The translations under genes and the position numbers were made by a program. 64,000 nucleotides of DNA from the IMG/VR virus record IMGVR_UViG_3300045988_120248, positions 1-64,000 of that record. One strand, 5' to 3'. This DNA comes from a virus. The notes beneath the pieces were generated by a model. It made no database searches and was not told the DNA's origin. It worked only from the letters and a program-made list of their open reading frames with translations. Positions 1-64,000 of the stretch are shown piece after piece (the first letter of the stretch is position 1; every line of letters begins with the position of its first letter).

Positions 1-695
1 CGCCGGTTGCTCCCCTTTGATTTTCGGGAGAGCTGCCGTTGCAGTCTGGCAAGTTTCTTCTGGTTCTTGGATAGATACTTATGGTTTTGGTACTCCACGC
101 CATCGGAGGTGATTGCAAATGCTTTCAGCCCCATGTCGATGCCGACCACCGCCCCTGTAGACGGCAGCAGCTCGATCTCAACATCAGTACAGCAGAGCGA
201 TACGAAGTATTTGCCGCTTGGATTCTGTGATACTGTGGCAGAGAGGATTCTACCCTCAACCTTTCGACTGATACGGCATTTGACTTTGCCCAGTTTCGGC
301 AGTTGAACCGCGCCGTCCAAGACTTTGATGTTCGTACCTACGGCCTTGCTTTTATAGCTTTTGCGGTGGTCACGCTTGCTCTTGAATCGCGGGAACCCCG
401 GCTTCTCGCCAGATTTTACTCGACGGAAGAAATTCTGGTATGCAGCATCCAAGTCCTTTAGCGAAGATTGAAGCGCGGTTGCGTCAACCTCTTTCAGCCA
501 CTCAAGTGATTCCTTCAGATGCGTTAGTTCTTTGTCTTGCCGAAAGCGTGTAGGAGCCTTTCCGTTTTCTCTATACTGCGCGATGCGTTCAGCGAGGAAG
601 TAGTTGTACACGAACCGGGCGCAACCGAAAGTTCGGCATATTAAGTTTTCCTGTTCCGTTGTCGGATATATCCGAAACCTATACGCACGTTCCAT
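1..695 (-). CDS. tnpB: TnpB (IS200/IS605-family OrfB, RNA-guided nuclease), N-terminal part; 3' end lies beyond the window edge
   Basis: Reverse-strand translation from the ATG at 695 reads MERAYRFRIYPTTEQENLICRTFGCARFVYNYFLAERIAQYRENGK...GAVVGIDMGLKAFAITSDG. This is the typical TnpB N-terminus with the RuvC-I GIDxG motif. It is absent from the ORF track because it is open at the edge. Confidence 0.85.
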   Translation of the reverse strand, partial: MERAYRFRIYPTTEQENLICRTFGCARFVYNYFLAERIAQYRENGKAPTRFRQDKELTHLKESLEWLKEVDATALQSSLKDLDAAYQNFFRRVKSGEKPGFPRFKSKRDHRKSYKSKAVGTNIKVLDGAVQLPKLGKVKCRISRKVEGRILSATVSQNPSGKYFVSLCCTDVEIELLPSTGAVVGIDMGLKAFAITSDGVEYQNHKYLSKNQKKLARLQRQLSRKSKGSNR

Positions 696-786
696 TGCGT
701 TTCCTCATACATTTTCTGGTTCTTGACGTACTATCGTGGCTTATATCCCCATAGCTAAAGCTAGGGGCTTTACGCCACACTATGGT
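1..786 (-). mobile_element. IS200/IS605-family (IS1341-like, tnpB-only as far as visible) element, left end; partial
   Basis: tnpB plus an imperfect nested hairpin upstream of it at 735-778 (CGTGGC..CCCCATAGCT-aa-AGCTAGGGG..GCCAC), as expected for an IS605-type subterminal end. The right end and omega-RNA region are outside the window. Confidence 0.55.
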
Positions 787-826
787 AACTTGCTTACAAC
801 TTGCTTACAACTTGCTTACAACTTGC
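787..826. repeat. 11-bp tandem repeat AACTTGCTTAC x3.6
   Basis: Direct reading: aacttgcttac aacttgcttac aacttgcttac aacttgc. Confidence 0.9.
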
Positions 827-932
827 GTGCGTTTTTCGTGCGTTTCGCGTGCTATTTTCCCATAGTTGAATGGAGTGTTGCAACCAACTTGCGACCTGCT
901 TGCAATCTATTTCGTGACCTCACGAAGTTGAT

Positions 933-1196
933 TCAAATCTGCACAACGGCAGACTTGTACAGTTTCTTCACACCGTTCACAACGACTACCTCCCGGTTCT
1001 GTGAAACGATTTTCCTCCCATAGGAATTTATCGGCGAAATATCATTCGCGTCACAGAAAGCCTCCAGCGCCGCCAGATCGCCTGGTTTCAGCGGCAATCC
1101 AGTCGAGGCGGAAATAAATTCGTTTTCTTGGTTTATCCGGTACTCGCCGGGTTTGTAGAACATCGGCATCCCTCCAATCTCATCCCATTCTAACAT
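933..1196 (-). CDS. hypothetical protein (87 aa; alternative start at 1163 behind GGAGGG)
   Basis: ORF track. The internal ATG at 1163 has the better RBS. Confidence 0.5.
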   Translation of the reverse strand: MLEWDEIGGMPMFYKPGEYRINQENEFISASTGLPLKPGDLAALEAFCDANDISPINSYGRKIVSQNREVVVVNGVKKLYKSAVVQI

Positions 1197-1229
1197 GTGG
1201 ATTCTGAAATTTCTACATGACTCGGAAAT

Positions 1230-1478
1230 TTAGGCGGGATTGCAGAGTTCATAACCGTACCGCTTGATGTGGGAAAGCGGATAGTACAGATTCTCAGCCC
1301 GCGAAATCCATACCGGATTCTTGCGGTTGCTGATTCTTCCTTTTTCGAGCACGATGTTTTGACCACGCTTCTGAACTGTGATTTTCGCACCAAGCGGGAG
1401 ATTTTGCAGACTGTTCGGTTTTTTCCTATCAGCAGCCTTTTGCGCCGCATTGTTCCGGCAATCTTCTCGCCATTCCAA
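1230..1478 (-). CDS. hypothetical protein (82 aa, TTG start)
   Basis: ORF track. Its composition is more protein-like than the overlapping R/S/K-rich frame 1190..1495. Confidence 0.45.
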   Translation of the reverse strand: MEWREDCRNNAAQKAADRKKPNSLQNLPLGAKITVQKRGQNIVLEKGRISNRKNPVWISRAENLYYPLSHIKRYGYELCNPA

Positions 1479-1510
1479 CGCCCATTCATCGTCACGATGG
1501 GAAAGCAGAT

Positions 1511-1819
1511 TCAGAATGGATACCGGGCAGTCACGCTCACACGGCCCATGGATTCATCCATGTCCTTGTAACCAAAGTTGCAGTATTCGCGGCTGTCTAC
1601 GCTCGTCAGGCACACGCCAGCGAAAACGTATGGCGTCCGGCCAGGTCTGGTTCTCTCACAAGCGCCGTACCACGTCGCGCCCACCATTGCGGACTTCAAA
1701 ACGCGGCATTTGTCCCCGGTTTCTTCATTGTTCCATGTGTACAGATCGTCGCACTCTGCTTTGCGGTCGATGTTGCCCTTTCTATCGTAGAATTTCGCAC
1801 ACTGCCAAGTCCAGCCCAT
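1511..1819 (-). CDS. hypothetical protein (102 aa)
   Basis: ORF track; RBS GGGAGG upstream of the ATG; first gene behind motif copy 1. Confidence 0.6.
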   Translation of the reverse strand: MGWTWQCAKFYDRKGNIDRKAECDDLYTWNNEETGDKCRVLKSAMVGATWYGACERTRPGRTPYVFAGVCLTSVDSREYCNFGYKDMDESMGRVSVTARYPF

Positions 1820-1863
1820 TTTATGTACCTCCCAGTTTTCTTGGTTTTCCTGTTCTGCTTTTG

Positions 1864-1891
1864 TATCTACCGGAAGCGGGAACTTTGTCCC
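1864..1891 (-). promoter_or_regulatory. repeated promoter-like motif, copy 1 (with hairpin)
   Basis: The minus strand reads GGGACA-aagttcccgcttccgg-TAGATA. It is embedded in the hairpin TCTACCGGAAGCGGGA/TCCCGCCTCCGGTAGA. Confidence 0.55.
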
Positions 1892-1908
1892 GCCTCCGGT
1901 AGATATTT

Positions 1909-3108
1909 TTACTTTTCAATGTCCTTGCAGATGTCTGTGGAGTATTCACCGACTGAAATCTTCCATTTCTCTCCGCTGCTCGTCCAACCGATTCGCGGCT
2001 TTTTGTTGACGGTTTTACCGGTAGCCTGGTTTTTCAACGTGACGGTTGCAGCCGTGGCTTTGACGACCTCCCACGTGTCCGGAACCCATGCACCGGCCTG
2101 AAGGGTGCTGACGGTGAATTCCTCGCCGACCTTGAACGGGTGCGTCGGCTTTACCTCTTCCTCGGCTTTGACGATCTCCAAAATCTCAGCGTAGGCGGCA
2201 GTCAGATTGAATCCGTTCGGGGTGCGATAGATAATGTTTTTCGGGCCGGTTCGCAGGACAGTGCAGTCGTTGTAATGCTTGATCTTCACGACATAACCTG
2301 GCTTGATGTTTTCCTTGCTGAACTGCACGCCGCCCAGCTCGTCGATGCAGGACTGATAATAGCAGAGGCGGGAAATCTCGGAGTCCAGACGCTCTTCTGC
2401 GTCTTCAATCCAGCGCTCGATCTCTGCACGCTCGATAGGCGTACCATCGAAGCGCTTCTGCTGTTCTCCCATTCCGTCGCATTCCAGCATAGCATGGTAG
2501 TGGTCGAGATTCTTCTGGATGGCCTTGATGTTCTTCTGCGCGTCTTTCACGCGGCGGTCGCAGAATGCCTTATCCTTGGAATTTTCCAGATTTGCTGTTC
2601 TGCGTGCGACTTCCGCCCGCTGCGCATAATACTCGGATTTTTTGAACTCTTCGAATCCACGGTCAAACGCGGCAAACATACGCTCGCGCTGCCGGGTGAA
2701 CGCGCGGCCTGCGGACGTGTTGATGTTGGGCTGGGTGAAGAACGCAATATCGCCGCGCCTGGCGTTGATGGGCTTTTGCAGCTGTTCGCCGCGTTGCTCT
2801 GCTGCATCGGCGCGCGCGTCCATGCGCTCGGCTCGTTCTTCCGCGCGGGCTGCTTTGCGCTCCATTTTTTCCTCGAAGGAAAGAAGCTCACCCGTCTTTC
2901 CCTGATTCTCCGCGCCAAGGCTCTTTGCAACCTGTTCTGCGCGCCAGAGGTTCGGGATTTTTGCGCGGCTGACCCAACAGCCGCCGTATCTTGAAAAGAG
3001 GAAGGTGCTTTTGATGGTGGATTTTTGATCGTCAGAAAGCGCCTGGTATTCGGATTTATCAAAATGAAGCTCCAGCTTCTCGGTTTCTCGGTTGATGATG
3101 TAATACAT
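1909..3108 (-). CDS. hypothetical protein, coiled-coil rich (399 aa); possibly DUF3560-like
   Basis: ORF track; RBS GGGAGA. The central R/A/E-rich helical segment resembles DUF3560 proteins of plasmids and ICEs. This is from memory and weak. Confidence 0.6.
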   Translation of the reverse strand: MYYIINRETEKLELHFDKSEYQALSDDQKSTIKSTFLFSRYGGCWVSRAKIPNLWRAEQVAKSLGAENQGKTGELLSFEEKMERKAARAEERAERMDARADAAEQRGEQLQKPINARRGDIAFFTQPNINTSAGRAFTRQRERMFAAFDRGFEEFKKSEYYAQRAEVARRTANLENSKDKAFCDRRVKDAQKNIKAIQKNLDHYHAMLECDGMGEQQKRFDGTPIERAEIERWIEDAEERLDSEISRLCYYQSCIDELGGVQFSKENIKPGYVVKIKHYNDCTVLRTGPKNIIYRTPNGFNLTAAYAEILEIVKAEEEVKPTHPFKVGEEFTVSTLQAGAWVPDTWEVVKATAATVTLKNQATGKTVNKKPRIGWTSSGEKWKISVGEYSTDICKDIEK

Positions 3109-3142
3109 GGTTTTTCTCCCTTCTTATCTAAAATCGTGCGAT

Positions 3143-3352
3143 TCAAAGTCTTCTATGGTCACGTTCTTCTTGTGCAACTTGTTCTATGTGCGCCCGGACA
3201 CACTGCGGAAGATCCTGTTTGTAGTAGGTGATTTCTCCGCTAGAGGATATGTGGGCGACCGTCTGATAGTCGTGATTTACCTCTTTCGCCCTGTTCCATA
3301 CCGTCAGCCCATTTCCGAGATACCCAAAGCCGAGTCTGTAGTCATCTTTCAT
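3143..3352 (-). CDS. hypothetical protein (69 aa)
   Basis: ORF 3143..3373, with the start moved to the ATG at 3352 behind GGGAGAAAA. Confidence 0.5.
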   Translation of the reverse strand: MKDDYRLGFGYLGNGLTVWNRAKEVNHDYQTVAHISSSGEITYYKQDLPQCVRAHIEQVAQEERDHRRL

Positions 3353-3548
3353 GGCGGTTTTCTCCCTTCTCATCCTTGCCGAGTTCGTATGCTTCCATCA
3401 GGGCGTCCCGAAGTCCCCAAACAGCAACATTGAGAAAGTCCTCGCTGTCTGAGTTGCGCGTTTTCAAGTCTCCACGATCTGCAACGGGCGGCATATGCTG
3501 CATGGCAATTTCCAGAAGCTTACGTTCCGCTTTTTTGCTGTATTTCAT
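3342..3548 (-). CDS. hypothetical protein (68 aa)
   Basis: ORF track; RBS GGAGGTG; behind motif copy 2. Confidence 0.6.
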   Translation of the reverse strand: MKYSKKAERKLLEIAMQHMPPVADRGDLKTRNSDSEDFLNVAVWGLRDALMEAYELGKDEKGENRHER

Positions 3549-3579
3549 GGTTGCACCTCCGGTTTCTGTTCTGGTTTTA

Positions 3580-3607
3580 TATCTACGGGAAAAGGCGGGA
3601 TTGTCCC
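3580..3607 (-). promoter_or_regulatory. repeated promoter-like motif, copy 2 (with hairpin)
   Basis: The minus strand reads GGGACA-atcccgccttttcccg-TAGATA. The first box sits in the hairpin GGCGGGA-ttg-TCCCGCC. Confidence 0.55.
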
Positions 3608-3620
3608 GCCATTTTTAAAA

Positions 3621-4283
3621 TCAGGCGCTGAGAATGTCGTAGACCTCCTGCGTTTCATAGCGGATGACGGCGCGACCCTGATCGTCCTCCCCATCGTACA
3701 TCGGCCCGCAGAAGTTCTTGAGCTTCGGCGCGCCCTGCAATTCTGCCCGGCACGATGTGCTGTGGAACTCGCCGGAAGTCTCAAATGCTTTTTTTAAGTG
3801 TTCAGCAGTTTCATACGTTTCGACAATCATACGAGGCTGCGGGTCATCCGGGTTCATGCTGACGACCTTGTAGACCTTACCCTTCTGCTGAATTTCGGAC
3901 AGGTGAACGCGCTCGGATTCTTCGGAAATCTTCTGCTCCTGCGGGAATCCATCAACCAGACCGTAGAACATATTCTTGTCAAAGCAAAGGAAGCTTCTGG
4001 GCTGCTCCCATGTTGTCTCTTGCCACCCGGAGAAGATTGCCACGGGCTTTGTACCATAGACGCGCATTCCATAGACTGAGCGGCCACCGCGCTTTTTGAA
4101 GTAGATCGTCAGCGCGTCTTTGTATTGTGCATAAGGCTTGATATCTGCGGAATGTGCGTTGATGTGCAAAAAGTACACACCGCCGAACTCACTTTCGGTT
4201 ACGATGGTCATTCTGGGATTCTTGGAACCGGCTGCTGCGTTCACAGCATCGGCGATTTCCTGGAAAATTTCGAGTTGCGTCAT
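3621..4283 (-). CDS. hypothetical protein (220 aa)
   Basis: ORF 3621..4439, with the start moved to MTQLEIF (ATG at 4283) behind AGGAGG. Confidence 0.65.
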   Translation of the reverse strand: MTQLEIFQEIADAVNAAAGSKNPRMTIVTESEFGGVYFLHINAHSADIKPYAQYKDALTIYFKKRGGRSVYGMRVYGTKPVAIFSGWQETTWEQPRSFLCFDKNMFYGLVDGFPQEQKISEESERVHLSEIQQKGKVYKVVSMNPDDPQPRMIVETYETAEHLKKAFETSGEFHSTSCRAELQGAPKLKNFCGPMYDGEDDQGRAVIRYETQEVYDILSA

Positions 4284-4326
4284 TGTATGAAACCTCCTGT
4301 TTTTCTTGGTTTTCTCTACACCTATA

Positions 4327-4354
4327 TATCTACCGGCGCAGCGACATTTGTCCC
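4327..4354 (-). promoter_or_regulatory. repeated promoter-like motif, copy 3 (with hairpin)
   Basis: The minus strand reads GGGACA-aatgtcgctgcgccgg-TAGATA. The hairpin arms are ACCGGCGCA/TGCGCCGGT. Confidence 0.55.
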
Positions 4355-4371
4355 GTTGCGCCGGTATTTTT

Positions 4372-4638
4372 TTATTCGACTTCCTGCTCGGAGATTTCCC
4401 AACTGTAAACCGTGGCCTGCTCCAGATAGTCGCGCCCACACCGTCCGAGGTGAATGCTCATGGGTTCGTCCCACGACATATCCTCGTCCCAGAAATCTTC
4501 GTCGTACTCCGCGCGGATGGCTCCGGCTCCGGCCACGATCTGCGCGCGGGCTTTCTCGATCTTTTTAAAAACGCCAAGGACTTCCACGCCCTCATTGTCT
4601 GGCGTATCCCAATGGTGAACCACTACAAAAACTTGCAT
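4372..4638 (-). CDS. hypothetical protein (88 aa)
   Basis: ORF track; RBS GGAGGAAAAA. Confidence 0.6.
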   Translation of the reverse strand: MQVFVVVHHWDTPDNEGVEVLGVFKKIEKARAQIVAGAGAIRAEYDEDFWDEDMSWDEPMSIHLGRCGRDYLEQATVYSWEISEQEVE

Positions 4639-4651
4639 GATTTTTCCTCCA

Positions 4652-4810
4652 TCAAATGTAGTACCAGACGATGAACTTATTTTCTCTGCCGTCGGCGGAC
4701 TGCCACGGCGTCATGTGCGCCTTGCGGCGCTGCTTTTTGCGAGCCGCCACAAATGCGGCGGCTTGCTGTTCTGTGCTGAAAAATTCAAAGGTTTTGCGGT
4801 ACTGGTTCAT
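4652..4810 (-). CDS. hypothetical small protein (52 aa; below the ORF-track cutoff)
   Basis: Own translation: MNQYRKTFEFFSTEQQAAAFVAARKKQRRKAHMTPWQSADGRENKFIVWYYI. RBS GGGAGGA. It fills the gap between flanking genes. Confidence 0.5.
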   Translation of the reverse strand: MNQYRKTFEFFSTEQQAAAFVAARKKQRRKAHMTPWQSADGRENKFIVWYYI

Positions 4811-4822
4811 GGTGATTCCTCC

Positions 4823-5176
4823 CTATGCAATCTGCTCGGCAGGCTCTGCAAATTCCTGCGAAATTTTGAAAAGCACCATTTTTTTGAGTGCTTGCCTGCT
4901 CATGGTTTTTTCGTCGTAGCTGTTCGGCCTGTCCCAGACGCGGACGCGAAAAACGCCGTTGTCCATGTCTGCGATTTCGCGGTATATGCAGATCGTCAAG
5001 CTACCAGTGAAACAGATCTTTAGGGCGTTCAGCGTGCTTGCATCGCCCCGGAAGATCTTCATGCCTGAATCAAACAGCTTCGCGGCGGTTTCTTCGGAAA
5101 ATGCAAGGGCGTGCTGCTCGACGTTTTCAAAACAGCCGAAGACGTTTTTTGCGTCGTAGTTCGCAATGAATTCCAT
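4823..5176 (-). CDS. hypothetical protein (117 aa)
   Basis: ORF 4823..5224, with the start moved to MEFIANYD (5176) behind AGAGGAGG. Confidence 0.6.
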   Translation of the reverse strand: MEFIANYDAKNVFGCFENVEQHALAFSEETAAKLFDSGMKIFRGDASTLNALKICFTGSLTICIYREIADMDNGVFRVRVWDRPNSYDEKTMSRQALKKMVLFKISQEFAEPAEQIA

Positions 5177-5190
5177 GTTGCTGCCTCCTC

Positions 5191-5520
5191 TTACCTCTGC
5201 GGCACATCGGGTAATGGCATCCAATGTGTAGTGCGTTTTCCGAGGCGACTGTATGTTCCTGCGTGAGTGTAATAAACTTCTCCAACAAATACACCGTCCG
5301 TAGCGATCACTCGCTGCCCAATCTTCGGGCTTTCACGCTCTACCCTAATCCAGTGATCGTTTCCGCCAAATTCGTCAATATCGCCCATGCAGGCTCCGCA
5401 ATGCGCACAGAACGGCGTGATGTCTTTGACTTCCGCCCCGCATTCTGAGCAGTGAGGCTCCCCGGATTCGTTGTATACCCATTCGCCGAACTTCGGCCAT
5501 GCTGCTTTTTTGTTTTCCAT
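5191..5520 (-). CDS. zinc-ribbon + DUF551-like protein (109 aa)
   Basis: CSECGAEV..CAHCGAC zinc ribbon. The C-terminus, ending ..THWMPLPDVP, is typical of phage DUF551. The start at 5520 lies behind GAGGGGG. Confidence 0.6.
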   Translation of the reverse strand: MENKKAAWPKFGEWVYNESGEPHCSECGAEVKDITPFCAHCGACMGDIDEFGGNDHWIRVERESPKIGQRVIATDGVFVGEVYYTHAGTYSRLGKRTTHWMPLPDVPQR

Positions 5521-5534
5521 TTTTCCGCCCCCTC

Positions 5535-5648
5535 TCACAGAATGAACTCGATTAGCGAGTCCGCGCACAGGATAACGATGAACATGACTGCGATGGCCGC
5601 GCCGGTGAGGAACATCTGAAAGCCAGAAGATTTATAATAGTTTTTCAT
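5535..5648 (-). CDS. small hydrophobic protein (37 aa)
   Basis: Own translation: MKNYYKSSGFQMFLTGAAIAVMFIVILCADSLIEFIL. RBS GGAGGC; one predicted TM helix; behind motif copy 4. Confidence 0.45.
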   Translation of the reverse strand: MKNYYKSSGFQMFLTGAAIAVMFIVILCADSLIEFIL

Positions 5649-5689
5649 GTGTAATTGCCTCCGTTTCGGTAGTTTTCTTTACATTTATT

Positions 5690-5717
5690 ACTCTACCGAT
5701 AAGGCGGGATTTGTCCC
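5690..5717 (-). promoter_or_regulatory. repeated promoter-like motif, copy 4 (with hairpin)
   Basis: The minus strand reads GGGACA-aatcccgccttatcgg-TAGAGT. Hairpin: GGCGGGA-tttg-TCCCGCC. Confidence 0.5.
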
Positions 5718-5734
5718 GCCCTTTTGCCGGATTT

Positions 5735-5878
5735 TTAACTATTTTCGAGCTTCCACGCTGCCCAAATCTCCGGCACATCTTTGCCGAGATTCAGCCGTTT
5801 GAAACAGAACATCATGAACCGGACAAATTCGTCCATGTCATCGACTTTTCCAAGAAGTTCTCTGAATTCGTTTTCCAT
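5735..5878 (-). CDS. small conserved protein, paralog family 'F.RF..FC..RL...IW..W' (47 aa)
   Basis: MENEFRELLGKVDDMDEFVRFMMFCFKRLNLGKDVPEIWAAWKLENS. RBS AAAGGAG. Paralogs are at 11215..11406 and 34312..34488. Confidence 0.6.
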   Translation of the reverse strand: MENEFRELLGKVDDMDEFVRFMMFCFKRLNLGKDVPEIWAAWKLENS

Positions 5879-5891
5879 GGTATTTTCTCCT

Positions 5892-6680
5892 TTACTGCTC
5901 AAGCGCCTTTTTCGGCGCATATCTGTTGATGAAATATTTCTGGCCTTTCGGCGTTACCTTGGTCGTGCGGTCAATCACGGCTCCTTCTTTGGCAATGCGC
6001 GGCGTTTCTTTAACGAAGAACAAGCCAAGCTCCATAGCTCTTTGCGTCGGCATGTTGTAATCGCTGCCCGATTTGATGAGATATCCGTCCCGACGCAAAA
6101 CTTCATAGAGTCGATTTCCGCCGATGTCTGTGCCGTTTTGCGCAAGCAGCTTCGCCATGTCCCGAATGAGGATGTTTGTGTCCGCACCGGTGACGGCTTC
6201 GGCGAAGAATACCGCAGGCGCGTCGGCCTTGACCTTTTCTTCCAGCGCTCTGCGCTTTTGCTGCTCCATTTTGAGCGTAGTTGCAAGCTGGATGATGTAA
6301 TCAGGGTCTGTCAGAGTACGCTCGATGACTTCTGGTGTCATGTACGCGCCATGGGTTCTGACTGACGGAAGAATTTCTGCTGTTACCCAACGCTTGAACC
6401 GCTTCGCACCCGGCAATTTGCTGCACAGGATAAGGGAATACAGGCCGCTTTCGTTGATAACGGTTAATCCACGGTTCGGAATTTCAAAGGTGGCGTTTTG
6501 CCCCTTTTGAATTACCATCTTGTCCTCTGGGTCTACATGGTCGGCAATCGCCGATTTTGCGTCAGCGTAGCCAAGCGCCGTCGCTGAATCTTTCCCAACA
6601 AACCAGATTGCACCGTTAATCCAAACAGCGCGGATTTCACCAAACTCTGGATTGCGGAAGGTTGTCACTTCAAGCTTCAA
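5892..6680 (-). CDS. phage antirepressor (Bro-N domain + KilAC/ANT C-terminal domain)
   Basis: N-terminus F..FGEIRAVWINGAIWFVGKDSATALGY (Bro-N). C-terminal part ..IRDMAKLL..NRLYEVLRRDGYL.. (KilAC-like). TTG start behind GAAGGAG. Confidence 0.8.
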   Translation of the reverse strand: MKLEVTTFRNPEFGEIRAVWINGAIWFVGKDSATALGYADAKSAIADHVDPEDKMVIQKGQNATFEIPNRGLTVINESGLYSLILCSKLPGAKRFKRWVTAEILPSVRTHGAYMTPEVIERTLTDPDYIIQLATTLKMEQQKRRALEEKVKADAPAVFFAEAVTGADTNILIRDMAKLLAQNGTDIGGNRLYEVLRRDGYLIKSGSDYNMPTQRAMELGLFFVKETPRIAKEGAVIDRTTKVTPKGQKYFINRYAPKKALEQ

Positions 6681-6813
6681 AATTCTACACTCCTTCGATC
6701 ATGTCTTTGGGGATTCCCCTCTACATCCAGCATAACAAGCGGTGCAAATGTTTTTTTACATTGTTATGTCTACCTAAAAAAGGGTATAAAAATCCCCTGC
6801 GCAAAGATTCCAC

Positions 6814-6842
6814 TTGCACAGAGGGATAAAATCGGGTATAAT
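6814..6842 (+). promoter_or_regulatory. sigma-A-type promoter TTGCAC-17-TATAAT, opposite to the surrounding genes
   Basis: TTGCAC at 6814-6819, a 17-nt spacer, TATAAT at 6837-6842. Confidence 0.55.
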
Positions 6843-6848
6843 GAATTT

Positions 6849-6936
6849 ACCCGATTCAAGCCTTGCGCTTGTGGGTGGGATTCCTCCGTTCTGTCGTTCC
6901 GCCAAGATTGAGCAGAACGGGGGAATTTTATTTTTT
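6849..6936 (+). ncRNA. candidate ~85-90 nt antisense small RNA
   Basis: Lies between the promoter at 6814-6842 and the intrinsic terminator CCGTTCTG(6886-6893)/CAGAACGG(6913-6920) plus TTTTATTTTTT. The terminator overlaps the stop of the RHH gene on the other strand. No RBS or convincing ORF. Confidence 0.4.
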
Positions 6937-7104
6937 GATTTTGCCGTGCTGTTCGGAGATGCCGTTTCTGACTACTTCTGATCGTGACAGGGAATACTCT
7001 TTGCAACATTCATCGAGTTTTTCAAGCGTTTCTTTGTCCATTCTCACGCGCAGCATATAATCTTTTGTGTTCTCCGACTTCGGGCGGCCTTTGGGTGCAA
7101 CCAT
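6928..7104 (-). CDS. ribbon-helix-helix (CopG/Arc-like) DNA-binding protein (58 aa)
   Basis: Own translation: MVAPKGRPKSENTKDYMLRVRMDKETLEKLDECCKEYSLSRSEVVRNGISEQHGKIKK. It shows the beta-alpha-alpha RHH pattern. RBS GAGGTG. Confidence 0.6.
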   Translation of the reverse strand: MVAPKGRPKSENTKDYMLRVRMDKETLEKLDECCKEYSLSRSEVVRNGISEQHGKIKK

Positions 7105-7205
7105 GTTTCACCTCACTTTCTGTTGCTACGAAAATTATATGCTGTAGCAACGGAAAAGTCAACCTTAAATTTCACGATCTCAGGAAAATTTTCTTTCTAT
7201 CTTTA

Positions 7206-7233
7206 TATCTACCAATAGCAAGTGATTTGTCCC
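7206..7233 (-). promoter_or_regulatory. repeated promoter-like motif, copy 8
   Basis: The minus strand reads GGGACA-aatcacttgctattgg-TAGATA, followed by TAAAGATAGAAAG. It lies about 100 nt upstream of the RHH gene. Confidence 0.5.
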
Positions 7234-7273
7234 AAAAAATCACATAAAATATGTGCCGCTATGATAAAAAGTA

Positions 7274-7298
7274 AGCCGTCCCAGATGGGGCGGCTTTT
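7274..7298. terminator. hairpin AGCCGTCCC-agat-GGGGCGGCT flanked by an A-run and a T-run (bidirectional terminator-like)
   Basis: Read directly from the sequence. Confidence 0.5.
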
Positions 7299-7326
7299 GT
7301 ATATGTGCGAATATTTATTCAAAAAC

Positions 7327-7361
7327 GTAACAATGTTTGCACATTGTGCGAACATTGTTAC
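7327..7361. repeat. 35-bp near-perfect palindrome GTAACAATGTTTGCACA-t-TGTGCGAACATTGTTAC
   Basis: 16 of 17 arm positions are complementary. A related half-site ACATTGTTA occurs near 6760. Confidence 0.8.
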
Positions 7362-7364
7362 ACC

Positions 7365-7418
7365 AGAGATAGAGAATAGAGATAGAGATAAGAGTATAGA
7401 GAAAGAGATAGAGATAGA
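7365..7418. repeat. purine tract of degenerate GATAGA repeats
   Basis: agagatagagaatagagatagagataagagtatagagaaagagatagagataga. Confidence 0.8.
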
Positions 7419-7492
7419 TTTAACAGTACCTGACGGTACTGTTCGTCAGCCCCGTTTTTACGAGGCCGACGAGTTGACACCACTTTTCGCTG

Positions 7493-7831
7493 CTAAGCCC
7501 TCAGAGGCTCTACTTGCCGCACAGAAAAGAAACGGGATAGTTTCATCCGGCAGAACCCGTTCACCGATTCTGCGGCCTCCAGCGGCTCGTCAGGGGCATT
7601 CTTATGGGTGACATACTTCCAAATTGGGAAAGACGCGACAGCGTGTTCACCCTTGCGGACGATGAAGCCACGCTGCTTCCAAGCGTTGAACGTGTGGATT
7701 TCTTCGGGGATTTCGAGTTTTTCGGTGCTTCCGTCCTCGTTTACCACGTCGATGAATCGGCCCGTGCCTTTGAGAATGCCGTCGTTCATTAACCGGACGG
7801 ATTCGCCAAGAATGATTGCTGCGTTAGTCAT
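7493..7831 (-). CDS. hypothetical protein, weak ArdC-N-like (ssDNA-binding) signature (112 aa)
   Basis: ..TFNAWKQRGFIVRKGEHAVASFPIW.. resembles the ArdC/DUF1738 core. RBS GGAGGTAC. Confidence 0.45.
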   Translation of the reverse strand: MTNAAIILGESVRLMNDGILKGTGRFIDVVNEDGSTEKLEIPEEIHTFNAWKQRGFIVRKGEHAVASFPIWKYVTHKNAPDEPLEAAESVNGFCRMKLSRFFSVRQVEPLRA

Positions 7832-7870
7832 GAGTAAGTACCTCCGTTTTGTCTTGTCTTTCTATCTTTA

Positions 7871-7897
7871 CTTCTACCGGAAATCGGCGTTTGTCCC
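7871..7897 (-). promoter_or_regulatory. repeated promoter-like motif, copy 5
   Basis: The minus strand reads GGGACA-aacgccgatttccgg-TAGAAG, followed by TAAAGATAGAAAG. Confidence 0.5.
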
Positions 7898-7910
7898 GCA
7901 CTGGATAAAG

Positions 7911-7935
7911 AAAAAACGCCGGAATTTCTTCCGGC
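7911..7935 (-). terminator. intrinsic terminator GCCGGAA-gaaa-TTCCGGC + T-run (minus strand)
   Basis: Follows the stop of 8005..8556 and precedes motif copy 5. Confidence 0.6.
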
Positions 7936-8004
7936 GCTGCGTTCCGTGTTATGTAATAATTAAAACCTGTTTCCTGCGGAATGGAGAACCGTTTCTCGCC
8001 CCCA

Positions 8005-8556
8005 TCAATCCCAGATGTGTTCTTGCAAGTATGCGTCCCACTCAGCATTTGCGGCTTTTAGCGCTTGCGCGTAGTCTCCACCGTTGACGATACTCTCAAG
8101 TGCTTTTCGGCCTGCGGCGGATTTCGCATAGTGTGGAGAATGCGACATTTTTTCCGCTTCCAGAAATGCGGCTGCGCGTGGATATTTCGTGCGCATGGCA
8201 TCCATGTCATACTGCGGACGTGGACGGAGACCAACGCCGGAATCTCCGCGTTCCATATTTGCATTGAATTCTTCGTCCCAGGCTTCAAGATCTGCTAACG
8301 CGGCTCGAATCTCTTTGAGTCCGGAAATTGCGTCGATTTTCTCTTGATACTCCCGCGCGTCGCGTTTCTTAGCTGCATCGCGTTCTGCAAAGTATTCCAA
8401 AATTTCTGGTTTTCGCTTTCTCAGGTTCGCCATAATTTCAGCACGCGCTGCCGGCTCGTTCGGGAGTATGCGCGCCCAAATTTTATCTGGATTAAGCCAG
8501 CAAAGATCATATCGCCTTACGATCTCCTCAATCGTCATTTCTTCTGCTTTTTTCAT
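8005..8556 (-). CDS. hypothetical protein (183 aa)
   Basis: ORF 8005..8592, with the start moved to MKKAEEM (8556). Confidence 0.6.
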   Translation of the reverse strand: MKKAEEMTIEEIVRRYDLCWLNPDKIWARILPNEPAARAEIMANLRKRKPEILEYFAERDAAKKRDAREYQEKIDAISGLKEIRAALADLEAWDEEFNANMERGDSGVGLRPRPQYDMDAMRTKYPRAAAFLEAEKMSHSPHYAKSAAGRKALESIVNGGDYAQALKAANAEWDAYLQEHIWD

Positions 8557-8570
8557 GCTGCCCCCGTCCT

Positions 8571-8876
8571 TTACTGCCATTTTGCGGCACACCGCGCAAG
8601 AACGCGCCCGTTTACGCTTCGAATGCTTACGGTTCCCTTGATAGCGTCGCCGTCCAAGCGTTCCGCCGGTTCAATGTAAACCGTGGTGATCGTCTCGTCC
8701 TGCGTGAAAAGGAACCCGTCACCATACTCCGTTTCTGCAACTTGCATAAAGTCGGGCAGTTCGATTTCTGTGTGGAGCCAAGTACCGGGGAAGTTTTCCT
8801 TCGCCTCGGCCTTGATTATGATTTTATCCGGAACGTTCCGGAAATCAGAACGGATGCGGTAAAGATGTGCAATCAT
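8571..8876 (-). CDS. hypothetical protein (101 aa)
   Basis: ORF 8571..8885. The second ATG (8876) is properly spaced from GGAGG. Confidence 0.55.
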   Translation of the reverse strand: MIAHLYRIRSDFRNVPDKIIIKAEAKENFPGTWLHTEIELPDFMQVAETEYGDGFLFTQDETITTVYIEPAERLDGDAIKGTVSIRSVNGRVLARCAAKWQ

Positions 8877-8937
8877 GGTGTTCATCCTCCAATTTTTTGT
8901 CGTATTTTATTTTGCTTCATCTGATGTTCTATCTTAT

Positions 8938-8965
8938 ATTCTACCATATTTTTTGGATTTGTCCC
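8938..8965 (-). promoter_or_regulatory. repeated promoter-like motif, copy 6
   Basis: The minus strand reads GGGACA-aatccaaaaaatatgg-TAGAAT, followed by ATAAGATAGAAC. Confidence 0.5.
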
Positions 8966-9003
8966 AGCTTTTTGTGAAAATTTTTCAACTTCTGAAATCT
9001 CTA

Positions 9004-9139
9004 GTTTTCTCGGTTTAGCTGGTTTCAGTGATCTGCTAGTTTTGTTGGTTTTTCCCGATTCCTGATTTTTTTGGTTTTCTCGGTTTCGCTCCGTCCATTT
9101 GTTTCCTTGGTTTTTTTGGTTTTTCTGGTTTTCTCGGTT
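9004..9139. repeat. T/G-rich spacer with three GTTTTCTCGGTT copies (9004, 9074, 9128); AAACC-rich on the coding strand
   Basis: Read directly. The ORF here (8882..9304, NQKNQKNQ...) is a low-complexity artefact. Confidence 0.7.
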
Positions 9140-9224
9140 CTGGTTTGCTTGATTCATCAAAAAGTGAATAATTATGCGCATAAAAGAGGCGCGGAAGTGA
9201 ATCACAACCGCGCCGCCGGGCGTA

Positions 9225-9569
9225 TCATATTTTGCGGTAAACGCAGCCCGTCCACGCTTGGCAGGTCGTGCCATCGCAGGTCGCGCCTCGCACCTTGCAG
9301 TCAATGCAGATCGGATTCAACGGCAGCGCGTCAGGCTCCAGCCACTTCACGCTGCGGACGTAGCCGCACAGCTCCGGGTTGTAGTCGTTTCTCTCGATGT
9401 ACTCACAGAGGACGCGCTGCACGTCGGCTTCTGCGCCGCCGTCGAGCGCCGCCGTGATGGGGAAGACGATCTCCGGGAAGACCGTCCCATACTCCGCAAC
9501 GCTGCGGTAGAAGTCGGCGGGGACGTAGGGCTTGCCGTTTACTCGGCCGAGAATCAAATCAATAATCAT
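9225..9569 (-). CDS. hypothetical protein (114 aa)
   Basis: ORF track; RBS AAAGGAG. Confidence 0.6.
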   Translation of the reverse strand: MIIDLILGRVNGKPYVPADFYRSVAEYGTVFPEIVFPITAALDGGAEADVQRVLCEYIERNDYNPELCGYVRSVKWLEPDALPLNPICIDCKVRGATCDGTTCQAWTGCVYRKI

Positions 9570-9623
9570 TTTGTTCGCTCCTTTTCATTGGCCGCGCTTC
9601 GTGCGCGGCTTTTTCTATCTTTA

Positions 9624-9650
9624 TATCTACGCGATTTTTCAATTTGTCCC
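9624..9650 (-). promoter_or_regulatory. repeated promoter-like motif, copy 7
   Basis: The minus strand reads GGGACA-aattgaaaaatcgcg-TAGATA, followed by TAAAGATAGAAAAAG. Confidence 0.5.
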
Positions 9651-9722
9651 GGCCATCGGCAAAAAATTTTCGGAGAACGCAAAAGAAAAAGCAGCGCCCG
9701 GCTTTCGCCAAGCGCTGCTATA

Positions 9723-9882
9723 CCCCGAAGTTTTCTGGGCGCTCTGTTCAGTTTTTCGGCTCCCGTCCATCAGCCCCGGAGTTTTCCGGTGTCCCTGTTC
9801 AGGCCGTCAGTCTCCCGGAGTTTTCGGACCTTCCTGTTCAGGCGGTAAGTCCCCAGAATTTCCGGGAGCCGTCTGTTCAGGC
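9723..9882. repeat. four tandem ~38-51 bp units, each a short palindrome (CCGGAgtttTCCGG-like) plus CTGTTCAGG
   Basis: Units start near 9723, 9774, 9814 and 9852. They span the stop codon of 9807..10328. Confidence 0.75.
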
Positions 9883-10328
9883 TTGAATTTTTCAAACGAA
9901 GATAACGCGGCCTGCTTGCGCTCGAATGCGTCGGACTCGGCTGCCGCCGCAGTTTCCAGCGCCCGGCGCGCCCAGGTGAGCGCGTCCGGATCTCCCGCAA
10001 GATTTGACGCCAAACTTGCAAGGCGCGCCACGTCTGCCGGAAGCGTCAGACCCTCACCGCCTGCCGCCTGCCCAGGCTGCGCCGCCTGGAAGATCTCGGC
10101 CGCAGGAGCTGCGCCGCCGTCCGCGTCGCCCCGCAGGCAGCCCGAAACGTAGGACGCCAGCGCCGCGTTGACCGTCTGGCCCCGCGCCGCGCACCACGCC
10201 CGGAACGCCTCGCCGTCTGCCTTGCCCACGCGCACGCCCAGCGTCACGCGGTTCGCCTGATCCCACTTATTTTGAGCGCGGCGCTCCGCGTCCGTCCGCG
10301 CCCCGTTTGGATTCTTTGCAATCGGCAT
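9807..10328 (-). CDS. RHH-like DNA-binding protein with A/G/P-rich tail (173 aa)
   Basis: N-terminus ..NKWDQANRVTLGVRVGKADGEAFRAWCAARGQTVNAALASYV.. fits the strand-helix-helix pattern. RBS GAGGA. Confidence 0.55.
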   Translation of the reverse strand: MPIAKNPNGARTDAERRAQNKWDQANRVTLGVRVGKADGEAFRAWCAARGQTVNAALASYVSGCLRGDADGGAAPAAEIFQAAQPGQAAGGEGLTLPADVARLASLASNLAGDPDALTWARRALETAAAAESDAFERKQAALSSFEKFKPEQTAPGNSGDLPPEQEGPKTPGD

Positions 10329-10366
10329 TTTAATGTATCCTCGCTTTCGTTTGCTTCTTGCCTTTT

Positions 10367-10394
10367 ATTCTACCGGCGCGGGCTGTTTTGTACC
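10367..10394 (-). promoter_or_regulatory. repeated promoter-like motif, copy 9 (variant GGTACA)
   Basis: The minus strand reads GGTACA-aaacagcccgcgccgg-TAGAAT. Confidence 0.45.
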
Positions 10395-10414
10395 ATCGGC
10401 AGAATGTACAAAAT

Positions 10415-10572
10415 ATACGGTTAATTTTTAGCGATTTTTTCATAAAATCGTGACTTCTGCATACGGTTGACCCAAAAACGGAGAAATCCTAACATTTTCC
10501 GCACGAATACGGTTAAGCTTATACAATGATACGGTTAAACATAACTTTTTAACCAATTTGACATACGGTTAA
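10415..10572 (+). promoter_or_regulatory. array of five direct repeats ATACGGTT(A/G)A (operator or iteron array)
   Basis: Copies at 10415, 10461, 10507, 10529 and 10563. The last lies inside the promoter spacer. Confidence 0.7.
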
Positions 10573-10586
10573 ACCTATACTATAAT
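10558..10586 (+). promoter_or_regulatory. consensus sigma-A promoter TTGACA-17-TATAAT
   Basis: TTGACA at 10558-10563 and TATAAT at 10581-10586, about 50 nt upstream of 10639. Confidence 0.75.
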
Positions 10587-10638
10587 CAAGCCATCAAATG
10601 AAACAACGAACGCCCCGCAAGGGAAAGGAGAAACCAAT

Positions 10639-11178
10639 ATGAAAAACTACAAAATCGCCAACATCAACCGCAACGCGCGCTACACAGTCACCCCCACGGA
10701 CCACGACGACGGGCACGCGGAGACGCGCGAAATGACCGGCGCGGAGCTGATCGACTTTACCAACGCGGCCGCGCACCTGTACGACATCCACGCCGAGGAG
10801 ATCACCGCCAAGCCGCAGGACACCGCCGAGATCATGCAGCAGGTCGGAGCCGTGGAACTCCCGCAGCGCGTCGCGCTGTACGTCACAGGCACGCAGGGAA
10901 CCGCCACCGCCACCGACAACGCCGCGCAGGTCGAGCGCGTCGCCCGCGATTTTTGCGGGTGGTTCGGCGGCGCGACGGCCCAGCAGAGCGCGGGCTATTG
11001 GCTGAGCGATTCCGCCGGACTGGTCCGCGAGGCCGTGACGATTGTATATGCCGCCTGCACCGCCGACCAGCTCCGGGACCGCCTGCCGGACGTGCTGACG
11101 CTGGCCCAGCAGATCAAAGCCGAGATGCAGCAGGAAGCCGTAACGATCACGATTGATCAAAAAATGTATATCATCTAA
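10639..11178 (+). CDS. hypothetical protein (179 aa)
   Basis: ORF track; RBS AAAGGAG. Confidence 0.65.
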   Translation: MKNYKIANINRNARYTVTPTDHDDGHAETREMTGAELIDFTNAAAHLYDIHAEEITAKPQDTAEIMQQVGAVELPQRVALYVTGTQGTATATDNAAQVERVARDFCGWFGGATAQQSAGYWLSDSAGLVREAVTIVYAACTADQLRDRLPDVLTLAQQIKAEMQQEAVTITIDQKMYII

Positions 11179-11214
11179 GGGAAGCAAGAACAAACCGAAG
11201 GGAGATAAAAGAGT

Positions 11215-11406
11215 ATGAACCAGACAACGGAATTTTTGAAACTGTACCAGAATGTGAAAGACAAGGAGCTGTTTGGACGCTTCTTGGTATTCTGCGCCGT
11301 GCGCTTGAAAATCGGTCAGGACACCGCGACCATCTGGGCCGCATGGCTGGACGCAAGACGCGCGGAAGCGGCTTACATGGCGGCACACGCCGCCGGGACA
11401 ACCTGA
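11215..11406 (+). CDS. small conserved protein, paralog family 'F.RF..FC..RL...IW..W' (63 aa)
   Basis: ..KELFGRFLVFCAVRLKIGQDTATIWAAWLD.. RBS GAAGGGAG. Confidence 0.6.
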   Translation: MNQTTEFLKLYQNVKDKELFGRFLVFCAVRLKIGQDTATIWAAWLDARRAEAAYMAAHAAGTT

Positions 11407-11420
11407 AAGGAGCCTACAAC

Positions 11421-12158
11421 ATGACAGAGTACAAATACACCATCAAGGACATCGAGAACATGAGCGCCGCCAATCTGGCCGACATGGCCGAGGAAGTCGA
11501 GACAATCAAAGATCATACGGTTTACTTCGTGGACTTCGGCGGCTATTTCGGTTTCTCTGCTTGCGTCTGCGCAGAGGGACAGCATATCAGATATGCGAAT
11601 GACTACGAACTGCACCACAAAGGCAAGAGCCGCGACGAACTGCGCGAGATTTACCGCCGGACGCTGAACGACAAACTTTTCACAGAATCCGAACTTGAAA
11701 CCGTCAGCAGTTACGAGGACAAACGCGCCAAGGAATACTATATTCGCAACCTTTACGCAATGCGCCGCCCGTATGTTTCAGCGTTTCACATCGGGCCCGC
11801 GCCGGATACGTCAGAAATGATTTATAGCCCCGTATTCATGGCATATTATCGGGATGCCGATTTCGTGCAGCATGGCGCGGAGCTTCTGCGGACGTTGACC
11901 GAGGCCGAACGCAAGAGCGCCGAATCATTCGACTACTGGAAAAGCGCATTTCTTTATGAAATGTTCAATCATGAATACGCGATCAACTGGCAAGCTGATT
12001 TTGACGTTTGCAGCTGCTTCGCCAACTGCGACGGCGTGAAAGATTACACCAACCCAAACGAACTTTTCACCGCCTGCCAATTCACCGACACGCAGAAAGC
12101 CGCATACATGGCCGCGCGGCGCGAATATCTCAAGAAACAGGAAGAAACGGAGGAATAA
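11421..12158 (+). CDS. hypothetical protein (245 aa)
   Basis: ORF 11343..12158, with the start moved to MTEYKYT behind AAAGGAG. Confidence 0.65.
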   Translation: MTEYKYTIKDIENMSAANLADMAEEVETIKDHTVYFVDFGGYFGFSACVCAEGQHIRYANDYELHHKGKSRDELREIYRRTLNDKLFTESELETVSSYEDKRAKEYYIRNLYAMRRPYVSAFHIGPAPDTSEMIYSPVFMAYYRDADFVQHGAELLRTLTEAERKSAESFDYWKSAFLYEMFNHEYAINWQADFDVCSCFANCDGVKDYTNPNELFTACQFTDTQKAAYMAARREYLKKQEETEE

Positions 12159-12161
12159 AAG

Positions 12162-12404
12162 ATGCTTGAAAATTTACCGATCAACATTAGTCCCACGGAT
12201 CGCCCGCAGTGGTACACACCCGCCGAGATCCGCGCCGCAGCCGCCGAGGGCCTGCGAATCGACTACAACGCCGGACGCGGGCACGTCATCCGCTGCCGCA
12301 AGGCCGCGAACGTCAGCGGCTGGATCACCGCCGTGACCGAGGCCGGATCAATCATCCGCGCATGGGCCGGAGAATTCACCGTCGCCGGGGAGGTGAGATC
12401 ATGA
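12162..12404 (+). CDS. hypothetical protein (80 aa)
   Basis: ORF track; RBS ACGGAGGA. Confidence 0.55.
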   Translation: MLENLPINISPTDRPQWYTPAEIRAAAAEGLRIDYNAGRGHVIRCRKAANVSGWITAVTEAGSIIRAWAGEFTVAGEVRS

Positions 12405-12703
12405 GCACCACAACCACCCAGCAGGCGCGCCGCCTGCCTATCCTGCACATCAACGCCGACGAGCGGCACGCGCTCGATACCTTCGGCGAGTGGTCCCCGG
12501 CAATGGCCCGCGCCTGCATGGAGCGCAACCACCTGAATTTTGACCACATCGAGCGGATCAACAACCACTTCGAGCTGCACAAGTGGGGAAGCGATACTGA
12601 CAGACGCTACCGCAAAGCCGCCGTAAACCGCGCTATAAAGGCCGTAGCGGCCAACCCTGCCGCATACCTGGCCGAAACCAACGGAGAGGAGAACAACACA
12701 TGA
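12401..12703 (+). CDS. hypothetical protein (100 aa)
   Basis: ATGA overlap with the upstream stop; RBS GGGGAGGTG. The longer R-rich N-terminal extension in the track is discarded. Confidence 0.55.
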   Translation: MSTTTTQQARRLPILHINADERHALDTFGEWSPAMARACMERNHLNFDHIERINNHFELHKWGSDTDRRYRKAAVNRAIKAVAANPAAYLAETNGEENNT

Positions 12704-12975
12704 AACGGATACAGATCATCATTGACGCGGCGGCTCTTCTGGCCGTCCTGACGGCCTGCACAAGCCCCAAGCAGGGACAGCCGACCGCAGACACCACCCC
12801 GGCCCAGATCGTAGCAGTGGAGCGCGTCAGCGCCGACACGGACGCCGTAACCGGCGAGGACACGCGCGGCGAGTGCTGGACGTGGTACACCGACGCCGGA
12901 GACTACAGCACCGGCGACCGCGTGCAGCTGACGTTTGACGGCTCCGCAGTCATCGACGCGATCCCGGCAGGCTGA
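12700..12975 (+). CDS. putative lipoprotein (91 aa)
   Basis: Signal peptide with the lipobox ..AVLTAC. Confidence 0.55.
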   Translation: MKRIQIIIDAAALLAVLTACTSPKQGQPTADTTPAQIVAVERVSADTDAVTGEDTRGECWTWYTDAGDYSTGDRVQLTFDGSAVIDAIPAG

Positions 12976-13071
12976 CGCACCACCAGCCGCCCCGGACACC
13001 CTAGCAGAGCCGCACCGGGCACCAAAGCGGCCCCGCCCCATACCATCAAAACGACAAAGGAGATCATAACC

Positions 13072-13797
13072 ATGACTAAAGCTCAGATCATGCGCAAGGC
13101 GTGGAGCCTGTACCGCGCCACCGTCGCAGAGTTCCCAGAAACCCGCAGCCGCGCCCAGTTTGCCATCTGCCTGAAAGAGGCGCACAGATCCGCCCAAGCC
13201 GCCACAGCAGCCCGCCGCGAGTGGGAGAACATGAGCGGCGAGGAACAGTATACCGCGCTGATCCGCATGGCGTGGACCGTAAAGCACCGCGCCGAGGCCA
13301 CCGGACGCGCCGCCGATACGGAGTGGATCAAGCGCCCGGACGACGCGCAGACCGTAGCAGCTGACGCATGGCCCCGCGTCGCTCCCGCGCTGGACCGCAA
13401 CGAGCAGAGCGACGAGCCGCGCCCCCTGGCCCACATCCTGTTTACCGCCTGCACCCAGGCCGCGCACGTCATCGCCCGCAGAGAGTACCGCCACACGGCC
13501 AACATGGCGGATATCTACGCCTTGGATATACGGCCCGCCGACAGTAGCGAGTACACCCAGACCCCGCTCGACAGCCTGCCCAGCGTAACAGCCGCCCCCG
13601 TCAGCAGCCCCGAAGACATAGCCACAACCCGCGCCGCTATCGAGGCCGCAGCCGCCGACAACATCGACCGCGCTATCATCCGAGCGCTTGCCAACGGGCA
13701 CACCGTCCGCGCTATCGCCGCCCACATGGGAACCAGCAAGAGCAGCATACAGCGCCGCATTGATCGGATACGCGCCCGCTACCTTGCGCAGGCTTAA
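13072..13797 (+). CDS. sigma-70 region-4-like HTH regulator (241 aa)
   Basis: C-terminus ..DRAIIRALANGHTVRAIAAHMGTSKSSIQRRIDRIRARY resembles sigma r4/LuxR-type HTH. RBS AAAGGAG. Confidence 0.5.
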   Translation: MTKAQIMRKAWSLYRATVAEFPETRSRAQFAICLKEAHRSAQAATAARREWENMSGEEQYTALIRMAWTVKHRAEATGRAADTEWIKRPDDAQTVAADAWPRVAPALDRNEQSDEPRPLAHILFTACTQAAHVIARREYRHTANMADIYALDIRPADSSEYTQTPLDSLPSVTAAPVSSPEDIATTRAAIEAAAADNIDRAIIRALANGHTVRAIAAHMGTSKSSIQRRIDRIRARYLAQA

Positions 13798-13810
13798 CCG
13801 CCCGCCAAGG

Positions 13811-13894
13811 CCCCCCGCAGCCCCTAGCCGACCACCAGCGCCACCACAAGCCCCAACACCGCCCCAACAGCCCCGCACAGCCTCTACACGCCCC
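13811..13894. repeat. six C4+ runs on the plus strand (G4-prone on the minus strand)
   Basis: C-runs at 13811, 13821, 13851, 13862, 13871 and 13891. GCCCCGCACA occurs twice. The region is almost free of T. Confidence 0.7.
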
Positions 13895-13926
13895 GCACAC
13901 ACTCCCGCAGCCACTCCATATTATAT

Positions 13927-13973
13927 CGCGCGCGCGTGCGCGTATGCGTGCGCGTCGCGTGCGTGCGCGTGCG
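13927..13973. repeat. alternating pyrimidine-purine (CG/TG/TA) tract, 28 + 18 nt
   Basis: cgcgcgcgcgtgcgcgtatgcgtgcgcg t cgcgtgcgtgcgcgtgcg. Confidence 0.8.
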
Positions 13974-14618
13974 TTAATTGCGCGGGCGAGTATTACACTC
14001 TATTCTTTAGCCCCACGCACCAACGTGCAACCCACCGCCAGCCCCTGCCGCCCATCCCTGCCAACCAGAAGACAACGCGCCGCAAGCCAAGCAAACACCA
14101 ACCAACAGCTACTTACAACACACCACAACAGCCGCGCGGGGAAAGTGTTCCCGGCTCCGCTCTGTTCAGGCGGAAACACTCGGCAAATCACCACCCGCGC
14201 CCCGTTGCACTCCAACGGCAGACCGCAGCAAGCCGGGCGCGTCATGCAAAAATCCGCCAAATGTTCGGATGTTTGCATAAAATTGAAGGAAAACTTGCAA
14301 AATTGAGTGCATGTCGTTTACATTATGCCGTATAAAGTAAACGGCATGCTCCTGAAAATGCAAGAATTCCGGCAGCGGCGCAGGACTCCCCCCATTTTAC
14401 AAGCCCAGGAGCCGCCCAAAATCCGAGAAGGCACTAAGCACTTCCCCCCGCTCACTCGTTCCCCAATTCGACACAAAAAACCGTGGTGGGAATCATATGG
14501 GGCTGAATCAAAAGAGGACAGTGGCTCCAATACTGACCCTAGGCTCTGAGCGTGAGGCCTAAATATACTGTTTTGTAACGTCGGCTACGGCCGGCGCTTT
14601 CTTTTTGCCTGCGTAGGC

Positions 14619-14634
14619 GGGGGGGGGGGGGGGG
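14619..14634. repeat. G16 homopolymer
   Basis: Counted directly from 14619 to 14634. Confidence 0.9.
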
Positions 14635-14820
14635 TATTTTCCAAACCTGAGTCAAAATTTCGGAACGGATAGGGGCATACCCCAAAAAATAAAATTTGCG
14701 CGGTTGCCTTACGGCAACATATCAGGTGTCCTACGGACAAAGGTTACATACTACGGAGGTACTGGTCAGACATGCAGCGACCATCGGGCGGCGCGTGTAT
14801 GATTGGCTGCGCGGTTTTTA

Positions 14821-14857
14821 GGTCGACATAAGGATGGGAAAAAAACATTTGTGGCGG
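14821..14857 (+). promoter_or_regulatory. operon-leader element, copy A (GGTCGACATAAGGATGGGAAAAAAACATTTGTGGCGG)
   Basis: Near-identical to 24259-24293. It ends 36 nt before the start at 14893. Confidence 0.5.
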
Positions 14858-14892
14858 TGAGTATGATGAAAAATAGAGGGGGCGATAAAGCA

Positions 14893-15288
14893 ATGGACAT
14901 TCGGAAAATGCGGAAGGACGATTTCGAGAAGGTTCCGGAGCGAGAACGTTTTGACAGTGAAGTGCCTGCGTTTGATAGCCTGGTCATTATTCCGATGGAG
15001 GAAAGTTTGGGGCACGAGACGTGGGGCAGTATGGATTTCGTTGGATGCGTAGGGCCAGAGCCAGTCGTAAGGCTGTCCGGTGTATCGGAGACGTTGGACT
15101 TGGAAGGACATGGCGGGCATGGCGAATGGCTTGGGCCGTGCGATTATCGGAAGATGGCGTTGCCGGCGTGGTCGATAGATTGTCTGCCGTGCGGGTATCT
15201 GAGGATCTTCTGCAAGGGGCGAATCAAAGTGGGCGAGACGGGAACGTCGTTTGAGATCTTTTCACAGGAAAGGAAGCTGGGTAGATGA
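14893..15288 (+). CDS. hypothetical protein (131 aa)
   Basis: ORF 14803..15288, with the start moved to MDIRKMRK behind GAGGGGG. Confidence 0.55.
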   Translation: MDIRKMRKDDFEKVPERERFDSEVPAFDSLVIIPMEESLGHETWGSMDFVGCVGPEPVVRLSGVSETLDLEGHGGHGEWLGPCDYRKMALPAWSIDCLPCGYLRIFCKGRIKVGETGTSFEIFSQERKLGR

Positions 15289-15491
15289 AAATTCCGCTGG
15301 GAATCAGATATAAACTGCATAAGCTTGCGGACATGGCTGCGCGGGCGAATGAGTTGAGATGGGAGCTTGAAGATTGGTTTGAAGAGCGCGGGCTGGAGGC
15401 AACAGGGGAGATCGGAACTCTGATGTGCGGCGTCGATTGTACGGCCGAGATGATCGACAGGCTTGAGAAAGGAGCCAAGACAGATGGCTAA
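15285..15491 (+). CDS. hypothetical protein (68 aa)
   Basis: ORF track; overlaps the upstream stop. Confidence 0.55.
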   Translation: MKIPLGIRYKLHKLADMAARANELRWELEDWFEERGLEATGEIGTLMCGVDCTAEMIDRLEKGAKTDG

Positions 15492-15843
15492 GATCACCTT
15501 TGCGTGCGACTACTGCGGAACGGTTGTCACGAGGAAACGGGGTAAGAAAGCTGCGGCGCATAGTTTCTGCTCTTATACATGCGCGGCCAAATGGCGGATT
15601 GCGAATGGGCGCGTGCGTCAGAGCTACGACATGAACAATCGCGGAAAACTGCCTCATGACATGGTTGACATAAAAGTGACGGAAGTGATTGACCTGTTTC
15701 CGGTGTGCCGGCCGGTTGTTGGGAAGCAGTACCGGGCGGAGAGATACAAAGGGCAGGGCAATCCAGACAGGATTGGGTACGTAATCAACGTAAATGGAAA
15801 GCGCGTCAACGTCCGGATGGACGAATGCGAAGAGGTCGGATGA
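15484..15843 (+). CDS. zinc-ribbon protein (119 aa)
   Basis: MAKITFACDYCG..FCSYTC. Start behind AAAGGAG. Confidence 0.55.
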   Translation: MAKITFACDYCGTVVTRKRGKKAAAHSFCSYTCAAKWRIANGRVRQSYDMNNRGKLPHDMVDIKVTEVIDLFPVCRPVVGKQYRAERYKGQGNPDRIGYVINVNGKRVNVRMDECEEVG

Positions 15844-15865
15844 TTTAACAGGAGGGGATTCATAG

Positions 15866-16264
15866 TTGAGAAAAATTCTGTTTCGTGGAAAAGCCGTAGG
15901 AAGCGGCGAGTGGGTGTATGGCTATCTGATTGGCCGCGCGAATGACACGGGGTGCGCGTGTGAAGGGAAATTCTTCATCGATAATGGGGAACCGTTCAAT
16001 AAAGCTGTGGAGGTCATTCCAGAAACTGTAGGACAGTACATCGGGTTTGTTGACAGAAATGGCGAGAAAATCTTCGAGGGTGACATCTTGAGTGTCGATG
16101 GTGCTCCACATCGGTATCGGTACTCCGTTGAGTTTGACACGGCAGCGGCTTCATTCGCAGTCAGGAATTGCAAAGACAGGCGGTATGTCACATATCTTAC
16201 GGTGTATGACCAGAATGAGCTTCGTCGGTGTGGCACGATCTACGATCAGGAGGAATCTGTATGA
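15866..16264 (+). CDS. YopX-family phage protein
   Basis: ..TVGQYIGFVDRNGEKIFEGDIL.. is the YopX core. TTG start behind AGGAGGGG. Confidence 0.7.
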   Translation: MRKILFRGKAVGSGEWVYGYLIGRANDTGCACEGKFFIDNGEPFNKAVEVIPETVGQYIGFVDRNGEKIFEGDILSVDGAPHRYRYSVEFDTAAASFAVRNCKDRRYVTYLTVYDQNELRRCGTIYDQEESV

Positions 16265-16536
16265 AATTCAGTGAGAAGTTTTACGTAAGGACAGTCGCTC
16301 TGCTTGTGATATTGATTATAGCAATGCTAGTGGTCGAGGTCGCGTTTGCGGTGGCAGGTGAATGTGATAAGAACGCCACCAAAACAGAAACCGTAGCGGA
16401 GCGCAGTCAGCAACGATTTCAACGGGTCATCAAAGACGATAATTCCGCTCTTATCGTGTATGTCGATACCGAAACAAACGTGATGTATCTGATTCGGAGC
16501 ATTTACGGTGGCGCTTGCGTAATGGTCGACGCTTGA
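16261..16536 (+). CDS. membrane-anchored hypothetical protein (91 aa)
   Basis: N-terminal TM helix VALLVILIIAMLVVEVAFAV; ATGA coupling. Confidence 0.55.
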   Translation: MKFSEKFYVRTVALLVILIIAMLVVEVAFAVAGECDKNATKTETVAERSQQRFQRVIKDDNSALIVYVDTETNVMYLIRSIYGGACVMVDA

Positions 16537-16798
16537 GGTAAACCGCTGCTGCACGGACGGCACGCGGAATGCGTGCAGCATGCTATATGCAGCTGCGTGG
16601 AGAGCTACCCGTGCGATGGGCTATCACAAACTGATTACATATATCCTCGATACAGAGTCGGGGACAAGCCTCAAGGCGGCTGGATGGAAGTGCGTCGGAC
16701 AGGCCGGCGGGCTTCGCTGGACAGGCAAGCGCCGCCCAGAGGTCGACCTTTGCCCAGCACAAATGAAAATCCGCTTTGAGCGGGAGGAAGGAGAATAA
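16523..16798 (+). pseudogene. 5'-truncated XF1762-family gene (C-terminal half only)
   Basis: In-frame reading LEVNRCCTDGTRNACSMLYAAAWRATRAMGYHKLITYILDTESGTSLKAAGWKCVG.. matches, from memory, the second half of XF1762-family proteins. Homology starts abruptly at the stop of the upstream gene. Confidence 0.5.
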
Positions 16799-17223
16799 TG
16801 CCACCTAAAGAAAATCCTGAAAGAGCCTGTGAAGAGTGCATCCATTATTGGGCGTGCTCCAGACAATGCGGCGAGCCAATGGAGCAGAGTAGCGCCACTG
16901 GCTGTGAGTGCTACGAGACGGTTAAAAGCAGTATGGCGTATTATGTCGGGACACTGGATGGAGCCAAAGGAAAAATCCCAAATCGCCTCCGCGAGCTGGC
17001 CGAGGCCGACAGAAACCATCAAATTGTCATCCGACCGTGCAAAATCGGCGATACGGTGTGGGCTGCGGACACGGAGCCCGTAATTCCGCTACACGTCATG
17101 GCGGATGCAGTTTATCTGGAGGGAAGACGTGGCGGAGACTATGAGAGACTAAGCAACTTCGGGAGCGTTGTTTTTCTTAGTCAGGAGGAAGCAAAGGAGG
17201 CGGCGTCACATTGGATGAACTGA
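16798..17223 (+). CDS. hypothetical Cys-rich protein (141 aa)
   Basis: ORF track; RBS GGGAGGAAGGAG. Confidence 0.6.
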   Translation: MPPKENPERACEECIHYWACSRQCGEPMEQSSATGCECYETVKSSMAYYVGTLDGAKGKIPNRLRELAEADRNHQIVIRPCKIGDTVWAADTEPVIPLHVMADAVYLEGRRGGDYERLSNFGSVVFLSQEEAKEAASHWMN

Positions 17224-17453
17224 AACCGTGTCCGTTCTGCGGAGGCGAAGCAAAATTCTTTATCACAGGAATCCATAGGGCTGAAGATTTGATGGGATGG
17301 CGCTTCGGAATCTATTGCCAAAAGTGTAACATCAAGATTCCAAAGACAGATTACAAAGTAGAAGTTGAATTTACAGACTATGGAGCAGTGAAAACCGTGA
17401 CAGACGAACGGCCAGCGGCAATCGAAAAATGGAATTTGAGGACGCACCACTGA
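17211..17453 (+). CDS. Lar-family restriction alleviation protein
   Basis: N-terminus MDELKPCPFCGGEAKF.. and a C-terminal ..AIEKWN motif; TTG start. Confidence 0.65.
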   Translation: MDELKPCPFCGGEAKFFITGIHRAEDLMGWRFGIYCQKCNIKIPKTDYKVEVEFTDYGAVKTVTDERPAAIEKWNLRTHH

Positions 17454-17468
17454 TGAAGGAGAAATAGA

Positions 17469-17669
17469 ATGGGTCAGCACAAGCATAACCCGACAGCCAT
17501 TGCGGCCAAGAACGGGGAGCTTCCACCTAAGCAGCGTGAGAAGCAGTTGACTAAGCGGGAGGCAGAAGTGCTGCTGCGAAGAAAAATCCTCGATCTGGTG
17601 CCGGGGGCATTCGCGCTTCCGGAAGGGATGAAAAGCATAATTGCAAGCGGAGGAGGACTGAACATTTGA
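17469..17669 (+). CDS. hypothetical protein (66 aa)
   Basis: ORF track; RBS GAAGGAG. Confidence 0.5.
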   Translation: MGQHKHNPTAIAAKNGELPPKQREKQLTKREAEVLLRRKILDLVPGAFALPEGMKSIIASGGGLNI

Positions 17670-17959
17670 TGGACAAACTGAACAGCATCCTTGAGTGCAT
17701 CGACGGCGCACTGTGGTTTGCGCTGGCCTTGATCGTGGCAAATGAATTGAGGAAGTGGAACACGCGCTTTCAGAAAATGTACGACGATCTGAAGATGCAG
17801 ATCGATGACGCAGACACGGTGAAAGTGACAAGGTGCAAAAACTGTGCCAAACGTGGGACTGGGTATTGCCCGATGGAGACGGAATACCCGTGGATAGACA
17901 GTGACTCAGAAGGGTTCTGTCAGGAAGGCGTACCGAAGGAGGAAAAAACCGATGGCTAA
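17669..17959 (+). CDS. Zn-ribbon protein, 'VTRCKNC...GFC' family (96 aa)
   Basis: ..DTVKVTRCKNCAKRGTGYCP...SEGFCQEG. Confidence 0.55.
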   Translation: MDKLNSILECIDGALWFALALIVANELRKWNTRFQKMYDDLKMQIDDADTVKVTRCKNCAKRGTGYCPMETEYPWIDSDSEGFCQEGVPKEEKTDG

Positions 17960-18140
17960 GTATCGTGTGCATTTGGGCGCATTTGTTACGAAACTGATGA
18001 AACGTCAGATCGTCGTAAGCGCACCGGATGTAGAAACTGCGATCCAGAGGGCAAAAGAGAGGTTTCACTACTGCTGCCAGAACAATGCGGTTTATACAGA
18101 GTGTGATTCAATCGAGGTCGATTCGGTGGAGGAGTTTTGA
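17952..18140 (+). CDS. hypothetical protein (62 aa)
   Basis: Start MAKYRV behind GGAGGAAAAAA. Confidence 0.5.
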   Translation: MAKYRVHLGAFVTKLMKRQIVVSAPDVETAIQRAKERFHYCCQNNAVYTECDSIEVDSVEEF

Positions 18141-18141
18141 A

Positions 18142-18408
18142 GTGGTTTATTACATCAAAGATCAGGATCTGCTCGACCTTCTTGACGAGAACGGCAGATC
18201 GATACTGACTGCCGCAAAAATCAACAGACTTGAGAGCGTCTGCTTCCCGGCAGAACTGCACGTCGGAGATCGCGCGTGGAAGAAGGCCATGAGCATTCTC
18301 GATAAAAAATACGCAGAGGCAAAAAAACTGCCGTTTGTCCGTGAGCCGCTGGCATGGGCACTGTACCACACTTGGAAGGAGTTTGACGATGGGAAACGGT
18401 GTGACTGA
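18142..18408 (+). CDS. hypothetical protein (88 aa, GTG start)
   Basis: GTG 7 nt after GGAGGAG. The upstream part of the track ORF overlaps the previous gene. Confidence 0.45.
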   Translation: MVYYIKDQDLLDLLDENGRSILTAAKINRLESVCFPAELHVGDRAWKKAMSILDKKYAEAKKLPFVREPLAWALYHTWKEFDDGKRCD

Positions 18409-18694
18409 AGAATTTATCAGCCGCGCAGAGACGCTGGCAGATTTTGAAGCCTGCAACGCGGAAAATCCGCGCTGGACGCCGCAGCGGGTGAAAACGCTTC
18501 TGTTGCGCCAGCAAACAGCCGATGCAGTTCGGGTGGTGCATGGACGGTGGGTAAAAAACGATTTTTTATCTGATGATATAAATACCACAGCTGCATGCAG
18601 CCGGTGCGGCGAATTGATTGGGTGGTTTGGCGATGATCCTCTGCCGTATTGCCCATTCTGCAACGCACATATGGACGGAGGCGACGAGCAATGA
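18389..18694 (+). CDS. Zn-ribbon protein, 'HG.W.K...C..CG...C..C.A.MDGGD' family (101 aa)
   Basis: ..VVHGRWVKNDF..CSRCGE..YCPFCNAHMDGGDEQ. Confidence 0.55.
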   Translation: MGNGVTEEFISRAETLADFEACNAENPRWTPQRVKTLLLRQQTADAVRVVHGRWVKNDFLSDDINTTAACSRCGELIGWFGDDPLPYCPFCNAHMDGGDEQ

Positions 18695-18855
18695 TAGCTT
18701 GCCTCACTTACAACATCATCAATATTATGGCCTGGTGTTGGCTTGCCGACCGATTCGGGCATTGGTGGATTGCACTTTTTGCGATATTCACGATGATCCA
18801 TTACAGCCGCACCAAGAATTCAGAAAACGGAGGTGACGAGAGTGCGCCTAATTGA
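18691..18855 (+). CDS. small membrane protein (54 aa)
   Basis: MIACLTYNIINIMAWCWLADRFGHWWIALFAIFTMI..; ATGA coupling. Confidence 0.45.
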   Translation: MIACLTYNIINIMAWCWLADRFGHWWIALFAIFTMIHYSRTKNSENGGDESAPN

Positions 18856-19147
18856 CGCAGATAAGCTGGAAGTAATCAGCTACAAAGACACGGAAGGCCG
18901 GGAGGACACATTCGATGCAGGCGTCCAGTGGATGGCGGAGCTGATCGATAAGCAGCCAACGGTAGAGGCCACGCCCATTGTGCATGGGAAATGGATCAAA
19001 GACGAATGCCTCTCTACTGACTTTTCGCCTGTGTACGACTGTAGCGAGTGCGGTAAGCCAATCGAGCAGATGTACGTAACGCTTCCGCAGCGCTGCGAAC
19101 ACTGTGGGGCGCTGATGGATGGAGGTGATGACAATGCGGCTGATTGA
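18842..19147 (+). CDS. Zn-ribbon protein, same family as 18389..18694 (101 aa, GTG start)
   Basis: (M)RLIDADKLE... IVHGKWIKDE..CSECGK..CEHCGALMDGGDD. Confidence 0.55.
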   Translation: MRLIDADKLEVISYKDTEGREDTFDAGVQWMAELIDKQPTVEATPIVHGKWIKDECLSTDFSPVYDCSECGKPIEQMYVTLPQRCEHCGALMDGGDDNAAD

Positions 19148-19493
19148 CTCTGATGCGATTATCAAAGAACAGCGCGACATCATGGACAAACTGTACGGCT
19201 CGACATCACAAGAGTTGAAAAATCACATGAGTATCGACGATAGTTTGTCCATCTACATCGACGGCATGGAACATTTTGCCCGTGCAAAGAGATTTTATCA
19301 CGGGCTGCGGGGAATCTTGGAGAACGCTCCGACGGTGGATGCCGTTCCGGTAACGCGGTGCAAAGACTGCAAAGATTTCCGACGAAACAACGAAAATGAC
19401 CCGTACTGCACGAACAGGCACGGACTAGATGATCCAGTGCCAGACGGGTTCTGCAACTACGGAAAGCCGAAGGAGGCAAGCGATGAACGGTGA
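19134..19493 (+). CDS. Zn-ribbon protein, 'VTRCKDC...GFC' family (119 aa)
   Basis: MRLIDSDAI... VDAVPVTRCKDCKDF...DGFCNYGK. Confidence 0.55.
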   Translation: MRLIDSDAIIKEQRDIMDKLYGSTSQELKNHMSIDDSLSIYIDGMEHFARAKRFYHGLRGILENAPTVDAVPVTRCKDCKDFRRNNENDPYCTNRHGLDDPVPDGFCNYGKPKEASDER

Positions 19494-19737
19494 ATGGATC
19501 GTGGCAAATAAATGCCCGCACTGCGGCGGCAAACTGGTGGTTCGTGAGTTTTATTCTCGAACACGCGAATACCCGATTTCGAAAAACGGGAAAGTGTCGA
19601 AGCGGGGAAGATGGGCCACAGAAGACAGTCTTGGGCTTGTAACTGTTTTCTGCAATTCGTGCCGTGTTGGATGGGACGCTACGCACACTTGGGTAAATAC
19701 GGATGACATAGTAGAAATCAGAGGAAATGGAGACTGA
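19483..19737 (+). CDS. zinc-ribbon protein (84 aa)
   Basis: CPHCGG...CNSC; start behind GAAGGAGG. Confidence 0.55.
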   Translation: MNGEWIVANKCPHCGGKLVVREFYSRTREYPISKNGKVSKRGRWATEDSLGLVTVFCNSCRVGWDATHTWVNTDDIVEIRGNGD

Positions 19738-19740
19738 AAT

Positions 19741-20175
19741 ATGGGCGTAACGATTAAATGCAAGAAAACAGGTCGGGAAATCGACCTTGGGTGCGGCGGA
19801 TTCATGAATCTGCGGCGGAAGGTGGCTCAACTCATGGGAGAGCCGTTTTACAGTCACTACGAGAAGCTTTGTAACGCGCCGATCATCATGCAACCGGAAG
19901 TGGAAGAGAAGTTTTGGAAAGATTGGGCCACGGAAGCAGACAGGATACTTGCAGAAAACCACTTTCCCGTAAAAGTTGTGAAGTTCCTGCTTGCCCCTGA
20001 CAGCGAAGCTACGACGCGTTACGGAGCCTGCAAGGAAATCCTGAAGGTCATCGGGGACTACGACGATAACATCTGCTACGGCTATGCCGGCCGAAGCGAC
20101 TGCGCAATGTTCCGGGATTTCAAGGCGATACTGCAGGACTGCGGGGATAACAAATGCGATATGGTCTGGATGTAG
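19741..20175 (+). CDS. hypothetical protein (144 aa)
   Basis: ORF track; RBS present. Confidence 0.6.
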   Translation: MGVTIKCKKTGREIDLGCGGFMNLRRKVAQLMGEPFYSHYEKLCNAPIIMQPEVEEKFWKDWATEADRILAENHFPVKVVKFLLAPDSEATTRYGACKEILKVIGDYDDNICYGYAGRSDCAMFRDFKAILQDCGDNKCDMVWM

Positions 20176-20186
20176 GAGGACAGAAA

Positions 20187-20573
20187 ATGGATGCTGTTGC
20201 GTATTTCAAAGCATATGCGAGAATGTGCGATTCTTTTGATTCTAAGAACAACTTTACGGGAAAACCGTGTGTAGGCTGTCCACTTGACGATATTGGACGC
20301 GGATGCCATATGATCGATCTCGCCAACAACGCAGAGGAATGTGTTGCTGCGGTCGAGAAGTGGGCAAAAGAACACCCGGTCAAAACGAGGCAGAGCGAGT
20401 TTTTGAAGCAGTGGCCGGATGCTAGGCTTTATGAAGGCGTTCTTGGGATTTGCCCTGCCAAACTTAGCTCGTTGTATCGCGATGAGATTGGTCGGTGCAC
20501 AAAAAATGTTACGTTATGCCCTGATTGTCGTCGGGATTTTTGGCTGGCTGAAATCAAGGACGGTGAAGCATGA
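20187..20573 (+). CDS. hypothetical Cys-rich protein (128 aa)
   Basis: Start MDAVAYF behind AGGAGGA. Confidence 0.55.
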   Translation: MDAVAYFKAYARMCDSFDSKNNFTGKPCVGCPLDDIGRGCHMIDLANNAEECVAAVEKWAKEHPVKTRQSEFLKQWPDARLYEGVLGICPAKLSSLYRDEIGRCTKNVTLCPDCRRDFWLAEIKDGEA

Positions 20574-20830
20574 TGGACAAGCAGCTGATTTACAGGGAAG
20601 ACGCACTCGAAATCGTGCGTCGGACATCCGGAGACTATGCTGCGGCATTTGCTGAGATCAGCCGACTGCCGGCAGTGGACGCAGTACAGGTTACACGCTG
20701 CAAGAACTGTGATGGCCGCCGTGTAGAAGTTTCCAGCCGTGGAATATTTGTGGACTGTGGCTTTTGCTCTGCAAGCAATCTGGTTATGCCAAACGACGGG
20801 TTCTGCTCTCTTGGGAAAGGAAGAAAATAA
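20570..20830 (+). CDS. Zn-ribbon protein, 'VTRCKNC...GFC' family (86 aa)
   Basis: ..VDAVQVTRCKNCDG...DGFCSLGKG. Confidence 0.55.
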   Translation: MMDKQLIYREDALEIVRRTSGDYAAAFAEISRLPAVDAVQVTRCKNCDGRRVEVSSRGIFVDCGFCSASNLVMPNDGFCSLGKGRK

Positions 20831-21646
20831 ATGGCGCTCATAAACGTTGCTCTCTATGGAGAAGGAAAACGAAACAATCGGCTTCGGGCAGAATATATTG
20901 TCTGCGATCACGCGCAGGAATGCTCCGCATACCACGAGGGAAAATGCCTGAACGTTACCATACCGTTTAACCGCCGGTGCGAACTTGGCAAAGTTGAAAA
21001 AGTGGATGGAGGCACAAAACAGAGCAAACGCTATGACACCGTAACAGACGCGGCACGGCATTCTGAAAAATATCGCCTTCTTAGATACCCATCTTGCTGG
21101 TATGTAATCAGAATCGGTGAAATGGCATATTTGAACCTTCCGTATGTCGATCTCAAAGAGGAAGGTGTGCATCTGCGCGTGTCAACGGCGATATTCACGA
21201 ATCAACATTTGCTAGTGGACAGGCCAATGCTGACACCGGACAATTTGGACAACGTACTTGGCTATACACCACGAAATATGTGCGGAGATATTATCACGAG
21301 ATATGCGGATGAAACCGTACCGAATTTCCTGCGCCAATTCAAAAGACTGTTTCCAGTGGAATATGAATGCTTCGTGAAAGAGTACCCGAAGTATGCAGAG
21401 CTGTCCCCGACGTTTATCGGAAGATACGCAAAACTCGCAACGTGCAATCCAGACTGCGTGTATAAGGATTCAAGCGGGAACAAGTTCACGATGGAAGATG
21501 GGAAACGGATGGTCTGTAAAGAGTATAAATCTGGCTTTCTTCCATTTGGAGTGTCCAAGGCGGAAGTCATTATCACGCTGACGGACGATATGACAGTAAA
21601 AATCACGGACAACGCACAGGTCTTGGACGATACTGTGTTTGCATAG
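20831..21646 (+). CDS. hypothetical protein (271 aa)
   Basis: ORF track; directly upstream of the helicase-methyltransferase gene. Confidence 0.65.
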   Translation: MALINVALYGEGKRNNRLRAEYIVCDHAQECSAYHEGKCLNVTIPFNRRCELGKVEKVDGGTKQSKRYDTVTDAARHSEKYRLLRYPSCWYVIRIGEMAYLNLPYVDLKEEGVHLRVSTAIFTNQHLLVDRPMLTPDNLDNVLGYTPRNMCGDIITRYADETVPNFLRQFKRLFPVEYECFVKEYPKYAELSPTFIGRYAKLATCNPDCVYKDSSGNKFTMEDGKRMVCKEYKSGFLPFGVSKAEVIITLTDDMTVKITDNAQVLDDTVFA

Positions 21647-21654
21647 GAGAACAC

Positions 21655-24156
21655 ATGAACAAAAGCTATTTGGAATTTCTGAAATCGAAAATCGAGACGG
21701 CTCCGGTCAGCGGCTTTTCCGTTCCGGAGGAAGATATCAATCTGGCGCTGAAGCCGCATCAGAGGGACGCGGTACGGTGGGCGCTGCGCGGCGGCCGGCG
21801 GGCGCTCTTTGAGAGCTTTGGCTTGGGCAAGACTGCACAGGAATTGGAGTTCTGCCATCACGCGGCAAAACGCGAAGGAAAGCCGGCGTTAATCGTGCTG
21901 CCGCTCGGTGTCCGTCAGGAGTTCAAACGCGATGCAGTTCAAATTCTTGGATATGACGAGCCGTTTTACGTCCGGACGATGCAGGAGGTACGCGAGAACG
22001 CTGGAGCGGAGATCATGCTTACCAACTATGAGCGCGTCCGGGATGGAGACATCGACCCGACGTATTTTGCGGCAACTAGCCTCGACGAAGCATCGGTACT
22101 TCGCTCATTCGGAAGCAAGACCTATCAGACGTTCCTTCAGAAGTTCAAGGGTGTCAAATATAAGATGGTCGCAACGGCCACGCCGGCACCGAACAGATAT
22201 AAGGAAATCATTCATTACGCTGGATATCTTGAAGTCATGGACACTGGGCAGGCGCTTACGCGTTTTTTCAAGCGCGACAGCACCAAAGCCAATAACCTGA
22301 CCCTTTACCCGCACCGGGAAGAAGAATTCTGGCTATGGGTCAGTTCATGGGCGCTGTTCCTTGGAAAACCGTCAGACCTCGGATATTCTGACGAGGGATA
22401 TGAACTTCCTGGACTCGAAGTCAGAACGCATGTTGTTCACGACGAATTCGGAAAGATCACAGATCGGGATGGTCAAGTGAAGATGCTGAATGATTCTGCC
22501 ACGAACATTCAAGAGGCATCACGCGAAAAACGTGAGACGATAGCTGCCCGCGTCCGTTTGGTAAAAGAGATTGTCGATAGTGACCCAAGCGCAAGCTTTA
22601 TCCTCTGGCACGATCTTGAAGCGGAGCGGCACGAAATTCACAGAGTTATGCCAGAGGCCGTAGAGATTTACGGAACGATGGACTATGACGAGCGTGAACG
22701 CCGTGTGATTGACTTCTCGGACGGCAAAATCCGGCTCTTTGCGACGAAGAAGGAACTGTCTGGGCAGGGATGCAATTTCCAGAGGCACTGCCACCGAATG
22801 ATTTTCGTTGGGATCGACTATGAGTTCAACGACTTCATTCAGGCCATTCACCGTTGCTACCGCTTTTTACAGACGGAGAAGGTCATTGTGGACATCATCT
22901 ATACGGAGGCAGAGATCCCGATTTGGGACGTTTTGCAGAAAAAATGGAAGCAGCATGACTATATGCAGGAGCAGATGCGGGAAATCGTAAAAAAATACGG
23001 CCTTTCCGGCGACCGCATGAAGCAGGAAATGGCCAGAAGCATAGGAGTTGAGAGAGTGGAAATCAAAGGCGAAAACTGGATTGCAGTCAACAACGACTGC
23101 TGCGAGGAAACAGCAAAGATGTCGGAGAACAGCGTCGATCTGATTGTCACATCGATTCCGTTTTCAAATCACTATGAGTACACACCAAGCTATAACGACT
23201 TCGGGCACAACGAAGATACAGAGAAATTCTTCGAACAAATGGACTATCTGACGCCGAACCTTCTAAGAATTCTGAAACCCGGACGTGTATTCTGCTGCCA
23301 TGTGAAAGACCGTGTTCTTTTCGGCAATGCGACAGGGGCTGGTATGCCGACGATGGAACCATTTCATGCTATGTGCATTAAGCACTATATGGAGCATGGA
23401 TTTGCATATTTCGGCATGATTACGGTCGTTACAGATGTTGTGCGCGAGAACAATCAGACATATCGGCTTGGCTGGTCTGAACAGTGCAAGGACGGGACAA
23501 AAATGGGCGTCGGCTGCCCAGAATACATTTTGCTCTTCCGAAAGCTCCCGACAGACCGGTCAAAGGCGTATGCTGACGAGCGTGTATCAAAGACAAAAGA
23601 AGAGTATACACGCGCACAATGGCAGATCGACGCACATGGGTTTTGGCGCAGCTCTGGAAATCGGCTGATTACAAAGGATGAACTGCTTCACGCTGACACC
23701 GGAAAACTTCAGGCACTTTATCGAAAATATAGCCGAGACTCTGTTTACAGCTACGACGAACACGTGAAACTGGCGAAAGAACTGGACAAAGATGGCCACC
23801 TGCCGGCTACGTTTATGGTTGTCGCTCCTGGGAGCTGGACAGACCAGATTTGGGACGATATTAACCGAATGCGAACGCTCAATACAACGCAGAGTCAGCG
23901 CAGAAAAGAGAACCATGTTTGCCCCCTTCAGCTGGATATCGTTGACAGGCTTATCAATCGGTATAGCAATCCGGGGGATCTGGTGCTTGACCCGTTTGGT
24001 GGACTTGGAACGGTTGCACTGGAGGCCATAAAAGCTGGTAGGCGCGGCTATACTATTGAACTCAACAACGATTACTACCGGGACTCGGTTGGGTATCTGA
24101 AGGAATTTGACGATTCACAACAGAATGACAATTTGAGCCTGTTCGATGTAATCTGA
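21655..24156 (+). CDS. SF2/SNF2-like helicase fused to a beta-class N6A/N4C DNA methyltransferase (833 aa)
   Basis: Helicase motifs: FGLGKT (I), SLDEAS (II), ATATP (III), QAIHRCYR (VI). Methyltransferase motifs: IVTSIPF (motif IV, (D/S)PP(Y/F)-like), then VLDPFGGLGT (motif I). Confidence 0.8.
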   Translation: MNKSYLEFLKSKIETAPVSGFSVPEEDINLALKPHQRDAVRWALRGGRRALFESFGLGKTAQELEFCHHAAKREGKPALIVLPLGVRQEFKRDAVQILGYDEPFYVRTMQEVRENAGAEIMLTNYERVRDGDIDPTYFAATSLDEASVLRSFGSKTYQTFLQKFKGVKYKMVATATPAPNRYKEIIHYAGYLEVMDTGQALTRFFKRDSTKANNLTLYPHREEEFWLWVSSWALFLGKPSDLGYSDEGYELPGLEVRTHVVHDEFGKITDRDGQVKMLNDSATNIQEASREKRETIAARVRLVKEIVDSDPSASFILWHDLEAERHEIHRVMPEAVEIYGTMDYDERERRVIDFSDGKIRLFATKKELSGQGCNFQRHCHRMIFVGIDYEFNDFIQAIHRCYRFLQTEKVIVDIIYTEAEIPIWDVLQKKWKQHDYMQEQMREIVKKYGLSGDRMKQEMARSIGVERVEIKGENWIAVNNDCCEETAKMSENSVDLIVTSIPFSNHYEYTPSYNDFGHNEDTEKFFEQMDYLTPNLLRILKPGRVFCCHVKDRVLFGNATGAGMPTMEPFHAMCIKHYMEHGFAYFGMITVVTDVVRENNQTYRLGWSEQCKDGTKMGVGCPEYILLFRKLPTDRSKAYADERVSKTKEEYTRAQWQIDAHGFWRSSGNRLITKDELLHADTGKLQALYRKYSRDSVYSYDEHVKLAKELDKDGHLPATFMVVAPGSWTDQIWDDINRMRTLNTTQSQRRKENHVCPLQLDIVDRLINRYSNPGDLVLDPFGGLGTVALEAIKAGRRGYTIELNNDYYRDSVGYLKEFDDSQQNDNLSLFDVI

Positions 24157-24217
24157 ATCGAGTATAGGGCTGCAAATCACGCTGATTGATTTCAAATCAT
24201 AACAGCATAATGTTGCT

Positions 24218-24247
24218 TGAGGGTGCCTATTGCACCCTCATTTTTTT
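24218..24247 (+). terminator. intrinsic terminator TGAGGGTGC-ctatt-GCACCCTCA + T7
   Basis: Read directly; lies after 21655..24156. Confidence 0.8.
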
Positions 24248-24258
24248 GTGCCTCTAAA

Positions 24259-24293
24259 GGTTGACATAAAAAATGGGCAAAAAACATTTGCGG
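24259..24293 (+). promoter_or_regulatory. operon-leader element, copy B (GGTTGACATAAAAAATGGGCAAAAAACATTTGCGG)
   Basis: Near-identical to 14821-14857. It ends 35 nt before the start at 24328 and contains TTGACA. Confidence 0.5.
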
Positions 24294-24327
24294 CCCCGAC
24301 TAAAATTAGAATTAGGAGGGCGGAGCG

Positions 24328-24516
24328 ATGAACGATAAAGCAAGCAAAGTCCGGATGCGGTACACCGGAAAGACCGGATATCACGGGTTAAAGCACTGGA
24401 AGGTCTATGAAATCAGCATTGTCAGCATGTATGGGAAACTCTGGGTAGAGGTTGGAAGTGAAGCTATTGCCTATGTTTCGCTTGCAATGCTCTGCCGCAA
24501 CTGGGTGGACGTTTAG
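24328..24516 (+). CDS. hypothetical protein (62 aa)
   Basis: ORF track; RBS AGGAGGG. Confidence 0.55.
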   Translation: MNDKASKVRMRYTGKTGYHGLKHWKVYEISIVSMYGKLWVEVGSEAIAYVSLAMLCRNWVDV

Positions 24517-24529
24517 AAAGGGGAATGTT

Positions 24530-24751
24530 ATGAACGACTGCGAGAGAATCGTTGCGTATTGTAGGGAACACGGTTCCATCACGCAGATGGAGGCAACCAG
24601 AGAACTGGGCAACACGCGACTTGGAGCACGCATTTGGGACTTGAAAAACAAATTCGGCTATGAGGTTGAAGATATATGGGAAACGGCCACAGACCGTTTT
24701 GGAGACCCAACACGATACAAGCGTTACTTCGTCAAGGATAAGACACAATGA
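24530..24751 (+). CDS. winged-HTH DNA-binding protein (73 aa)
   Basis: ..HGSITQMEATRELGNTRLGARIWDLKNKFGYEV.. is a pattern typical of small phage wHTH proteins. Confidence 0.55.
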   Translation: MNDCERIVAYCREHGSITQMEATRELGNTRLGARIWDLKNKFGYEVEDIWETATDRFGDPTRYKRYFVKDKTQ

Positions 24752-24909
24752 GCGATACATGCAAAGGATGCAAGTGGTGGGAGCCTTTTAACTGGGTATG
24801 CTGCAACGGAGACAGCCAGCATTGTGCGGATTTCGTCAACTGTGGATGCAAATATTTTGAACGAGAGGACGATAAGAAATGTCAGAACGAAAAGGAACAA
24901 CGCCATTAA
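24748..24909 (+). CDS. small Cys-rich protein (53 aa; below the track cutoff)
   Basis: Own translation: MSDTCKGCKWWEPFNWVCCNGDSQHCADFVNCGCKYFEREDDKKCQNEKEQRH. Paralog of the next gene. Confidence 0.45.
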   Translation: MSDTCKGCKWWEPFNWVCCNGDSQHCADFVNCGCKYFEREDDKKCQNEKEQRH

Positions 24910-25061
24910 CTGCACGCGAGGAACCCACCACGCCGCAGAAAACGTGCATGGGCTGTGATGCGTGGGACAAGTTTACCTGTTTCAACGCAGCAAGCCAGTT
25001 TTTCGGCGGAGCAGTTGATTGCGGATGCCAATATTTCAAAACGGAGGTCGTGAAGAAATGA
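24879..25061 (+). CDS. small Cys-rich protein (60 aa)
   Basis: ..CMGCDAWDKFTCFN...VDCGCQYF.. RBS GAGAGGA. Confidence 0.5.
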   Translation: MSERKGTTPLTAREEPTTPQKTCMGCDAWDKFTCFNAASQFFGGAVDCGCQYFKTEVVKK

Positions 25062-25546
25062 CGCAGAAAGAATTTGTACTGAGAAAGGAACCGGGCGCGG
25101 AAAACAAAGACTGCTTTGGCGGAATGCGTTATTGCCCACACGCATATAGAGATATTCTTCCTATCCCGCTTGACCTGTGTAATGCAAATACAGCAAGTGC
25201 AGAACTCTGTGAGAAATGCTGGAATCAGGAAATGAAGATTCCAACACCGGCAGAAAAGCCGATGGCGCAGGTCAACGAATTCATGAATCAGGATGTAGAT
25301 GATAGAACGGCCGAAAACGCCGTTGAGCATCCGACGCATTATTGTCAAGGCTCCATTGAGTGTATCGATGCGCTGAATGCGATGGTCGAAGGGTGGTTCG
25401 ACCCAGTGGCAGCGGTATTGGCGTGGCAAACAGTCAAGTACATCTGGCGACATCCGTTCAAGGGCAAGCCGGTGGAAGACCTCAAGAAAGCACAGTTCTA
25501 CCTTGAGCGGTTGGTACAGAAGTATGAGCGTAAGAAGAAAGACTGA
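25058..25546 (+). CDS. DUF3310-domain protein (162 aa)
   Basis: C-terminus ..HPTHYCQGSIECIDALNAMV..AWQTVKYIWRHPFKGKPVEDLKKAQFYLERL is DUF3310-like. Confidence 0.6.
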   Translation: MTQKEFVLRKEPGAENKDCFGGMRYCPHAYRDILPIPLDLCNANTASAELCEKCWNQEMKIPTPAEKPMAQVNEFMNQDVDDRTAENAVEHPTHYCQGSIECIDALNAMVEGWFDPVAAVLAWQTVKYIWRHPFKGKPVEDLKKAQFYLERLVQKYERKKKD

Positions 25547-25937
25547 CCGTCGGTTGACGATCATCCGCCCATGCGGAACATGCGGCCAGATGGTAGTTAC
25601 GAGCGCAGGTTCCCCGTTTATGAGAATGATCGAACGAGATGGCAAGAAAGAAGCAGTTACTTACTATTGCTGCCAAAGCTGCTACAAAGAAAGCTACAGA
25701 CACATTGGATGGTACGACGGAAAAGCTGATGAACGCCGCGCGGAACGTGAAAGAAATCGGGACAGACGCGAATATAATCGTCGTTATTATGCAGAACACG
25801 CAGAAGAAATCAAAGCCAAGAGACGAGCATACTACGCAGCGAATCCGGGTCTGGCCGCTCAAAACAGCCGATATCACAAAGCGAAGCAGAAATTGATTGC
25901 TGCAGAAGCCAAAGAAGCAGGAGGACAATTAGCGTGA
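25524..25937 (+). CDS. hypothetical Zn-ribbon / basic coiled-coil protein (137 aa)
   Basis: ORF 25377..25937, with the start moved to MSVRRK. Confidence 0.5.
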   Translation: MSVRRKTDRRLTIIRPCGTCGQMVVTSAGSPFMRMIERDGKKEAVTYYCCQSCYKESYRHIGWYDGKADERRAERERNRDRREYNRRYYAEHAEEIKAKRRAYYAANPGLAAQNSRYHKAKQKLIAAEAKEAGGQLA

Positions 25938-26620
25938 GAAAATTTATTTTCTGTGTATGCGTGATTCTCGTTCTAACGTCAGTTACACTGCTTATTTTTC
26001 AGAGCGGCATTGAACAAGCACTTGCCAATCAGGCAGCATCCAAGGTTGGCACTGCAACGAACACAGAAATCCGAGAATCGCTGAATGAAATGAAATGCCA
26101 AGACAACACAGAGGAAACGATTCACGAATCAGCACTAGAGCTGGATTATGAAGAACGAAACGGTGATGAAGACTTCGACAGTTCGCAGTTCTGTCATCCA
26201 CCCCATACCAAAGACGGCATTGGAGGTGCAGGCGGATTTATCGTTGATGACCCGCAATGTCTTGAACTGCTTGCACGGGCAATTTACGCCGAGGCCGGCG
26301 GAGACGATTGCAGCGACGAAACCCGCATCATGGTCGGAAATGTCATCCTCAATCGGATGCGATGCGAATGGTATCCAGACACGATGGAGGCGGTGTTGAC
26401 TCAGAAAAGACAATACAACACGTTCTACTGGACTGGCGTTATTTGGAATGAACGTGCGTCGAATCCAAGCGAAAAAGAAGCAGTAGAACGGGCGTACAAA
26501 TGCGCGGAACGCGTACTGCTCGGAGAACGGCTACTCCCAGAAGATGTGGTGTTTCAGTCAGAGTACATTCAAGGGACAGAAATCGTAGCATATCAGGACG
26601 GGATATACTTTTGCCGATAG
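25934..26620 (+). CDS. cell-wall hydrolase, SleB/CwlJ (Hydrolase_2) family, with N-terminal TM anchor
   Basis: ..LLARAIYAEAGGDDCSDETRIMVGNVILNRM..MEAVLTQKRQYNTF.. GTG start behind AGGAGGA. Confidence 0.7.
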   Translation: MRKFIFCVCVILVLTSVTLLIFQSGIEQALANQAASKVGTATNTEIRESLNEMKCQDNTEETIHESALELDYEERNGDEDFDSSQFCHPPHTKDGIGGAGGFIVDDPQCLELLARAIYAEAGGDDCSDETRIMVGNVILNRMRCEWYPDTMEAVLTQKRQYNTFYWTGVIWNERASNPSEKEAVERAYKCAERVLLGERLLPEDVVFQSEYIQGTEIVAYQDGIYFCR

Positions 26621-26634
26621 GAGGGCGTAGAAAT

Positions 26635-26844
26635 ATGACCGCAGTCATTCAAGCACCGTGTAAAGGGTGTGAAAAACGCGAAATTGGATGTCATGGATGG
26701 TGCAAAGCATATTTGGCCTATCAGGACGAAAACAACATGTACAAGGCAATGAGCGCAAACAACAGAAAGTCGCTGTCCCCAACAAAGTCATTCACAAAGA
26801 GACAGCGTGAGCTTATCCGAAAGGGGATGAAATGCGTCAGATGA
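26635..26844 (+). CDS. hypothetical Cys-rich protein (69 aa)
   Basis: Start MTAVIQAPCKGC behind AGGAGGG. Confidence 0.5.
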   Translation: MTAVIQAPCKGCEKREIGCHGWCKAYLAYQDENNMYKAMSANNRKSLSPTKSFTKRQRELIRKGMKCVR

Positions 26845-27041
26845 ACGGAAAAACATACTTGCTTTTTGCGATGCTTTCCGCAATCGCAAGCATCGCAGGC
26901 GGAACACTGTTCATTCAACTTTCGCGCTTTGGGCAGACAACAAAGGAGCGCTTTGGAAACATCCTGATTGGCGTGTGTGCGGTTCTTGTGGGAACTGTGC
27001 CTTGCATACTTACCGCTCTTGAAACGTTTAGAACGGCCTAG
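26832..27041 (+). CDS. two-TM small membrane protein (69 aa)
   Basis: Hydrophobic segments LLFAMLSAIASIAGGTLFI and ILIGVCAVLVGTVPCILTAL. Confidence 0.5.
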   Translation: MRQMNGKTYLLFAMLSAIASIAGGTLFIQLSRFGQTTKERFGNILIGVCAVLVGTVPCILTALETFRTA

Positions 27042-27150
27042 AACGCGACCAAACGTGCGAACGCGAAAACACTCACGGGAAACACACAAACGGCGTGTGC
27101 GGCCTCCAACGGCGCGACGCACATATCTAAACGAAACTGGAGGATGAGAA

Positions 27151-27582
27151 ATGTTAAACAGAATCACTGTGCAAGGAAGAATCGTAAAGAAGCCAGAAAT
27201 GCGTGTGACACAGAGTGGAAAGTCTGTGGCAAGCTTCACACTCGCCGTCGAGCGAGACTATGCGGTTCAAGGCCAAGAGCGTGAAACGGACTTCCTCGAT
27301 GTGAACGCATGGAATCAGACAGCAGAGTTTGTCGGGAAGTATCTCGACAAGGGCAGCATGGCTTTGATTGATGGCAAACTCCAGATCCGTAATTGGACGG
27401 ACAAAGAGGGCAATAAGCGCCGCAACGCAGAAATTGTAGCTGAACGGGTCTACTTCTGCGGAAGTAAGCCGACAGCCGGAACGTCGAAATCTAGCGGAGC
27501 TGCACCTGCGCCGGCACCAGTAACTGATGTTCCAGAAGGGTTCACAATGCTGGACGAAAACTCGGACGATCTTCCGTTTTGA
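27151..27582 (+). CDS. ssb: single-stranded DNA-binding protein
   Basis: MLNRITVQGRIVKKPEMR.. OB-fold N-terminus with an acidic tail ending DDLPF. Confidence 0.85.
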   Translation: MLNRITVQGRIVKKPEMRVTQSGKSVASFTLAVERDYAVQGQERETDFLDVNAWNQTAEFVGKYLDKGSMALIDGKLQIRNWTDKEGNKRRNAEIVAERVYFCGSKPTAGTSKSSGAAPAPAPVTDVPEGFTMLDENSDDLPF

Positions 27583-27596
27583 TTGGAGGTGAGAAC

Positions 27597-27794
27597 ATGG
27601 AATTGAAATTTGAAGTGCGCCTTTTTGTGGGCGATACATTGACGAAAATCAGTGATTCCACTACTCCATTGGTTGACCTCGGAGTCCTCACAGACGAAGA
27701 ATACTGGACAATCATGGATATTGCTGCACGAAATGGCTATTGGGTGCTTACAAAGCCAGTAGTTGTTGCGCCGGAGGTTCAAACCTATGGATAA
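27597..27794 (+). CDS. hypothetical protein (65 aa)
   Basis: Start behind GGAGGTG. Confidence 0.5.
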   Translation: MELKFEVRLFVGDTLTKISDSTTPLVDLGVLTDEEYWTIMDIAARNGYWVLTKPVVVAPEVQTYG

Positions 27795-28668
27795 CGTTCA
27801 ATGGATTAAGCTCAAAGTCGGAATGTTTGACGGTGAGAGTTTCAAAAAAATCAAGAAAGCAAAAATCGGCGGCGAGAGTTTCCGCGATAAACTGACGGCT
27901 GTGTGGTTTGAGTTGCTGGACTTCGCCGGCAAATGCAATCACTCCGGATTCCTCATAAATTCAAGGGAAATTCCGTTTCAGTCAATCAGCGATATAGCGG
28001 TCATGATTGATCGAACACCAGAAGAATTAGATCTCTGTATGAAGTTCTTCATCAATGAGGGCATGGTTGAAATCATTGACGATATCTACCTCCTGTCGAA
28101 TTGGATGATGTACCAAAACGAAGCTGGGCTCGAAAAAATCAGAGAGCAAACAAGGCTTCGGGTAGAAAAACACAGAAAAAAGAAGGCTTTGACTGAAGGA
28201 AAGGGTGAGGAAGAATGTAACGTTACAAGTAACGTTACCACTGCGTTACAAAATCGTTACCCTCTTATTCTTAATTCTAGTTCTAATTCTAGTATTAAGA
28301 AAAAAGAAGGAAAAGGGGGTACGGGGGAAAAGGGAGGAAAATCGCAGCCGGTTTCCGATGAGATCAGCGCTGCTATGTCTAATCTTCCTTCGATGGTTCA
28401 AACTCAAATGCAGGAATGGCTTGAATACAAAACCGAGCGAAAAGAATTCTATACCCCGCGTGGTTTGCAGTCTTTGATGACGGTTGTGAAAAAGAGAGTT
28501 GACCAATACGGAGCGCAGGCGGTCATTGACGTGATTGAGCGAACCATGGCATCAAATTATCGTGGGGTAGTGTGGGAATGGCTTGAAAGAAAACCGCAGT
28601 CGGCAAAACAGTCTCTACGAGATAATGCGCCACTCGACTACGGTTCACCGGAGGACTTCTACAAATGA
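27787..28668 (+). CDS. phage replisome organizer / DnaD-like replication initiator (293 aa)
   Basis: N-terminus MDNVQWIKLKVGMFDGESFKKIKK... is typical of the phage replisome-organizer N-domain. A low-complexity linker carries the iterons. A DnaC-like gene follows. Confidence 0.65.
   Translation: MDNVQWIKLKVGMFDGESFKKIKKAKIGGESFRDKLTAVWFELLDFAGKCNHSGFLINSREIPFQSISDIAVMIDRTPEELDLCMKFFINEGMVEIIDDIYLLSNWMMYQNEAGLEKIREQTRLRVEKHRKKKALTEGKGEEECNVTSNVTTALQNRYPLILNSSSNSSIKKKEGKGGTGEKGGKSQPVSDEISAAMSNLPSMVQTQMQEWLEYKTERKEFYTPRGLQSLMTVVKKRVDQYGAQAVIDVIERTMASNYRGVVWEWLERKPQSAKQSLRDNAPLDYGSPEDFYK
28221..28297 (+). other. putative origin of replication: four CGTTAC iterons at 11-12 bp phasing + AT-rich direct repeats
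   Basis: CGTTAC at 28221, 28233, 28244 and 28255, followed by AATTCTAGT-TCT-AATTCTAGT. It lies inside the organizer gene linker. Confidence 0.5.
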
Positions 28669-29588
28669 CACTCAGCATGGAAGAATTGATGGAACTCCGC
28701 GCGAAAAAGCAGGCGGAAGCAAATATACCGCCCGCTAAAGACAAAACTGGATTCTCAAACGTGATGCGGTCAGTAGCGAGGAAGGTTCCGATTGATGTAA
28801 AAGACACGCAGGTGGGCGAAGACGGGCTTCTCCACTGTACGAAGTGCAACGGACTTAGGCAAAGTAAGGTGAAACTTCCAGATGGGGAGATAGAAACCGT
28901 CCCATGCGTGTGCAAATGTATGCGGGATGCCTTCGACGCTTCCGAAGCCGAAAAACGTGCACGAGAGGAAACAATGCGAATCGACAGCTTACGAACGTTG
29001 GCTTTCCCAGACTCGGACTGTAATATGCTCCAATGCACGTTCGACAAAGATGACGGCGCACGGCCGGACGTTACTGCCGGCATGAAAAACTATTGTGAGA
29101 ATTTCCCTTATCTCCGAAGATTGGGAAAAGGAATTCTTCTCTATGGAACGGTCGGAACAGGAAAGAGTTTCTTCGCCGCCTGCATCGTGAATGACCTTGT
29201 ATCAAAAGGATATCGCTGCATGATGACGACCTTTCCACGGCTTACAAACCAAATCAGCGCATTGTGGGATGGAAAGCAGGAATTCATCGACGACTTAACC
29301 AGATATGACCTCATCGCAATCGATGACCTTGGCATCGAGCGTGATACAGAGTACATGAATGAGCATATCACGATGATCGTTGATGCGCTTTACCGGGCGA
29401 AGGTGCCGCTGGTCATCACCAGCAATTACACTCCAAAACAGATGAAGGGCGAAAGCGAAATCCGCCGTCAGCGCATTTACGACCGGCTGATTGAGCAATG
29501 TCATCCAGTAGAAATGTCTGGGGAAAGCCGAAGGGTAATAAAGGGACGCAAAGACTACCTTGAAATGAAAAATCTTCTGGGGGTGTGA
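28665..29588 (+). CDS. DnaC/IstB-like AAA+ helicase loader
   Basis: Walker A: LYGTVGTGKSF. Walker B: DLIAIDDLGIE. Confidence 0.75.
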   Translation: MTLSMEELMELRAKKQAEANIPPAKDKTGFSNVMRSVARKVPIDVKDTQVGEDGLLHCTKCNGLRQSKVKLPDGEIETVPCVCKCMRDAFDASEAEKRAREETMRIDSLRTLAFPDSDCNMLQCTFDKDDGARPDVTAGMKNYCENFPYLRRLGKGILLYGTVGTGKSFFAACIVNDLVSKGYRCMMTTFPRLTNQISALWDGKQEFIDDLTRYDLIAIDDLGIERDTEYMNEHITMIVDALYRAKVPLVITSNYTPKQMKGESEIRRQRIYDRLIEQCHPVEMSGESRRVIKGRKDYLEMKNLLGV

Positions 29589-29591
29589 AAA

Positions 29592-29837
29592 ATGTTTGAA
29601 GATGCACAGCAGGAAACTGCAACCGGAATGTGTGCATGGTGTGGCGCTGAGATCTACGAAGATGACGAAATCTGGTACGACGGATTTTCAACGTACATCC
29701 ACGATGAGTGCGTTGAAAAGATCGAGTCTATGCCAGACGAAGCGCCGATAGCTGCGTTTATCCGGGAAGATTACCGGCAAACGACCATGCGGAAGATCAT
29801 AGATGACCGCTGGGCGAGGGAAGATCATGAAGTTTGA
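29592..29837 (+). CDS. hypothetical protein (81 aa)
   Basis: ORF track; RBS present. Confidence 0.55.
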   Translation: MFEDAQQETATGMCAWCGAEIYEDDEIWYDGFSTYIHDECVEKIESMPDEAPIAAFIREDYRQTTMRKIIDDRWAREDHEV

Positions 29838-30024
29838 AATTGTAAGGGCGCTGGACGGGAAAGGCATGATGGAGACGAATTATGAGTCCTGCATCCCATC
29901 TGATGAAACAATCCGCAGCATGATAAAAGCTGGCTACAAGGCATACAAAGACGGTCGGGTTTATAAACCGAAAGAAGGAGGAAAAAATGGTACAGTTAGG
30001 ACAAACGGTAAAAAAGGTCGTTAG
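29827..30024 (+). CDS. hypothetical protein (65 aa)
   Basis: Start MKFEIV behind GAGGGAAG. Confidence 0.5.
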   Translation: MKFEIVRALDGKGMMETNYESCIPSDETIRSMIKAGYKAYKDGRVYKPKEGGKNGTVRTNGKKGR

Positions 30025-30181
30025 CTTTGCCCCAGAACGAAATATAAATCAGTTCAACAGTGAAAAGAAGACGCTCTACGGAAAGGTCATTTTTGTTCAT
30101 CCAAAGAGAAGATTCTACACCGTGGAATTCTCACTCTGGAATGGGAGTAAAATCCGCTCATGCTATACGGAGGGATTGTAA
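29987..30181 (+). CDS. hypothetical protein (64 aa)
   Basis: RBS GAAGGAGG. Confidence 0.5.
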   Translation: MVQLGQTVKKVVSFAPERNINQFNSEKKTLYGKVIFVHPKRRFYTVEFSLWNGSKIRSCYTEGL

Positions 30182-30519
30182 TGGGAAACGGACTCACATA
30201 CGCGCAGAAACTTGCGATTGCAAGGCAAACTGAACTGACCATTGGTGTTGACACCGGTTTTCAAAAGGCGGCAGACTTCTTTTCTATCGCGCTTTACGAA
30301 GAAGGGTTCGGAGAACAACGGCAAGAAAAAATCGCCCGTCGCGTCATGGAACTTGACCAAGAGTATGGGGATGCGTGGACTGGATGCGTGGAAGCAGATT
30401 ACAAGCAGGAACAGATAGACCGTATCTTGAAAAAGGCATACGGAAAGAATTTCACCCCGTTCTTTGAACGGAATCCGTATATAAAGAAATTCAACTATGC
30501 AGGGAAAGGAAAACGTTAA
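30181..30519 (+). CDS. hypothetical protein (112 aa)
   Basis: TAATG coupling; ORF 30160..30519 trimmed. Confidence 0.55.
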   Translation: MGNGLTYAQKLAIARQTELTIGVDTGFQKAADFFSIALYEEGFGEQRQEKIARRVMELDQEYGDAWTGCVEADYKQEQIDRILKKAYGKNFTPFFERNPYIKKFNYAGKGKR

Positions 30520-31127
30520 TGCAAAAAGACAAAATAACAGTGGTCGAAACGGCAATGAAACAAATTGATGCAGAAGCAAACCAAAATGGGACTGGATGCG
30601 CGTACTGGAGAGGATTCTTGCAAGGCGCGCTCATGCAGCAATACGAAGACATGCACGGTATTCAAGAACAGCTTGCGGCGAAATTCCTTGAAACCGCAAA
30701 ATTTGAGGACAATCGTGTGCGCTATGTGAAAGAATCGGGGGCAAAGACACCGACGTATGCGCATCAGGACGATGCTGGCATGGATTTATACGCGTCGAAA
30801 GGGAACTACATTCCGGCCGGCGGAAGATGTACATTCCATACCGGCATCCATATCGAAATTCCAAAGGGCTACTTCGGTGCAATCAGAGCTAAAAGCGGTC
30901 TGCTTCGGAATCATGGAATTATCTGCTCTGGAACAATCGACGTGGGATATACCGGCGAAATCATGGTAACGCTCGTGAACACAAGCGACGAGATTTACTG
31001 CGTTTCAGAAGGGGACAAGATTGCGCAGCTGATTGTCATTCCATATGAACGCGTTGAATTGGTAGAGGTCGAGTCGCTTGAAAAGACTGAACGCGGGGAC
31101 AACGGCTTCGGGAGCAGTGGAAAATGA
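30519..31127 (+). CDS. dut: dUTP diphosphatase (trimeric dUTPase) with N-terminal extension
   Basis: Motifs DDAGMDLY, RAKSGL, GTIDVGYTGEI, GDKIAQLIV and RGDNGFGSSG. Confidence 0.85.
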   Translation: MQKDKITVVETAMKQIDAEANQNGTGCAYWRGFLQGALMQQYEDMHGIQEQLAAKFLETAKFEDNRVRYVKESGAKTPTYAHQDDAGMDLYASKGNYIPAGGRCTFHTGIHIEIPKGYFGAIRAKSGLLRNHGIICSGTIDVGYTGEIMVTLVNTSDEIYCVSEGDKIAQLIVIPYERVELVEVESLEKTERGDNGFGSSGK

Positions 31128-31420
31128 CGCTGGAGGAAAAGGAAAAATTCTTCAAGAAAATATGGAAATGGCTTAATGACAGCGGCATGATCGACGAGTG
31201 GCTACCAACTCCTGAACCAAGAATTGACCCGGAATTTGCAGATTTCAAAAGCATCGAATTTGAAAATCATGCCATTTATAATGGCAAGCCAAAGATTCGC
31301 ATACCGTCTATCGACCAGTCCGGAGTGACGGGCGGATACGGAAAACCGACACAAATTATCTCCGATGGCGAATGGTCTCTAATTTGCGCGCTTCGCGGAG
31401 GGAAATCGAATGGGCGGTAG
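31124..31420 (+). CDS. hypothetical protein (98 aa)
   Basis: ORF track. Confidence 0.55.
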   Translation: MTLEEKEKFFKKIWKWLNDSGMIDEWLPTPEPRIDPEFADFKSIEFENHAIYNGKPKIRIPSIDQSGVTGGYGKPTQIISDGEWSLICALRGGKSNGR

Positions 31421-31625
31421 CTACATTCAGCGAGTAACGGAATTCCTTGAGAGCTACTTCGAGATTCCAGATTTCTACTACCAAGACGGGAAACGAGTAG
31501 TCCGGACGGAAGCTGTCCAAGATTTATTGCGGCAACTCGTGGCGATGGGTGTTTTTCAGAACGAAGAAGATGTTCGGAAAGAGGCGCTGATGGACTTCGA
31601 TGTGGTGCTTCCGCCTACAGAATAA
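31410..31625 (+). CDS. hypothetical protein (71 aa)
   Basis: RBS GGAGGGAAA. Confidence 0.55.
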   Translation: MGGSYIQRVTEFLESYFEIPDFYYQDGKRVVRTEAVQDLLRQLVAMGVFQNEEDVRKEALMDFDVVLPPTE

Positions 31626-31630
31626 GCGAA

Positions 31631-31657
31631 TGGGACTGCGGATGCAGCCCCATTTTT
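31631..31657 (+). terminator. hairpin GGGACTGC/GCAGCCCC + T5
   Basis: Ends the 14.9-31.6 kb plus-strand gene block. Confidence 0.55.
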
Positions 31658-31665
31658 GTGCTCAA

Positions 31666-31692
31666 TTTCGTGCCGATTTTCGTGCCGATTTT
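31666..31692. repeat. tandem direct repeat TTCGTGCCGATTT x2
   Basis: Read directly; next to the att region. Confidence 0.7.
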
Positions 31693-31780
31693 GAGGCAAA
31701 AAACGCTTACAGAACTAAAAAATCAATGCAAGTAAATGAAAAACTGCTTGCAAGGGAAAAGACCGCAAACCGTTGGCACA

Positions 31781-31816
31781 CAAAGAAAAACCCGTAATCA
31801 TTGAAGATTACGGGTT
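31781..31816 (-). terminator. terminator AACCCGTAATC-loop-GATTACGGGTT + T-run, directly after the tRNA 3' end (minus strand)
   Basis: 11-bp perfect stem at 31789-31816, with a T-run on the minus strand. Confidence 0.7.
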
Positions 31817-31823
31817 CCCTTAT

Positions 31824-31866
31824 TGGTCGGAGTGTCGGGATTCGAACCCCCTACCAGTACGGCAAA
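31824..31866 (-). other. 3' fragment of a tRNA gene (T-loop, acceptor 3' strand, CCA) = putative att site
   Basis: The minus strand reads ..GGGGGTTCGAATCCCGACACTCCGACCA. No 5' acceptor strand, D arm or anticodon arm lies before the integrase stop at 31892. Confidence 0.65.
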
Positions 31867-31891
31867 TCATTATATATATATGAGAAAAATT

Positions 31892-33070
31892 TTAGCGTGC
31901 AGAATTCCGTGTCGATTTTGCCGGCTTTTTTTCGTTCGTTTCTTTATTGGGTTCGTCTTCAATCAAGTTACCAAGATAGAACCGCCGCATCTTATCGGTT
32001 GCAGCATTCTTGTCCTTTTCAGCTTCTTGAAGGTAACACTCATGAACGACTTTAATGTCATTCCAGCCGCCGACGCGCATGGTGCGTTCCTCGCTCCAAC
32101 CTAGATGATAGGCAAGGGAACAGAAAGAACGACGCAATCCATGGACACCAACCTGTGGCAGATTGTGTTCTTCACAAACGCTATTGATCCTACGAGTAAG
32201 CGTATTAGGGTAACAATCAATTATTGGATCGTTATCCGGAATGATTTCAAGAAGCCGTGGAATGAGAACCGGAACAGGGCGTGTGGACTTCTCAGATTTG
32301 TTAGTGTCTTTTCGAACGAGTTTTCCGTTTTCATCATAAACGATTGCTCCAACAACTGAAATATATTCGGAACCTTTAATGTCAAAATGGAAATTGTCAT
32401 GGGTTACGGCCATAATTTCAGAACGGCGCAAAGAATGCAACGCTAAAAGGGCACCGAGTTCAATAGGTTTTCCGCGAATAGCCTTTACAAAAACCAAAAT
32501 CTGCTCATAGTCGAGAGTCGGAAGACCCCCTTTTTTGAATGCGGGCAGAGTTACATTGGGTACGTCGACATCCAGATAATTCATTGTGGCAGTAATGAGT
32601 GCCCATACATTGCAAACGGTTTTGGGGGCACAACCTTCTAATTCTTCACCAATGGCTACCTGCCACTCGCTCTTTGAAATGCTGGAAATGTCTCGACTCA
32701 TATAATTGAGAAAATGGTTGTTCCTATACGATATATAGTTGCGGCGGGTCGAAGGGGAAAGCGAAGGGCCGCGTTCCAAAATCATCTTGTCAATGGCATC
32801 CCCAACTGTCATCCGAGGTGCGTGTTTCTTTTGCTCGATAAACCCAGCCCGAACCGCTTTTGCTCGTGCAACGCATAGGGCTTTTGTCGGCTCTGTGATA
32901 CTCTGTTTCTCAGCATCAAGGTAAATCCGGTAACTCCCACTTGCCAGTTTCCTCGGGGAAGGTATTTTTATTTCACCCTTTTTCTTCCGCTCTTTTAACT
33001 GCTTTTCACCGCACCAGTTACAGAACATGGAATTAGCCTCAATTTCACGGCCACAGGATTTACACTTCAT
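31892..33070 (-). CDS. int: tyrosine integrase with N-terminal zinc ribbon
   Basis: MKCKSCGREI..CNWCG ribbon, then catalytic-type motifs ALHSLRRSEI, HGLRRSF and GGWND..HECY. Confidence 0.85.
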   Translation of the reverse strand: MKCKSCGREIEANSMFCNWCGEKQLKERKKKGEIKIPSPRKLASGSYRIYLDAEKQSITEPTKALCVARAKAVRAGFIEQKKHAPRMTVGDAIDKMILERGPSLSPSTRRNYISYRNNHFLNYMSRDISSISKSEWQVAIGEELEGCAPKTVCNVWALITATMNYLDVDVPNVTLPAFKKGGLPTLDYEQILVFVKAIRGKPIELGALLALHSLRRSEIMAVTHDNFHFDIKGSEYISVVGAIVYDENGKLVRKDTNKSEKSTRPVPVLIPRLLEIIPDNDPIIDCYPNTLTRRINSVCEEHNLPQVGVHGLRRSFCSLAYHLGWSEERTMRVGGWNDIKVVHECYLQEAEKDKNAATDKMRRFYLGNLIEDEPNKETNEKKPAKSTRNSAR

Positions 33071-33263
33071 GATGAGTGGCCTCCTGCAATTCCTTTATTG
33101 CCTCATCGCGTTCCTGCATGATGCGAAGAAACTCTTGCTTCAAAGCATAAAAGGTATCGGCACATACGCCAATCTTGGGAGCAATTTTGATATTTTCTTC
33201 AAGCGCGTCCAGCACCGCTTGATCGCGCTCATTGAATTTGTTTTTCACAAGCATAACCTCCAT
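33060..33263 (-). CDS. hypothetical small protein upstream of int (67 aa)
   Basis: ORF track; weak RBS. Its position would suit an excisionase, but no motif supports that. Confidence 0.4.
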   Translation of the reverse strand: MEVMLVKNKFNERDQAVLDALEENIKIAPKIGVCADTFYALKQEFLRIMQERDEAIKELQEATHHEV

Positions 33264-33305
33264 GTGGAATATTTGGAATATGTAAAAATGCTGGACGCAA
33301 ATAAG

Positions 33306-33932
33306 TTATTTCTTGACCCTAAAAGATGACTTGAAGATGCGGTATAGACTTATCACAAGTGTGGCAAAGGAAATGATAATAACCAAAATGAGAATCCAAC
33401 CCAATGCACCTATGTTACCGAATTTAATCAAACCAGCGTTTTGAATATTGGAATCAAAAATGAGATAGACAATGGAGAAAATCGTAAGTAGAAAGTTGAT
33501 GACAATTTGTAGGAATGTGACAGGGGTCTGTATTGCAAGCTGATTCGAGTGGAAGGTATCAAGCCGTTTATACCCATTGGCTTTTTCGGTGGCCGTATTG
33601 ACTTCGCCAGTTAGCCTCTGGATTTCTGCCTCTTTTTGAGCGTTCATAAGTTGCAGCTCATGAATTTCTTTTCGAAGTGATGATTCGTCATCAGCTGGGG
33701 TGGTTAACCCACATAGACGGTCGAGGGAAAGACCCAATACTTGCGCAACAGCTGCCTCGTTAAAAAGAAGAGGATTCGACTGCGTTGCAGCATTAACCCT
33801 GCTGACATTCGAATATGGAACGCCTGACTGCTCAGATAATTCTTTGACGGTTAATCCAAGTTCATTCCTGCGCTGTTTGATTTTTTCAGAATATGCGTCG
33901 AAGTAAGGCGCGAGTTTATCTGTTGCTGTCAA
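33306..33932 (-). CDS. XRE-family HTH regulator with coiled coil and two C-terminal TM helices (208 aa)
   Basis: ..IKQRRNELGLTVKELSEQSGVPYSNVSRV.. HTH. C-terminal TM segments FLQIVINFLLTIFSIVYLIF and ALGWILILVIIISFATLVISL. TTG start behind GGAGG. Confidence 0.65.
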   Translation of the reverse strand: MTATDKLAPYFDAYSEKIKQRRNELGLTVKELSEQSGVPYSNVSRVNAATQSNPLLFNEAAVAQVLGLSLDRLCGLTTPADDESSLRKEIHELQLMNAQKEAEIQRLTGEVNTATEKANGYKRLDTFHSNQLAIQTPVTFLQIVINFLLTIFSIVYLIFDSNIQNAGLIKFGNIGALGWILILVIIISFATLVISLYRIFKSSFRVKK

Positions 33933-34311
33933 AATAAAACGCCTCCAATAGCAGAATTCTCAAAATAGAATAATAATTTCCATTTTAGATTACGAGATTC
34001 GCAATTTAGGGTAGCGATTCGAAATCGGGAATGTGGACTTTTTCGTCGAATATCTGCTACGATATAGGCGTAGCAGATCAGCGGATAAAGCAAGGTGGTC
34101 TGCTGCAAGGCCCCGCCGCCTCTAGCCCAGCCGGCGGGGCTGACGAAAGAGAATGGTATCTGTCCTTTAAATCGGACTTATCAGGTCTCCAAATAGTAGA
34201 AAATACAATGAAATGTTTGTGCAATATGAGCAGTTGAAATTTTCGAACATTAGTTTTAAAATAAAGGCACTTCAAACAAAGGCTCGTACAGGAAAGGAAC
34301 GGGAACATACG

Positions 34312-34488
34312 ATGGAATTCGAAAAAGCACAGAACACAATCAATCTTGATGAGAAATTCAAGGAGCTCTTACAGGAAGTGGATGATAAAGAGGAATTCTT
34401 TAGATTCCTTTGTTTTTGCTTTCTTCGTCTACAAAGGTGCGACCCAATTCAAGAAATTTGGAACGATTGGATTCAGGCATCTGATTGA
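34312..34488 (+). CDS. small conserved protein, paralog family 'F.RF..FC..RL...IW..W' (58 aa)
   Basis: ..KEEFFRFLCFCFLRLQRCDPIQEIWNDWIQASD. Confidence 0.5.
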   Translation: MEFEKAQNTINLDEKFKELLQEVDDKEEFFRFLCFCFLRLQRCDPIQEIWNDWIQASD

Positions 34489-34801
34489 ATAAAGAGACGA
34501 GCTCGTCAACCTCGGTACCATTTGTGGTGCCGGGGTTATTTTTTTGCGCATCAGGAGAAACAAAGGACTTACCTGTCAGAAGCCAGTCGGCTGAAACACC
34601 ATAGAAAGCTGCAATCTTTGGAATGTATTTCATATATGACTTCGATCTTCCTGCTTTCCACTCTGTTACCACGTTTTTTGCTTTTACATCAATCGCGCGC
34701 AGAAGCTCTAATGCGCCTCCGTGCTTGTCACCAATTAGGAAAAGAATGCGTTCAAGCACCTCGTCCTCTGAACTGTTTTTGATATTCGGCTCTTTAGACA
34801 T
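34400..34801 (-). CDS. XRE/cI-like repressor (133 aa)
   Basis: ..VVTEWKAGRSKSYMKYIPKIAAFYGVSADWLLTG.. HTH. RBS GGAGGTA. Divergent from the cro-like gene. Confidence 0.7.
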   Translation of the reverse strand: MSKEPNIKNSSEDEVLERILFLIGDKHGGALELLRAIDVKAKNVVTEWKAGRSKSYMKYIPKIAAFYGVSADWLLTGKSFVSPDAQKNNPGTTNGTEVDELVSLFNQMPESNRSKFLELGRTFVDEESKNKGI

Positions 34802-34834
34802 AAAAATACCTCCAGATTTGTGCAGACATACAAA

Positions 34835-34887
34835 AACACATAAAACATGTGATATTACTTGAAATCACATAAATCATGTGATATAGT
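34835..34887. promoter_or_regulatory. lysogeny-switch operators and rightward promoter
   Basis: O1: aACACAT-aaaac-ATGTGAT (34835-34853). O2: ATCACAT-aaatc-ATGTGAT (34864-34882). The promoter TTGAAA(34859)-17-TATAGT(34882) encloses O2. An extra ATGTGAT half-site is at 34972. Confidence 0.6.
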
Positions 34888-34989
34888 ATGGCTGTAAAGT
34901 AAATTTGACATGAACGGCAATAAAAAACCAAGCCTTTTGGGGATGAAAAACCAAAAGACAGTACCTGTTTCATGTGATTTGACACTAGC

Positions 34990-35253
34990 ATGATAATTTT
35001 TTTGCCCGCGTTTGTCAAGACCACTTTACAAAAAAATCATGAATTTTATGTGAATTTCGTAGGGGGTGTAACTATTTACGAACTTTTTAAAGCAGAAATC
35101 GTAAAGCAGAAGCGGATGCGGAAACTGACGAACGAGGATTTGGGGAAACTGACCGGCTATAAAAGGCAAACGATTGATGCGTTTATGGCCGGTGCCAGAG
35201 AGTCTGAAAATGTGGCGAAGGCTATTGCAAAGGTTCTCAAGATCGAACTGTAA
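34990..35253 (+). CDS. Cro-like XRE HTH protein (start uncertain)
   Basis: ..RMRKLTNEDLGKLTGYKRQTIDAFMAG.. HTH. The ATG at 34990 lacks an RBS, and the true start may be internal. Confidence 0.5.
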   Translation: MIIFLPAFVKTTLQKNHEFYVNFVGGVTIYELFKAEIVKQKRMRKLTNEDLGKLTGYKRQTIDAFMAGARESENVAKAIAKVLKIEL

Positions 35254-35264
35254 GGTGGAAACAT

Positions 35265-35405
35265 ATGGACAGTCTCGTATTCTTGGCACCAAACACAGAA
35301 GAACCGTTCGCGACATCGGAAGTCATCGCCGAATGCGCCGGAGTTCAACACCATAAGGAGTTTTTGGCGCACACGCAGCGCAAGGAGGAAGTATGCCACG
35401 TTTGA
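35265..35405 (+). CDS. short ORF resembling the N-terminus of Rha-type phage regulators (46 aa, possibly truncated)
   Basis: Own translation: MDSLVFLAPNTEEPFATSEVIAECAGVQHHKEFLAHTQRKEEVCHV. RBS AAGGTGG. Confidence 0.35.
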   Translation: MDSLVFLAPNTEEPFATSEVIAECAGVQHHKEFLAHTQRKEEVCHV

Positions 35406-35614
35406 AGAAGAAAGAGCCTGACTTCATAAGGGTCACTCGTTTGATAAGAGGATATGCGCCTGTATCGAAGGTCGCGAAAATGATTGGGAGATCTGTACCA
35501 ACTGCTCGTAAAAAGATAAACGACCCTCGACAGTTTACGCTCGGAGAATTACAGATGATTTCCATGAGGGCGCATATTCCCTGGGAAGACATGAATCAGG
35601 CAGTGAAGCCATGA
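35393..35614 (+). CDS. hypothetical, HTH-like protein (73 aa)
   Basis: RBS AAGGAGGAAG. Confidence 0.5.
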   Translation: MPRLKKKEPDFIRVTRLIRGYAPVSKVAKMIGRSVPTARKKINDPRQFTLGELQMISMRAHIPWEDMNQAVKP

Positions 35615-36258
35615 GCCTAATCCGGAAACATTTTGAAGACCGGGACAGCTGGCTGATTGGCCGGCAGGAAATCGGAATCGGCGGCTCTGATGCTGCGGCT
35701 GTATGTGGGCTTTCCCCATGGACATCACCGGTGGAACTATGGAAAATCAAGGTAGGGGCTAAAAAACCAAAGGACATTTCGGCCAATGCAGCAGTGGAAC
35801 GCGGCGTTCGGATGGAGCCGGCGCTTCGAGAGCTGTATGCGGCAATGAATCCCTGCATGAAGGTTGAGCACTACCCATACGACATTCTGGCACAGAGTGA
35901 ACGTCCCTGGCTGACAGCAACGCTTGACGGAGACTTGACTGACGAGAACGGCCGACGGGGGATTCTGGAGATAAAGACCGGCCAACTCATAAAAAAGGCC
36001 GATTACGAAAAGTGGGCGGACGGAAATGTGCCGATCTACTATCTGACGCAAACCTGCTGGCAGCTGCTGGCTACAGGATGGGATTTCGTTGATCTGTTTG
36101 CGGCGCTTCAGGATATTCGCGGAGATTGGTCGATACGGACACGGCGCATCGAACGCGCCGAGCACGAGGAAGATCTTACATGGCTGCTGGGCAAAGCGGA
36201 CACATTCTGGGGATACGTCCAAAAGCGGCAGATGCCGCCGATGACACTGAGAATTTGA
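35611..36258 (+). CDS. YqaJ-like viral recombinase exonuclease
   Basis: ..GIGGSDAAAVCGLSPWTSPVELW.. and the ..LEIKT.. motif of lambda-exo/YqaJ-type nucleases. A RecT gene lies downstream. Confidence 0.75.
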   Translation: MSLIRKHFEDRDSWLIGRQEIGIGGSDAAAVCGLSPWTSPVELWKIKVGAKKPKDISANAAVERGVRMEPALRELYAAMNPCMKVEHYPYDILAQSERPWLTATLDGDLTDENGRRGILEIKTGQLIKKADYEKWADGNVPIYYLTQTCWQLLATGWDFVDLFAALQDIRGDWSIRTRRIERAEHEEDLTWLLGKADTFWGYVQKRQMPPMTLRI

Positions 36259-36272
36259 ATGGAGGGAACACA

Positions 36273-36506
36273 TTGATCGTTGAAGTCAAATTTTACAGAG
36301 AAAGTGCGAAAGCATACGTTGGACGCGGGTACAGCTATGAAACGGACATGGCACTGAACGTTGGAGATCGTGTGCTTGTACCGGCTGGGAAAGGAAAAAA
36401 CAGAGCAATAGTCGTGGCGGTGAATGTGCCGCAAATTGCCGTCAATCCTGATTACTTCCCACTGAAGCGCATTACGGAATACGACATGCCGGAGGTGAAC
36501 GCTTGA
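36273..36506 (+). CDS. hypothetical protein (77 aa, TTG start)
   Basis: TTG 6 nt after GGAGGG. Confidence 0.45.
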   Translation: MIVEVKFYRESAKAYVGRGYSYETDMALNVGDRVLVPAGKGKNRAIVVAVNVPQIAVNPDYFPLKRITEYDMPEVNA

Positions 36507-37453
36507 TGGAAACAACGGAAATCAGGATGATAACCGACCTCGACAAAGCACTTCCACAGAGTATCGTATTCAACTTCGAGGAAGTGAAAACATGGCTGAC
36601 CGAGAATCTTACATCTTACAAGAGCATGGTCGTCACCGAAGACGAAATTGGAGCGGCAAAGGCCGATAAAGCCAAGATTTCAAAACTGTCAAAGACCATA
36701 TCAGAACAGCGCATCGCCATCAAGAAACGCTATCTGGAGCCGTACAACGTCTTTGAGGCGCAGATGAAGGAGCTTTCCGGCATGTGCGACGAGGCGGCAA
36801 AGAACATCGACGTGCAGGCCAAGGCGTTCGAGGAAAAGCGGAAGTCCGAGAAACGCGAGACACTGAGAGGATATTTTTCTTCCGTCAACACACAGGCGTG
36901 GCTTTCGTTTGAGCGGATCGAAAATCCGCGCTGGATGAATGTGACCTATGACATGGAAACGGCCAAGGCCGACATTCAGGCGGCTGTGACGGCCATCGGA
37001 GAGAATGTCACGACGATTACAGAGTCCGGCGGCGAGTTCGAAAACGAAATGCTGCTGGAATACCAGAAAACGCTGGACCTTGGAGCGGCTATGCGGCGCG
37101 GCAGCGAACTGAAACGCATGAAGCAGGAGGCCAGAAGGGCTGCGCAGGAGGCCGCTGAACGTGCAAGACGCGAGGCGATTGCGGCGCACGAAGCTGCTGT
37201 GGAAAAGGCAAAGCACGAACAGGACGAAAGGACTGCACAGCGGAAAATCGAGGAAGAAACCGCACGTCGGGCGGAGGAACTGCTGAATTCGTCAAATCTT
37301 TCTCACGTTGAGGGGATGGAAAACGCGCAAGCGGAACCGGTTTCTGTGCTCGATTTCAGATGCTTTGTCACGGCGGCTCAGAAAGCGGCGCTTCGGGACT
37401 GGCTGAACGCTAACGGCATCCGATTCTGCCGTGTACCGAAATTCGGAGACTGA
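36506..37453 (+). CDS. DUF1351-family protein (RecT-associated)
   Basis: ..IVFNFEEVKTWLTENLTSYKSMVVTEDEIGAAKADKAKISKL.. pattern, and its position before recT. Confidence 0.65.
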   Translation: METTEIRMITDLDKALPQSIVFNFEEVKTWLTENLTSYKSMVVTEDEIGAAKADKAKISKLSKTISEQRIAIKKRYLEPYNVFEAQMKELSGMCDEAAKNIDVQAKAFEEKRKSEKRETLRGYFSSVNTQAWLSFERIENPRWMNVTYDMETAKADIQAAVTAIGENVTTITESGGEFENEMLLEYQKTLDLGAAMRRGSELKRMKQEARRAAQEAAERARREAIAAHEAAVEKAKHEQDERTAQRKIEEETARRAEELLNSSNLSHVEGMENAQAEPVSVLDFRCFVTAAQKAALRDWLNANGIRFCRVPKFGD

Positions 37454-37474
37454 TATACGAAAGGAATGTGAAAT

Positions 37475-38512
37475 ATGAACGCAACAACTAGACTTACGCC
37501 GCCTACTCAGAAGCAGACGTTCTCAAACGCGATTACATCCAATGCGATGCAAGAGCTTATTCGCAAGTCACTGAAGGACCCGCAGGCTGTGGCCAGATTT
37601 ACTGCGACGCTGATTCAAGTGGTCAATGCCTCCGATCAGTTGAAGGAATGCGATCCGGGGAGCGTAGTCGCAGCGGCACTTCGCGGCGAGGGAATGGGCC
37701 TGATAATCGGAATTCATTACCACCTTGTCCCGTTCGGACGGATGTGTAACTTCATCATTTCCTATAAGGGTCTTATTGCACTTGCCATTGCATCAAAGCA
37801 GTATAACGATATCGATTGTATTGATATCCGTGAGGGCGAGTACATTGGACGAGATTCTAGAACCGGAAGACCAAAATTCGACTTCAATGTTTATGCTACA
37901 GACGAAGCACGCGAGGCTGCACCGGTAATTGGCTACTACGCCTTTTTCGAACTGAAAGACGGGATGTTCCGTCAGGAATTCTGGTCGATGAATAAACTGC
38001 TGTTCCACGCCGAACGGTATTCGCAGGCATTTAACCGTGAAAAATTTGAGAAATTTGTTGCGGGCGAAATGACCAAAGAGGAAGAAGAAAAGATGCGGAA
38101 ATCCTCGCCGTGGAACGATGTTGGACATGGCCAGGACAAAATGTGCCGGAAAACAGTCCTCCGCAGCCTTTTGAACTCCGGTTATGCTCCGCTTTCCAAT
38201 GAACTCCAATATACGATGGACAATGATCATGAGACTGGCGTGATCCCAGACATGCCCATCATCAACGTCGACAAGGCTACTGGGGAAGTGGCCGGCGCGG
38301 TTCCAACGACTCCGGCTATCAATGCCGCATCGGACGATGACTTCTTCGATGCAACTGCTGTGAGCGCCGAACTTGACCGACGAAATGAGGCCAAGCAGGA
38401 AGAAGCACCAGCGCCCGCACCCGCCAAACGGAAAAAGGCTGAGACTGAAAGCCGACCGGAAGCAGTAGATACGTCCTACGCGGACGATGGCTTTTTCGGC
38501 GGTGGTGAATAA
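37475..38512 (+). CDS. recT: RecT-family single-strand annealing recombinase
   Basis: ..CDPGSVVAAALRGEGMGL...HLVPFGRMCNFIISYKGLIALA.. RecT core, with an acidic tail. Confidence 0.8.
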   Translation: MNATTRLTPPTQKQTFSNAITSNAMQELIRKSLKDPQAVARFTATLIQVVNASDQLKECDPGSVVAAALRGEGMGLIIGIHYHLVPFGRMCNFIISYKGLIALAIASKQYNDIDCIDIREGEYIGRDSRTGRPKFDFNVYATDEAREAAPVIGYYAFFELKDGMFRQEFWSMNKLLFHAERYSQAFNREKFEKFVAGEMTKEEEEKMRKSSPWNDVGHGQDKMCRKTVLRSLLNSGYAPLSNELQYTMDNDHETGVIPDMPIINVDKATGEVAGAVPTTPAINAASDDDFFDATAVSAELDRRNEAKQEEAPAPAPAKRKKAETESRPEAVDTSYADDGFFGGGE

Positions 38513-39087
38513 TGAGGCCAATCATAAATGGCGGGGTCACACAGGACCCAAAAGACCCGAAACGGCAGGCCTGCGAAACCATGCTTATCTGGGGAAAGGT
38601 TACGCGGGACGCAAAGCTCGAATACACAAAGGGTTCAAACAACAAACCCCCGATGCCAAAGGTCACATTCGGTGTTGCATACGAGGACAAAAAGTTTATG
38701 AACGTCCTCGCATTAGGGGAATCTCCTCAAACCAATATCGCGCAGCGCGTTCGGAAGGGCGATCAGGTCTTAATCGTCGGAAGATGGTCAAGCAAAGAAT
38801 ACAAAAACAGCGCCGGTGAGGAGAAAACGTGGGCTGAACTGAGGGTTGAACAGATTGCCATTCAGGGCGATGGATACCGCGAAGAAATGATCGACTGCCT
38901 CTGGACGGCGTTTGCAAGCGCTATGGCAAAAGGCTATATGCACGACAGGACAGAATTCATGCGGGCATTCAACACAGGGTTTGTGGATGCGTTCTGGGAG
39001 CTCTGCCAGTCAATGCAGGGCGAAGAACCGCAGGATACGGATGACGGAGAATCGGCTGGTGGCGACGACTACGAACTGACGATTTGA
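38512..39087 (+). CDS. OB-fold SSB-like protein with acidic C-terminus (191 aa)
   Basis: Context after recT; ..RKGDQVLIVGRWSSKEYKN..W.ELRVEQIA.. and the tail DDGESAGGDDYELTI. Confidence 0.4.
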   Translation: MRPIINGGVTQDPKDPKRQACETMLIWGKVTRDAKLEYTKGSNNKPPMPKVTFGVAYEDKKFMNVLALGESPQTNIAQRVRKGDQVLIVGRWSSKEYKNSAGEEKTWAELRVEQIAIQGDGYREEMIDCLWTAFASAMAKGYMHDRTEFMRAFNTGFVDAFWELCQSMQGEEPQDTDDGESAGGDDYELTI

Positions 39088-39099
39088 GAGGACTTTCCA

Positions 39100-39642
39100 A
39101 TGGGAAAAGGAATTAGCATATCTGACTTGCCGGAACCATACAGACGTCAGGCAGAACAAAAACTCATACAGGAAATGCAGCGGAGATCGGCTGTACAACC
39201 ATCGGCCAATGTCGCAAGCCGGAAAACTTGCGGGAAAAAGGTAAAAACCGATAAGCCACCAAAAATGCGAAACAAGAAGGTTACTCGCGGAGGCAAGACC
39301 TTCGACAGCAAGCGTGAGGCGGATCGGTACGATGAACTCGTGCTTTTGGAAAAACAGGGGGTTATTCAGAACCTTGAATGGCAGAAAGAATACCTCCTGA
39401 TTCCGGCGCAATATAAAACCGTCGAGCAATACGGAAAGCATGGAGCGAGAATCAAGGACAAGCGCATCCTTCTCGAACGGAAAGTGTCTTATATCGCCGA
39501 TTTCGTTTATGAGAAGGATGGAGAAACAATCGTGGAGGACTCAAAGGGCTACAGAAATCCAGCTTCAGCACCTTATGCGAAGTTTGTACTGAAGCGGAAA
39601 CTGATGCTCTGGATACACGGAATCAGAATAACGGAAGTTTGA
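39100..39642 (+). CDS. DUF1064-family protein (putative Holliday-junction resolvase-like nuclease)
   Basis: ..GKTFDSKREADRYDELVLLEKQG.I.NLE.Q....L.......KVSYIADFVY...G..IVEDSKG. Confidence 0.65.
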   Translation: MGKGISISDLPEPYRRQAEQKLIQEMQRRSAVQPSANVASRKTCGKKVKTDKPPKMRNKKVTRGGKTFDSKREADRYDELVLLEKQGVIQNLEWQKEYLLIPAQYKTVEQYGKHGARIKDKRILLERKVSYIADFVYEKDGETIVEDSKGYRNPASAPYAKFVLKRKLMLWIHGIRITEV

Positions 39643-39658
39643 ATTGGAGGCAGAATCA

Positions 39659-39991
39659 ATGGAATCGATGCGCGAAGATGTTTTCAGGCTGGCGGTTGCG
39701 CCGTGGAACAGTGCGTACAGGGAAGACCATGTAGAAAGCCATACTTGTGATACGCAGGACGAAATTGATTTCTGCCTCCATCATTGCCCTTATGCCAGTT
39801 CAGAGTGCTGTAACTGCTTGGAAGGTGGAACAAAAGAAAAGCAGGGACGGCCGAGTGGTGTCAGCCAAAACGACTTGAATCGGCTGAAGGAAATGCTTCG
39901 GTTGAAGACACCACAATCGAAGATCTGCGCGGAGCTCGGCATAACTAGGAGAACCGTGTACAACTACAAGAAAAAATTGGGGGTGATTTAG
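39659..39991 (+). CDS. Cys-rich protein with C-terminal HTH (110 aa)
   Basis: ..QSKICAELGITRRTVYNYKKKLG resolvase-type HTH. Confidence 0.55.
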   Translation: MESMREDVFRLAVAPWNSAYREDHVESHTCDTQDEIDFCLHHCPYASSECCNCLEGGTKEKQGRPSGVSQNDLNRLKEMLRLKTPQSKICAELGITRRTVYNYKKKLGVI

Positions 39992-41584
39992 GTGATTCAT
40001 CTTGGCGATATTTGCAAAATCAACGGCGCGGAAATCGAACCGGTTGACTGCATAATTGGTGGTTCACCTTGTTAGACAGGACTTGTCAATAGCTGGAAAG
40101 CGAAAAGGGCTTGCGGGTGAACGTTCCGGGCTTTTCATGGAACAAATCAGAATTATCAAGGAGATGCGAGAACATGACAGAAAGACCGGACGGACAGGTG
40201 AGTTTGTTCGACCAAGATACATGGTATGGGAAAACGTCGTTGGTGCCCAGAGCAGCCAACAAGGCCGTGACTTCGCGGCAGTCCTCGAAGAAGCAATCCG
40301 CGTCGCAGAACCGGAAGCCCCCGATATTCAAGTGCCTGACAAGGGATGGCCTACATGGGGGGGTACAGGGACGTGGACGGACGATGGAGCGTGGCTTGGC
40401 GCGTCCTCGATAGTCAATGGTGGGGAGTCCCCCAACGCCGTCGTAGAATCGCGCTTGTCGCAGATTTTGGAGGAACGACCGCACACGAAATACTCTTTAA
40501 CGCCAAAGGCGTGTATGGGCATCTTGCGACGAGCGGAGAAACGAGGAAAGGAACTACCAGAGGCACTCAAAGCGGCGCTCACGAATCAGGCGCATGGGCA
40601 GGATGCCTGACCCCATATGATACGCAGACAAATCGTGTATACGGCGCGGACGGAATCTGGCCTACGCTTCCAGCGCAGGAAAATAGCGGTCAGAACCGAC
40701 AAAGCGTTTTCTGTGTACCTATCAACGACAAGGCAACTCGATTCTCTGGTGGTGGGGACACCAGAAAAGACGATGGTGCGGGAAACGGACTTGGAGTGGG
40801 CCACGACGGAGACCCTTCACCGACGATCACGGCTGCGGACCGCCATGGCGTGTATTGCGCGGGATTCAAGCTTGGCAATAGCGAACAGGCACGGAGCATC
40901 GGCTACCAGGAGGAACAGTCACCGACGCTCAATGCAGAATGCGGAGGAAATAAACCGGCAATTCTGGACATGAGCCATGCGAACGACGTGATTCGGGAAT
41001 GCGGCGAAATTGTGCCGACACTGCAAAGCAGGATGGGAACCGGCGGAAATCAAGTGCCGCTGACATTCCAGCAAAACGGATTTGGAGACTACAAACAAGC
41101 TGAGACAGCTAGTTCTTGCAAACAGCGAGATTATAAAGACAGCACAGACTTGTGTACCCAATATGGCATAGTCCGCCGGCTGACCCCGATGGAATGCGAG
41201 AGACTTCAAAATTTCCCCGACGGCTGGACAGATATCGGTGGATGGACAGATGAAAAGGGGAAACTCCACAAGGAATCATCAGACAGCGCGCGGTATCGAG
41301 CACTCGGAAACTCTATCGCGCTGCCGCCTTGGAAATGGGTTCTGAAACGACTTTGCGTACAGTATGAACGTGATGCAACGTTAGGAAGCTTATTCGACGG
41401 CTTGGGCGGATTCCCTTTGATTTGGATGCAGCTCAACGGATGGAACAGTGTCAAATGGGCAAGCGAAATTGAGCCGTTTTGCATTGCGGTCACGAAACGG
41501 CATTTCGGGGATGAAAACAATCCCGGTGATGCTTGGAAATACCTGATTGGAGCACAGAAAGATGGCTATATACATCCATGCTGA
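39992..41584 (+). pseudogene. DNA (cytosine-5) methyltransferase, motif order IV-VI-VIII-TRD-IX-X-I-II, with two frame disruptions
   Basis: The motifs appear in this order: GGSPC (IV, 40058-40072), WENV (VI), QRRRR (VIII), several PTL segments, RRLTPMECERLQ.FP (IX), GNS (X), then LGSLFDGLGGFP (I) and WASEIE (II). There is a TAGA insertion at 40073-40076 and a frame change at the G7 tract 40357-40363. Confidence 0.75.
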
Positions 41585-41804
41585 TAATCTCGCAAAATAC
41601 ATTGATGCAAGACTTGAACACTTCAAAAGCCAACCGCAGGTTTGCTCTGCATTGATGGATATTCAAATGCGGTTCGTAGTGTTTCCAGACCGTTTCGGAT
41701 ATATCACAATGGGCGATTGCGACGGATGCCGGTGGAATGGCCGGCACCAGAAATGTTCGTGCTGCCGACGGAATCCAGGCATAAAAGATTGCTATGAGCT
41801 ATGA
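41562..41804 (+). CDS. hypothetical Cys-rich protein (80 aa)
   Basis: Start MAIYIHADNL; ORF 41547..41804 trimmed. Confidence 0.5.
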   Translation: MAIYIHADNLAKYIDARLEHFKSQPQVCSALMDIQMRFVVFPDRFGYITMGDCDGCRWNGRHQKCSCCRRNPGIKDCYEL

Positions 41805-41813
41805 GGTGAAAGA

Positions 41814-42155
41814 ATGAGAACGGACGATATTATCCGTGGACTACGTTGCTGCTATGACACCACAGGGGAACTTGATTGCGAATCAATGTGTCCGTTCGTG
41901 AATACGGAGGATTGCAGAATCAAACTGCATGAAGCTGCCGCAGAACGACTTGAGTTCCTTGCATCAGAAGTAAAACGATTGGAAACTCTTGTACAGCCAA
42001 TAGGCAAAAACCCGTGCGACGGATGCAACCATGGATGGGGGTCAGTGGTAGGATACAAAAACGGGAAAGTGGAGTCAAAGAGCTGTATGGAAGAATGCCA
42101 GCTGCTGAAAGAGTATCTGGAGAAACAGAAGGAGGGACAGCCATGCTGCCCATGA
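41814..42155 (+). CDS. hypothetical Cys-rich protein (113 aa)
   Basis: RBS GAGGTG. Confidence 0.55.
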   Translation: MRTDDIIRGLRCCYDTTGELDCESMCPFVNTEDCRIKLHEAAAERLEFLASEVKRLETLVQPIGKNPCDGCNHGWGSVVGYKNGKVESKSCMEECQLLKEYLEKQKEGQPCCP

Positions 42156-42445
42156 TGGAAGCAGGGTGCTATAACTGCCCGGTAAAAAACTGCACTGCGG
42201 CATATCGCGGGAGCGAGTGTGCCGCGAACCGTGCAAAGGCAGGAATCGATACCGACCCGCTAACCAATGGCGAATACATCAGGCAAGCAGATGACATTCA
42301 GCTTGCGGACATTCTGTACCAAGCTGTTTCTGGGATAGTAGCAGAGATGCTTCGCCGTCTCGGAATAACCGATTGGGAATGCCCGGACATCCGAGATAAA
42401 TACGTCGAGTGGCTGCGAAGCCCATGTGAAAAGGAGGCCAAATGA
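42143..42445 (+). CDS. hypothetical protein (100 aa)
   Basis: Start behind GAAGGAGGG. Confidence 0.5.
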   Translation: MLPMMEAGCYNCPVKNCTAAYRGSECAANRAKAGIDTDPLTNGEYIRQADDIQLADILYQAVSGIVAEMLRRLGITDWECPDIRDKYVEWLRSPCEKEAK

Positions 42446-42702
42446 AAACACTGAACGGCGGACAAACGCTCACAATCCCGTGTAAAATCGGAGACTACTG
42501 TCTGTATGACGCGGGACTATGTATCAAAAATCTTCGGGTCAAAGGTTTCTACTACGGATACCCAGATGGACTGCGTATAGACCTTGGAGACATTCAGCCG
42601 GTCGCATGGGACCGCTCAATCGTCGGCTATGTTGCAGCTGAAGACGATATTATGCAGAGCGAGGAAGCAATCAGAATGAGAAAGCAGGTTATGTATCCAT
42701 GA
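42442..42702 (+). CDS. hypothetical protein (86 aa)
   Basis: RBS AAGGAGG. Confidence 0.55.
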   Translation: MKTLNGGQTLTIPCKIGDYCLYDAGLCIKNLRVKGFYYGYPDGLRIDLGDIQPVAWDRSIVGYVAAEDDIMQSEEAIRMRKQVMYP

Positions 42703-43313
42703 AGACTGAAATCACAAAAATCAAAGGTGACTGGATGGAGGTCGCTTCCGATTGCCGGTCAACGGTCGGAAAGCAACCACTCGACCATGAGCCGAGCACG
42801 GAATTTAAGAAGAAAATCCTCATTGCAGAGCACAGCCCGATTCGGGACATTTCCGTAAAGTGGACGTGGCACGGAATTAAAAGCTGGGTCGCAACGCATT
42901 GGAGCCGGCACAAATTCGAGAAGTACATCAAATCTCAGCGCTCAGACAGAACCGGCATAACGCGCGATAAACTGCCGCAGGACGCGCCTGTTGACTTCAC
43001 GGGCGATGCAAATGTTCAGGCACTAATCGATACCATGCGGAAACGCTTGTGCCGCCAGTCCTCAACAGAGACGCGACAGTATGCTGAAGACTTCAAGGCG
43101 GCGCTCCATGAGGTTGAACCGGAGATCGCAGATGTTCTGGTCCCACAATGCGTCTATCGTGCGGGCTGCGCAGAAATGAAACCGTGCGGAGACGGAAAAT
43201 GCTTTTTCGATGTCCTGATTGACCAGACAGCCGGTGCGGTTGCCACGACGCACATCCAAGACCGCTACGATGCATACAACAAGTTCTTTTACGAACGGAG
43301 GAAAACCGAATGA
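42699..43313 (+). CDS. thyX: ThyX-like FAD-dependent thymidylate synthase (divergent)
   Basis: ..AEHSPIRDISVKW..HWSRHKFEKYIKSQRSDR.. resembles the ThyX signature RHR-x7-SQR. Confidence 0.55.
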   Translation: MKTEITKIKGDWMEVASDCRSTVGKQPLDHEPSTEFKKKILIAEHSPIRDISVKWTWHGIKSWVATHWSRHKFEKYIKSQRSDRTGITRDKLPQDAPVDFTGDANVQALIDTMRKRLCRQSSTETRQYAEDFKAALHEVEPEIADVLVPQCVYRAGCAEMKPCGDGKCFFDVLIDQTAGAVATTHIQDRYDAYNKFFYERRKTE

Positions 43314-43507
43314 GCATCATTATCGAAACGTGTCCGAAATGTGGCGCGGAGCTTCAAAATATCGTGATCGCCACATTCCCGCCGATTCCCAAGAAACAAT
43401 GCTCCCGCTGCGGATGGAGTTGGACGGGGAAGCCAGAGAAGATCGTATACAAACCCTTTGAACCTTCGGATAAAATGGAGGATGTGCTGGAATGCAAGCC
43501 GTACTAA
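43310..43507 (+). CDS. zinc-ribbon protein (65 aa)
   Basis: CPKCGA...CSRCGW. Confidence 0.55.
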   Translation: MSIIIETCPKCGAELQNIVIATFPPIPKKQCSRCGWSWTGKPEKIVYKPFEPSDKMEDVLECKPY

Positions 43508-44091
43508 TCAGCATCAAACCAAAATGGTGCTCGAAGATTGCCAATGGCGAAAAAACAATCGAGGTTCGCAAGAAGCGCCCAAGTCTGGAAGCGCCATTTA
43601 AGGTGTACATCTACTGCACACATGGATCTGACATGCTTTGGATAATGAATCCAGAAGACAGAAAACTGTTTCCTGAAAAACCAACAGACGTTTTTACCGC
43701 GAAGGATGCGGGCGGGCTATATCCGGGAAATGGCAAGGTCATTGGGGAGTTAACCTGCGACCGGATTTATGAACTGGAAACAAAAGCAAAAGGCGGAAGC
43801 TACTACGTCAAAGGCGAGAATCAGCCAACGACAAACGATGTGGCGCGACAGTCGTGTCTTGACCTCAAAGATATGCACGCCTATCTGCACTCGCAAAAAG
43901 GATACGGCTGGCATATTTCGGACTTCAAACTCTATGACAAGCCGCTGCCGCTCAACACCTTCAAAAAGTGGTTCCGAGAGTGTGCATATTCAGATCTCGG
44001 ACTCGCCATCCCAGAATGCGAGAAATGCACGGACTCTGGCTGCTTCGTACAGAAGCCACCACAGTCATGGTGCTTTGTGGAGGAGCTGTAA
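43492..44091 (+). CDS. ASCH-domain protein
   Basis: N-terminus MQAVLISIKPKWCSKIANGEKTIEVRKKRP is a typical ASCH/PUA-like start. Confidence 0.6.
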   Translation: MQAVLISIKPKWCSKIANGEKTIEVRKKRPSLEAPFKVYIYCTHGSDMLWIMNPEDRKLFPEKPTDVFTAKDAGGLYPGNGKVIGELTCDRIYELETKAKGGSYYVKGENQPTTNDVARQSCLDLKDMHAYLHSQKGYGWHISDFKLYDKPLPLNTFKKWFRECAYSDLGLAIPECEKCTDSGCFVQKPPQSWCFVEEL

Positions 44092-44402
44092 TGAGCGGAT
44101 TTTGCAATGGAAAAAACGTTGCATGCGAGTATGCGACGATCTACGGAGACTGCCAAATCACGGCGTGCTGCAAGCGCCATGAACCAAAAAAAGAATTATG
44201 CAATAGTCAGCTCATACGTTGCCCAAACGGGCATATCGTCGGAGTTTGCGGCGTGGACGGGACAGTAGAAATTAAACACAAGGGCCGAACAATAGTTGTA
44301 AGCTCATCAAATGCAAACGTGCAAATAACCTGCGAACAATGCGGCAAGATGGTCACAGTCTATCTTGACTGCGGAAAAACTGATGTGGAGGAGTGTATAT
44401 GA
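44091..44402 (+). CDS. Cys-rich protein (103 aa)
   Basis: TAATG coupling. The ..LIRCPNGH...VEIKHKG...ITCEQCGK.. layout is loosely like Mu Com-type zinc fingers. Confidence 0.5.
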   Translation: MSGFCNGKNVACEYATIYGDCQITACCKRHEPKKELCNSQLIRCPNGHIVGVCGVDGTVEIKHKGRTIVVSSSNANVQITCEQCGKMVTVYLDCGKTDVEECI

Positions 44403-44848
44403 TAATTAAATCCGGAGATTATGTAGAAAGTCTGCATGGGAATGTTGGTGTAGTAAAAACAGTTGGGAAAACAGTGCCTGTTGACGGCAAGGAGCAATTC
44501 TCCTTCGATTGGGAAATCACGCGCCCGTCCATCAGAAGCGGAGACCGTGGCTTCTTTGCTGGAAGCGAATCCGATTTGTGGCTGCACTACCGTCAAATTG
44601 GCATGTATCACAACCCGTTCCAGAAAGAGAAAATGACAAAGCAGAGAATGGAAAAGCAGAGGATTGAACCGATTGAATTCGGAAAGATTGAAAAAGCAAG
44701 AGCAACGAAGGTGACGATTTCGACAGACGGTGATGTAAAAACCGAACGCGGCGAATTTGATATACTGAAACGCACCAAATTAACGGTCACAGATCTTGCA
44801 GTCAAAATCAACGAAATCATCAACTATCTGAATGCGGAGGAATGTTAA
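44399..44848 (+). CDS. hypothetical protein (149 aa)
   Basis: ATG 5 nt after GGAGGAG. Confidence 0.55.
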   Translation: MIIKSGDYVESLHGNVGVVKTVGKTVPVDGKEQFSFDWEITRPSIRSGDRGFFAGSESDLWLHYRQIGMYHNPFQKEKMTKQRMEKQRIEPIEFGKIEKARATKVTISTDGDVKTERGEFDILKRTKLTVTDLAVKINEIINYLNAEEC

Positions 44849-45159
44849 TGGAGCATATTGTACAGTTTGGCATCAACATCGATGACGAGGCAATCAAGCG
44901 TACCATAATGGAAAGCGGCGTTAAGACTATCGAAGCGCAGATCAAACAGGCAATCATCAATAAAGTTTTCACAGCATACCGATACGGAAATGCGAATCCT
45001 GCCAGCGATCCGTTATCTACATGGGCGCAGAATCTCGTAGCGGACACGCTCGCAGAAAACCGAGACGCGATTATCAACCAAGCAGCGGCAATCCTTGCGG
45101 AAAAGATGGCAAAGAGCACGAAAGTCCGCGAATCGGTCATCGCAAAGGCGGCGGAATGA
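44848..45159 (+). CDS. hypothetical protein (103 aa)
   Basis: The second ATG is properly spaced from GCGGAGG. Confidence 0.55.
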   Translation: MEHIVQFGINIDDEAIKRTIMESGVKTIEAQIKQAIINKVFTAYRYGNANPASDPLSTWAQNLVADTLAENRDAIINQAAAILAEKMAKSTKVRESVIAKAAE

Positions 45160-45536
45160 GTGTCATACTTAGAGAAATCGACATTACGTCCTGCTATCCC
45201 ATGACGTATCAACTTCAAGAAGGCCACGATTCAGGCGATCTTATTGATATCGATGAAATGAAATTCATCATTACCGATGAATCAAATTCCGTGATATATC
45301 TTGAAAAGGAAAACGAATGGCGCAACAGGTTTTACCCCGGAAAGTGGATTAGAATTTTCCCACTGGTCGGAATCCTTGAACTCGAATCGGATGAACCGAT
45401 TGATGTACCGGGATTCAGAAGATTTCCTTGGGGAGAGGAAAAAAGGTGGTTGCTCCGTAATGAGCAAATGGAAAAGAAATTGGCATGGCTGATTCAAGAG
45501 GAACGGAGAATAGCGGCATTGGAGGGGGAGAAATAA
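45156..45536 (+). CDS. hypothetical protein (126 aa)
   Basis: ATGA coupling. Confidence 0.55.
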   Translation: MSVILREIDITSCYPMTYQLQEGHDSGDLIDIDEMKFIITDESNSVIYLEKENEWRNRFYPGKWIRIFPLVGILELESDEPIDVPGFRRFPWGEEKRWLLRNEQMEKKLAWLIQEERRIAALEGEK

Positions 45537-46211
45537 ATGGAAGATTTCATGTGTGCGCGTATCTTCGATAATCTGCAACTTGAACTTCATAAGGACGTGC
45601 TGCGGGCGATAATCGATCAGGATGAGTTCTACCGAGTATTGGGGAACTTCTCCGTGGAAATCATGGGCGTTGCGCCTGATACCGGCGCGTTCATCCTCAA
45701 ATTCCATGACAAGGATAAAAAGCACGCGAAAACGGTCTGCGATGGCGAAGTCGTGGAAGTGACACCAGTGGATATGCTTAACCTCGATTTGAAGAACCGG
45801 TTCCGGGATTTGAAGAATCGGATTCAGAAGGGGAACTCAAATAAGTCGGAATCCAACAATGCAAACGGAGCAACGGAGGGAAACAAACCAGTGGTAACAA
45901 TTTATGGCTATAGCGACGATACGGTCGAAATTGAAAACAGCAGCTACAACGACGGCAGCATTGATTGCTTTGACAAGGATGTACGGTTGTGGTTTAGCGA
46001 CGGAACGATTATCCGCATCGGTTACTGCAAGCCAAATCTCGGTGTCTGGTACATCGTCAGAGAACATGTCGGAACGGCAGAGCAGACGCTTTTAGTTTGC
46101 GAGGACGAAGATGCAGACCCGTACAGCGATGTCTTTTGCATCAATGCGGAAATCGAACGGCATGAACTGCTGGGAGGAAACTATGGAGAGATTAACGTTA
46201 CGGAGCGGTGA
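45537..46211 (+). CDS. hypothetical protein (224 aa)
   Basis: ORF track; RBS GGGGGAG. Confidence 0.6.
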   Translation: MEDFMCARIFDNLQLELHKDVLRAIIDQDEFYRVLGNFSVEIMGVAPDTGAFILKFHDKDKKHAKTVCDGEVVEVTPVDMLNLDLKNRFRDLKNRIQKGNSNKSESNNANGATEGNKPVVTIYGYSDDTVEIENSSYNDGSIDCFDKDVRLWFSDGTIIRIGYCKPNLGVWYIVREHVGTAEQTLLVCEDEDADPYSDVFCINAEIERHELLGGNYGEINVTER

Positions 46212-46749
46212 CACCAACCATGAAAACGGCGTATGCTGCACACACTTCAAAAGCAAAGAGTGTCTCGAAGTCGGTGGGAACTGTGCTTACGGCTGCAAGT
46301 GGGAAGAAGCAGCATGGGAGAAACTTGCAAGCTATGAAGATTCCATGCTGTCTCCAGAAGGCTGCAAAGCGGCGGCAGAAGCCAATACCATCTTGGAGAC
46401 CTGCGGATTATCACTGGATCACATCATCGATCTGATAAAGGCCGACAAAGCAGGCATAAGCGTCATTCTGCCGTGCAAACCGGGCGACAAACTGTTTGTT
46501 TTGACATCTGACAGTTTGACCGGCATCGAGGTAACAAGATGCACGCGCATCGTAATCTGCAACGCCGCCGATGGCCTGTATGCAAAGATCGTTGCACCAT
46601 GCGGCTATGACGATGGGAGCTACGCGCATTGGGAGTTCACAGAAGGGGACTTCGGAAGAAAAGTGTTCTTAAATCGGGAAGATGCCGAAAAGGCTTGGAG
46701 GAAAAATGAACTGCAAAATAAAGGAATGTCCTTTTATCAGAAGCGGTGA
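46183..46749 (+). CDS. hypothetical Cys-rich protein (188 aa)
   Basis: Start MERLTLR behind GGGAGGAAA. Confidence 0.55.
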   Translation: MERLTLRSGDTNHENGVCCTHFKSKECLEVGGNCAYGCKWEEAAWEKLASYEDSMLSPEGCKAAAEANTILETCGLSLDHIIDLIKADKAGISVILPCKPGDKLFVLTSDSLTGIEVTRCTRIVICNAADGLYAKIVAPCGYDDGSYAHWEFTEGDFGRKVFLNREDAEKAWRKNELQNKGMSFYQKR

Positions 46750-46805
46750 GTGCGATGTGCCGCCGTGCGGAACGTGCTTCCTGCCGTGCGAAGCGAGGGA
46801 AGACC

Positions 46806-47000
46806 ATGATTGACTTAAAGCCATGTCCCTTTTGCGGCGGGAAGGCCGTCATGATAAGCGAACCATACACGCACGATAGATTCCTTGTAGCCTGCAAAAA
46901 TCGCGGGGACGTGTGCAAATGCGAACCGTGTACAAACTGGTTTGATACACGGGAAGAAGCTGCGGAAGTGTGGAATAGGAGGGAAAATGAACGATCTTAA
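46806..47000 (+). CDS. Lar-family restriction alleviation protein, copy 1
   Basis: MIDLKPCPFCGGKAV... ..AAEVWNRR. Confidence 0.65.
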   Translation: MIDLKPCPFCGGKAVMISEPYTHDRFLVACKNRGDVCKCEPCTNWFDTREEAAEVWNRRENERS

Positions 47001-47196
47001 AGGCTGCCCGTTCTGCGGTGGAAAAGTCGAGGAACGGGGTGGAACCTGCAACTATGGAAAAAAGTTCATGACGCTGGATGTAAAATGCCAGAAGTGCGAG
47101 ACAACCTTTAAGTTTAAGCACAAATGGGCGCTTAACCCATACGTCGAAACCGTTGAGGCTTGGAACCGGAGGTTCAATGATGGAACAAATTCGTAA
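46987..47196 (+). CDS. Lar-family restriction alleviation protein, copy 2
   Basis: MNDLKGCPFCGGKVE... ..TVEAWNRR. Confidence 0.65.
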   Translation: MNDLKGCPFCGGKVEERGGTCNYGKKFMTLDVKCQKCETTFKFKHKWALNPYVETVEAWNRRFNDGTNS

Positions 47197-47386
47197 CTGC
47201 CCGTTTTGCCACAAGTGCTCTGTGGAATGGCCAGTGTATCTTGATGAGATACACCAGTTTAATGCAGACATATACCCAGAAGTGATGTATCAATGCCGCT
47301 GCACATACTGCGGGGCAAGCGGACCGATAAAAGGTACGAAGCGTGCAGCTATCAAAGCTTGGAATAGGAGGAATGAAAATGGTTGA
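47180..47386 (+). CDS. Lar-family restriction alleviation protein, copy 3 (divergent)
   Basis: MEQIRNCPFCHK... ..AIKAWNRR. Confidence 0.6.
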   Translation: MEQIRNCPFCHKCSVEWPVYLDEIHQFNADIYPEVMYQCRCTYCGASGPIKGTKRAAIKAWNRRNENG

Positions 47387-47603
47387 AAATCGAGTGTGTT
47401 TTACCGTCCGAGGAGAGTTCGGAGCGCAGATGAGCTTCGAGTCAAAAAACACGATCCCGTATGAAGATCTGTGCAAGTGTGTCAATAAAGACACGCTGAT
47501 AGAGATGATGTGCCTTGACGTAGCCGGCTATACCGGCAAAGATATTCAGTTCATCACGCCAGAAGAATATGACGAGCAATTTGGAGATGACGAAGATGGT
47601 TGA
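47379..47603 (+). CDS. hypothetical protein (74 aa)
   Basis: The second ATG is properly spaced from AGGAGGA. Confidence 0.5.
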   Translation: MVENRVCFTVRGEFGAQMSFESKNTIPYEDLCKCVNKDTLIEMMCLDVAGYTGKDIQFITPEEYDEQFGDDEDG

Positions 47604-47805
47604 TTGCTGTGCGACCTGCGCATTCCACGAATGCCAGAAGGGGTATCTTTACCCGCACCGGTGCAAAAAGCACAAAGGCGAGCGCTTTTCAGAGGTCGAA
47701 TGGAATCGTATCGTGTACAGCCTGTACAAATGCGACGAGTTCAAAAGCATTGACGCTGTCAGTGATGTGGCGGACAGAGAATGTGAACATGAACGATGCC
47801 ACTAA
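47596..47805 (+). CDS. Cys/His-rich small protein (69 aa)
   Basis: MVDCCATCAFHECQKG..HRCKKH. Confidence 0.5.
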   Translation: MVDCCATCAFHECQKGYLYPHRCKKHKGERFSEVEWNRIVYSLYKCDEFKSIDAVSDVADRECEHERCH

Positions 47806-48316
47806 AATTGTCAGGGAGGACGCAATGATGAACCTGGAATCAGTTTTCAATGAAATCAAGGCAATGTCGCAGGAACAATTCGACGATCTCATGGACAAAG
47901 TGCGTGCAATGTCCGAACCACCATATGATGAGACTGTCAATGAAGAACCTGTAGTTGCGCCGATGAATCAGGCTGATATCAGCGAGGATAGCCGGTACAG
48001 GGAGCTGAAAGTGAACCCATGCGCAAGCGGCGTCCATTTTTCTGCTGTCATGGATGACGAAGACGGTAGCATTGTCGTTTTCGGAGAAGGTGGATGGGCG
48101 ATGGGGTACATCGACTACCCGATGGGCACGGCCAACTGGATTGTCACGGACGAGTGCAAGCCGGGTGTGCAGCGATATTGGAAGACGTGCTCGAAATGTG
48201 GACAGAAAAAATGGCTCTTCAACTATATCGACGCACGGAATCTGAAACAGAGGTATCCGCTCTGCGAGTGCGGGGCGAAGATCATTGGTGTGGAAGAAAG
48301 GATTGAATTTGAATGA
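47789..48316 (+). CDS. hypothetical protein with C-terminal zinc ribbon (175 aa)
   Basis: ORF 47600..48316, with the start moved to MNDATKIV; ..CSKCGQ...CECGA. Confidence 0.55.
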   Translation: MNDATKIVREDAMMNLESVFNEIKAMSQEQFDDLMDKVRAMSEPPYDETVNEEPVVAPMNQADISEDSRYRELKVNPCASGVHFSAVMDDEDGSIVVFGEGGWAMGYIDYPMGTANWIVTDECKPGVQRYWKTCSKCGQKKWLFNYIDARNLKQRYPLCECGAKIIGVEERIEFE

Positions 48317-48341
48317 CACTTGTGCGTGAAAGGAGACAACC

Positions 48342-48839
48342 ATGATAATTTATACCGGAGAACGCGGTAGCGGAAAAACCACTATGCTCATCGAGATGTC
48401 TGAAAAAACGGGTGCGACCATCGTTGTGGCTACATACCCGATGGTCAAGTATATCCAGAAGACTGCGGGTCAAATGGGTAAGAAGATTCCCGTTCCTATC
48501 ACGGTGACAAACTACATTCACCTTCTTGCAAACGGTGGTCTCAGTAAAAGTCAGAAGTATCTCGTGGACGAACTTCAGATGATACTCCATGGCATGAACA
48601 TCGAAGTTGCTACATGTGACAATGATTGTTTGAGAGCGCTGGGAAATCTGTCGAGTGCGAAATCTCAGCCAGATCGATACATCAACGCTACACAACTGAT
48701 TGCCACACTGGAAGGTGCAATCGAGAGGGCGGAACGCGAAGAACCAGCAGGGATCGAGAAGCTTTGGGCTGTAACGTCGATGAAATATGCGAAACGGCTG
48801 CTCGAAGAAGCGTCCAAAACGGAGGGTGAACGTGGATAA
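48342..48839 (+). CDS. small P-loop NTPase (165 aa)
   Basis: Walker A: GERGSGKTT. Walker B-like: YLVDE. Confidence 0.6.
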   Translation: MIIYTGERGSGKTTMLIEMSEKTGATIVVATYPMVKYIQKTAGQMGKKIPVPITVTNYIHLLANGGLSKSQKYLVDELQMILHGMNIEVATCDNDCLRALGNLSSAKSQPDRYINATQLIATLEGAIERAEREEPAGIEKLWAVTSMKYAKRLLEEASKTEGERG

Positions 48840-49212
48840 ATACGTTAATGCAACGCACATCATTGAGGGAATCAACAAAGCACTTGACTCCCTACGGCGA
48901 GAAGATGGCAAGCTACCGGACACGGAAGATGTCGATGAATTGCTTCGATTCAGGAGCAAACTGGAAGCCGCGCCGGAAGCCCCAATTAGGGATTATCGTC
49001 CAGAGAACGCACCGTTTGTGACGTTCAACGGCAATCCCGTTGGACTTCTGAAAAGCATACGACCTGATATTACTGAAATTGTAATTTCAACCAGCTACTG
49101 CGGATGCGAGTTTGTAAACGGTGAACTTGCATCAGTGGAAATTCTGAAAGAACCGTTGGACAAATTGGAGGAACGATATGGTAAAGCTATCGACGATTCA
49201 AAAGCACAATAA
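48832..49212 (+). CDS. hypothetical protein (126 aa, GTG start)
   Basis: GTG behind GGAGGGTG. Confidence 0.5.
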   Translation: MDKYVNATHIIEGINKALDSLRREDGKLPDTEDVDELLRFRSKLEAAPEAPIRDYRPENAPFVTFNGNPVGLLKSIRPDITEIVISTSYCGCEFVNGELASVEILKEPLDKLEERYGKAIDDSKAQ

Positions 49213-49537
49213 CCCGCACGCCATCCTTCGGAGTGATAACGAAGGACCCGGAGGCGGCTATCACGATTACACTGTGATGGATGTGGACAGAAAAAGTGTG
49301 ATTGCACAGATAAAATTTCAGAAAGGCGCACGAAATGACCCGAATGCGCGTCATGGCGTTTTAGATGCTGACCTTTTGGAAATCGTGCGTGATAGGCTGA
49401 CGGCCTTCAACAAGGGCGAATTTGCCACACGGGAGAACGCCTGCGCAATCACGCATATTGAAGAAGCCCTCATGTGGATGGCGAAACGCGCCGATGATCG
49501 GGCGGAACGCGGGGTGTTGGGGACGTATAACAAATGA
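49178..49537 (+). CDS. conserved small phage protein (119 aa); possibly Acb2/Tad1-like (unverified)
   Basis: Pattern ..IKFQKGARNDPNARHGVLDADLLEIVRDRLTAFNKGEFATRENACAITHIEEALMWMAKRADDRAERGVLGT. I recall it as a widespread phage family. The family label is from memory only. Confidence 0.55.
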   Translation: MVKLSTIQKHNNPHAILRSDNEGPGGGYHDYTVMDVDRKSVIAQIKFQKGARNDPNARHGVLDADLLEIVRDRLTAFNKGEFATRENACAITHIEEALMWMAKRADDRAERGVLGTYNK

Positions 49538-49848
49538 GAGAAGATAGATTTAAAACTATTTTCGTGTGCAACACAATAACGGGCTGCGTATGTGAGGAGC
49601 AGTGTGGCGTTGACATCGACGAGAAGTGCATCAAGAATATTTTGGAACGCGTTAAAGCGCGTGGAGAGGAATATGCTGTGTTTATGCTTCCGGGCGTTGT
49701 AAAACATGGTGACATTGTGAGATATGCCAATGCTGTTGCAGATTTGAGACGACTTCAAGATCCTAGAATCCAAGAAATTGTGTATAGAACGCAAAAAGCG
49801 ATTGAAATCCTGACGGACGGGAGGGAGAAACCGTATGGCGAAGCATGA
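49534..49848 (+). CDS. hypothetical protein (104 aa)
   Basis: ORF track; ATGA coupling. Confidence 0.55.
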   Translation: MREDRFKTIFVCNTITGCVCEEQCGVDIDEKCIKNILERVKARGEEYAVFMLPGVVKHGDIVRYANAVADLRRLQDPRIQEIVYRTQKAIEILTDGREKPYGEA

Positions 49849-50236
49849 CCAGAGGTGGCGTGATGCCAGATGGAAGCAAAAGAAACGCCAGAGGGACGCT
49901 GAAAGCAAGCGACGGGAATGGGAACTGTCAGAATTTGCACGGCAGGCGGACGAAGCGCTTGAGCATATGCGGCAATTCTCCGATTGGGCGGAGCCGATGA
50001 TAGAAAGACTTGATTTTTTGAAGGAAATCGGGCCGGGAGTCAACTTCGCGGAGATACTGGAAGGAACCAAGTACAGATTCGTTTCGCAGAAGTACAACGG
50101 CGATGGGACATATGATGTCACGTTCGAGGTAGACGTGCTGAGCAATGACAGCAAACACGAAAAGATCGGCGTGCTGACGGCAACTGCTTTGCGCGTGTCG
50201 TATATCGCGGGGAGGTTAGAAGTTCATGGACGATGA
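49835..50236 (+). CDS. hypothetical protein (133 aa)
   Basis: RBS GGGAGGGAG. Confidence 0.55.
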   Translation: MAKHDQRWRDARWKQKKRQRDAESKRREWELSEFARQADEALEHMRQFSDWAEPMIERLDFLKEIGPGVNFAEILEGTKYRFVSQKYNGDGTYDVTFEVDVLSNDSKHEKIGVLTATALRVSYIAGRLEVHGR

Positions 50237-50672
50237 TGAGAAATTTGAAGACTTCTACTCAAACGCAGAACGGCGCATCCGAGAACTTAACAAGAAACGC
50301 GACGATGCAATGAATGAAACACCACAGAAGATTTACGCGAAAATCGGCGAACTGATTGGGACACTCACTTTAGATGGCGAAGATTATCCAATAAAGGGGC
50401 TATCGGATAAAACCGCGCAGCTTCTTCACAGAACGGTTTGCCCAAACTGCGGTGCGCCGCACTCACCATGGGAAGCCCAATGCGAGTATTGCGGTGGGTA
50501 TGTTGATGTGGAAATGAATCAATTTGAGATAAAACCGCAAACTGGAGACTATTCGTTCATACGTTGGGACGGGGAAAGGTGGATACAAACACCTGCAAGA
50601 CTCCTGGACCGTATTTACGCAGAGAGAATATCGGAAGAAGACATCGTTGGATACAAGGAGGAAAAACAATGA
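50226..50672 (+). CDS. zinc-ribbon protein (148 aa)
   Basis: CPNCGAP...CEYCGG. RBS GGGAGG. Confidence 0.55.
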   Translation: MDDDEKFEDFYSNAERRIRELNKKRDDAMNETPQKIYAKIGELIGTLTLDGEDYPIKGLSDKTAQLLHRTVCPNCGAPHSPWEAQCEYCGGYVDVEMNQFEIKPQTGDYSFIRWDGERWIQTPARLLDRIYAERISEEDIVGYKEEKQ

Positions 50673-50911
50673 AGAATACAGCAATCGCTTCAGTCGGCAA
50701 ACTTGTGGATCATAAGTTTGATCGCAGCGTTCCCGCCATTCCATGCAGAATGGAAGCAGGGAAAGCAGGGACAGACCCGCGTGTTTTTGAACTTCCGCAG
50801 GGAGCCATAGACCGAATTAACAACGAAGCATATGCTAATCCGTGTAATGGCATAGGAACGCTTGACGATGAAACGGCAAAGGCCATTTTGACCGCGTTTG
50901 AAACAGCCTAA
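50669..50911 (+). CDS. hypothetical protein (80 aa)
   Basis: Start behind AAGGAGGAAAAA. Confidence 0.5.
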   Translation: MKNTAIASVGKLVDHKFDRSVPAIPCRMEAGKAGTDPRVFELPQGAIDRINNEAYANPCNGIGTLDDETAKAILTAFETA

Positions 50912-50932
50912 AACAAACTTTTGCAACTTCTC

Positions 50933-50961
50933 TTGCATTTTTGCTGATTATATGGTATAAT
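50933..50961 (+). promoter_or_regulatory. late-operon promoter TTGCAT-17-(TGg)TATAAT
   Basis: TTGCAT at 50933-50938, and TATAAT at 50956-50961 with an extended -10 TG. Confidence 0.65.
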
Positions 50962-50987
50962 CAAGCAAAATAGATAGAGACGTTTAC

Positions 50988-51047
50988 GCGCTGTTCCGGT
51001 GCTTTTCCTATGGGAAAGGTATCGGGACAGCGCTTTTTGCGTTTTTT
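50988..51047 (+). terminator. long hairpin GCGCTGTTCCGG.../...CGGGACAGCGC + T5/T6, between the late promoter and the terminase genes
   Basis: Read directly; it lies immediately before the RBS of 51057. Confidence 0.6.
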
Positions 51048-51056
51048 GGAGGTAAA

Positions 51057-52004
51057 ATGAGCGAAAATGTCAGCGAACTGGAACAGCAAGAATATTATGC
51101 GCAGCTTGCAAAAAAGACCTCGGAAAGTCTTGCATATTTCTACTGCTGCATCAAGTATGATGTTCCTTTTGCGCGCGACTGCGTACCGCGCGATGAAGGG
51201 CGCGACAAGTGGCTTTCGTACCTCGATAACCTCCATATCAAGAAACTGGATGCCAGCAAGAGCGGCGAGCGTTACGGCTTCCTCGATGGCTTGACCGACA
51301 TCACGAAGATATTTGGCGAGTGTCTGAAAGACGGAGAGTTTACGAAGGCCGTCTATGCAGAAAAAAATGCGCAGTCGGCCAAAACTGGCACGGTGAGGCA
51401 GCGGAAAGATTGGGGAACCGGAAACGACGAGCATCCATACACCAATGAAGACTATGCAGAATTCGACAGAATATACACTGTCCTTGCATCTGACTTGGGA
51501 GGTGAAGATGCTCTGAGTGCGAAACAGCAGCTTATCCTTCGCAACGTTTCCAAATGGACGAAGCAGATGAACGATGCTTCCGATGCTGGAAAATTCGATG
51601 CAGCGAGAAAACTGTCAGCCATCATACAGGAAAACTTGGCGAGCGATAACCTCAGAAAGCGCGATGCCAAACCGGTAGAGGAAATCCGGGTTGACGGCAT
51701 TACTGAACGGCTCGAAAAAGCTGGCCTGATGAAGAACGGTAAACCGGTAGACCCCGATACCGCATTTGAACTGCTTTTCCACAGAAGACCAAAGTATTCT
51801 TACACAAAAGACGCTGCGGAACAGATGCTTCTCGCAATTATCAACACGTCGCGTATGAATGATTCGCTCCCGGAATTCTCAACGCTACCGGATAGCGCAA
51901 GAATCAAAGATGATCTCCATGAGTTCGCAGAAGAACCGAATGAAATGGAGAAAACCGCATATGAAGGGTTCGGCTATGTGAAGATGCCCCCCGTAAAGGC
52001 ATGA
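51057..52004 (+). CDS. putative terminase small subunit (315 aa)
   Basis: First gene of the late operon and directly upstream of the large terminase. No motif was recognised. Confidence 0.4.
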   Translation: MSENVSELEQQEYYAQLAKKTSESLAYFYCCIKYDVPFARDCVPRDEGRDKWLSYLDNLHIKKLDASKSGERYGFLDGLTDITKIFGECLKDGEFTKAVYAEKNAQSAKTGTVRQRKDWGTGNDEHPYTNEDYAEFDRIYTVLASDLGGEDALSAKQQLILRNVSKWTKQMNDASDAGKFDAARKLSAIIQENLASDNLRKRDAKPVEEIRVDGITERLEKAGLMKNGKPVDPDTAFELLFHRRPKYSYTKDAAEQMLLAIINTSRMNDSLPEFSTLPDSARIKDDLHEFAEEPNEMEKTAYEGFGYVKMPPVKA

Positions 52005-52013
52005 CAAAAATTT

Positions 52014-53867
52014 ATGGCAAGACGATATGGTAAGGCTTGGGCACCAGGAGTCGGATGGATAAGTAAACGCGAGGTTGAACAGCGCGATTACAGTAACTTC
52101 GAAAATGATTTTTGGTGTCTTCTGATTTGGGTCGGAAGATTCTTTCCAGATATACTTGCGGATGTACTTCGTGCCGACGATGCAGACTACAAGACACTCG
52201 AAATTGTACAACGCGTCATGATGCGTGCAAATGCCAGATATCAGGATGTAGCAATCACGGGAACCCGTGGACTGAGCAAGACCTACTCAGAAATGCTCGG
52301 CGAGGAAATCAACGGTATTGTTTGGCCAGGAACGCGAGTCCTTTATACTGGTCCGGCACTCAAGCAATTATCTGATATCGGAAGTAAAACACACGCAGAC
52401 TTGGCAAAAAGCTACCCGTGTATTACAAAACACTGGCGTATTGCGGCAGAAAGCAAGGACGATTTCAGAATTACGACAGATTATGGGTCATCATTCTACA
52501 TAGGAGCAAAACGTGGTGACAACCTTCACGCTGTTATCGCGGAAGAATTTGCGCAGGAAGAACAACCTGCGTTTGACTTCAACGAATATACGACAGTTGC
52601 GCTTCCAGCTGTTCGATTGGCTCACAACGTAAACGGTGAGAAGGACGAAAACTTCGTCGCATATAAAAACCACTCGATTACCAGCGCAGGAAGAAAGCAG
52701 AATCACGCATTCTTGGTTCGCTGCGAAGTTCGCAAGGGAATGCGGAACGGGGACAGCAGTTTCCAGATGGATGTTCCGTATCAATGCGTAATCCTTCAAC
52801 AAATGCGCCCCTACTCATGGGCACAAAAACTCAAATCTAAGCTTACCCCAGAACGCTGGATGCGTGAGATGGAAAGTCGATACACCGGCGCGGATGAATA
52901 TCCCATTATCTCGGATGAAAGTCTTTCTGAAAGCTGCTGCTTGCAAAGCATGGAACGTCAGCATTGCTGCAAATACCCCGGAAACAAAACAGACCCAAAA
53001 GACGTGATATACATCGTCTGCTACGACGTTTCCTATGAAGACGCAAAAAAGAACGCAAAATGCGCTGTTGGCGTTTGGAAGCTTACGAAACAAGATGATT
53101 TCCTGAAACGGGACAGATACCTGAAGCAACTGGTGTGGCTGGACGATTGGCCCCCACCGGATAACGCTATGAAACAGGCACGAAAACTGAAAGACGTCTG
53201 GTATCGGTTTTGCTTTGATGGCGGCAACACCACCTATATTGCAATCGACGGATGGCAGTACGGCAAGGCGGTCATTGAAGACCTTATGAAAGACCTCGGT
53301 GATGGGTTGCCACCGCTGTGTATCTTAGACCATACCGAATATGTGGCTTTGGAACAGGATGGAGCGTTGCCAATCATTTACCCAATCAAAGCCGGTGGTA
53401 GCGGCGTTACAGACCCAGATGTTGAAATGATTCGGTACGCACAGACGCAGTTCGATAACCACAACGTACAGCTTCTTACGATGAATACTCGTGAGGGCGT
53501 GGAGGCGTACAAGCGGATTCATAAGATCAAGGACGATGATCTGGATTATCAGATTGCACGTCCATACCAAAAGACCAGAGAACTGTCTGGACAGATTCAA
53601 AACCTGAAGGCTGTCCCGTCGGGCGCTGGATTCAGCGAGAAGCGCATTTCCCGCGCAATACAAAGAGACAGCTGGTCTGCTATAAAGTACGGCTTGCGCC
53701 TTGCTCAAAAGCTGGAAAAAGAACTCGTCTTGAGCGAAGTCCGTAAAAAGAGCGACTGGGACGCGCTTCTTTCCAAGTATAAGGCAAAAGGGAACGTAAA
53801 AAACGTTACCGGAGGAAGCACAGGCGCAAGGCTTGTGACGCAAAGACGCGGAGGAAGGATTTTTTAA
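52014..53867 (+). CDS. terL: terminase large subunit
   Basis: Walker A-like ITGTRGLSKTY and Walker B-like LHAVIAEEF. Size (617 aa) and position before the portal also fit. Confidence 0.75.
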   Translation: MARRYGKAWAPGVGWISKREVEQRDYSNFENDFWCLLIWVGRFFPDILADVLRADDADYKTLEIVQRVMMRANARYQDVAITGTRGLSKTYSEMLGEEINGIVWPGTRVLYTGPALKQLSDIGSKTHADLAKSYPCITKHWRIAAESKDDFRITTDYGSSFYIGAKRGDNLHAVIAEEFAQEEQPAFDFNEYTTVALPAVRLAHNVNGEKDENFVAYKNHSITSAGRKQNHAFLVRCEVRKGMRNGDSSFQMDVPYQCVILQQMRPYSWAQKLKSKLTPERWMREMESRYTGADEYPIISDESLSESCCLQSMERQHCCKYPGNKTDPKDVIYIVCYDVSYEDAKKNAKCAVGVWKLTKQDDFLKRDRYLKQLVWLDDWPPPDNAMKQARKLKDVWYRFCFDGGNTTYIAIDGWQYGKAVIEDLMKDLGDGLPPLCILDHTEYVALEQDGALPIIYPIKAGGSGVTDPDVEMIRYAQTQFDNHNVQLLTMNTREGVEAYKRIHKIKDDDLDYQIARPYQKTRELSGQIQNLKAVPSGAGFSEKRISRAIQRDSWSAIKYGLRLAQKLEKELVLSEVRKKSDWDALLSKYKAKGNVKNVTGGSTGARLVTQRRGGRIF

Positions 53868-54248
53868 ATGGCTGAAAATCAGGAAAAGATCTATCGGCTT
53901 TATGCGCTGACCATAACACAGGAATCTGTGGAAATCGCCATGATGGAACGGTTCAGCCGAATTGCACCGGGTTATATCCTGATTTATACGGCTGGAACAC
54001 AGCCTAAAGGCAGCATTGAGATAAACGGCGAAGATGTAAAGCGGCTGACGAAAGCCGACAGCGACTGGATTATGATCTGTGCTGCAACGCTGCTTCGGGA
54101 ACGTATGGAGCAAAACCAGACGCAATCAATGGAAAATCTGAGCCGAATGGTCGACCAACTTTCGGCAGCCCTCGCGGCGGAGCGCGAGAAGATCAAGACC
54201 GGCGGGGAGGAAATAACAGATGGCGATAGAGACGAGCGAACTCAATAA
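53868..54248 (+). CDS. hypothetical protein (126 aa)
   Basis: ORF track; lies between terminase and portal. Confidence 0.5.
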   Translation: MAENQEKIYRLYALTITQESVEIAMMERFSRIAPGYILIYTAGTQPKGSIEINGEDVKRLTKADSDWIMICAATLLRERMEQNQTQSMENLSRMVDQLSAALAAEREKIKTGGEEITDGDRDERTQ

Positions 54249-55974
54249 GCTACAGTATTCTTCTTTTCCGAAGATTTTTGAACGGTTCCGTAAGATGGCG
54301 GCTGAAAATCAGGGTATCCCGATGTCCAGTATTACCTCCGCGTTTGCCGGAATCAATTCTGGCCGCTATGGTCTTGCGAACCCGTACATTCAGAACCGGC
54401 GTGTAAAGCAGATTTCATCGCTGCCGGCTGATTTTACAAAAGATCAGGTCGCAGAAATGCTCACAAAGCCGTATGACAGCGAACAGCCACTTCGGCAAGT
54501 GGCGCATATTCTGGAGTATACGGCGTATCCGCTTTTCCACATTCGAAAAGTCTATCAAGAAATGCTGACGTATCATAACTATGTGATGCCGAAGCTGACG
54601 GACTCGGCCGACACCAAAAAGGACGAGTTCATGCGCGAATGGAAGCTGCTCGAAAAGCTGCGCGAGGAATTCAAACCGAAGGAAACTGCGCATCAGATCG
54701 TAGGCCAAGTTGGCATAGAAGGGAAGGTCTTCTATTATCCTCGCTACAGCGTAGATAAGAGCCATAACAAGGTGAACTACGCATTCATGCAGCAGCTTCC
54801 CAGTGACTGGACGAAAATCACCGGATACAACAATATTTCCAAGTACACCGTGGCATTTAACATGATGTACTTCCTCCAACCGGGCTGCGTACCGGAGCAA
54901 TACGGTGATCTGTTTACGCCGTACCTTTACGATTTCAGCAGCGTCGTGCAAAAGCCCAAGGGAACTGGCACTTCGCTGATTTTCGCGCAAAAAACGCGCG
55001 TTGATATGCAGCAATTCCAGCGCATCCAAGCGCGCGGCGATATGGCCGGAACCCCAGATGTCTATTATCAGAATGGGCGCTGGTACTATTGGGTTTACCT
55101 ACCAGCAGATGCAGTATTTACGTTTGAAGCTGACGATGTAAGTCGGACTGCAATTTCTCCGTTTGCAGGACTGTTCCTCAACATGATTCAACTTGCTCAG
55201 ATGGAGCAAATTCAGTTGGAGCTGATTCAAAACCCGTTGGTCAGCCTTCTGCATGGTGAAATTCCGTACAGAGATGACAAAAATGCGACGGCAGAAGACC
55301 AATACAAACTTAGTAACGCCGGCCGACTCATGTTTGAAGCGATTTGGTATGATATGCTGCAGGCCAACAACACATCAGGTCTTGGCATTTATATGGCACC
55401 TGTGCAGTCAATGAAGCTGGAGACGCTGAGTGAAGCTCCGTCGGCTATGGACATCGTAAAACAAGGATATAGTGACACAATCAATCAAGCAGGCCTTGGT
55501 GGCCTTATGCCGGTTGATTCCGACGCGAAAGCAGCTACAACACAGATTTCGTTCCAAATTGAGAGCAAATTCATGAAGACGGTCTACCATGACTATGAGC
55601 GAATGATGAACGCAATCATCAAAAAACTCAGCCCTCGGTATGAGTGGAAGTTCGTCATGTTTGGAGATCTCTCCGAAGACGAAAAAATGCTCGAACGGTG
55701 CATGAATGGGATGGAACACGGCATTCTGCCGGATACCATCGTATATAATGCACTGCTTGACCGATCCATTCTGGACGATATGTGCCTGTCTGACGCGGTA
55801 TACAACAGCGGCATTTTGGACAAACGTATTCCACTTGTTACAAGCTATAACATGAAGCAAGAGTCTTCCGGATTGCCACCGCAGTCACCGGGAAGACCAA
55901 AGGGTGATGGTAATGTGACAAGCGAGGGAACTGAGTCGATGGTTGATACCTATGGGGATACGAACCCTATATAA
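54220..55974 (+). CDS. putative portal protein (584 aa)
   Basis: Size and position after terL; RBS GGGGAGG. Confidence 0.55.
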   Translation: MAIETSELNKLQYSSFPKIFERFRKMAAENQGIPMSSITSAFAGINSGRYGLANPYIQNRRVKQISSLPADFTKDQVAEMLTKPYDSEQPLRQVAHILEYTAYPLFHIRKVYQEMLTYHNYVMPKLTDSADTKKDEFMREWKLLEKLREEFKPKETAHQIVGQVGIEGKVFYYPRYSVDKSHNKVNYAFMQQLPSDWTKITGYNNISKYTVAFNMMYFLQPGCVPEQYGDLFTPYLYDFSSVVQKPKGTGTSLIFAQKTRVDMQQFQRIQARGDMAGTPDVYYQNGRWYYWVYLPADAVFTFEADDVSRTAISPFAGLFLNMIQLAQMEQIQLELIQNPLVSLLHGEIPYRDDKNATAEDQYKLSNAGRLMFEAIWYDMLQANNTSGLGIYMAPVQSMKLETLSEAPSAMDIVKQGYSDTINQAGLGGLMPVDSDAKAATTQISFQIESKFMKTVYHDYERMMNAIIKKLSPRYEWKFVMFGDLSEDEKMLERCMNGMEHGILPDTIVYNALLDRSILDDMCLSDAVYNSGILDKRIPLVTSYNMKQESSGLPPQSPGRPKGDGNVTSEGTESMVDTYGDTNPI

Positions 55975-55987
55975 GCAATGAAACACT

Positions 55988-56040
55988 GGGGATAGGGTAG
56001 CTCCTGAAAAGCGGTTCCCTTACCGCCTTCCCCTGTTTTT
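55988..56040 (+). terminator. imperfect hairpin GGGGA.AGGG/CCCT..TCCCC + TGTTTTT
   Basis: Lies after the portal gene. Confidence 0.4.
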
Positions 56041-56073
56041 CAATAAGGGAATTACTGAAGGGAGTAATTGAAC

Positions 56074-56952
56074 ATGCCGAGGTTCCAAGACCTTACTGGA
56101 GTGAAATTTGGCCGCCTGACGGTTATTGAACAGGCCGGGCGTGACAAAAATAGATCAATTAAATGGAAATGCAGATGTGAGTGTGGGAATTATACAACAG
56201 TCCTTGGAGGAAACTTACGAAAAGGGACTAGCAGAAGCTGCGGATGCCTTGCAAAAGAAATTGCAAGAGAAAGAGACAGTGCGGAAAATTTGACCGGCAG
56301 AACCTTTGGTCGGCTTACTGTCCTGTATCGTGTGGAAAATGATAGTAGTGGGAAGCCGAAGTGGCTGTGCAAATGTGAATGCGGAAATATGAAAGCTGCG
56401 TCAGCGAAACATCTCAAACACGGAGACGTAAAGAGTTGCGGCTGTCTTCCGAAAGAACACGCAAAAACACTGCATAAAATCAACGAAACACATGGAAAGA
56501 GTAACACTCGTTTATATCAGGTCTGGGAAGGTATGAAACAACGATGCAGACCAACATCTAAAAATTACGGCGCTCGTGGCATAAAAATGTGCAAAGAATG
56601 GGAAAACTTTGAACCGTTCTTTGAGTGGGCAATGTCAAACGGCTATGATCCTGGCGCAAAGCGGCTCCAATGTACACTTGACCGAATCGACGTAAACGGT
56701 GATTACTGCCCAGAAAACTGTAGATGGATTGACAACCTATCACAGCAAAACAATCGTCAAGATAATCACAAAATTACGTTTAATGGGGAAACACACACGC
56801 TTGCGGAATGGTCAAGGATACTCAATATGAAGTATGAAACACTTATAGCCAGAATCGAAAGATATGGCTGGAGCGTGGAAAAAGCGCTGTCCATACCAAC
56901 TGTTTCACCACATGACAAGCGACGATGCGCACATGGAGGTACAAATGATTGA
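56074..56952 (+). CDS. Zn-module / DNA-binding protein of a type often found as free-standing insertions in phage genomes (292 aa)
   Basis: The module FGRLTV...W.C.CECGN....SCGC is duplicated. The C-terminus reads THGKSNTRLYQVWEGMKQRC..YGARGIKMCKEW..LDRIDVNGDYCPENCRW. The family is recognised, but its function is not. Confidence 0.55.
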   Translation: MPRFQDLTGVKFGRLTVIEQAGRDKNRSIKWKCRCECGNYTTVLGGNLRKGTSRSCGCLAKEIARERDSAENLTGRTFGRLTVLYRVENDSSGKPKWLCKCECGNMKAASAKHLKHGDVKSCGCLPKEHAKTLHKINETHGKSNTRLYQVWEGMKQRCRPTSKNYGARGIKMCKEWENFEPFFEWAMSNGYDPGAKRLQCTLDRIDVNGDYCPENCRWIDNLSQQNNRQDNHKITFNGETHTLAEWSRILNMKYETLIARIERYGWSVEKALSIPTVSPHDKRRCAHGGTND

Positions 56953-57109
56953 TTATGTCAAAAAAGAAGACCTCCACATTATCAACAGGGCGCTTAATAA
57001 TGGCAGTGATGTGAAGATTCAGCTCACAAAAGACGGATACCGTATCACGGAAGATACCATGAAAGTCCTGAAACGAGTGGCAATTAGTCAGGAAAAAATG
57101 GAAAAATAA
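56945..57109 (+). CDS. hypothetical protein (54 aa)
   Basis: Start MIDYVKKED behind GGAGGTAC. Confidence 0.45.
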   Translation: MIDYVKKEDLHIINRALNNGSDVKIQLTKDGYRITEDTMKVLKRVAISQEKMEK

Positions 57110-57150
57110 AAAATTGGACCTGCGCCGAAAGAGCGGTGCAGAAGAGCCGA

Positions 57151-57199
57151 AGAGGGCTACCGACACAGTGAAATGTGCCGGTAGCCCTCTTTTATTTTG
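57151..57199 (+). terminator. terminator AGAGGGCTACCG...CGGTAGCCCTCT + TTTTATTTT
   Basis: 12-bp perfect stem. Confidence 0.75.
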
Positions 57200-57218
57200 C
57201 AAGGAAGGAGACAACGAA

Positions 57219-57752
57219 ATGGCTCGACTGAAAGAACGGTTTGACTTCGAGAACGGTGCGCTTGCCGCTGTGCGAGATGCTGCGAAGGATGTAACCGGCG
57301 CGTATCAAGATGCTGCGCGTGGACTGGATACGCTGAAAGAATGGGTTCTGATTGAATTTGGAATGCCGAATACGGCCAATGCCATCCACAAACTGGCTCA
57401 TCTTCAGCCCCAGAGATTCGATGTAGTCGGAGATCTGCTGCATCAGCGGCATATCCTGCAAATCTACCCGGCAACTGCGGAGTACGAAGGACGGCCTGAC
57501 AATCTGGATGGTGTGTTTGAGTCCATCATTGACATGCTCCAGAAAGTCGAAGATGCGCTTCACAAATGTGTCGAGATCTGCGATAAAAACGGTCTTTATC
57601 CGCTTGGACGCGGATTTGAAAACCTTCAAATGGAAAACAGCGCAAGCTACGAGAAGTTCATGTATGCGTGGCAGATGTACTCCGAACACGAGATGAGCGC
57701 GACCAGTTTTGACGGCTGGATTGAAGAACTCTTCGAGGAAGAGGGTGACTGA
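57219..57752 (+). CDS. hypothetical head-module protein (177 aa)
   Basis: Start behind AAGGAAGGAG. Confidence 0.5.
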   Translation: MARLKERFDFENGALAAVRDAAKDVTGAYQDAARGLDTLKEWVLIEFGMPNTANAIHKLAHLQPQRFDVVGDLLHQRHILQIYPATAEYEGRPDNLDGVFESIIDMLQKVEDALHKCVEICDKNGLYPLGRGFENLQMENSASYEKFMYAWQMYSEHEMSATSFDGWIEELFEEEGD

Positions 57753-57754
57753 CA

Positions 57755-59161
57755 ATGCCGCTGACGAAAATCAAAAGACCAGTTGCAACCGGTCAACTCA
57801 AGGTGCTTCAAAAGCTGAATCCGTATGAGTTTGGCGTTGAACTGTGGTTGATGCGTGAAGGGGTCAACCAGAACCGGTGGAATTATCAGAACTTGGAGAA
57901 ATACTACAAGACGTTCGTGGGACGGCCAATTCTGATTGCCTACGTCATGGGGAAAATCGGCGACGGTCACAACAGCCAACGCAAAACTGACCCAAGAACA
58001 GGTGAACAGTATAACTCCTATACGGATGGGACGGCGGAACGCATTGTTGGAACGCTGTCAGATGATGAACGTGATTTCTCCCTCCAAAAGAGGGATGGTC
58101 AGACTTGGATTGTGGCGCGTGGAAAACTCTTCGCTTTCTATGCAAAGGAAACCGTAGATGAAATCGTGCGAACAGGGCGCATGGATGTGTCTGTGGAAAC
58201 CTTGATAGACGAAAACCACATGGACGGAGATGTCGAAGTTGAGGATGTCTGGTCTGGGGTTGGCGTCACGATCTTAGGAGCGGGCGTTGCTCCGGCTATT
58301 CCGGGGGCCAACATCGCTCGACTTGCCGCATTGGATGAAGAATTTAAAACATTGAAACTCAAAGCGGCATCTTTGCAGAAGGCCCCGGATAAGAACAATG
58401 CCCCGGATAACGGGAGTCTATCACACAAAGGAGTGAAAGATTTGAAAACTTATAACAAAAGACAGCTTGCTGAACTGGCAGCGCGTTTTACGGATTATAA
58501 GGTTCTGGCGGCGGGCGAGAAGGACGGGAAAGTCTATGTTTGCCTGATGGCGAAGAATGGCGCGTACAAGTACTACGTCATTGAGAATTCCGCAGAAACC
58601 ATTGTACCTGAACGTTTCCAGAGCATGTCTGTCAATGCGTCCATGCAGGTGGGCGAAGACTGCATCACCATGGAGGCACAGGACTTCGTGGATATGGTCG
58701 TCGTGGAAAACACAGACCGTCTGAATGCAGCCGAAAGCAAGGTTAATTCTCTGAACAAGGAACTTGAAACTGCAAATGCACAGCTCGATGCCATGCGTGA
58801 GTTTGAAAACAAGCGTCGGCTGAATGCTGCCAAGGACAAGGCAAAGGCAACTCTCGCAAAGTTCAATGCGAACCGTGAGCAGAAGGTTGCTGAAAGTGCC
58901 ATCGACAACATTCTGACCGATATCGAAGCTGGCCTCTACACGAACAGCTGCGACAAGGACAAGAACTGGACTGGCGAAACCGAGGTTGCGAAGGCCGTCT
59001 ACGCGGTTTGCGGTGCAGCTGTCGAGAAGATGGATGCGGAAGCCGCTCAGAGAAACAGAACAGTTTACGCATGGGACAAGTTCAAGAACAACAGCGGCGA
59101 AGACGATGGTTCCATCAATGGGCTGCTTGCCAAGTGGGGCGTCGAAGCTGCATCGAAGTAA
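57755..59161 (+). CDS. putative scaffold (or protease-scaffold) protein (468 aa)
   Basis: Position before the capsid gene; the C-terminal half is coiled-coil rich. Confidence 0.4.
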   Translation: MPLTKIKRPVATGQLKVLQKLNPYEFGVELWLMREGVNQNRWNYQNLEKYYKTFVGRPILIAYVMGKIGDGHNSQRKTDPRTGEQYNSYTDGTAERIVGTLSDDERDFSLQKRDGQTWIVARGKLFAFYAKETVDEIVRTGRMDVSVETLIDENHMDGDVEVEDVWSGVGVTILGAGVAPAIPGANIARLAALDEEFKTLKLKAASLQKAPDKNNAPDNGSLSHKGVKDLKTYNKRQLAELAARFTDYKVLAAGEKDGKVYVCLMAKNGAYKYYVIENSAETIVPERFQSMSVNASMQVGEDCITMEAQDFVDMVVVENTDRLNAAESKVNSLNKELETANAQLDAMREFENKRRLNAAKDKAKATLAKFNANREQKVAESAIDNILTDIEAGLYTNSCDKDKNWTGETEVAKAVYAVCGAAVEKMDAEAAQRNRTVYAWDKFKNNSGEDDGSINGLLAKWGVEAASK

Positions 59162-59178
59162 GAGAGGAGTGAACAGAA

Positions 59179-59760
59179 ATGTTTAATGCAAAAACTGCAT
59201 TTGAGGCCCGCGTGACGAACAACTCCCGCAATGACCTCATCAATGTTACCGGCAGATATCAGGCGTCCAGCGCGGATGCAGACTGTGATGCCGGCCGTCT
59301 GGTCATCCGAAATGGCCAGCTTCCGTGCGCCGGTTTTACCGGAGTGAAGAATGAGAATGCGTGGTACATGAACGACGCTACTTCCACCACTACAGCTGGT
59401 GATGTGGTATATGCCGCGAATACCTACGAAATCCAGCTTCTTCAGGGTAAGCATGGCAACATGTATGCCGTTGGCACGGAAACACTTGGCCTTGGCATTC
59501 CTGCCGGCCGCGACGGTACGTTTACCAAGATCGTCTTCGACGGCGACCATGCGTACCGCTTCGGCATTGGCAACGTCAATGCCGCACTGAGCACCAATCA
59601 ATTCTTCACCATTGATGCAGGCCAGTTGAAGCCCGCAGCTTCCGCCCCGACCGGCAATGGTGCGCTGTACTTCAAACTGCTTGGAACTGGCAACTTCACC
59701 GAAGGAACCACTTCCAGCTTCGAGTACGTTGACGTGCAGGCCTTCACGGTCTACGCATAA
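59179..59760 (+). CDS. hypothetical head-module protein (193 aa)
   Basis: RBS AGAGGAG; adjacent to the capsid gene. Confidence 0.45.
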   Translation: MFNAKTAFEARVTNNSRNDLINVTGRYQASSADADCDAGRLVIRNGQLPCAGFTGVKNENAWYMNDATSTTTAGDVVYAANTYEIQLLQGKHGNMYAVGTETLGLGIPAGRDGTFTKIVFDGDHAYRFGIGNVNAALSTNQFFTIDAGQLKPAASAPTGNGALYFKLLGTGNFTEGTTSSFEYVDVQAFTVYA

Positions 59761-59777
59761 GGAAGGAGTGAATATCA

Positions 59778-61007
59778 ATGCCGAGAATCAATCTTAACAG
59801 CGTTTCTGCTGATGTTTTCCGCGTGAATGCTTCCACTGGAGAAGCCCAGCGTGCGGATATCGTCTCCAAGGGCCGTGTCCTCTTCTATGAGCACGCTCTT
59901 ACGGGCAAGGAAGCGATGCTGGCCGTCAACGGCCTTCAGTCCACTGGCATTTCCCATATGCTGTCCGCGAACGGCTACAAGGATCTGAACGAGAAATTCC
60001 AGCGCGAACAGCTTATGTATGCGGCAAAGATTTGCTGCGCACAGACTGGTGAGACTGCTCCTGCGGACTTTGAGTCCTTCAAGAGAAACGGTCAGCTCTT
60101 TTATGGCAATGCCGCTTTCTATCGTGTCCTTCAGGGCATTTGGCAGGAAGTCGTTTATCCGATTCTTCCCAATGTATTCTCCGAAGCCGTCGATTTCTTT
60201 GCAGAAACCGTTCAGGTCGGCTTTGGCGAGACTCATACAATCTCCATCGGATCTAACGACATTCCCATCTTCCAGGATTCTTCTTGGGGTGCATCCAGAA
60301 GCGTTCCTCGCAACCGCTTCTACAGCAAGGATTACACGCTGAATCCGCAGCCGAAGACCGCTCAGATCACCGCAAAGTGGCATCAACTTGTCGGTAACAA
60401 CACCGACTTCGGCGCGTTCTTTGCGAACCTCGTTGCTGGCATGTATGCGAAGGTTATGGGCATGTGGAACCAGTCTATGACTCTGGCTGCGGCCGACACT
60501 ACGCTCATCCCCACGAACCTGAACCAGACGTTCACCAACCAGAACTGGATTTCTCTGGCGAACAAGCTGTCTACCGTCAACAACGTCGGTCTGCGCACCA
60601 TCATCGCTACCGGTTCTCCGGTCGCTCTGAGCAAGGTTCTGCCGACGCAGGCTACCGGCTCCACCAACGTCAACATGGACGCCGCTCTTGCGATGCTCCT
60701 CGGCACTCAGTACAACAGCACCGGTATGCTGGGTGAGTTCCTTGGCGTTCGCCTGATGCCGCTCCGTGACGCTGCGAGCCCGTTGAAGCTGAACACCGAG
60801 CCGACGACCATCCTGTCTGCAAACGACATTTGGATGCTGTCTGCTGCCGGCCGTAAGCCTCTGACCATTGCTTACAACGCCGAAACGCCCATTACCATCG
60901 AAATCGACCCGACTCGCACGGCCGACTTCGAGATGGGCATCAACCTCACGACCGCTCTTGATTCGGTTGCAACGTTCTCCAGTAAGGTCGGACACGTGAC
61001 TGTTTGA
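59778..61007 (+). CDS. putative major capsid protein (409 aa)
   Basis: Size, position, RBS AAGGAGTG, and a strong hairpin directly downstream. Confidence 0.55.
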   Translation: MPRINLNSVSADVFRVNASTGEAQRADIVSKGRVLFYEHALTGKEAMLAVNGLQSTGISHMLSANGYKDLNEKFQREQLMYAAKICCAQTGETAPADFESFKRNGQLFYGNAAFYRVLQGIWQEVVYPILPNVFSEAVDFFAETVQVGFGETHTISIGSNDIPIFQDSSWGASRSVPRNRFYSKDYTLNPQPKTAQITAKWHQLVGNNTDFGAFFANLVAGMYAKVMGMWNQSMTLAAADTTLIPTNLNQTFTNQNWISLANKLSTVNNVGLRTIIATGSPVALSKVLPTQATGSTNVNMDAALAMLLGTQYNSTGMLGEFLGVRLMPLRDAASPLKLNTEPTTILSANDIWMLSAAGRKPLTIAYNAETPITIEIDPTRTADFEMGINLTTALDSVATFSSKVGHVTV

Positions 61008-61016
61008 CCTCTCCTC

Positions 61017-61102
61017 GCGGGGCGGGTTTTACCTCCAGCCCGTCCCGCACCATATGGCTCTGCATGGTGCTGCGAGAGACGGTTCGAGTCCGGACGGAGC
61101 CA
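61017..61102 (+). other. structured intergenic region: GC hairpin (61017-61048) + tRNA-like acceptor/T-arm minihelix (61056-61102)
   Basis: Hairpin GCGGGGCGGG/CCCGTCCCGC. GGCTCTG pairs with CGGAGCC, flanking a GGTTCGAGTCC T-loop-like motif. Confidence 0.35.
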
Positions 61103-61149
61103 ACATACGTGGAGGAAAATAGCCATTAAATCTGGAAGGAGTGTGCGAC

Positions 61150-62046
61150 ATGGCTGAAAACAAGAACACTGGAAAGAAACCCGGAAGACCGAAGAAAACG
61201 CCTGTGGCGGAGGAAGTCAAGGAAGAAGATGTTTTCTTTGATGTTCCGGAAGAAGATCATACCGCGAATACTGCTGAAAAGGCAGAAACGGGCAAAGAAA
61301 ATATCCTGTCTGTCAATGCAGATGATGTGACAGGAATCCGATACGACGGAAGCGAAGTCCCGCTGACGGAAGTTGCGCCTGAATTGGCGGGTGAAACCGT
61401 TGAAGTTCACAAGGAAACGAACAATCAGGCAGAACCGACGTTCACGATGGCAGATGTGCAGAAGATGGTAGCCGATGCGGTTGCCAAGGCGGTTGCAAAT
61501 GTACAGCCGCAGACACCTGTGACTCCGCAGATTATTCAGGTAGCAAATGACTCCGAAATGGTGCATTTCCTCTGGGAAGCTCCTGTTGCGGACGATAACG
61601 TCGTATTCTTCGGAGAAGGCGGCATCTTCGGTCAGATCGTAGGCAAGAGTGGGAGTTTCTATGTGCCGCACCGTGATCTCTCCCGCGTTCTGACGGACGT
61701 GAACCGTGTCTTTATGGCGCGCAGATGGCTGATCGTTGTGTCCGGACTGAGTGACGATGAGCGCGAGGCACTTGGCGTCAACTATAAGGATGGCGAAATC
61801 CTTGACAAGAGAGTATTCGCAAGGATGGCGGAATACAGCGATGAAATGCTGTCGCTTTACCCGAAGCTTTGCGAAGGCCACAAGAAGATGGTCGCGCAGA
61901 CCTATGCGGAAGAATACGCGCTGGGCAATCCCAACATCACGCGAGAAATCGTCGTAAAACTGAACGAAATGAGCAAGACCCCGAAGAACCAGAGGGGTGA
62001 CTTCATCTCCATTATCGAAGAAATGAACGCGCGGGACGCGCAGTAA
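61150..62046 (+). CDS. hypothetical structural-module protein (298 aa)
   Basis: Start MAENKNT behind GGAAGGAG. Confidence 0.55.
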   Translation: MAENKNTGKKPGRPKKTPVAEEVKEEDVFFDVPEEDHTANTAEKAETGKENILSVNADDVTGIRYDGSEVPLTEVAPELAGETVEVHKETNNQAEPTFTMADVQKMVADAVAKAVANVQPQTPVTPQIIQVANDSEMVHFLWEAPVADDNVVFFGEGGIFGQIVGKSGSFYVPHRDLSRVLTDVNRVFMARRWLIVVSGLSDDEREALGVNYKDGEILDKRVFARMAEYSDEMLSLYPKLCEGHKKMVAQTYAEEYALGNPNITREIVVKLNEMSKTPKNQRGDFISIIEEMNARDAQ

Positions 62047-62087
62047 ACATTGCGCCGCAAGCGGGCGCAGGAAAGAGGTATTGAAAC

Positions 62088-63083
62088 ATGAGTAGTCCTG
62101 TCTATAGTGAGTTTTCCTTTGCGCCTGCGTCCGCATACGCGGCAAGCAAAAACGTTCTGCCGACGATTCGGACGGCAGTTGAAACCAACTTCAGCGACCA
62201 TCTTTGGAATGGTTCGGAAGCGGAAATCCTCGGCGTCGAGATGACAGCCGCCGCATCTTTCACGGTGAAACTGAACCGCGAAACGCAGCTGACAGCAAAG
62301 CCGGAAGGCGATGTATTTACTGTCCGGTATTATGGCCCGATTGAATATATCGTATTCAGTGCAGCTACAACACTTACCTATATGCACGTCAGATGGGCGG
62401 CGCAGAACAGGGTGCATGGAGTTGTTACGCTTACCGCTGTCACCGGCGCAAAAGTATCTCGTGGCGGTTATACAGTTCCAGAATCCGATGCTGGAAAGTA
62501 TGAGCTGCAAGTCGGGGGCTATATCGTTACGGCAAACGGAGTAAACAGCGGATTCTTCTATAATCTCGAAAATGCAGTTACGGTCAAGACCAGCATTGAG
62601 AGCGCAACTATTGTGGTGAGCGCGGCGCTTACCTATACGGGAAGCGAACAAACCAAAACGGTTACAAGCGTGACGCTCGGTGGAACAGAGCTTACGGCTG
62701 AAACGGATTACACCGTATCGGACAACAAAGGTACGAACGCCGGAGCATATTCCCTCCGAATTGACGGAATCGGAAACTATAAGGGAACCATCATTGTTCC
62801 GTGGACGATTGCAAAGGCCAGTGCTGGATTGAGCGTCAGTCCAGAAGCAATCGAAATGTCCGCTGGTGCAACCGAAACATTTACGATTACGACTGCATCA
62901 AATAGTCAGCTTACCATCGAAAACAGCAACCCTTCTGCGGTAGCAATCAGCCCAGTTGTGAACAATACCACCGTCACCATAGAGGGACTGAATGCAGGTG
63001 ATGCGGTTCTGTCTATCGTGCAGGAAGAAAACGACAACTATCTGGCAGGACAGGCGCAATGCACTGTTACTGTCAAGGCTTAA
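62088..63083 (+). CDS. Ig-like (Big_2-type) domain structural protein (331 aa)
   Basis: C-terminus ..LSVSPEAIEMSAGATETFTITT...VTIEGLNAGDAVLSIV.. is Big_2-like. Confidence 0.5.
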   Translation: MSSPVYSEFSFAPASAYAASKNVLPTIRTAVETNFSDHLWNGSEAEILGVEMTAAASFTVKLNRETQLTAKPEGDVFTVRYYGPIEYIVFSAATTLTYMHVRWAAQNRVHGVVTLTAVTGAKVSRGGYTVPESDAGKYELQVGGYIVTANGVNSGFFYNLENAVTVKTSIESATIVVSAALTYTGSEQTKTVTSVTLGGTELTAETDYTVSDNKGTNAGAYSLRIDGIGNYKGTIIVPWTIAKASAGLSVSPEAIEMSAGATETFTITTASNSQLTIENSNPSAVAISPVVNNTTVTIEGLNAGDAVLSIVQEENDNYLAGQAQCTVTVKA

Positions 63084-63107
63084 TATAGGAAAGGCGGCGG
63101 TCGAACC

Positions 63108-63257
63108 ATGGACAGCAAGGAAAGAATTGAGGCTCTATGCGGCATCATCGAATCTCTTCTGCTTCTGATTGAGGATGAGGCTGCCGCCGATTGTATCCGG
63201 GAGGAATACCAAAATACTATGAACGATTCTTCCTATGAAAAGGAGGAATGGGACTAA
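63108..63257 (+). CDS. hypothetical small acidic protein (49 aa)
   Basis: Own translation: MDSKERIEALCGIIESLLLLIEDEAAADCIREEYQNTMNDSSYEKEEWD. Confidence 0.4.
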   Translation: MDSKERIEALCGIIESLLLLIEDEAAADCIREEYQNTMNDSSYEKEEWD

Positions 63258-63970
63258 TGGGAACCTCTTGGAGCGATATCATTACAAATCACGCCATGGT
63301 TATTATCGGCGATGACCGAATGACAGATGACCTGAGAACAGACGCAGCACTGTTTTTCCGACGTATGAGCGCATGGGTGAAAATGGCAATCCCTATGTTG
63401 AAAAGCCCGCCCGAACTGCTTGTGTTCCTGACAGAAGGACTTGAAGAACCACAGTATTCCGATTTCGATTGGACAAGCGAACAGAACAGTACAACGCAGG
63501 AAACAACGATTCAGACAGGAAAAGTTGGATATGAACTTTGCAGCTGCGTAAGTGTGCAGTACGCACGAAACGGGGATGCTTCATTTGTTCCATATACAGA
63601 TTTTACCTACGACTCCGAAACGGGAAATGTAACATTTCCACAGCAGGACAACGCAGGTATCGAATATCGTTTAGACTTCTATACAGACGGCCATTTTTAT
63701 CACGAACTTACGCTCAAACAGAAACGTCTATTGGGATTGGCCGTCGCGGTGACATGGGATAACCGCTTTAACCGTGAATGGCTGAACATCCAGCCGAAAA
63801 TAAAGGACAAGAGTTTTAATACACCGAACGAAAACACCACTATGAAGGAATCGACGGCTCGGTACAAGGAAAATTTGCAGTTATTCTACGATGAACTGCG
63901 TGGATATGAGCAGGAATGCGCGTATATGCGCCAGGTAAATCCAATGCGGCGTGTGTTCACGCTGCTCTAA
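63257..63970 (+). CDS. hypothetical structural-module protein (237 aa)
   Basis: TAATG coupling; ORF 63248..63970 trimmed. Confidence 0.55.
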   Translation: MGTSWSDIITNHAMVIIGDDRMTDDLRTDAALFFRRMSAWVKMAIPMLKSPPELLVFLTEGLEEPQYSDFDWTSEQNSTTQETTIQTGKVGYELCSCVSVQYARNGDASFVPYTDFTYDSETGNVTFPQQDNAGIEYRLDFYTDGHFYHELTLKQKRLLGLAVAVTWDNRFNREWLNIQPKIKDKSFNTPNENTTMKESTARYKENLQLFYDELRGYEQECAYMRQVNPMRRVFTLL

Positions 63971-64000
63971 GAAGCATTCGAAAGGGGGCTGGACAGCATG

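Follow-up and report, generated by a model that had tools for sequence, protein, structure and literature searches.

A predicted ECF-type promoter class heading the accessory-gene arm of a temperate gut Clostridia phage

Phage sigma cascades are known from SPO1 (gp28 and gp33/34) and T4 (gp55). Typical cellular ECF systems consist of an autoregulated sigma factor and an anti-sigma partner. The stoperators of cluster A mycobacteriophages are single repressor sites of 13 to 14 bp that are identical to the operator. Phage-encoded sigma factors have been surveyed (PMC9429907). ECF promoters are near consensus and are composed of a −35 block with an adjacent homopolymer tract, a spacer of 14 to 17 bp, and a CGT-type −10; the Bacillus subtilis SigW promoter, for example, reads TGAAAC-N16-CGTATA (PMC5758882). 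Composite promoter-terminator cassettes, termed PeSL and PmSL, have been described in T4-like myoviruses (PMC2839356, PMC4122927). Here, we analyzed a 64-kb stretch of phage DNA (the window) that contains nine promoter-like cassettes. On the basis of sequence comparisons, these cassettes probably (about 70%) represent a phage-specific promoter class read by host core RNA polymerase together with an ECF-type sigma factor encoded by the phage at 13072 to 13797.

The window derives from a temperate phage of gut Clostridia, probably a siphovirus, whose terminase is distantly SPbeta-like. The element contains tailed-phage genes (terminase, portal, and recombination genes), and its temperate traits are an integrase and XRE-type regulators. 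The window leaves out about 40 kb of the phage genome, part of which was inspected in relatives. As to the host, the sole clues come from MAG bins labeled Clostridia, Oscillospiraceae, and Staphylococcaceae.

Nine cassettes in the leftward arm

Within the window, the leftward arm (933 to 10328, minus strand) is organized into about 10 transcription units with about 19 small genes, most of them orphans. The preliminary description listed nine cassettes on the minus strand, and all nine were confirmed at the positions that follow. Cassette 9 (10367 to 10394; GGTACAAAA-N12-GGTAGAAT; 34 bits) heads the first unit of the arm, g1 (10328 to 9807), whose product by eye is RHH-like. Cassette 8 (9624 to 9650; 45.7 bits) heads g2 (9569 to 9225), cassette 7 (8938 to 8965) heads g3 and g4 (8885 to 8005), and cassette 6 (7871 to 7897; 47.3 bits) heads g5 (7831 to 7493), which by eye resembles the ArdC N-terminal domain. 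Cassette 5 (7206 to 7233) forms the upstream edge of an RHH/anti-repressor module, g6 to g8 (7104 to 5735). Nested at 7134 to 7162 on the minus strand is a sigma-A promoter of the RHH gene g6 (TTGACT-17-TATAAT; 11 of 12 matches), showing that the array combines promoters of the sigma-A and cassette types. The remaining copies are combined with hairpins: cassette 4 (5690 to 5717), fused to hairpin 5696 to 5730, heads g9 to g13 (5647 to 4372); cassette 3 (4327 to 4354), fused to hairpin 4331 to 4366, heads g14 (4283 to 3621); cassette 2 (3580 to 3607), fused to hairpin 3594 to 3610, heads g15 to g17 (3548 to 1909); and cassette 1 (1864 to 1891), inside an 18-bp hairpin at 1864 to 1905, heads g18 and g19 (1819 to 933).

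The pattern GGGACA-N14-17-TAGA has eight exact matches in the 64-kb window, all on the minus strand between 1866 and 9650, versus 0.18 expected, and none of 100 shuffles of the sequence reached eight. The ninth cassette, at 10394, is a GGTACA variant, and GGTACA is kept in relatives. When scored with a two-block weight matrix trained on 69 unique cassette copies of the phage family, the nine window cassettes reached 34 to 47 bits. A scan of both strands of the 64 kb with this matrix revealed no other site above 14 bits except register shifts of the cassettes, in agreement with the earlier observation that the motif is absent elsewhere in the window. No cassette copy lies inside the coding regions of the window, and no full-consensus copy, only four chance-like partial matches, occurred in the structural-gene regions of 38 related contigs (about 780 kb).

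GGGACA and TAGA are separated by 15 or 16 nt, consistent with the fixed box-to-box distance first proposed. The two boxes of the preliminary description stand, but its motif was too short, since the conserved block comprises an upstream T/A-rich tract, Y-GGGACAAW, N11-12, and CCGGTAGAWWTAWARRTRKAAR. The leader TAAAGATAGAAAG, which four copies were thought to share, is exact only in copies 5 and 6; copy 8 has one mismatch, and copy 7 is merely related. In the window, a start codon follows 32 to 102 nt downstream of the motif end. At least 14 related gut phage contigs (80 to 120 kb) contain 5 to 12 cassettes per fetched stretch in a single orientation, and an RBS and start codon are located 24 to 128 nt downstream (median, 43) in 62 of 68 unique family copies.

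A sigma-A −10 element requires a T at −7. In either alignment, only 0 to 25% of cassette copies carry this T where −7 would fall, and by sequence the motif differs from the host sigma-A consensus. Since perfect sigma-A promoters occur elsewhere in the phage, the cassette motif appears to be a separate promoter class, as the claim of a non-sigma-A motif had anticipated. Like ECF promoters, the cassettes are bipartite and close to consensus, their spacer falls within 14 to 17 bp, their short −35 block ends in AC and is followed by a homopolymer tract, and their −10 is built on (C/G)GTA (CGTA or GGTA). Unlike in ECF promoters, the −35 is GGGAC rather than GGAAC or GAAAC (GAC versus the canonical AAC), the tract beside it is A-rich rather than T-rich, and the conserved block extends about 18 nt beyond the −10.

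Folding energies for the hairpins of copies 1 to 4 were −34.2 kcal/mol (z, −9.1), −14.9 kcal/mol (z, −2.1), −23.5 kcal/mol (z, −4.8), and −18.0 kcal/mol (z, −3.0), respectively, and copies 5 to 9 showed no significant folding in the same test. In copies 1 to 4, the 5′ arm precedes the −35 box, which sits in the loop, the 3′ arm occupies the otherwise unconstrained spacer, and the −10 box is outside the stem or at its foot. The upstream stop codon in these copies is only 16 to 23 nt from the box, which, together with the significant hairpins, fits the idea of a fused terminator and promoter; such hairpins would close the upstream unit by terminating transcription. Copies 5, 6, and 8 instead have separate terminators upstream. 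Intrinsic terminators on the minus strand at 9690 to 9719 and 7915 to 7938 close unit 9 upstream of cassette 8 and unit 7 upstream of cassette 6, respectively, and a hairpin terminator at 7273 to 7296 separates g5 from cassette 5. This last hairpin was listed by the scan on the plus strand; a T-rich run follows it on the minus strand too. Every unit would thereby end in a hairpin, which would be folded over the next promoter where the upstream gene stops within about 20 nt of it, as in copies 1 to 4.

The early operon and its predicted sigma factor

A perfect sigma-A promoter (10558 to 10586, plus strand; TTGACA-17-TATAAT; 12 of 12 matches) precedes the rightward early operon (10639 to 13797, plus strand), which comprises seven genes with the sigma gene last. 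No plus-strand terminator was found between this promoter and 14579. The divergent control region contains five copies of TTAACCGTAT (10415 to 10572, minus strand). This repeat has eight matches at one mismatch or fewer, versus 2.06 expected, and five of the eight cluster here; one of the five falls within the sigma-A promoter spacer, and another is located 21 nt upstream of cassette 9. These copies are probable candidates for repressor operators.

The protein encoded at 13072 to 13797 (plus strand) has an N-terminal extension of about 50 to 80 aa. Pfam recognized only an HTH in it, and its match to Sigma70_r4_2 (E = 0.0036) fell short of the curated cutoff. In its AlphaFold model (mean pLDDT, 76), a disordered linker joins two helical domains. 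The top 26 Foldseek matches in the PDB were nearly all ECF sigma factors (SigH, SigL, RpoE, CnrH, AlgU, and SigW), and the remainder were other sigma-70-family factors, with alignments of about 200 columns. Singly, these values are weak (E, 0.03 to 1; TM-scores, 0.2 to 0.3) and not decisive alone, and a flexible linker would lower them. A total of 145 homologues were found, and a Pfam scan of 85 homologues detected Sigma70_ECF in 44 and Sigma70_r4_2 in 34. The family profile matched CnrH (5e-6; profile positions 78 to 239), RpoE (5e-5), and AlgU (1e-4) in the PDB. The fold prediction, the family profile, and the 44 homologues assign the protein to a divergent family of ECF-type sigma factors.

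Like other ECF sigma factors, it has sigma-2 and sigma-4 domains only. Unlike cellular ones, it is phage-borne, contains the N-terminal extension, is not autoregulated, and is encoded by the last gene of an early operon driven by sigma-A. The sigma gene itself lacks a cassette, and an anti-sigma gene was not recognized.

Promoter boxes, recognition helices, and other readings

Seven further lineages, with sigma identities of 33 to 42%, show linkage of the sigma gene to small genes headed by lineage-specific bipartite motifs. Six of the seven have the sigma gene divergent from the motif-headed genes; in the other, L160, both these genes and the single motif copy are codirectional with it. A sigma-like gene adjoins the array in every lineage examined, and full arrays were seen only on sufficiently long contigs (L163, 26 genes; L167, 8 genes). 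The lineage motifs read GGTTGCCAAA..GGCGTATA (12 copies versus 0.01 expected), CGGTTCTAAA (4 copies versus 0.04 expected), GGTTACCAWT..GGCAATAGG, GGTTCTAW..CCCCATATGG, GGGACAAA..GYGTW, GGGACAAAT..TGTCAC, and CCGGACAW..TGGCACTATAA; the −10 of L163 is exactly CGTATA, as in the SigW promoter. The region-4 recognition helix SKSxxxRR pairs with the −35 box GGGACAAA in three lineages, SQRAVSKR pairs with GGTTCTA in two, and SHQALSKR and THPAISKR pair with GGTTGCC and GGTTACC, respectively. The second box differs between lineages too. Across these lineages, the −35 box appears to track the recognition helix; the phages are related, and the pattern comprises about three independent changes, for which shared descent alone could suffice as an explanation. 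The separate promoter class, the sigma family, and this co-change support the earlier reading, in which the motif is an ECF-type promoter and the 13072 to 13797 product is its cognate factor. From this evidence, we infer that this sigma factor pairs with the cassette boxes; the true specificity factor could instead be a different product of the conserved early operon.

T4 MotA and AsiA replace the −35 contact at middle promoters. A similar arrangement of sigma appropriation or class II activation, in which host sigma-A holoenzyme would act on a weak −10-like TAGAWW/TAWARR block and a phage protein on GGGACAAA would substitute for the −35 contact, is unlikely here. That protein would be either another early protein or the 13072 to 13797 product working as an activator. 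The first box is asymmetric, single, and centered near −30, resembling a Mot box; the 13072 to 13797 protein is scored chiefly for a generic HTH at its C terminus; and stem-loop cassettes occur on Mot-type promoters (PmSLs) in T4-like phages (PMC4122927). However, the −10 region lacks the −7 T, the protein family has sigma-2-like and sigma-4 domains and matches whole ECF sigma factors end to end, and a lineage-dependent second box is unexpected if host sigma-A reads it.

It is improbable that the phage borrows an alternative sigma factor of its host (of the ECF or another type) and that the cassettes belong to the regulon of that factor. The near-consensus bipartite layout suits alternative-sigma promoters generally, but the different motifs in comparable sigma-linked gene sets point to a phage-borne determinant, and the adjoining sigma-like genes also speak against a host factor.

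Repressor sites that silence the arm in the lysogen would resemble stoperators in being many, asymmetric, and in one orientation relative to transcription along an arm of a temperate phage with an integrase and XRE-type regulators. Unlike stoperators, the cassettes consist of two boxes at a fixed spacing of 15 to 16 nt around a free spacer, with a T/A-rich tract upstream and start codons at a tight promoter distance of 24 to 128 nt; copies are absent from the window's coding regions, and the likely operator of the control region is a different repeat, TTAACCGTAT, making this reading very improbable. Hairpin promoters in single-stranded DNA (Frpo/ssi), the conjugative leading-region alternative raised previously, or promoters read by an N4-type virion RNA polymerase can be virtually dismissed: the hairpins of copies 1 to 4 are strong, with arms that differ between copies yet stay complementary, but the element is a tailed phage, five of nine copies have no significant hairpin, no large RNA polymerase gene was seen in the window, and with the −35 box in the loop and the −10 box outside the stem or at its foot, folding does not rebuild a duplex promoter.

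A proposed circuit and module exchange

Under the phage-sigma reading, host sigma-A would initiate at 10558 to 10586, probably controlled via the TTAACCGTAT operators, and transcribe the early operon through its last gene. The phage sigma factor would then, presumably in this order, turn on all the small accessory genes of the leftward arm. Its region 4 would recognize Y-GGGACAAA and its region 2 the (C)GGTAGAWW block located 12 to 13 bp further downstream; the start site would fall in the conserved TAWARR stretch, giving a 5′ UTR of about 35 to 45 nt. As in known phage sigma cascades, a host-sigma-driven early gene would supply a replacement sigma that directs core RNA polymerase to phage-specific promoters. 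Unlike in those cascades, the regulon seen here is an accessory/orphan gene arm rather than structural late genes, the sigma factor is ECF-like, and several promoter specificities have evolved among relatives.

The PeSL alternative is no rival to the phage-sigma reading and describes a compatible second property. As with PeSLs and PmSLs, promoters and stem-loops are repeated around small orphan genes in a hyperplastic region. Here, however, the host group is Clostridia and the phage probably a siphovirus with its SPbeta-like terminase, the cassettes would belong to a phage-sigma class rather than to sigma-70 early or MotA middle promoters, the hairpin loop contains the −35 box, and only some copies are fused to hairpins. 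As in the T4-like systems, gene content varies between very close relatives, and homology breakpoints between related phages map inside the cassettes. Because they are repeated and alike, the cassettes also serve as homologous-recombination sites at which gene modules are gained and lost.

A repeated bipartite motif in the leftward gene array

Nine minus-strand sites between 1864 and 10394 (copy 1 at 1864-1891, copy 9 at 10367-10394) had been described as promoter-like cassettes, and all nine read in the window sequence as described. When both strands of the 64 kb were searched for GGGACA-N14-17-TAGA, eight exact matches were found, compared with 0.18 expected from shuffled sequences, all on the minus strand between 1866 and 9650; copy 9 (10394) carries GGTACA instead of GGGACA. 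A two-block weight matrix built on 69 unique copies from the phage family gave the nine sites 34 to 47 bits, and no other site on either strand of the 64 kb exceeded 14 bits, register shifts aside. The motif as first delimited was correct in sequence but too short, since the conserved block extends beyond it: a T/A-rich tract about 10 to 16 nt upstream is followed by Y-GGGACAAW, an unconstrained stretch of 11 to 12 nt, and CCGGTAGAWWTAWARRTRKAAR. In the family, GGGACA and TAGA are separated by 15 nt in 38 copies and by 16 nt in another 30, and an RBS and start codon lie 24 to 128 nt downstream (median, 43) in 62 of 68 unique copies. The position, orientation, upstream T/A tract, and spacing of the motif are those of a promoter.

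A literature search on the motif returned nothing relevant. An Rfam scan gave no match at the cassettes, ruling out a known RNA family in the leaders. In copy 9, the GGTACAAAA box also forms the right half of the inverted repeat TTTTGTAC-N12-GTACAAAA (10395-10420, minus strand), possibly a further operator that is recognized, for example, by the RHH-like product of the first array gene, g1.

A predicted ECF-type sigma factor and its proposed promoters

The gene at 13072-13797 (plus strand) is the last of the early operon. In its product, Pfam recognized only a generic C-terminal HTH; Sigma70_r4_2 matched with an E value of 0.0036 and 17.3 bits, against a cut-off of 25.7. The AlphaFold2 model (mean pLDDT, 76) has two helical domains and a disordered linker at residues 140 to 179. 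The best 26 Foldseek matches in the PDB were nearly all whole ECF sigma factors, the others belonging to the sigma-70 family, with about 200 columns aligned; they included Mycobacterium tuberculosis SigH and SigL, RpoE, CnrH, AlgU, SigW, and BldN, at individually weak E values (0.03 to 1). Single-sequence phmmer searches of the PDB with three candidates yielded nothing useful. An exhaustive HMMER search recovered 145 homologues, and among the 85 scanned, Sigma70_ECF was present in 44 (E ≤ 0.01; best, 1.4e-7) and Sigma70_r4_2 in 34. Positions 78 to 239 of the family profile align to residues 27 to 183 of CnrH with an E value of 5e-6, and the profile also matches RpoE (5e-5), AlgU (1e-4), and SigW (0.015). 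Model, Foldseek matches, and family profile all describe a protein of two domains, sigma-2 and sigma-4 only. From the structural comparisons, the Pfam matches of the homologues, and the family profile taken together, we concluded that the protein is a putative ECF-type sigma that is very divergent and carries about 50 to 80 extra residues at its N terminus. Its predicted function is that of a core-RNAP-binding, promoter-specific sigma.

No terminator was found on the plus strand from the sigma-A promoter of the operon to 14579, the weight-matrix scan detected no plus-strand cassette ahead of the sigma gene, and domain scans of the early-operon proteins revealed no anti-sigma domain. In this respect the gene differs from typical cellular ECF sigma genes, which are autoregulated and co-transcribed with an anti-sigma. 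Rfam also matched RAGATH-5, a ribozyme candidate, at 12992-13047 (plus strand), with 54.6 bits where the gathering score is 50. The match precedes the start of the sigma gene by 25 nt and could take part in processing or regulation of the sigma mRNA. A 64.6% GC island (12000-14300), in a phage of about 50% GC, takes in the sigma gene together with the final part of the early operon. The island is followed by about 1 kb devoid of convincing ORFs, in which (CGCGTG)n repeats occupy 13927-13973 and about 16 Gs occur in a row near 14620-14636.

ECF promoters are near-consensus sequences with a -35 block adjoining a homopolymer tract, a 14- to 17-bp spacer, and a CGT-type -10 (PMC5758882), and the layout of the cassettes fits this description. 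The spacer from GGGAC to (C/G)GTA is 14 to 15 nt, inside that range. The -10 reads CGTA in copies 2 and 8 and GGTA in the other seven; across the phage family, this position is G in 64% and C in 13%. However, the conserved -35 AAC of ECF promoters is missing, the box GGGAC(A) providing GAC and the GGTAC of copy 9 providing TAC.

Contigs carrying distant sigma homologues were compared in seven lineages (33 to 42% identity). In L160, the sigma gene, the small genes, and the single motif copy all point the same way; in the other six lineages, the sigma gene is divergent from the small genes. Longer contigs contain full arrays of 26 genes (L163) and 8 genes (L167). Each lineage has its own bipartite motif: GGTTGCCAAA-N-GGCGTATA in L163, with sigma homologue P0128 (12 copies, 0.01 expected); GGTTACCAWT..GGCAATAGG in L171, with P0129 (3 copies); CGGTTCTAAA-N13-AYGCA in L167, with P0139 (4 copies, 0.04 expected); GGTTCTAW..CCCCATATGG in L165, with P0133 (2 copies); GGGACAAA..GYGTW in L162, with P0126 (3 copies); GGGACAAAT..TGTCAC in L160, with P0125 (1 copy); and CCGGACAW..TGGCACTATAA in L169, with P0144 (2 copies). 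The -35 box tracks the predicted region-4 recognition helix. Helix SKSxxxRR accompanies GGGACAAA (the window, P0125, and P0126), SQRAVSKR accompanies GGTTCTA (P0133 and P0139), SHQALSKR accompanies GGTTGCC (P0128), and THPAISKR accompanies GGTTACC (P0129). This covariation is what a cognate sigma/promoter pair would predict, but it comprises few independent changes, so that shared descent alone would also fit.

A search for related loci with P0125 found no viral contig. Duplicated promoters flank the leader of the first leftward gene (Pfam GP88) in L165 (737-1089) and L171 (991-1705), and long arrays of short GC-rich repeats (GGACGGACAGACGG... and GCGGAGCGCGGAGCG...) run between the two promoters. 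L165 also encodes a second sigma-like protein (Pfam Sigma70_r4; 4579-5250, plus strand) downstream of the ECF-like one, a possible sign that some lineages have a sigma cascade of several steps.

The sigma-like fold and family of the 13072-13797 protein and the tracking of box by helix support the main proposal of the preliminary description, namely, ECF-type promoters with this protein as the cognate factor. We put at about 0.7 the probability that the cassettes are promoters of a phage-encoded ECF-like sigma and activate the accessory arm once sigma-A has driven early expression. The early operon, under sigma-A, would deliver the phage's private sigma, which would in turn activate the whole accessory-gene arm. 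Phage sigma cascades, ECF-type promoters, and PeSL-like cassettes are known kinds, combined here; new is an unannotated, diversified sigma family with lineage-specific promoter codes.

Host promoters, operators, and alternative readings

Two sigma-A promoters occur in the same phage: TTGACA-17-TATAAT at 10558-10586, a 12/12 match, heads the rightward operon, and the RHH gene is preceded by an 11/12 match at 7162-7134. The host consensus is therefore canonical, and the phage uses it selectively. In the cassettes, the critical last position of the -10 is T in 25% or 0% of copies, depending on whether TAGAWW or TAWARR is aligned. The coexisting perfect sigma-A promoters and the absent -7 T rule out an ordinary host sigma-A promoter. 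We judge a MotA-like appropriation of sigma-A improbable. A scan of about 40 window proteins against Pfam and PHROGs detected no conventional sigma or RNAP. A sigma borrowed from the host would suit the near-consensus bipartite layout of the cassettes; it seems somewhat less probable again.

The divergent control region at 10415-10572 (minus strand) contains five copies of TTAACCGTAT, one reading TCAACCGTAT; the perfect sigma-A promoter has one copy in its spacer, and another copy is 21 nt upstream of cassette 9. These repeats are probably operators of some repressor and are unrelated to the cassette boxes. Stoperators, in which the dispersed sites equal the operator of the immunity repressor, would likewise be repeated sites, but the control region has its own, unrelated repeat, and repressor sites of this kind are a very unlikely explanation of the cassettes.

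Promoters of single-subunit or virion RNAPs (T7, N4, and YonO types) were rejected, as the cassette spacer is unconstrained in sequence and the window showed no large RNAP gene. An 832-aa protein encoded at 21655-24156 appeared by eye to be SNF2-type helicase-like. A Spo0A box was also dropped: TTTGTCCC, the reverse complement of the box, shares only TGTC with the 0A box TGTCGAA, the rest differing, and the window has no Spo0A_C-like gene. A small protein resembling the Spo0A C-terminal domain by eye is encoded in the array of a relative (L091, 1205-1564, minus strand).

Hairpins, modular shuffling, and the phage group

Copies 1 to 4 had been described as fused terminator-plus-promoter cassettes, and folding is consistent with this. 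The folds reach -34.2 kcal/mol (z, -9.1) for copy 1, -14.9 (z, -2.1) for copy 2, -23.5 (z, -4.8) for copy 3, and -18.0 (z, -3.0) for copy 4; copies 5 to 9 gave no significant fold. Exactly copies 1 to 4 have the upstream stop codon 16 to 23 nt from the first box, and separate upstream terminators are found for copy 5 (7296-7273), copy 6 (7938-7915), and copy 8 (9719-9690). The loop of each fused hairpin contains the -35 box (ACAAA); the 5' arm is upstream of the box, and the 3' arm occupies the spacer and abuts GGTAGA. Hairpins with the box in the loop were present in 27 of 69 unique family copies, and L163 and L169 have the same arrangement around their own boxes. Between paralogous copies, the arms are unrelated in sequence yet complementary. 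We read the hairpins, most of which have no clean U-tract, as terminators or 3'-end stabilizers of the upstream unit, fitted into unconstrained parts of the promoter.

The alternative of hairpin promoters from a conjugative leading region did not hold, given that this element is a phage, that hairpins are missing from five of the nine copies, and that the loop contains the -35 box. An Frpo/ssi single-strand promoter would require the hairpin to rebuild a duplex -35/-10 in a conjugative element, and was rejected because folding places the -35 box in the loop. Single-strand or N4-type hairpin promoters, for which the folds of copies 1 to 4 might speak, have next to no likelihood as a reading of the cassettes.

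Array gene content differs among phages whose structural protein is 98 to 99% identical to that of the window. Internal homology ends inside the 27- to 28-nt motifs in 20 of 118 cases, compared with 2.8 expected, and within 45 nt in 40 of 118, compared with 11.7 expected; the 118 ends are mutually non-independent events. In the window, copies 5 and 4 flank a 1.8-kb RHH/anti-repressor module, in whose place two relatives (L030 and L051) have one hybrid promoter. The upstream flank of the hybrid is that of copy 5 and the downstream flank that of copy 4, with the alignments overlapping within the cassette, the footprint of homologous recombination between cassettes. The PeSL and PmSL cassettes of T4-like phages behave likewise (PMC2839356, PMC4122927), and the earlier comparison to PeSL was borne out in that the cassettes are composites of promoter and stem-loop with joints in a hyperplastic region, bracketing orphan genes. 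The behavior is similar, but the phage group and promoter class are different: PeSL is a host sigma-70 early or Mot-box middle promoter of a T4-like myovirus, whereas the window motif is not sigma-A-like and the terminase is distantly SPbeta-like, not T4-like. Fused terminators and recombination-joint behavior are additional properties of the cassettes as putative ECF-like promoters.

The plus strand from 10639 rightwards encodes replication, recombination, nucleotide-metabolism, and packaging functions, including DnaD- and DnaC-like loaders, a Holliday-junction resolvase, a dUTPase, a RecT-like protein (by eye), the large terminase (52014-53867), and the portal (54220-55974, by eye). The interval between the portal gene and the gene that follows it contains an Rfam int-alpA RNA (55985-56049, plus strand), which scores 52 bits (gathering score, 35.8). 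Within this arm, a minus-strand island at 31892-34801, of lysogeny type judging from its sequences, encodes three proteins: a tyrosine integrase that has a zinc ribbon at its N terminus, an XRE-HTH protein carrying a membrane tail, and another protein of XRE type. The minus-strand block (10328-933) contains about 19 small genes, mostly without an assigned family apart from an RHH repressor and a BRO/KilAC anti-repressor. Its gene g18 (1511-1819) encodes 102 aa, compared with 194 to 196 aa in relatives, where the long versions start with MGWTWQCAKFYDRKG (L091, 8641-9231; L002, 7695-8285; L054, 2677-3261); the difference suggests that the window copy may be frameshifted or truncated.

Several repeats lie in or next to the array. 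An IS200/IS605-type TnpB-like gene (1-694, minus strand; by eye) runs off the left window end, occupies the place where the promoter array continues in relatives, and is preceded by 11-nt tandem repeats (AACTTGCTTAC x3.6) at 787-852. The interval from g5 to cassette 5 contains, at 7330-7418, a perfect palindrome of about 30 nt (GTAACAATGTTTGCACATTGTGCGAACATTGTTAC) with adjoining (AGAGAT)n repeats (7365-7418). Tandem repeats of 39 nt (9774-9882) cover the 3' end of g1 and the sequence just beyond its stop, and an (A)nCCA-rich tract lies upstream of cassette 7 (9000-9200).

A motif scan of IMG/VR hit at least 118 loci, mostly by single chance matches, and at least 14 contigs of 80 to 120 kb from one gut data set have 5 to 12 copies per fetched stretch, always on the same strand; one contig (L037 plus L091) has 15 copies over 17 kb. 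The leftward arm of relatives is about 28 kb long. Its far end carries tRNA-Met, -Gln, -Pro, and -Gly (L095, 7446-12583; L054, 8898-12930; L045), with genes resembling, by eye, those for HU, MazF/PemK, and a NifS-like cysteine desulfurase, and the last conserved motif copy overlaps the 3' end of the NifS-like gene (tail ...KRDKT, encoded by GGGACAAAAC). Across 38 related contigs, about 780 kb of structural-gene sequence contained no full-consensus copy, and the four partial matches there were chance-like. Megablast of 14.5 kb against 50,697 phage records gave only a 35-nt match, in an IS flank. The terminase shares only about 25% identity with its SPbeta-like counterparts and 58% with a relative from human feces. 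A TerL search of genome contigs returned only three MAG contigs, leaving the host uncertain.

Near-identical sigma genes number in the hundreds in public metagenomes, named, where the sources name them, only "hypothetical protein", and the large temperate gut phages carrying them are thus abundant. The proposed circuit would supply regulatory logic for this unstudied phage group, in which the promoter motifs could be used directly to delimit transcription units. For Clostridia, several of the lineage-specific sigma/promoter pairs would make candidate parts for orthogonal expression. With these cassettes, the PeSL idea that regulatory repeats drive modular gene shuffling would reach beyond T4-like phages to a non-host promoter class. 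More tentatively, and with the odds somewhat against the whole, gut Clostridia phages would possess unrecognized, fast-diversifying ECF-like sigmas, each with an orthogonal code (GGGACAAA, GGTTGCC, GGTTACC, GGTTCTA, or CCGGACA) for a hyperplastic orphan-gene arm, and hairpin-embedded promoters serving at once as promoter, insulator/terminator, and recombination joint. If this joint reading is true, these phages would have an integron-like gene-cassette system built on homologous recombination and a private sigma.
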